This document shows, one piece after another, positions 1-20,531 of a stretch of DNA of 20,531 nucleotides. The translations under genes were made by a program, and so were the position numbers. The DNA is from Acidobacteriota bacterium (lineage in GTDB: Bacteria > Acidobacteriota > UBA6911 > JACQSX01): the NCBI GenBank assembly GCA_036507075.1, contig DASXQR010000175.1, forward strand, positions 1 through 20,531. The letters are read 5' to 3'. Each line of letters begins with the position of its first letter. Position 1 is the stretch's first letter. The notes under the pieces were generated by a model that saw only the letters and a program-made list of their open reading frames with translations, did no database searches and had not been told where the DNA came from.

Positions 1-26
1 GAAACGAGCGCTGTGGCGCTCGTTTC
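1..26. repeat. Perfect hairpin (REP-like palindrome)
   Basis: GAAACGAGCGC-tgtg-GCGCTCGTTTC, 11-bp perfect stem with a 4-nt loop; may continue beyond the window edge. Confidence 0.6.
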
Positions 27-90
27 GAAGCGACGAATCCGGTTTACCAAAGCATAGTGGGGCCGACGGTCTAGTGAAGAATCGCATTCA

Positions 91-135
91 CCACCGGGAC
101 AAGCCCGGTGGCGTCCGATTTTTTCACACGTTCTA
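91..135. repeat. REP-like palindrome and probable end of a small non-autonomous element
   Basis: CCACCGGG-acaag-CCCGGTGG (91-111), then TTTTTTCACACGTTCTA, which directly abuts a truncated copy of another repeat at TA (134-135). Confidence 0.5.
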
Positions 136-222
136 AGCAAGCGGACCTTCCCAGGAACAATTACCACCAAATTGATTAGAAGTGCTTCATCGAGGGTCCG
201 CTTCCTTACGCGCGCGGTTCGG
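134..222. repeat. Left-truncated REPIN-like inverted repeat, same family as 14263-14367
   Basis: TAAGCAAGCGGACC ... GGTCCGCTTCCTTACGCGCGCGGTTCGG. The right arm matches the right arm of the 14263-14367 element; the left arm lacks CCGAACCGCGCGCG. Confidence 0.75.
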
Positions 223-229
223 CTGATCG

Positions 230-372
230 CTTCCTTTCCCACTATCTCCTCCTTTCTTCCCCCTTCCTTCCCATTCATCCCCCCTTCATAACCCTTCCTC
301 CCCTTCATCCCACTTCATAACCCTTCATAACCTTTCATAGCCCTTGATAACCCTTTATCTCCCCTTCATAAC
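230..372. repeat. Degenerate ~10-bp tandem repeat (CCCTTCATAA), strongly pyrimidine-biased on the + strand
   Basis: Units such as cccttcataa, cacttcataa, cctttcatag, cccttgataa, ccctttatct follow one another; almost no G on the + strand. Confidence 0.75.
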
Positions 373-418
373 GCCGTGCGTGTTAAGATTCGATGAAATT
401 CTCCCTCGCCTTCTTGCT

Positions 419-3268
419 ATGAAAAGAAAGAGAATCTTCCTGATCGCGGCTTTCGTTGCGATCTTCCTGGTCTACGGGGCGATTTTCACCTGGGGCTTGC
501 TGGCGCTGAATACGCATCCCTGGCCGGGAATGATGGTCAGCCCTCACAAGTCGGAGCGAAACAGTCCGTTGACGCCCCATTTCTGCCCCAAAGGGAAGTG
601 CGAGCGGAAGGGAATCCATGTCCAGACGCCGGGTTTTGATCCAAAGTTTGCCCGCGCCACTGTACAGATTTCTTTTGCCGGCGCGCCGGCGTATCGGGCC
701 GGAATCGGCGGCGGCGATGAAATCGTTGCAGTCAATGAGATCCCCGTCTATTTGACAGGAGAGCTGGAGTCCAGGGCCAACCAGGCGCGAATAGGGGACC
801 AGGTCACATACCGCATCCGCCGCGGCGAGCGCACCTTTGTGCTTCCAGTGCGACTGGATGCGCCGCTGAAATCAGTCCATATACAGCTTCGCGTAGCCGC
901 GAACATTCTGGTTTTGCTCATATTTGTCGTCATCGGATTCCTGGTCTATTGGGCCAAACCGGATGATCGGCGCGCCTGGATCTTCTGCGCAATGTCGATG
1001 GTTGCGGCCGCCTATTTTCTGGTAACGGGGGTTCAGGGCGATTGGATCAACTCGTTTGGACTGATTCGCTTTTCTACGCTGTTCTCGTTTCTGGGAGTCT
1101 GCCTGCTTTTTGGCACGCTGTTTGCGGTAATGCTTCTGCACCTTGCCCTGGTGTTTCCAAAAGACAGACCGATTGTCAAAAGGGACCCAAAAATCATCCG
1201 TAAGATCTACGGGATGCCGCTGATGGTTCCGGTGGCGGCCGTGGGACCCTTTCTCATTATCGCGGTCTTCGCCAGTAAAGGCGTCAAGGCATGGCTGGCA
1301 GGAGTAATCGTCGCAGGGCTGGCGGTTTTAGCCACAGTTGTGCTTTGGAGGCTGGTTAGGATGGCCCGGTCGACTGGCTGGAAGCGGGTTCCGCTCCAGC
1401 ACCCTTACATCACGGCGCTGGCGTTGATGTTGCCGGCCTGGTTCGTCTCAGGGTCAATGTCGCTGCTGGTTCGGATCCTTGAAATTAAATCCGCCCGTGT
1501 ATGGCTTCAGATGTCAGCCCTGTTTTTGAGCGCAGTGCCGCTGGCGCTGCTTTACCTGGTGATTCTCAGCTATCCGGTGCTTACCTGCATCGAGCTGGTT
1601 CGAAGCTACAGGGAAAGTGATGTTGAGGAGAAAAAGCAGGTGCAGTGGCCCCTGTGGGGCACGTTCGTGGCCGTGGCTGGACCGTTTATTATGCATGTTC
1701 TGATTTTCTTCATCAATTTTGTCGCCAGCTTGAGGTCCCAGGCGATCTCACCCGTCGTTACGTCCGTGGCTGAGATTGTACCCCGGCTGTTTTCACTGCT
1801 CATTCCGGTGTCTTTCGCGATCGCGATATTCAAGTACCGATTGATGAACATCGACGTACTGATCAGAAAAACGATCATTTATTCCGTGCTCAGTGGAATT
1901 GTCGTGTTGCTGTATCTGTCGCTGGTGGGCGGCATCGGCGGTCTGGTATTCCGTTTTACGGGAGTGGAAAGCCAGACGGTGACGATTTTTTCCACGCTGG
2001 CCGTCGCCGCGCTTTTCCTGCCGGCCAGGAATCGAGTGCAGCATTTTGTGGATCGTCGCTTCTTTCGCAAAAAATATGAGTATCCCCAGGCGCTCAGAAT
2101 TCTGGCAAATGAAGTTTCCGAAGCGGTGAGTCCCCGGGATCTTCTCAAATGGGTTGCCGGGCATCTTGTCCAGGTGCTGCAGAACCGCGGCGTTCTGATA
2201 TTCACCCGCGACGGCAGCGAGCAGGATTACTCTGTGGCAGCCAAAGTCGGCTTGTCCGATCAACTGGTGGGCAGGCTGCGGTTTGCCCGCAACAGCCCGG
2301 TCGTCAGGCTTATGAAGGGAGGCGCCATTTCGCAGGACGAGAAAGCCATCGGGGAAGACCGGCTCAAGCTTCGCGCTTTAGGCGCGCCCCTGCTGGCGCC
2401 GCTGAATCTGAAGGGAGACTTGCTCGGTTTCCTTATTCTGGGCGCCAAATTGTCGAACGAGGAGTATGACGATGATGATCGCGAGTTCCTCTCCCTGGCT
2501 GCCGAACAGCTTGCCGCAGGATTAAGGAACTTCCGGCTGAAGGAAGAGGAGCGCGAGTATTCTGAAGCGCGGGAGATTCAACAGGGTCTCCTTCCCAAGG
2601 AGTTTCCGCAGCTTCGCGGCTACCAGATTTCGGGCGCGTGGCAGCCGACACGCGTGGTGGGCGGGGACTACTTCGATATTTTGAAGGTCGGTGAAAATCG
2701 GCTGGCGATCTGCATTGCCGATGTTTCCGGCAAGGGAATGCCCGCCGCGCTGTTGATGTCAAATCTTCAGGCGGCGGTGAAGGCCTTTGCCACTGAAGCC
2801 ATTGCTCCCCGGGAGCTGACCGAAAAGGTTAACCGGGTGCTTTGCAGCAACATCGCCCCGGGAAAGTTCATCACTTTCGTCTTTTGCATTCTCGATGGTC
2901 CGTCCGGTACGCTCTGCTACACCAATGCCGGTCACAATTCACCGCTGTTGATGTGCGGCGACGGCTCGGTCAAAAAACTGGAAGCCAGCGGCGCGGTTCT
3001 TGGAGTCTTCCGGGACTGGAAGTACGACCAGACGGAAGTGACTCTGGCTGCAGGCGATCGGGTGCTGTTCTACACCGATGGAGTGAGCGAAGCGGGCAGC
3101 TTGGATGGCGAGGAGTTCGGAGAAGACCGCCTGACGGCGGTGCTGCGCCAGAATTCGACCTCTGACGCGACATCGCTTCAGGAAAAGGTGATGCACAACG
3201 TCAGGGAATTCTGCGAGGGCAACTTTCACGACGACGCCACCGTAGTGGTGCTGGCGGTGACAGGATAA
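419..3268 (+). CDS. Membrane-bound PP2C/SpoIIE (RsbU-like) Ser/Thr phosphatase with N-terminal PDZ domain, multi-TM region and GAF domain
   Basis: PDZ-like PAYRAGIGGGDEIVAVN; many hydrophobic helices; GAF-like PLNLKGDLLGFLILG..YDDDDREFL; SpoIIE motifs GGDYFD, IADVSGKG, NAGHN, FYTDG, HDDAT. Start placed at ATG 419 (MKRKRIFL) because the TTG at 344 lies inside the tandem repeat. Confidence 0.9.
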   Translation: MKRKRIFLIAAFVAIFLVYGAIFTWGLLALNTHPWPGMMVSPHKSERNSPLTPHFCPKGKCERKGIHVQTPGFDPKFARATVQISFAGAPAYRAGIGGGDEIVAVNEIPVYLTGELESRANQARIGDQVTYRIRRGERTFVLPVRLDAPLKSVHIQLRVAANILVLLIFVVIGFLVYWAKPDDRRAWIFCAMSMVAAAYFLVTGVQGDWINSFGLIRFSTLFSFLGVCLLFGTLFAVMLLHLALVFPKDRPIVKRDPKIIRKIYGMPLMVPVAAVGPFLIIAVFASKGVKAWLAGVIVAGLAVLATVVLWRLVRMARSTGWKRVPLQHPYITALALMLPAWFVSGSMSLLVRILEIKSARVWLQMSALFLSAVPLALLYLVILSYPVLTCIELVRSYRESDVEEKKQVQWPLWGTFVAVAGPFIMHVLIFFINFVASLRSQAISPVVTSVAEIVPRLFSLLIPVSFAIAIFKYRLMNIDVLIRKTIIYSVLSGIVVLLYLSLVGGIGGLVFRFTGVESQTVTIFSTLAVAALFLPARNRVQHFVDRRFFRKKYEYPQALRILANEVSEAVSPRDLLKWVAGHLVQVLQNRGVLIFTRDGSEQDYSVAAKVGLSDQLVGRLRFARNSPVVRLMKGGAISQDEKAIGEDRLKLRALGAPLLAPLNLKGDLLGFLILGAKLSNEEYDDDDREFLSLAAEQLAAGLRNFRLKEEEREYSEAREIQQGLLPKEFPQLRGYQISGAWQPTRVVGGDYFDILKVGENRLAICIADVSGKGMPAALLMSNLQAAVKAFATEAIAPRELTEKVNRVLCSNIAPGKFITFVFCILDGPSGTLCYTNAGHNSPLLMCGDGSVKKLEASGAVLGVFRDWKYDQTEVTLAAGDRVLFYTDGVSEAGSLDGEEFGEDRLTAVLRQNSTSDATSLQEKVMHNVREFCEGNFHDDATVVVLAVTG

Positions 3269-3310
3269 CGGAGCACGAAAATCGTGTTTGCAGTCCGTGG
3301 CCCGTGGTTC
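3268..3310. terminator. Possible hairpin/terminator between convergent genes
   Basis: GAGCACGA-aaa-TCGTGTTT stem, with ACGGA/TCCGT outer pairing, in the 44-bp gap between convergent stop codons. Confidence 0.35.
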
Positions 3311-3312
3311 TC

Positions 3313-3681
3313 TTACTTCACGTTCTCGGAGCTCTCAGCCGCTTTATTAATCACTCGCGTCGACATCATTTCCATCATGGCCATGCAACCCGACAGATGA
3401 CCTTTCATGTCATCCAGGTTGTTTTCCATTTTCGCCAGCGCCTCTTTCATCTTGGCAGCATCATTTGATTGTCTGGCCTGCTGCATCATCTTTCCCATTT
3501 CGTCGACGGAAGTCGAGGTTTTCTGGCAGTGTTTACGGCATTCCCGGTTCATTTCTGCCACCGACTTCAGCGTGTCGCCTGTGCCGGCCATGCGGGGCTG
3601 GGAGGATTGTCGGCAAGAGAGCGTGACGCCAAGTATTGCCAAACCGAGGCACATCATTGTGGGAAGCTTTTGTTTTTTCAT
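3313..3681 (-). CDS. Small Met-rich helical lipoprotein, putative periplasmic Cu(I)/Ag(I)-binding protein
   Basis: Basic N-terminus, hydrophobic core and lipobox-like TLS-C23. The mature part has 13 Met, CRKHC and HLSGCMAMMEMM. Confidence 0.7.
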   Translation of the reverse strand: MKKQKLPTMMCLGLAILGVTLSCRQSSQPRMAGTGDTLKSVAEMNRECRKHCQKTSTSVDEMGKMMQQARQSNDAAKMKEALAKMENNLDDMKGHLSGCMAMMEMMSTRVINKAAESSENVK

Positions 3682-3693
3682 GCAATCATTCTA
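3682..3693 (-). promoter_or_regulatory. -10 box for probable leaderless transcription of the lipoprotein gene
   Basis: TAGAAT (3693-3688), 6 nt, then ATG (3681); no SD sequence visible. Confidence 0.5.
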
Positions 3694-3707
3694 CCGAGCC
3701 CGCATAA

Positions 3708-3732
3708 CTTCGTGTCTTCGTGGCTTGGTGGC
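3708..3732. repeat. Three tandem 8-bp repeats (CTTCGTGT CTTCGTGG CTTGGTGG)
   Basis: Directly visible; similar in style to the 4958-5010 repeat. Confidence 0.55.
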
Positions 3733-3772
3733 AAATCCCTGTGGCCGGTTAATCGGGTATGTTGGAACTTGG

Positions 3773-4933
3773 TTATTCCACGGCCGGCCTGTTGAATCGT
3801 TCCGGCGCCAGCAGACGGATATCATGCCGCGTTTGACCCCGTTCGACCAGATCGGCCAGGATTTCTCCAACCACACTGCAGAATTTGAATCCATGCCCGG
3901 AGAACCCGCAGGCAATCAGGACGTTGGAATGCCAGGGGTGACGCGCGACAATGAAATTTTTGTCTGGTGTGTTGGTGTATATGCAGGTGACAGCGTCCAG
4001 CAGCGCCCCGTTGAGCGACGGGATCAGGCGTGAAATGGCGGTTCGAATCTGCGCGATTTCGTTTTCGTGCACGCTCCGGTCAATCGTGTCAGGAGTGCAA
4101 AGCCGGATTGACGGCGCGCGATAGAAGGAGGTTTTTACCCCGCCTTCGGGCCCATCGACAGCCGGAAAACCGTAGGGCTGCAGGCCGTCTTCGGTTTCCC
4201 AGATGAAAATGGGGAAGCGATCCGGCAGAAACGGCTCAATTCCTCCCATCGGGTCAAACCAGTACAGGACATGGCGCTCGACGACAAGAGGCAATCTCAA
4301 GTCGGAAAGAATCTCCGGCGCCCATGCTCCGGGCGCTACCACAAGATGCTGCGCCTGGTAGCTGCCCGCGCTTGTCGTTACGGCAACGCTGTCATTGTGG
4401 GCTTGCCACGCCAGCACTTTCTCACCAAATTGAAGCGTCGCGCCAAGGCCAGCGGCTCGCTCCAGGTGCGCGAGCACGCAATCCTCCGGCCGCAGAAATC
4501 CGGACTGTGTTTCATAGAGCGCTACCGTGCCGCCTGGCGGTGTCAGAGGCGGGAAACGTTTGGCGATATCACTAGCCTCAAGAATTTCATGGGAAAGGTT
4601 GTGTTCGGTTGCGCTTCGAAGACTTCCGGCAAAAACCTGGCCGTCAGGCGAGCCGAGCATCAACCCGCCTGTGATCGTCAGCAGCTTGCGGCGGGTATCG
4701 TGCTCGATCTGATTCCATAGTTCATAACCGCGCAACAGCAGGGGAACATATGCCGGATCTTCATAATAAGCCTGCCGAATGATGCGCGTCTTTCCGTGAC
4801 TGGAGCCTTTGTCGTGTGCCGGAGTGTATTGTTCCAGTCCGAGAATCCGCTTTCCTCGCAAGGCAAGCCGGCAGGCTGCAGCGCTTCCCATCCCCCCAAG
4901 CCCAATAACGATTGCGTCGAAAATCTGCGCCAT
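3773..4933 (-). CDS. solA: N-methyl-L-tryptophan oxidase / monomeric sarcosine oxidase family flavoprotein
   Basis: IGLGGMGS FAD-binding motif, GSSHGKTRIIR, CIYTNTPD (covalent-flavin Cys region), GFSGHGFKF. Start taken at MAQIFD (4933). Confidence 0.9.
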   Translation of the reverse strand: MAQIFDAIVIGLGGMGSAAACRLALRGKRILGLEQYTPAHDKGSSHGKTRIIRQAYYEDPAYVPLLLRGYELWNQIEHDTRRKLLTITGGLMLGSPDGQVFAGSLRSATEHNLSHEILEASDIAKRFPPLTPPGGTVALYETQSGFLRPEDCVLAHLERAAGLGATLQFGEKVLAWQAHNDSVAVTTSAGSYQAQHLVVAPGAWAPEILSDLRLPLVVERHVLYWFDPMGGIEPFLPDRFPIFIWETEDGLQPYGFPAVDGPEGGVKTSFYRAPSIRLCTPDTIDRSVHENEIAQIRTAISRLIPSLNGALLDAVTCIYTNTPDKNFIVARHPWHSNVLIACGFSGHGFKFCSVVGEILADLVERGQTRHDIRLLAPERFNRPAVE

Positions 4934-4957
4934 GAAAAAATTATCCAAGAAAACTTA

Positions 4958-5010
4958 ACCGCCAAGATCGCCAAGAGCATCAAGGTGGCGGTCTTGGCTC
5001 TCTTGGCGGT
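4958..5010. repeat. Inverted repeat built from GCCAAGA units
   Basis: ACCGCCAAGATCGCCAAGA ... TCTTGGCTCTCTTGGCGGT; 17 of 19 positions pair. Confidence 0.7.
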
Positions 5011-5064
5011 GAAGATGTTTTTTGAACAGTCCGGGCTTCTGGGCGGGCTAATGCGGCAGCCGCC

Positions 5065-7200
5065 TTAGTGCACAGTCATCTTACCGGGTCGAATACGGAT
5101 GAACAGATGGTAACTAATCGGATTGGAGTCGTATACGGCCTTCAATCCACGTGGAACGTGATAGGCGGTGATGTCGCCGCCGATTCCAAGCCGCATTTTG
5201 GGAGTGGCAATGATGTCGCGTACCCCACCCAACGTGAATGCTCCCACTCGAAAGAGCCGATCAAGTTGACCTGGACTGGCTGCCAACAAGCCGCGTCGAC
5301 CAAAAATGTTCTCCGCAAGCAGATCCTTCTTATCGACTAATTCCAGCCTGCCATAGGCGTAATTTTTGTCCTGAAAATTGACTGTCGACTCGAGCAAATA
5401 AGAATTGAAATTACCGCGCTCTTCATGGTTTCTACCCCAGATCAGCGTCGTCGCCCAGTGGCCTTCATCCCAATTTCGGGTGTGCGCGATAGAAGCCGTT
5501 AAACGGTCCAGATCACCCAGCTCAAACTTTTCGGGATTCTTCAGATGAGCGCCGGAGAACTGCATCGTCCACTCCCGGAAAGGTGTGAACCAGGCACGCG
5601 CGCTCCAGGAATCGAGCTTTCCAAGTTCAATATCCTTGCGATTCTCGTCCGGTTCGGCGCCGCGGAAAATCGAGCTCTCAAATTTCAAACGCCACGCCGT
5701 TACCCCGCCTGTCAGGACGCCATGCGCGATGTGGGTTGAGTCCTGAAGGTGATGGCCAAGCGGCGCTGCGGGATTCTCCATTGCCGAAGGGCGATGCATG
5801 AAAGCCACCGGTCCGATTGCGGGTTCCGCGACCGGACCACCGTAGAACTGGAAAGAGACGTTCTCTGATACGGGCAGCGTATAGCCGGCTGCCAGTTCCA
5901 TGAAGAGATCATGCGGATGCTGGGCATCGATGATGGGCCGGCCCTTATAGGTCTCGCCGGTCTGGAGCAGCTCGGGAAAACCGCCATTGGGCGTCGTCCG
6001 CGGTTCGGCTGAAAACATCCCTCGCAGCATCAGGCGCCCGCGCCCTGTTTTTCGTTCTGCCATGGCCATGATCCAGTTCTGGGACTCGGCCTTGTTTACA
6101 CCGCGCGGACCGCCCTGATGATTGAATCCGACCTTCAGATCACCGTGCAGCATCACCATCCAGCCATCTTTCATCCAATGCCGCATATAACCGGGAGTCG
6201 TCGCAGGCTGAAGACTGGTGCCTGAGCCGATAGCTTCCATGGCTTTGAAGGGGCCGCCCGTCTCTGTGGTCATCATTTCCGTCATCTCGTGAGCGCCCAT
6301 CTTGCCCATATCGTGCGGAGCCTGACCCGGCATCTTGCTCATATCGTGCGGAGCCTGACCCGGCTGCCCTGTTCCATGCTGCATCTGCCCGTGCTGCATT
6401 TCCCCGGCCTGTGGAGTGGCCTGAGAAGTCTGCGCGGAAGGAATCCCCCCATGTTGCATCTGACCATGTGACTGCGACGCAGTCGGCGCACCAGGGTTCT
6501 GCTCGCCGGCTGCTGGACGTGCCATTTCATGGCCTTGGTGTGCGCCGGCAGGCTGGCCCGACGGAGCGGCCCCGCTCGAGGGTTTTGAAGTCTCAGCCGC
6601 CGGATGCTGATGCACTGGCTGGCTTCCTTTTACAGTCTCCGCCTGCGGATGTTGATGCATCGGCTGCTTTGCTTTAGTCGTCTCTGCCTGGGGATGCTGA
6701 TGCGCCGGCTGGTTTTTCTGCAGCTTACCGTCTGGCACAGCCGGCGCAGATCTGTGCTGCTTATGCTGGGACGCAGCATCCGGGGCGGCCTTTTTTGAAA
6801 CCGCCTGGCCGTAGTGTGGGTGTGGGGGCGCTTTTTTGAACAATTTCAAAGCCGTCTCGCCCTGGTGCCTAGTTGAGCGCGGCTGGCGGCTGATCGGGCG
6901 CTTGCCCGCAGATTGACCGCCATGGTGATGAACGGTCGCCGTTTTGGAGATCCTAACCTTTGACACTTTGGCTTTTGGCTTTTTGCGGCTTCTTTTGCTT
7001 TGCTCGACCTTCTTCGTACCGTCGTGCCCTGTGTGAACCACATCGACGGCAGTCGCGGCGTGTGTGGGAATATCTGACATGCACAGCGCAGCAAGAAAGA
7101 GCCCAATGGAAAGCGCTGGTGCTAGCGCCTCTATGGGAAGGAGAGTTGGCTGAATTCCGCTTCCGTAATTGTTCCTAAATACGTAACGCATATATACCAT
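5065..7200 (-). CDS. Putative outer-membrane beta-barrel protein with a long His/Met-rich N-terminal region (heavy-metal associated)
   Basis: N-terminal hydrophobic segment; ~260 aa low-complexity K/H/Q/M/P region; C-terminal ~390-aa domain starting GSGTSLQPATTP with DAQHPHDLFMEL, FMHR, HHLQDSTHI and amphipathic beta-strands. The start codon is uncertain. Confidence 0.7.
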   Translation of the reverse strand: MVYMRYVFRNNYGSGIQPTLLPIEALAPALSIGLFLAALCMSDIPTHAATAVDVVHTGHDGTKKVEQSKRSRKKPKAKVSKVRISKTATVHHHGGQSAGKRPISRQPRSTRHQGETALKLFKKAPPHPHYGQAVSKKAAPDAASQHKQHRSAPAVPDGKLQKNQPAHQHPQAETTKAKQPMHQHPQAETVKGSQPVHQHPAAETSKPSSGAAPSGQPAGAHQGHEMARPAAGEQNPGAPTASQSHGQMQHGGIPSAQTSQATPQAGEMQHGQMQHGTGQPGQAPHDMSKMPGQAPHDMGKMGAHEMTEMMTTETGGPFKAMEAIGSGTSLQPATTPGYMRHWMKDGWMVMLHGDLKVGFNHQGGPRGVNKAESQNWIMAMAERKTGRGRLMLRGMFSAEPRTTPNGGFPELLQTGETYKGRPIIDAQHPHDLFMELAAGYTLPVSENVSFQFYGGPVAEPAIGPVAFMHRPSAMENPAAPLGHHLQDSTHIAHGVLTGGVTAWRLKFESSIFRGAEPDENRKDIELGKLDSWSARAWFTPFREWTMQFSGAHLKNPEKFELGDLDRLTASIAHTRNWDEGHWATTLIWGRNHEERGNFNSYLLESTVNFQDKNYAYGRLELVDKKDLLAENIFGRRGLLAASPGQLDRLFRVGAFTLGGVRDIIATPKMRLGIGGDITAYHVPRGLKAVYDSNPISYHLFIRIRPGKMTVH
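6298..6363 (-). repeat. Intragenic 33-bp tandem duplication encoding PGQAPHDM(S/G)KM twice
   Basis: 6298-6330 and 6331-6363 differ at one base. Confidence 0.9.
6577..6711 (-). repeat. Intragenic 45-bp x3 repeat encoding QPxHQHPxAET
   Basis: QPAHQHPQAETTKAK / QPMHQHPQAETVKGS / QPVHQHPAAETSKPS. Confidence 0.85.
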
Positions 7201-7278
7201 CCGGAGTTGCGTTTCCTAAATTTTCAGATGCTGAGTCTTAACGCTGAACGAGCGGGTACGCCGTCGCGAGAGGGAGGA

Positions 7279-7707
7279 TCAGATACGGAGCGAAAGCAAG
7301 GATGGAATTTCAGGAGTCCGGCTCGCACCCGGTGGCGAATGATCGTTCACATCGGGGAGTGTTCGGCATTGCTGTTCGGAAATGTTCCCAGCAGGCAGAG
7401 ACAAACCTTCAAATGACGTAGAGCAACCTGGCAGGGGCGATATTTTCGAAGCAGGACCGGCCAGGCCGCCATGGATAAAGTGCGTGCATGTCGGCTGATG
7501 TGAGGTCCGAACCGGTGTCCCGGCGCTGCGAGAATGGCAGGACTCGACCGACTTTTCCTGAGTTTCAGATGTGGTCTGGGAATCAGCTCCAAACGCTTGT
7601 CTGCACTGGAAAGGAAAAAGCGCAGCACATGTGTTTTCGCATTGGCCGATCGATAGTGAAACAAAACCAATGCTCCCTGCCAGGACCGCAACGAAAACCC
7701 GCTTCAT
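7279..7707 (-). CDS. Small Cys/His-rich protein with N-terminal hydrophobic segment, ending PP...LRI (copy 1; putative leader/arrest peptide)
   Basis: MKRVFVAVLAGSIGFVSLS, CENTC, SCH, CTH, C-terminal HSPP-x13-LRI*; ends 78 bp upstream of the His/Met-rich OMP gene. Confidence 0.75.
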   Translation of the reverse strand: MKRVFVAVLAGSIGFVSLSIGQCENTCAALFPFQCRQAFGADSQTTSETQEKSVESCHSRSAGTPVRTSHQPTCTHFIHGGLAGPASKISPLPGCSTSFEGLSLPAGNISEQQCRTLPDVNDHSPPGASRTPEIPSLLSLRI

Positions 7708-7722
7708 ACATGTAGGATACCA
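7708..7722 (-). promoter_or_regulatory. Extended -10 promoter, probable leaderless start
   Basis: TG-G-TATCCT (7722-7714), 6 nt, then ATG (7707). Confidence 0.5.
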
Positions 7723-7780
7723 TTGAAAGGTCAGATCCCTTCCACGTGGTTCCGAGACAGCCCACTACCGGACAGGTGCA

Positions 7781-9022
7781 TCATGGGAGGACGGTAATGG
7801 TGGCCGGAACGGGGATGAATGAGCCGCCGTGATCGTTTGCCTCACGATGGGCCCGCACGCCGGTGATTTTCCACGTTCCTGGCGCAGCGGACGCAGGTAT
7901 GGTGTGAGTTGCTGACGCCCCCTGCTGCCAGTTCTGGGCAATCTCGTCGGGCGTGGTTCCCAGCTTCCGAAAGCGGACATCAAAATATGTTTGTGCAGAA
8001 AGGTTCGCACCGGCGAACGTGGTCGTAAACATGTTCCCCAACCGCACGGTCGCTGGATCAAAAACGATGCTATTGACTGCCGGATCGGCAGTCGTGGGCA
8101 GGGGGGTGTTATCGGAAAGAAATGACCCGATGTTATCGCGGGCAGCGGGCCAAAAAAGCTGGTTACTCACACCGGGATAGCGGAAAGCACGAATTCGTGC
8201 CTGTGTCGATGGCAGCGTCAGGTACTTCTGGAGCGCAAAAGCGCCAGCGACGTTCACACCCGGAATTTTTTCCGGATTCACAAGGACAGTCATCATCATC
8301 CGCTGCAACACCGAGTCGTCCAGCACGAGCGCTTCCAGCTTTGAGGTGACGTTCTCCTTGAATTTGAGAAATGGAATAATGCCCCAGAGAACATAGGCCT
8401 CTGTTCTATCCGCAGCCTGAATTGCCGGCTGATCTCTCAATCCTGTATCGGTGTACCAGCCTGTCTGATCCGGCCGGCCGGCGGCTTCCCACAAAATCTG
8501 TGCGAGATACTTCTCGGTTGCTGCATTGTTCACGACAAATCGTGACTTGGTCTGAGCAATGCGGCGAAACGCTTCAACGGCATCAATCAGCCCCCGAATA
8601 CCTGCGCGATCCGATGAAGGTCCGATGATCACTGCTTGATTGGCAAACACAACGCGGGGCCAAAGCCCCAAGCCGTCCGACATGAAATCATCGACGCCGG
8701 CATGGCCGTAATGGGAAAGGACCAGGTCCGCTGCGCCCTGCCGTGCAAAGTTATACACCAGGTCTCCCTTTTGATCGACATCCACGCGATACCCTGTGGC
8801 TCTCTCAAAATCCGGCAACAGGTCCGTTAGAAGGCCGCTGTCTACGGGGACATTAACAACCTGCAGGCGAATCACCGTAGATTGGCCCCGTACGGTTGGA
8901 GACGCTGACAATACCAAGCCCGCGATAACCGCTAAGGGAGACAAGGCGGAGATCGCACATGCTGTCCAGGCTGAAAAACAATGGCGCCACATTGATTTAG
9001 AGAAGATATAAGAGTTGTTCAT
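7781..9022 (-). CDS. Divergent TupA-like (tungstate ABC-type) substrate-binding domain protein with a C-terminal Ig-like beta domain
   Basis: DSGLLTDLLPDFERATG..V, G.ADLVLSH, IIGPSSDRAGIRG..AVEAFRRIA, LVNPEKIPGVN resemble TupA. Signal peptide present; GGAGG SD (9035-9031) upstream of ATG 9022. Confidence 0.75.
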   Translation of the reverse strand: MNNSYIFSKSMWRHCFSAWTACAISALSPLAVIAGLVLSASPTVRGQSTVIRLQVVNVPVDSGLLTDLLPDFERATGYRVDVDQKGDLVYNFARQGAADLVLSHYGHAGVDDFMSDGLGLWPRVVFANQAVIIGPSSDRAGIRGLIDAVEAFRRIAQTKSRFVVNNAATEKYLAQILWEAAGRPDQTGWYTDTGLRDQPAIQAADRTEAYVLWGIIPFLKFKENVTSKLEALVLDDSVLQRMMMTVLVNPEKIPGVNVAGAFALQKYLTLPSTQARIRAFRYPGVSNQLFWPAARDNIGSFLSDNTPLPTTADPAVNSIVFDPATVRLGNMFTTTFAGANLSAQTYFDVRFRKLGTTPDEIAQNWQQGASATHTIPASAAPGTWKITGVRAHREANDHGGSFIPVPATITVLP

Positions 9023-9202
9023 TGGCTGGACCTCCGTGTTACTGCACAATTGGGATGGATTAACCCTAACATAACCTTCGCCCTTTCCACTCCCTCTCCT
9101 TTCGAATCGATGACGGGTCTCCGATGTTTAATGATCTGGAATGAAAAACGTTTCATCCATCACCATTCGAAAATGCCTCGCGCCCCTATTTCACCGGTCG
9201 CA

Positions 9203-9211
9203 TGTTATGAT
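9203..9211 (+). promoter_or_regulatory. Extended -10 promoter candidate for the 9231-11925 operon
   Basis: TG-T-TATGAT about 20 nt upstream of ATG 9231. Confidence 0.45.
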
Positions 9212-9230
9212 CACACTTGGATCAGGACTG

Positions 9231-9548
9231 ATGCCTAAAGCGCTGCCTTTCCTGTTGATGCTGATAGTCTTAATACCGACTACGATCGGCGCAGGCACCT
9301 GCCCGCAGCGTCAAGTTGCGCCGGATTGTGAGGAGGCGCCCGCGTGCTGCGCGCAAGATCGTTCGGTAGATGGTCACTGCGCCACCTGCTCGAGTTTGCT
9401 GGCACTCCCAGAACACAGAGACAGCACGCCCACCGTGACTTTCTTCGTAGCTGTCATAATCTTTCCAGTGGCGCTTAACGAAGTTCCTCCCCAGCTCTTT
9501 GGGGTATGGATGCCCCTTCCGCCCGACGCCCGAATTTTGCGGATTTAA
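9231..9548 (+). CDS. Small Cys-rich protein with N-terminal hydrophobic segment, ending PP...LRI (copy 2; putative leader/arrest peptide)
   Basis: MPKALPFLLMLIVLIPT, C, C, CC, HCATC, C-terminal PLPP-DARI-LRI*; ends 57 bp upstream of the thioredoxin gene. Confidence 0.7.
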   Translation: MPKALPFLLMLIVLIPTTIGAGTCPQRQVAPDCEEAPACCAQDRSVDGHCATCSSLLALPEHRDSTPTVTFFVAVIIFPVALNEVPPQLFGVWMPLPPDARILRI

Positions 9549-9605
9549 TAACCGTAGACCCCTCAAACAAGCTCCATTAACCATCGAACCGAACATGGGG
9601 AGTCT

Positions 9606-10211
9606 ATGTCTGTGCGTTGGAAGTTTTTGATGCTGTATCTTCCTTTGTCCATCGCTCTGTTACGGGCGGATGTAGCCACGCCTGATCTTGCGCTGCAGAA
9701 CGTTCACGGCGAGACGGAACGCCTGGCTGATTTTCGCGGGCGTATCGTCGTGTTGAACTTCTGGGCAACTTGGTGTAAGCCTTGCCAGAAAGAATTGCCT
9801 ATTCTGGTGGCATCGCACGCGAGCTATGCGCAGCGGGGAGTGGAGTTCATTGCGGCATCCCTTGATGATTCAGAAACGCGCAAGGACGTGCCCGATTTCG
9901 TGCAACGGTACCGGATTCCGTTTCGCGTGTGGGTTGGCGCAACACCCGAGCAGCAGGCAAAGCTCCACCTGGCCAAAGCTCTTCCTGCCACTGCGATTGT
10001 CGATCGTGACGGGACGGTTGCCTTTCGCATCATCGGTGAAGCTCGAAGCGAGGTCCTGACCGAGCGCCTGGAATGGCTTCTCTCCCAGCGAGAAGGCCTC
10101 CGCCCCTCGGAACTGGTGCTTCCACCGGGGATCACGCCCGAGCATTTTCGTGAACATGAGCTTGGCCTTGAGGACAAGCATGAAGAAGCGGAATCAGAGG
10201 TTCCGTCGTGA
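9606..10211 (+). CDS. TlpA/ResA-family thiol-disulfide reductase (possibly the N-terminal part of a selenoprotein extending to 10763)
   Basis: Signal peptide; VVLNFWATWCKPCQKELP active site; LPATAIVDRDG cis-Pro loop; GGGGAG SD; His/Glu-rich tail. Confidence 0.9.
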   Translation: MSVRWKFLMLYLPLSIALLRADVATPDLALQNVHGETERLADFRGRIVVLNFWATWCKPCQKELPILVASHASYAQRGVEFIAASLDDSETRKDVPDFVQRYRIPFRVWVGATPEQQAKLHLAKALPATAIVDRDGTVAFRIIGEARSEVLTERLEWLLSQREGLRPSELVLPPGITPEHFREHELGLEDKHEEAESEVPS

Positions 10212-10222
10212 CCGCTTTGACC

Positions 10223-10256
10223 CGGCGAAGGCCGTGCAGTCCGTGGGACTGCCGCG
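10223..10256 (+). promoter_or_regulatory. Candidate bacterial SECIS hairpins downstream of two in-frame TGA codons
   Basis: CGGC-GAAG-GCCG (10223-10234) begins 11 nt after TGA 10209-10211. GCAGTCC-GTG-GGACTGC (10236-10252) has its loop 22 nt after TGA 10218-10220. Both loops start with G. Confidence 0.55.
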
Positions 10257-10763
10257 ATGTCAGAACGATGGACACTGGGCGTGCGCATTCTGAGTCATCA
10301 GATTGATCGTGCCACGTGGCGAAATACTTTGACGTATCGAATCACGCGCCGGCTGCAAATCGGTGTCGAATACAACCCACTTGCTCCAGATGTGCGTTCC
10401 TTAGTCAACGCCCACTTGCTTACAGAAACGAAGAATCGTCCCGCATTGATCTTCGGAACAAGCTCCGATCGAATCGGGACACCGTCAGGGCAGTCTTTTT
10501 ATCTCACGCTCAGCAAGGACCTGCGCGACTGGACAGGTCTTCGCATTGCGCCCTACGCGGGCGTGGCATACGGGACCTTTGAGGATAGAGCTCGGCCGAT
10601 CGGAGGCATTAATCTCCGCTTCACCCGACGCACATCTGCCCTGGTTATCTTTGACGGGGTGCGCGTGCATCCAACGCTCAACTATCAGACCGGAAGACAC
10701 GTATTGTCGCTCGTTCTGGTGAAAGGCAAAGATCCGGGCGCGAGCTACAGCATTGCATTCTAA
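10257..10763 (+). CDS. Beta-barrel-like hypothetical protein/domain, in frame with the upstream thioredoxin
   Basis: Alternating amphipathic strands (TLTYRITRRLQIGVEYN, PYAGVAYG, GGINLRF, TLNYQTG), C-terminal YSIAF aromatic beta-signal, no signal peptide of its own. Confidence 0.75.
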   Translation: MSERWTLGVRILSHQIDRATWRNTLTYRITRRLQIGVEYNPLAPDVRSLVNAHLLTETKNRPALIFGTSSDRIGTPSGQSFYLTLSKDLRDWTGLRIAPYAGVAYGTFEDRARPIGGINLRFTRRTSALVIFDGVRVHPTLNYQTGRHVLSLVLVKGKDPGASYSIAF

Positions 10764-10771
10764 ACAGCGCT

Positions 10772-11410
10772 ATGGCAGTAGAGTGTGTTAAAACAGGGCA
10801 AACGACCTCATCCCGCACAATCGGTGTTCGGCGCGCCATGCATCTGGCGTCGTTTACCGTTGGTTACAACATTCTCGAGGGATTGGTTTCACTGGTCCTT
10901 GGACATCGCGCCAACTCTATTGCGCTGGTGGGCTTTGGGCTTGATAGCTTTGTCGAAAGCGCATCGGGCTTGATCGTCCTTTGGCGATTCGAGCAGGAAC
11001 GTCGCGGCGGCGATGCTGCATTTCTTGAGTCTCGCGCGCTGCGGTGGATTGGATATTCATTTTTTGTCCTGGCAGCATATGTCACCGCAGAAGGGACCCG
11101 GAAACTCTGGACTCACGACAGGCCTGAATCAACCGTAGGCGGCATCATTCTGGCGCTTGTGTCCTTGGTCGTCATGCCGGTACTCGCGTACAAGAAACGA
11201 CAGACTGGGAGGAGTCTTGAAAGCGTGTCACTTGTCAGTGACTCGAAGCAAACGATTGTGTGCTCACTGCTCTCTCTCACGCTCCTGACCGGATTGGCAC
11301 TCAATGCGTGGCTGGGATGGTGGTGGTGCGACCCTGTCGCCGGGATTTGCATGGTCCCGTGGCTGATCCGAGAGGGCCGAGCGGCGCTCAGCGCCAGGCG
11401 GTGCTGTTAA
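10772..11410 (+). CDS. Cation efflux (CDF-like, transmembrane-domain-only) transporter
   Basis: About 6 TM helices; YNILEG, SIALVGFGLDSFVE, SLVSDSKQT..C, WWWCDPVAG; ends RRCC. Confidence 0.85.
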   Translation: MAVECVKTGQTTSSRTIGVRRAMHLASFTVGYNILEGLVSLVLGHRANSIALVGFGLDSFVESASGLIVLWRFEQERRGGDAAFLESRALRWIGYSFFVLAAYVTAEGTRKLWTHDRPESTVGGIILALVSLVVMPVLAYKKRQTGRSLESVSLVSDSKQTIVCSLLSLTLLTGLALNAWLGWWWCDPVAGICMVPWLIREGRAALSARRCC

Positions 11411-11472
11411 GAGTGGGAGAAATTCGGAAAGCTCAGCCACGGCGCGCTACCGTTAACACTTAGCGAATCACC

Positions 11473-11925
11473 GTGAAAACGACAGTTCTGTTTTTTGCGT
11501 TTCTATTTTTCACCGGGTTTATTTTGAACCTGCTCTGGGAAATGACCCACATGCGCGCTTATGCAGAAATGGCCGGCCGCCCGTGGATTGAAACGTTGCC
11601 GAGATGCACCCTGGCAAGCCTGGGTGACGCAGTTACGACGCTCGGCATCTTCGTCTTTTATGCATTGCTGAGACGGCGCCTTCCTTTAAGCCATCAACTG
11701 AAGAGCATTGATTATCTCTGGTTAGCGCTGCTGGCAATTATTTGGGCGGTAGGTTTCGAGCATTTTGCCCTCTTTACGGGGCGCTGGTCGTACAACCCTC
11801 AGATGCCCGTGATACCGGGCCTCGGAGTGGGGCTTTGGCCGCTCCTTCAGTTGACCCTGTTAGTCCCTCTCTCGGCGTACCTCTCTAAGCTATTCCTCCG
11901 TGCACGACTGCGTGCACGACAGTGA
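11473..11925 (+). CDS. Hypothetical 4-TM membrane protein
   Basis: Four hydrophobic segments; NLLWEMTH, ASLGD, E..AL.TGRWSY...MP, GLWPLLQ; GTG start. Confidence 0.75.
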   Translation: MKTTVLFFAFLFFTGFILNLLWEMTHMRAYAEMAGRPWIETLPRCTLASLGDAVTTLGIFVFYALLRRRLPLSHQLKSIDYLWLALLAIIWAVGFEHFALFTGRWSYNPQMPVIPGLGVGLWPLLQLTLLVPLSAYLSKLFLRARLRARQ

Positions 11926-11997
11926 CAGGCTTGGTTTTACGCGTGGCGATCGCCGAACAGGATGCACATTTTTGATCCGATTCCTGCTCCGCCCAAC

Positions 11998-12026
11998 TTG
12001 ACATTTGTTCCCTCTACCTTTACAGT
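11998..12026 (+). promoter_or_regulatory. Sigma70-type promoter for the LRI-copy-3/cusCBA unit
   Basis: TTGACA (11998-12003), 17 nt, TACAGT (12021-12026). Confidence 0.65.
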
Positions 12027-12091
12027 TCAAAATGAACTTTTGCAACGAAAGGGCTTGCCCGTTCGTCCTATTGACGGACTGGAACTAAAAC

Positions 12092-12499
12092 GTGAACCCA
12101 CTGAGCACTCGAAACCTAGGCCGCGGGCGTTTGATTCTGGGACTGGTGTGCCTCGTTTTCACGGCGGTGGTTTTCGGGCCGGTTCTAGGACTGGTGTGCG
12201 GTTATGGCTCTGATTTGGATCCGAAGAGCTGTTGCAACAGTGGCGCGTGCGCGGGATCTCGTTCTTTCTCCAAAACGCCCGCCGAATGCTGCAAGCAATC
12301 CGAACAGGCAAAGCCGCAAATAGGCATTCACGCCAGTGCTCAGGAATTAAAGACCAGTCTTCAGATCGCCTGGGTCCCTGTTTCCTTTAACCGCTGGAGC
12401 GACGAAGTCAAGTTCGACGTTGCCAGTAACTGGTTTCTCTGCAAGTCGGAATCCCCTCCCGAAACACTCTACGAGATTACTTCTAATCTCCGGATCTGA
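12092..12499 (+). CDS. Small Cys-rich protein with N-terminal hydrophobic segment, ending PP...LRI (copy 3; putative leader/arrest peptide)
   Basis: RLILGLVCLVFTAVVFGPVLGLVC, SCC, ECC, C-terminal SESPP-x9-LRI*; first gene upstream of the cusCBA-like genes. Confidence 0.75.
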   Translation: MNPLSTRNLGRGRLILGLVCLVFTAVVFGPVLGLVCGYGSDLDPKSCCNSGACAGSRSFSKTPAECCKQSEQAKPQIGIHASAQELKTSLQIAWVPVSFNRWSDEVKFDVASNWFLCKSESPPETLYEITSNLRI

Positions 12500-12601
12500 T
12501 CCCTAAAGAGTCTACGTGTGCCGGGCTGCCGGACCTGAAGAGCCCCAGGGCTGCGTAAAAACGGCCGCCCTCATCTGGCAGCGGAACGCACGTTTGCCAT
12601 C

Positions 12602-12788
12602 CATCAGAGCCCGAACGCAGTGAGGAGCCCTCGTACAGAGCCCGAACGCAGTGAGGGGCCCTCGCACAAAGCCCGAACGCGGGACCTTCACAGGAACGAT
12701 CACCGTTGCGCGAATCCGACAAACCGGGAGGGCCGCTCGCTTCGTTCGCGCTCTCGGGAGGGCCGCTCACTTCGTTCGCGCTCTGATG
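12602..12788. repeat. Composite REP/BIME-like element: 2.5 x 31-bp direct units facing 2 x 30-bp inverted units
   Basis: CAGAGCCCGAACGCAGTGAGG(A/G)GCCCTCG(T/C)A at 12605 and 12636, partial at 12667; CGGGAGGGCCGCTC(G/A)CTTCGTTCGCGCTCT at 12725 and 12755; outer ends CATCAGAGC / GCTCTGATG are complementary. Confidence 0.85.
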
Positions 12789-12824
12789 ACGTTAATGTAC
12801 ACATTGGAAATTTTTGGTGACGTA

Positions 12825-14189
12825 ATGATCCATCTGGTGCTTAGAACCATTTTCGTACTTTGTTTGATCTTTCTCAGCGGAATTAGTCCCTGTCTCTCCG
12901 GCACCGAGCAAGAGCGGCTGACTCCCCAGCCGGCTGTGCCCGAATTTCCACATGTGATTCCAATCCCGCCGGCACAACGGGAACAGGAATCGGCCAATGT
13001 CCGCATCGTGACGCTCGATGAGCTGATCGCTGAGGCTCTAGAAAATAATCCCGAGATTGCGGCCGCTCGCAGGCGGTTTGAGGCTGCGACAAAAAGACCC
13101 GGCACCGCCGCCGCCCTGCCCGACCCGACGATCAGCCTGGCTAACTTCGGCGTGGGGCATCCCTTTTCAAGGCCGAACGGCAGCGAATTCGCCTACTACG
13201 GTCTGGGCTTTTCGCAGGAAATACCTTTCCCCGGAAAACTTTCGCTTCGCAAGCAGATCGCGCAAAAGGAGGCGGAAAGCGAACGCCAGATGTTCCGCGA
13301 CGTCGGACTGCGCCTGATTTCAAGCGTCAAACGGGCCTATTACGATCTCTTCCAGGCTTACAAAACGCTGGAGATCCTTGAGAAGAACCGGGACTTTCTG
13401 GAAAAGATCGCCAAGATTACCGAGGCGAAATATCGGGTCGGATCGGGCATTCAACAAGATCTGGTCAAAGCGCAGCTCGAGATCTCTCTGCTGGCGCAGC
13501 GAATCGAAGTGGCCGAGCAGCAGCGTGCCAGCCAGGAAGCCTCGATTCTTGCTTTGCTCCGACGCCCGCTCGATTCAACAGCCACTCGCATAAAGCCCGC
13601 CGAGACCAAACGATCCGAGCTCACCTACAGCGTCGAGCGACTTTTCGAGCTGGCGCGGGAAAACTCTCCACGACTGCGCAGCCGGCGCGAATTGGTGGAG
13701 AGCAAAAACTTCGCGGTGGATCTGGCAAAGAAAGATTACCTGCCGGACTTCAACGCCACCTTCCAGTACCAGAAGACCGGCTCTCACTTTCCCGATTACT
13801 ACATGACGATGGTTGAGGTGAAAGTCCCTCTTTATTTCTGGCGCAAGCAGCGGCTCGGAGTGGAAGAAGCGGCCGCGACACTGGCTCAGTCGCGAAACGA
13901 ATATCAGGCTGAAACACAGGGGTTGTTTTTCGGGATCAAGGACCAATTCCTGCTGGCCAAGACGTCCGAGCGGCTGCTGGCTCTCTACGAGCAAGCCGTC
14001 ATTCCACAGGCCACAACCGGCGTGGAATCGGCGCTCGCAGCTTACGAGAGCGGGAAGGTCGATTTTCTGAATGTTATGAACAGTCTCACCGGAATTCTCA
14101 ATTACGAAATGGACTATTACAAGCAACTGACGGATCAAAAGAAATCGCTGGCGAAGCTGGAGGAATTAGTGGGAGTGCCGCTTACGTGA
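12825..14189 (+). CDS. TolC-family outer-membrane efflux protein (CusC/CzcC-like)
   Basis: Signal peptide from ATG 12825; TLDELIAEALENNPEI, ALPDP, QEIPFPGKL, AYESGKVDFL; directly upstream of the MFP and RND genes. The longer GTG start at 12651 lies in the REP element. Confidence 0.9.
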   Translation: MIHLVLRTIFVLCLIFLSGISPCLSGTEQERLTPQPAVPEFPHVIPIPPAQREQESANVRIVTLDELIAEALENNPEIAAARRRFEAATKRPGTAAALPDPTISLANFGVGHPFSRPNGSEFAYYGLGFSQEIPFPGKLSLRKQIAQKEAESERQMFRDVGLRLISSVKRAYYDLFQAYKTLEILEKNRDFLEKIAKITEAKYRVGSGIQQDLVKAQLEISLLAQRIEVAEQQRASQEASILALLRRPLDSTATRIKPAETKRSELTYSVERLFELARENSPRLRSRRELVESKNFAVDLAKKDYLPDFNATFQYQKTGSHFPDYYMTMVEVKVPLYFWRKQRLGVEEAAATLAQSRNEYQAETQGLFFGIKDQFLLAKTSERLLALYEQAVIPQATTGVESALAAYESGKVDFLNVMNSLTGILNYEMDYYKQLTDQKKSLAKLEELVGVPLT

Positions 14190-14262
14190 CCAGTTGTTAC
14201 AGTCAGGTTGATAGTAGCTGCGCGTGTAACAAGCAGACGCTTGATGTGGCAGTGCTGCGCAC

Positions 14263-14367
14263 TATCCGAACCGCGCGCGTAAGCAAGCGGACTCTGCAGC
14301 TGACACTGCTCATACAGCAAAAAGTGCCACATCGAGAGTCCGCTTGCTTACGCGCGCGGTTCGGATA
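14263..14367. repeat. REPIN-like element with perfect 33-bp inverted arms
   Basis: TATCCGAACCGCGCGCGTAAGCAAGCGGACTCT (14263-14295) and its exact reverse complement (14335-14367), 39-nt spacer. Confidence 0.9.
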
Positions 14368-14400
14368 ACGTGCAGACCAAACAGAACTGAGGAGATTTTC

Positions 14401-16182
14401 ATGAATGACGTAAACGATACGAACGGCCCGGAACAGGTCGAGCCAAGCCTTCCGGAAAATCCCCCTCCCCCCGCAAGGCATGGCTATCGGAAATGGATTC
14501 TTCTGGCTGGCGCCGTGCTGCTTACTGGAATTGTTATCGCCGGGGCGTTATGGAATTTCTCACCGGCTTCTCAACAAAAAGCCGAAGCGGAAAAGGCGCC
14601 GGCCAGGGACATCTACTACTGCCCCATGCACACCAACTACAAATCCGACAAGCCGGGCAATTGTCCAATCTGCAGCATGAAACTGGTAAAGCTGGAAGGC
14701 CCGGCCACCGAACAACAGAACGCAGCAGGATCGGCGCCCGCCGGCTCTTCTCCCACAGCCGCTATCAGTGGAGCTCCAGGTTCGACGGATTCAATGCCGT
14801 CACAGTCAGGCGGCGGAGCTGCGGGGCCAGACCGGATCTTCATCGCCCCTGAACAGCAGCAGTTGATCGGCGTCCGGACGGAAGCGGCCGGCGTCATGCC
14901 GCTGACCCGGGAAATACGGGCGGCGGGCAAAGTGACCATTAATGAGAAGCAGATTGCCCACATTCACACCAAAGTCTCCGGTTTCATCGAGGATGTATTT
15001 GTAAATTTCGTAGGCCAGCAGGTCAAAAGAGGAGATCCGCTCTTCACGATTTACAGCCCTGATCTGGTTTCAACGCAGGAAGAGTACCTAATCGCACTTC
15101 GCAGTCGAGGAACACTTAAGGAGAGCTCATTTAACTGGGTCTCAAACGCCTCTCAGGACCTTGTCGATGCCGCGCGGCAACGGTTGAGACTTTGGGACGT
15201 CACGCCTGAAGAGATTAGAAGCCTGGAACGTGAAGGCAAGGTAAAGCGGGCCTTGACGATTTATTCTCCGGTGAGCGGAACTGTTACCGAACGCGAGGCC
15301 TTCCATCACGGCAGGGCCGTCACACCGGAAACGGACCTTTATACCATCGTCGATCTTTCCACCGTCTGGATCGTCGGTGACGTGTACCAGTACGAACTGC
15401 CCTTCGTCAAGGTCGGCCAAACCGCCCAGATTGAGCTTCCTTACACTCCTGAAGAGCGCCCGCTTACCGGAAGAATCACCTACATCTCCCCGTTTGCCGA
15501 CCCTAAAACCAGGACGGTGCAGGTTCGAACCGAGCTTTCCAACCCGGGCCTGGGCTTGAAAACCGACATGTTCGTCAATTTCAAGTTGAACATCGATCTT
15601 GGCCGGTGGCTGGTGGTTCCACAGGACGCCGTGCTGGATACCGGAATCGAGCATTACGTCTTTGTCGATGAGGGCGACGGGTATTTCCGGCCTGTACCGG
15701 TCAAACTCGGGCCGCGTTCGGAGAACTACTTTGCCGTTGAACGCGGGCTCAAGTCAGGAGACCGCGTGGTGACGGCGGCAAATTTCATTCTGGATTCCGA
15801 AAGCAGACTGAAAGGCGCCTTTGCCAACATGGGAAGGCCTTCAGAACGAGAGATCAAGCGAGCGCCCACGCCGGCCAGTAATCTGAGGATTGAAGTCCTG
15901 GAACCAAGAACCGCCAAGGTTGGCCAGAACCCGGTGCGCATCAGCGTCAAAGATCCGTCGGGAAAACCGATCACGGATGCCGAAGTAAGCATCAATCTGT
16001 TCATGCCGCAGATGGGGAGCATGCCCCCGATGAGCTCCGATGCAAAGCTGAGCCATACCGGGAACGGCGTGTACGAAGGGAAGATCGAATTCCAGATGGC
16101 CTGGACGTGGCAGACCACAATCACGGTTCGACGAGGCGGCCAGCAGATTGGGTCGATGAGGACCAACATTACAGCTCAGTAG
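14401..16182 (+). CDS. cusB: CusB-like RND periplasmic adaptor with an N-terminal heavy-metal-binding domain and a C-terminal YtkA/FixH-like domain
   Basis: GAGGAG SD; TM anchor; YYCPMH..PGNCPICSMKL; VKRGDPLFTIYSPDLVSTQEEY; ANFILDSESRL; C-terminal FMPQMGSMPPM..GVYEG..W. Confidence 0.9.
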   Translation: MNDVNDTNGPEQVEPSLPENPPPPARHGYRKWILLAGAVLLTGIVIAGALWNFSPASQQKAEAEKAPARDIYYCPMHTNYKSDKPGNCPICSMKLVKLEGPATEQQNAAGSAPAGSSPTAAISGAPGSTDSMPSQSGGGAAGPDRIFIAPEQQQLIGVRTEAAGVMPLTREIRAAGKVTINEKQIAHIHTKVSGFIEDVFVNFVGQQVKRGDPLFTIYSPDLVSTQEEYLIALRSRGTLKESSFNWVSNASQDLVDAARQRLRLWDVTPEEIRSLEREGKVKRALTIYSPVSGTVTEREAFHHGRAVTPETDLYTIVDLSTVWIVGDVYQYELPFVKVGQTAQIELPYTPEERPLTGRITYISPFADPKTRTVQVRTELSNPGLGLKTDMFVNFKLNIDLGRWLVVPQDAVLDTGIEHYVFVDEGDGYFRPVPVKLGPRSENYFAVERGLKSGDRVVTAANFILDSESRLKGAFANMGRPSEREIKRAPTPASNLRIEVLEPRTAKVGQNPVRISVKDPSGKPITDAEVSINLFMPQMGSMPPMSSDAKLSHTGNGVYEGKIEFQMAWTWQTTITVRRGGQQIGSMRTNITAQ

Positions 16183-16201
16183 CGAGCGTGAGTCACCCAC
16201 G

Positions 16202-19200
16202 ATGATCAACAGGATAATCGAATATTCAGCGACCCACCGGGTGCTGGTTCTTACGGTAGTAACGGGACTGGTGCTTATCGGCATCTGGTCGATGAAGAAC
16301 GTGCCGCTGGACGCGATACCCGATCTGTCGGATCCCCAGGTGATCATCTACACGGAATGGCCGGGACGAAGTCCCAACATCGTCGAAGACCAGATTACGT
16401 ACCCGATTGTCTCTTCCATGCTGGCCGCGCCTCATGTCAGCGTCGTTCGCGGGATCTCCGATTATGGCTTCTCGTACGTGTACGTCATCTTTGACGAGGG
16501 CACGGATATTTACTGGGGTCGAAGCCGGGTGCTCGAGTACATGAGCAAGATCTCCGGCAAACTTCCTGAAGGCGTTACTCCTACTCTCGGACCTGATGCT
16601 ACGGGCGTCGGCTGGGCTTTCCAATACGCATTGATAGATAAGAGCGGACGCCACAATATTGCGCAACTCCGATCCTTCAACGATTGGTACATGCGTTATT
16701 GGCTGGAAAGCGTCCCGGGTGTAGCCGAGGTTGCCACCGTCGGCGGGTTCGTAAAACAGTATCAGGTCAATGTCGATCCCAACCTATTGGTCTCCTACAA
16801 CATCCCGCTACCAAGGCTGATGGAAGTAATTCGAGGGAGCAACAGCGAGGTCGGCGGACGCGTTGTGGAAATGACAGGCAAGGAATATGTCGTCCGTGGC
16901 CGTGGTTATCTGACCTCCCAGGCCGATATCGAAAATCTGACAGTGGGGATGGACACAGGGGGAACTCCTGTTTATGTGAAGAATGTGGCGCGCGTCGAGC
17001 TCGGGCCGGAGATGAGGCGAGGGATTGCCGATTACAACGGGCAGGGCGAAGTCACGGGCGGAATCGTGGTGGTTCGATTCGGTCAAAACGTAATGGACGT
17101 CATCGAGCGGGTCAAAGCCAAACTTCAGGAAGTTCAGCCGTCACTGCCCCCGGGAGTCAAAGTAGCCGTTACCTACGATCGCTCGGATCTGATCCGGCGT
17201 TCGATTGAAACGCTGAGGCATACGTTGATTGAGGAACTGATCATCGTGAGCGCTGTAATCCTTATTTTTCTCTGGCACATTCCAAGCGCCATCATACCGA
17301 TTCTAACCATCCCCATTGCCGTGATCCTTTCCTTTGCGCCCATGTACACCACAGGACTGACATCCAACATCATGTCTCTCGGGGGGATCGCGATCGCGAT
17401 AGGCGCGATGGTCGACGCGGCCATTGTGGTGGTCGAACAAACTCACAAAAAGCTTGAACAATGGGAAGCCCAGGGGCGCCCAGGTAGCTCAGAGCGGGTC
17501 GTCATAAATGCCGTCAAGGAGGTGGGAGGTCCCAGCTTCTTTTCGCTTCTGGTCATCGCAGTCTCTTTCATGCCCATCTTTGCGCTGCAGTATCAGGAGG
17601 GCCGGCTGTTCAAGCCGCTGGCATTTACCAAGAACTTCTCCATGGCGATTGCCGCAGTTCTGGCGATCACGCTGGATCCGGCCCTGCGGTTGCTGCTGAT
17701 GAAGACCGAGGATTTCAAATTCAAACCACGATGGCTGGCCCGGGCGGCCAACGGCCTGTTTGTCGGGAAGATTCACAGTGAAGAGAAACATCCGATCAGT
17801 CGCCCGCTGATGCGGATTTACCACCCGGTAGTGCGTTTTGTCCTGAACTTCAAGTGGCTCGTTATTTCTCTGGCCATAGTCCTTGTGCTGGTAACAATCC
17901 CGGTATTTCTCTCGCTTGGATCCGAGTTCATGCCACCGTTGAATGAAGGGACGATCCTGTACATGCCCATCACGCTGCCGGGAATTTCCGCTACCGAAGC
18001 GCGAAAGTATCTCCAGATACAGGACAAGCTGATCAAGCAATTTCCTGAAGTGGATAGCGTCTTTGGAAAGATCGGAAAGGCCGAAACCTCCACCGATCCA
18101 GCGCCTCTGAGTATGGTCGAGACCACCGTGGTCCTGAAACCGGAGAACCAGTGGAGGACGGTTCACACGGACCGCTGGTATTCACGCTGCTCTCCCGAGT
18201 TCCTGAAGAAAGGGTTGAGACGAATCTGGCCGGAAGACGCAGCGATCGAGTGGCAGGACCTGACCGATGAGATGGATCGAGCGGTGCAGATACCGTCCTT
18301 TGCCAATGCGTGGCTTTTCCCCATTCGCACCCGAATCGACATGATCACAACAGGAGTACGGACCCCTGTCGGAGTGAAGGTTCTGGGACCCAATCTCGAC
18401 ACTATCCAGAGGATAGGCCTGGATGTGGAAAAAGTGATACAGGGCGTGCCCGGTACACGCAGCGCCTTCTTCGAAAGGGTGACGGGCGGTTACTACATTG
18501 ACTTTCAGGTGCGGCGTGAAGAAGCTGCACGCTATGGACTGAATGTCAACGATGTAAACGACATCGTCGAATCAGCCATCGGCGGCAAGACGCTCACCAC
18601 TACTATTGAAGGCAGAGAACGTTACCCGGTAAACGTCCGATATGCGCGAGGCCTCCGAAATGATCTGGGCACCCTCGGTCGCGTGTTGGTCCCCACATCT
18701 TCGGGAGCGCAGATTCCACTGGCGCAACTGGCCGACATCACCGTGCGTCCAGGCCCTCCGATGATTAAAAACGAGGAAGGTTTTCTGGCAGGGTTTGTCT
18801 ACGTCGATGTGTCCGGGCGCGACATGGGAAGTTATGTGGAAGAGGCCAAGCGCATCGTCGCCGATAAAGTTCACTTGCCGGCCGGCTATCACTTGGTCTG
18901 GAGCGGACAATATGAGTATCTGCAACGGGTCAAAGAGCGTTTGTGGGTGGTGGTTCCGATTACCCTTTTCATTGTTTTCCTGCTGCTGTTCTTCAACACC
19001 GGCTCGCTCACAAAAACCATGATCATCCTGCTGGCGGTCCCGTTTTCGGCCATCGGCGCCATCTGGCTCTTGTGGTTCCTGAACTACAACATGAGCATCG
19101 CCGTCTGGGTCGGATTAATTGCGCTGCTGGGTGTCGATGCCGAGACGGCCGTCTTCATGCTCCTGTACCTGGACCTGGCCTATGAAGAGAGGAAAGCTCA

Positions 19201-19486
19201 AGGCCGCATGCGCTCGATGAAGGACCTGAAGGCCGCCATCGAAGACGGAGCCGTCAAGCGTCTGCGGCCCAAGGTGATGACCGTTGGAGTGATGTTTATG
19301 GGCCTGCTGCCGATCATGTGGTCTGCCGGCGCGGGATCAGACGTAATGCGCCGCATCGCGGCGCCTATGATCGGCGGGATCTTCACTTCGTTTCTTTTGG
19401 AACTGCTGGTGTACCCGGCTATTTACGAACTCTGGAAAGGTCGCGAGGTGAAGCGGCTGGCAACAGCCGAAAATCAACCCGCGTAG
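16202..19486 (+). CDS. cusA: CusA-family Cu(I)/Ag(I) RND efflux transporter
   Basis: PLDAIPDLSDPQVII, GAMVDAAIVVVE, KRLRPKVMT; the three CusA metal-site Met contexts LYMP, PAPLSM and RIDM are all present. Confidence 0.95.
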   Translation: MINRIIEYSATHRVLVLTVVTGLVLIGIWSMKNVPLDAIPDLSDPQVIIYTEWPGRSPNIVEDQITYPIVSSMLAAPHVSVVRGISDYGFSYVYVIFDEGTDIYWGRSRVLEYMSKISGKLPEGVTPTLGPDATGVGWAFQYALIDKSGRHNIAQLRSFNDWYMRYWLESVPGVAEVATVGGFVKQYQVNVDPNLLVSYNIPLPRLMEVIRGSNSEVGGRVVEMTGKEYVVRGRGYLTSQADIENLTVGMDTGGTPVYVKNVARVELGPEMRRGIADYNGQGEVTGGIVVVRFGQNVMDVIERVKAKLQEVQPSLPPGVKVAVTYDRSDLIRRSIETLRHTLIEELIIVSAVILIFLWHIPSAIIPILTIPIAVILSFAPMYTTGLTSNIMSLGGIAIAIGAMVDAAIVVVEQTHKKLEQWEAQGRPGSSERVVINAVKEVGGPSFFSLLVIAVSFMPIFALQYQEGRLFKPLAFTKNFSMAIAAVLAITLDPALRLLLMKTEDFKFKPRWLARAANGLFVGKIHSEEKHPISRPLMRIYHPVVRFVLNFKWLVISLAIVLVLVTIPVFLSLGSEFMPPLNEGTILYMPITLPGISATEARKYLQIQDKLIKQFPEVDSVFGKIGKAETSTDPAPLSMVETTVVLKPENQWRTVHTDRWYSRCSPEFLKKGLRRIWPEDAAIEWQDLTDEMDRAVQIPSFANAWLFPIRTRIDMITTGVRTPVGVKVLGPNLDTIQRIGLDVEKVIQGVPGTRSAFFERVTGGYYIDFQVRREEAARYGLNVNDVNDIVESAIGGKTLTTTIEGRERYPVNVRYARGLRNDLGTLGRVLVPTSSGAQIPLAQLADITVRPGPPMIKNEEGFLAGFVYVDVSGRDMGSYVEEAKRIVADKVHLPAGYHLVWSGQYEYLQRVKERLWVVVPITLFIVFLLLFFNTGSLTKTMIILLAVPFSAIGAIWLLWFLNYNMSIAVWVGLIALLGVDAETAVFMLLYLDLAYEERKAQGRMRSMKDLKAAIEDGAVKRLRPKVMTVGVMFMGLLPIMWSAGAGSDVMRRIAAPMIGGIFTSFLLELLVYPAIYELWKGREVKRLATAENQPA

Positions 19487-19501
19487 GTGGAAATCTCATT
19501 C

Positions 19502-20392
19502 ATGACTGAGACAATTGGCACACAACTGGTAAAGACCGGCGCTTCCCTTTGGAGCCGGGACAATTTCAACCGTAGAGACGCGGCATGCCGCGTCAGAGCT
19601 CAGGCGCGACATGTGGCGTCTCTACCGTATCGGTCTAAATGTTACGGTGCGCTCGAGCAATCTGGAGCCATCGCGCGAAGGCGCGTCGCTGGACGCCGTG
19701 CCGCACGACCTTCAATGGTTTCGTCACTTCTCCTTTGCTGGATTGCTCTGACTATCCCCATCCGCGCTGAGACGATTGAATTCAACGTCAAACATGAGCA
19801 CGTTCGCGGGAGCTGCCGTGGGAAGCTGATAATCGATGGCAACCAGATCCGGTATATCGCCGACAACGGCAAGCACTCAGGGCAATGGGCCTATGTCGAT
19901 ATCCAGAAGCTGGATGTATCACCAAAAGAAATTGAGGTGCAGTCGTTTCAGAGCGGTCCGAAATGGAAGCTGGGTAGCGACAAGGTTTACGAATTCACGC
20001 TGCTAGACAGTGAGCTTACCTATGCCCAGCAGGAATTCCTGAGATCAAAGTTGAGCCGGCCAATGGTGGCACGATTGGTGGACACATCTTCCTCGCCTCT
20101 GCAGAAACTCCCGGTGAGACACCGCCATACTTTGGGAGGCTGCGAAGGCATCCTGAGCATCTACCAGGATCGGATTGTTTATTCCACCGACTTCGCCAGG
20201 CATAGTCGCGACTGGAGATACTCCGACCTTGAAACAGTGGGCTCACCCGACCGTTACCACCTCCGAATAACTTCGCATGACGAAACATTCACCTTTGATT
20301 TGAAAACCGTACTCGACCAGAAGACATACGATTTTCTGTGGGACAAAGTGAACGGATTGACGCGTCCTTCTTCGACGCCGGAGATGAAGTAA
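19502..20392 (+). CDS. Hypothetical exported protein with two repeated HxHxxGxCxG domains
   Basis: Signal-like SSLLLCWIALTIPIRA; KHEHVRGSCRGKLII and RHRHTLGGCEGILSI. The start is either ATG 19502 (AGGTGG SD) or ATG 19715. Confidence 0.7.
   Translation: MTETIGTQLVKTGASLWSRDNFNRRDAACRVRAQARHVASLPYRSKCYGALEQSGAIARRRVAGRRAARPSMVSSLLLCWIALTIPIRAETIEFNVKHEHVRGSCRGKLIIDGNQIRYIADNGKHSGQWAYVDIQKLDVSPKEIEVQSFQSGPKWKLGSDKVYEFTLLDSELTYAQQEFLRSKLSRPMVARLVDTSSSPLQKLPVRHRHTLGGCEGILSIYQDRIVYSTDFARHSRDWRYSDLETVGSPDRYHLRITSHDETFTFDLKTVLDQKTYDFLWDKVNGLTRPSSTPEMK
19572..19625. repeat. GTAG-family REP element
   Basis: GTAGAGACGC...GCGTCTCTAC ends; internal perfect palindrome GACGCGGCATGCCGCGTC (19577-19594). 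Confidence 0.85.
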
Positions 20393-20404
20393 TGACCACA
20401 TCAC

Positions 20405-20531
20405 GTAGCGCCGGCTGCCAGCTGGCATCTCGAGTTTGGACATCTGTAGCGACGCGGCATGCCGCGTCAGAGTCGGGCCGCGACATGTCGCGGCCAGGGA
20501 CGGAGCAGCCGGCGGCAACAGGGCCGCGACA
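20405..20531. repeat. Cluster of GTAG-family REP palindromes, running off the window end
   Basis: GTAGCGCCGGCTGCCAGCTGGC (20405); GTAGCGACGCGGCATGCCGCGTCAGAG (20446, 26/27 identical to 19572); perfect palindrome GGCCGCGACATGTCGCGGCC (20476-20495), starting again at about 20522. Confidence 0.85.

Follow-up and report, generated by a model that had tools for sequence, protein, structure and literature searches.

We propose that three small ORFs (ORF1–3) in a 20,531-nt stretch of Acidobacteriota DNA (contig DASXQR010000175.1, the whole of which is called the window here) are leaders heading Cus-type units and sense copper in cis while they are being translated, in that a ribosome dwelling at a terminal (L/F)(L/R)I-stop would melt the RNA helix hiding the next ribosome-binding site (RBS), and we give this reading an even chance of being correct.

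Three leader ORFs in one metal island

An earlier note on this DNA had described three Cys-rich ORFs of the same design that all end in LRI-stop. Their coordinates and endings were verified (Table 1), and the hydrophobic N-terminus, Cys cluster and PP were found in all three. It was also right that they share little overall sequence, as in the two pairs compared BLAST found no similarity between ORF1 and ORF3 and gave E 1.4 for ORF2 and ORF3. The best 12-residue Kyte–Doolittle means of the N-terminal segments are 2.4, 3.1 and 2.9 for ORF1, ORF2 and ORF3, respectively. ORF1 continues with a Cys/His cluster including CxxxC and a PP that ends 16 residues before the C-terminus. ORF2, which has an alternative in-frame ATG upstream at 9141, shows the order C, CC, HCxxC and PP with HCxxC 52 residues from the end and two PP ending 7 and 18 residues before it, and in ORF3 a hydrophobic helix (10–32) is followed by C, CC, C, CC and PP, the last CC being 68 residues from the end and the PP ending 12 before it. 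The gaps to the next gene on the same strand are 78–87, 57 and 325 nt for ORF1–3.

Table 1: Features of the window discussed in the text.
Feature	Position	Strand	Remarks
Putative outer-membrane protein, downstream of ORF1	5065–7200	-	secreted, 711 aa; start 7200 or 7191
ORF1 leader	7279–7707	-	142 aa; heads the 711-aa OMP-like gene; LRI-TGA
ORF2 leader	9231–9548	+	105 aa; LRI-TAA; AGGA 9224–9227 precedes ATG
Predicted hairpin after ORF2	9553–9608	+	arm 9553–9565 pairs with 9596–9608
tlpA-like thioredoxin and 168-aa ORF	9606–10763	+	in frame across TGA-CCG-CTT-TGA, 10209–10220
SECIS-like hairpin	~10236–10252	+	within the thioredoxin/168-aa ORF region
Short CDF-family membrane protein	10772–11410	+	PF01545, E 3e-12
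150-aa membrane protein, ORF2 unit	11473–11925	+	no family match
Sigma-70-like promoter candidate before ORF3	11998–12026	+	TTGACA, 17 nt, TACAGT
ORF3 leader	12092–12499	+	135 aa; heads cusCBA; LRI-TGA
ORF3–cusC intergenic region	12500–12824	+	REP-like inverted-repeat array 12596–12788, folds on itself
cusCBA	12825–19486	+	TolC-type outer-membrane factor, CusB-type adaptor, CusA-type RND pump

An LRI ending occurs in 13 of the 20,706 genome ORFs of 70–260 aa, and a broadened filter (PP, hydrophobic end, Cys and hydrophobic N-terminus) was passed in the genome by four ORFs, namely ORF1–3 and one on contig C53 that resembles a chance frame. Using a profile of 47 relatives from which ORF1–3 had been left out, ORF3 ranked first (E 1.6e-10) and ORF1 second among 38,873 genome ORFs; ORF2 came only at rank 14 (E 1.7) and is thus the weakest family member. 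The filter and these ranks, together with the upstream enrichment, the end motif, the family size and the HYC_CC_PP alignment given below, argue against chance or spurious ORFs, a reading that is refuted for ORF1 and ORF3 and that we regard as very improbable as a whole, even if ORF1–3 found no match in Pfam and NCBIfam, ORF2 scores weakly and there is no transcript evidence. AlphaFold gave no globular fold for ORF3 (pTM 0.30, shallow alignment), and its Atlas neighbours are unnamed Acidobacteriota clusters, the nearest named family being DUF8199, which we take to be the same as HYC_CC_PP.

The putative outer-membrane protein (OMP) has a His/Met-rich N-terminus and a conserved C-terminal domain; it showed no sequence match in Pfam, NCBIfam or PDB, and homologues are present in 71 of 401 genomes of the phylum. 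Within cusCBA, the adaptor has HMBD and YtkA domains and CusA carries the Met motifs EFMP, PLSMVET and RIDM, presumably its Cu(I)/Ag(I) site, which are absent from a Czc-type relative. Pieces of the REP-like repeat were found on eight contigs. As a side observation, the 'thioredoxin' of the ORF2 unit and the adjoining 168-aa ORF likely form a single Sec-x-x-Sec selenoprotein, judging from the sequence: both TGA positions are kept in 30 of 30 loci (the unit's own included), the hairpin is conserved in most, and selA is present in this genome and in 29 of 29 tested carriers, compared with 119 of 151 in a phylum sample.

The earlier note had seen no CueR, CsoR or CusRS regulator in the window, and none of the 16 window proteins scanned matched a regulator family; CsoR was not found genome-wide and the three MerR-family genes all lie on other contigs. 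A separate promoter for each ORF was not borne out. The scan gave one site, the one before ORF3, against 2.4 in shuffled sequence. By visual inspection alone, ORF1 and ORF2 are preceded by extended -10-like sites.

A leader family upstream of Cus-type units

The leader family comprises 1,848 clusters at 50% identity, with a mean column identity of 14% though length is conserved. LRI had been taken for an exact motif, but is a minority form of the terminal consensus (L/F)(L/R)(I/V)-stop: 90 of the top 150 profile hits end in LLI, 20 in LRI and 18 in FLI, statistics that are partly circular, as are all those on profile hits. Among 56 non-redundant upstream ORFs picked on a hydrophobic N-terminus and Cys only, I/V/L at -1, L/R at -2 and L/F at -3 were each found in 47. 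All three stop codons are used (16, 16 and 12 of 44 leaders), and R and L of the ending are also encoded by AGA and TTG codons.

Tabulating the downstream genes by profile, a check proposed in the earlier note, revealed enrichment upstream of metal genes. Looking up to 1.2 kb upstream, a leader was found for 64 of 96 cusC and 11 of 27 OMP homologues, compared with 1/96 and 1/27 on the opposite strand; the test was failed by 32 and 16 homologues, respectively, and most homologues of the ORF2 unit have no such leader directly upstream. With the leader profile as the starting point of the search, 25 of the 28 genes that come next code for a TolC-type protein (12), YtkA (7), an RND pump (2) or the OMP (4). 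The idea that the leaders head different metal units had to be narrowed, as the family accompanies Cus systems of the Cu/Ag type, and a leader with the (L/F)(L/R)(I/V) ending was found in none of 16 Zn/Co-type czc operons, 12 of which have a different, PP-terminal leader with the 42–46 residue spacing of CutF and CruR. The family is likely copper-specific, the metal being read from the neighbouring genes.

The distance from the last CC to the end is narrowly distributed (median 67 in 32 context-picked leaders, interquartile range 65–68 in the top profile hits). CC-to-PP, with a median of 54–55, is as tight, and in the context-picked leaders the two distances show no significant compensation (rho -0.12 to -0.31), so that spacing cannot decide between PP and the stop. 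Ribosome and translocon are spanned by ~50 residues and a periplasmic domain is pulled at ~70 (bioRxiv 2021.02.06.430026). If the sensor paused at PP, the ribosome would stall without copper 10–16 codons before the stop with the helix shut, copper-induced folding would free the chain in the logic of CruR, and the ribosome would reach the stop and open the helix by translational coupling, the tripeptide being a degradation tag or a cause of slow release. PP is present within the last 26 residues of 37/44 and 140/150 members, the CC-to-PP distance slightly exceeds what is needed for the periplasm, the RNA data below require just a ribosome arriving at the stop, and tests in CruR (PMC12992588) and CutF place the stall at PP. 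Nevertheless we consider this variant unlikely: R[AG]PP was found in 1 of the top 150 profile hits and RAPP is absent from ORF1–3, EF-P normally relieves stalling at plain PP, PP is missing from the last 26 residues in 7/44 and 10/150 members and otherwise stands 3–21 residues from the stop, the terminal tripeptide being fixed, and it is the PP-ending Czc-type leaders that show the CutF/CruR spacing.

Predicted RNA pairing at the leader stop

The hairpin predicted after ORF2 begins 5 nt past the stop, its partner arm holds the Shine-Dalgarno (SD) sequence and AUG of the tlpA-like gene, and the duplex (-16.7 kcal/mol) is also present in MFE folds. With a ribosome modelled at the stop, the opening cost falls from 10.9 to 7.8–8.1, or from 11.0 to 9.6 in another folding window, as such values shift with the window chosen. 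For ORF3, ~12500–12521 is predicted to pair with ~12797–12820, which includes the cusC SD GGTGA (12816–12820), and the cost falls from 4.9 to 2.7–3.4. ORF1 showed no RBS gain with the ribosome at the stop (9.2 to 9.0–9.4, worse with the other start) and some gain with the ribosome further upstream. By this modelling ORF2 and ORF3 are predicted to fit stop-coupled RBS opening and ORF1 is not.

Over 41 loci, opening the RBS became cheaper by 1.5 kcal/mol with the modelled ribosome at the stop (19 loci improved and 4 worsened, p 6e-4), and 22 further loci gained 2.8 kcal/mol (11 better, 1 worse, p 8e-4), compared with 0.1 in 70 control gene pairs (10 better, 8 worse); the gain was not above 1 kcal/mol in 22/41 and 11/22 loci. 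A ribosome placed 12 or 16 codons upstream of the stop had no effect in the 41 loci. As a pairing partner, the tract from -12 to +12 prefers its own RBS to those of other loci (-11.5 vs -9.8, p<5e-5) and the PP zone shows no such preference (p 0.62), both permutation tests being inflated by kinship and GC content. Of the two stall sites put forward in the earlier note, the terminal motif with the stop is thus better supported by the RNA modelling than PP. At Bacteroidota HYC_CC_PP loci the next genes mostly have A-rich starts without an SD sequence and the same kind of ending is found there, so the ending is not a by-product of anti-SD codons.

Around the leader stop the pyrimidine fraction is 0.69–0.71 (0.46–0.47 in 333 control genes) and the C minus G skew +0.22 to +0.25 (controls -0.02 to -0.06). 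Such a C-rich, G-poor tract could also be a Rho loading site covered by the stalled ribosome (cf. CruR, TnaC), so that a copper-dependent pause would let RNA polymerase read into the unit. Rho is present in the genome, several intergenic gaps are long (325 nt after ORF3), and control of transcription could account for ORF1 and the SD-less Bacteroidota members, but the tract is short (~60–75 nt, tailing off beyond +15) and in both sets of loci its pairing is specific for its own RBS, unlike the unstructured RNA of Rho sites, which makes this explanation rather improbable to us. Rho-type and RBS-opening mechanisms can coexist.

In the stop-codon reading that we prefer, the N-terminal hydrophobic segment would lead the nascent chain into Sec. 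Once the last codons are reached, the observed spacing puts the last Cys-Cys ~66 residues from the peptidyl-transferase centre, and the Cys cluster would thus be just out of the translocon. By analogy with the proposal for CutF, binding of Cu(I)/Ag(I), or the disulfide folding thereby blocked, may remove a pulling force or otherwise lengthen the pause. The conserved PP...(L/Y)...(L/F)(L/R)I in the exit tunnel is the putative stalling element, which would slow termination while the A site is occupied by the stop codon, and the paused ribosome would cover the pyrimidine-rich anti-SD tract, as folding and comparative pairing suggest, and allow translation of the unit's first gene. The released peptide would be a by-product.

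Action after release, as small periplasmic or membrane-anchored Cu buffers or chaperones with the tripeptide recognised by a protease or partner in the manner of a PDZ ligand, would agree with the signal-like N-terminus, the 6–8 Cys of the proteins and the fact that CutF, too, was at first interpreted as a chaperone (PMC8456105). A hydrophobic-x-hydrophobic-COOH end, such as the leaders have, suits class II PDZ ligands and the substrates of tail-specific proteases. We hold this to be improbable in view of the missing fold, the low column identity despite conserved length, the place of the leader ahead of the unit's other genes, the presence of three unrelated copies within a single island and the stop-centred pairing with the next RBS.

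Relation to known copper leaders and arrest peptides

CutF from Rhodobacter capsulatus (PMC9973294; bioRxiv 10.1101/2025.02.05.636593) is likewise described as a small exported ORF with a Cys cluster and a late PP, first in a copper unit, and its helix hiding the SD lies after the leader, as predicted for ORF2 and ORF3. It differs in ending with PPPRL and having C73 45 residues from the end, compared with ~66 and (L/F)(L/R)I-stop in the leader family, where PP lies ~12 residues before the end and can be absent. In the catalogue of CutF-like ORFs (PMC9973294) the commonest neighbour is CusC/TolC and 40% of the entries (normalised) are Bacteroidota; its main text does not contain 'Acidobacter', and the contrast in endings drawn above is with CutF itself. 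ORF1–3 all agree with its rule of <150 aa and a same-strand neighbour within 1,000 nt, and ORF2 and ORF3 also with that of a PP within the last 15 residues, outside which the PP of ORF1 falls.

CruR from Bordetella pertussis, a DUF2946 protein, shares the upstream ORF, the export signal, a constant spacing between Cys motif and C-terminal motif, and a C-rich tract, but it is reported to stall at PP, to be switched off by copper via Rho and to head an importer (PMC9426467, PMC12992588), and its CxxC and RAPP are 45 residues apart, compared with 54–55 for CC–PP and 66–67 for CC–end in the leader family. The comparison with DUF2946 (PF11162) proposed in the earlier note gave no match in ORF1–3, in 50 aligned members or in the genome; the profile that does align is HYC_CC_PP (NF047658), end to end over 113 columns (hhalign probability 97.7, E 1.7e-12). 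Both have a signal, C, CC, a linker, PP, LY and an FRI-type end. A Bacteroidota-centred search of HYC_CC_PP loci showed the same kind of ending in 12/23 and a CC-to-end distance of 68–78 in 22/23, and the leader profile scores at least 20 bits on 15/23, although the low-complexity design may inflate hhalign and profile scores alike. ORF1–3 lack the HYC motif, and at its 28-bit cut-off NF047658 matched the positive controls L334 and L338 but neither ORF1–3 nor the 50 members. The two families are probably homologous at the superfamily level, and our literature search turned up no paper that mentions HYC_CC_PP or DUF8199.

Known stop-dependent arrest peptides (NSP-stop, NAP-stop, DGMK-stop) similarly have the stop codon in the A site at arrest and their last residues decide, but they head secA/secDF or sense tryptophan, use other motifs and lack a metal site; the main text of that report (PMC10987492) contains neither LRI nor LLI.

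In summary, the general idea of an exported Cys-rich upstream ORF controlling copper genes is already published (PMC9973294) and known since 2022–2023, and the leader family is likely a copper-specific variant of CutF/CruR-type leaders. The CutF/CruR-like class suggested in the earlier note is supported by comparison as regards the exported Cys-rich ORFs, the metal-gene link, the constrained Cys-to-end length and the modelled stop/RBS coupling, and is not supported as regards different metal units, the exactness of LRI and the three promoters. More tentatively, and with somewhat more doubt than confidence, we suggest a cross-phylum superfamily of periplasmic copper sensors gating termination (unnamed Acidobacteriota clusters and Bacteroidota HYC_CC_PP), whose arrest signal would be (L/F)(L/R)I with any stop instead of a proline motif, with a sensor arm ~20 residues longer than in CutF/CruR and two leader grammars in one phylum, of which the one described here would serve Cu/Ag efflux and the other, PP-terminal with 45 residues, Zn/Co-type efflux. 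The terminal motif escapes searches based on RAPP/RGPP or PP. If true, the proposal would give at least 1,848 unannotated clusters and HYC_CC_PP a testable function, explain induction of an island without an adjacent copper regulator, and extend the known arrest peptides, among which the metal sensors that have been tested stall at prolines, by a metal-gated pause at the stop codon.

Leader candidates and their operons

The three Cys-rich ORFs proposed in the earlier note are present and terminate in LRI-stop, and they carry the described design of a hydrophobic N-terminal segment, 6–8 Cys and a late PP. They share as little sequence as had been claimed, since neither of the pairs compared (ORF1/ORF3 and ORF2/ORF3) shows similarity. 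An LRI ending occurs in 13 of 20,706 small ORFs genome-wide, a broadened design filter is passed by four ORFs of the genome including these three, and a profile from which they were withheld places them at 1, 2 and 14 among 38,873. Chance is excluded and the leader set is real. A metal regulator is indeed missing from the 16 window proteins scanned; a CsoR match is absent genome-wide, and three MerR-family genes lie elsewhere in the genome, outside the window. A promoter for each ORF, as suggested earlier, was not recovered: the scan gave nothing above chance level, and its promoter-like site before ORF3, the only one, is itself within chance. Reading the Cys after the hydrophobic segment as that of a lipoprotein is unlikely, as by eye there is no canonical lipobox. 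An Rfam search over 6900–13000 returned a single, chance-level match, and the ORF3 model from AlphaFold lacked the quality needed for a fold search. One RNA run contained 5% of the words; its contigs are scattered pieces, mostly of relatives, its depth over the leaders is none or near-zero, and it is uninformative on expression.

ORF3 heads cusCBA, whose pump carries the three Met motifs characteristic of Cu/Ag-type CusA. The nearest CusA relatives are mostly Acidobacteriota by title, and likewise the neighbours of ORF3 in the Atlas clusters. ORF1 heads the gene (OMP) for a secreted His/Met-rich protein with no family match and no PDB match; a genome-collection scan with the OMP domain gave no matches, and whole-genome searches, used instead, found homologues in 71 of 401 phylum genomes (one being the unpublished genome G159). 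Unit 2, headed by ORF2, opens with a TlpA-like gene and a 168-aa ORF and continues with genes for a short CDF protein and for a membrane protein. Its first two ORFs likely encode one protein: both TGA codons between them are retained in 30/30 loci, the window's included, and selA was found in this genome and in 29/29 carriers tested versus 119/151 sampled genomes (this phylum sample also includes G159). No NCBIfam model matches the read-through product over the TGA-168-aa part, and no Cys-containing homologue occurs among the 30 loci. The product is likely a two-selenocysteine (Sec-x-x-Sec) protein.

Features of the window and RAPP-ending small ORFs on other contigs (C) of the same genome
Feature	Position	Strand	Remarks
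PDZ-GAF-SpoIIE phosphatase	344-3268	+	membrane protein
Secreted helical protein	3313-3681	-	122 aa, Met/Cys-rich, no family
OMP gene	5065-7200	-	
ORF1	7279-7707	-	142 aa
Tungstate-binding-like solute-binding protein	7781-9049	-	between leaders 1 and 2; weak TupA match; additional C-terminal region of ~110 aa
ORF2	9231-9548	+	105 aa
TlpA-like ORF + 168-aa ORF	9606-10763	+	one frame through two TGA codons spaced by three codons
TGA codons	10209-10211 (tlpA stop), 10218-10220	+	Pro-Leu between; PGEG and the 168-aa ORF after the second
SECIS-like hairpin	about 10236-10252	+	14-15 nt past second TGA; conserved in most of 30 loci
Palindrome AGTTCA-3 nt-TGAACT	12024-12038		overlaps end of ORF3 promoter candidate (by eye)
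18-codon ORF	12032-12088	+	two Cys; starts at palindrome, in frame with ORF3, stops 3 nt before it (by eye)
ORF3	12092-12499	+	135 aa
GTGTG(T/C)C-like stretch	12516-12521		
REP-like array	12596-12788		three direct and two inverted 30-31 nt units; folds as long stem; pieces on 8 contigs
cusCBA	12825-19486	+	
RAPP-ending ORF	C10:45766-46119	+	hydrophobic N-terminus; precedes secreted 466-aa protein
RAPP-ending ORF	C146:62723-63046	+	hydrophobic N-terminus; precedes secreted 488-aa protein resembling a TonB-receptor N-terminus (by eye)
RAPP-ending ORF	C143:10724-11128	-	hydrophobic N-terminus
RAPP-ending ORF	C197:3435-3824	-	hydrophobic N-terminus

A leader family with a conserved ending

Loci were gathered by anchoring on the neighbour genes (121 cusC and 39 OMP matches at outset), and after the window's own loci, duplicates and loci with <800 nt upstream had been dropped, 96 cusC and 27 OMP anchors were left. 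A leader, defined by a hydrophobic N-terminus, at least three Cys and a hydrophobic-R/L-I/V/L end, lies upstream of 64/96 cusC and 11/27 OMP genes versus one and one on the opposite strand, which bears out the proposed enrichment before metal genes in sets that still hold close kin. Because the ending must not define itself, upstream ORFs were also chosen by hydrophobicity and Cys alone (83 of 123 anchors, 56 after de-replication). Their final three positions are L40/F7, L25/R22 and I35/V7/L5, and the 44 ORFs fitting the ending use all three stop codons. A 50-member profile matched 1,848 clusters at 50% identity. In the best 150 matches, a partly circular sample, the endings are LLI (90), LRI (20) and FLI (18), PP is found in 140 and R[AG]PP in one, and the last CC lies 65–68 residues (interquartile) from the C-terminus. 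Anatomy, enrichment, motif and spacing are direct observations. Row L221 in the locus, ending, pyrimidine, RBS, pairing, leave-out-profile and spacing counts comes from G159, and no conclusion depends on it.

A reverse search starting with the leader profile, trained mainly on cusC and OMP leaders, gave matches in 34/301 phylum genomes, and the next gene, available in 28/29 loci, was TolC-type (12), YtkA (7), an RND pump (2), an OMP homologue (4) or from one 285-aa family of no known kind (3). At three loci (L280, L282 and L283) leaders precede a secreted protein of 283–285 aa with no Pfam match. Unit 2 is tied less closely to the leader, as most of its relatives have none directly upstream; one relative (L254) shows the leader-tlpA and leader-OMP layout of the window, another (L269) has the leader one gene further upstream and a third (L258) has a PP-terminal leader instead. 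A word-indexed homologue search found 12 proteins only, all unnamed or hypothetical save one labelled lipoprotein. The family member P0037 shows a weak, sub-cut-off match to the model of the putative copper homeostasis lipoprotein LpqS (E 0.002).

Metal specificity and known copper leaders

The earlier note had placed the three ORFs before different metal units. Among 20 regions upstream of Czc-type pumps, 16 of them judgeable, none shows the L(L/R)I ending, and therefore the window's family seems from sequence to go with Cu/Ag-type systems (the counts ignore kinship), which argues against three different metals. Instead, 12/16 have a His/Cys leader ending at most five residues from PP, one ends VPRF, one VLRA and two have no leader. 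The same phylum has a second leader class, at the head of Zn/Co-type operons. His/Cys motifs and (H/R/E)PP(R/K)x ends mark this class at L309–L327, upstream of Czc-type pumps, and at two further loci (L036 and L040). In 10 of the 12 PP-terminal leaders the last Cys is 42–46 residues from the end, equal to the spacing in CruR, with 45 residues from CxxC to RAPP (PMC9426467 and PMC12992588), and in CutF, where PMC8456105 gives C73 and residue 118 as its end.

Neither the three ORFs nor the 50 members match a Pfam or NCBIfam model, and the suggested likeness to DUF2946 did not extend to its model, which matches no member and also misses the RAPP-ending ORFs of this genome. In the Atlas DUF8199 is nearest; ORF1 is also close to DUF6769, and DUF2946 and DUF6660 rank lower. 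The Bacteroidota family HYC_CC_PP (NF047658), sampled as 23 loci out of 81 genomes of the phylum around genome G500, aligns end to end with the leader profile (probability 97.7). Its CC lies 68–78 residues before the end in 22/23 loci, and 12/23 end in hydrophobic-R/L-I/L, the others in FRC, FRN, FYS or FYA. The window ORFs thus lie outside HYC_CC_PP itself and are distantly related to it. The catalogue of 5,334 CutF-like proteins in PMC9973294 gives a position upstream of CusC-type genes as the commonest, and therefore probably includes some members of the superfamily. In a literature search mostly outside subscription journals, neither the (L/F)(L/R)I-stop ending nor HYC_CC_PP came up as the subject of a paper; the literature base also includes PMC13188914.

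RNA around the leader stop and a model for a possible switch

For CutF, PMC9973294 and bioRxiv 2025.02.05.636593 propose that copper induces stalling, by which the Shine-Dalgarno sequence (SD) is released. For the present family we favour a cis-acting, export-coupled copper sensor, a reading to which we give even chances: the leader peptide would be exported co-translationally and sense copper in cis, the ribosome would stall at the terminal motif and stop, and, once held there, would free the next ribosome-binding site (RBS) from a predicted helix. The 66-residue arm fits the range where periplasmic events pull on the nascent chain, given as ~50 residues to reach the periplasm and ~70 for the LepB folding pull in bioRxiv 2021.02.06.430026, and other upstream peptides arrest with a stop codon in the A site (PMC10987492).

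The leader stop region is pyrimidine-rich and G-poor, wobble positions included. As these positions are pyrimidine-biased, L(L/R)I might be a mere by-product of anti-SD codons; this is rejected as the sole cause because the synonymous codons AGA and TTG are found, the stop can be any of the three, and SD-less loci keep the ending. A GTGTG(T/C)C-like stretch follows the stop in 14/44 leaders versus 35/333 controls and often lies on the 5' arm of a hairpin (for example L156, L177, L084 and the window).

RBS opening was modelled for the 41 of 44 leaders with an assignable downstream start, with the ribosome footprint forced open and the stop in the A site. The predicted cost is 10.2 kcal/mol at baseline and 8.7 with the ribosome at the stop (an improvement in 19 leaders and a worsening in 4, p 6e-4); for a ribosome four codons before it the gain is 0.8, at 12 or 16 codons nil, and in control gene pairs 0.1 (70 of 88 pairs tested). 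As a pairing partner, the 24 nt centred on the leader end prefer their own RBS to other RBSs, a preference that the PP zone lacks; RBS gain and own-RBS pairing both recur in a further set of loci (22 of 25 used). In the window, a 12-pair helix predicted to begin 5 nt past the ORF2 stop covers SD and AUG, the stop-proximal tract of ORF3 is predicted to pair with the cusC SD across the self-folding repeat array, and ORF1 gives no gain with the ribosome modelled at its stop. All these helices are equilibrium predictions in related genomes, with no clear effect in about half of the loci.

Two alternatives also account for much of the evidence behind the stop-stalling model: release by copper of a ribosome paused at PP, which we consider unlikely, and control by Rho, which we regard as improbable. 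The Cys spacing favours neither PP nor the stop as the pause site. A leader that acts in cis, by whichever of these routes, is therefore very probable. A chaperone acting in trans is improbable, to the same degree as Rho. The leaders belong to the CutF/CruR kind, of which they form a new variant.
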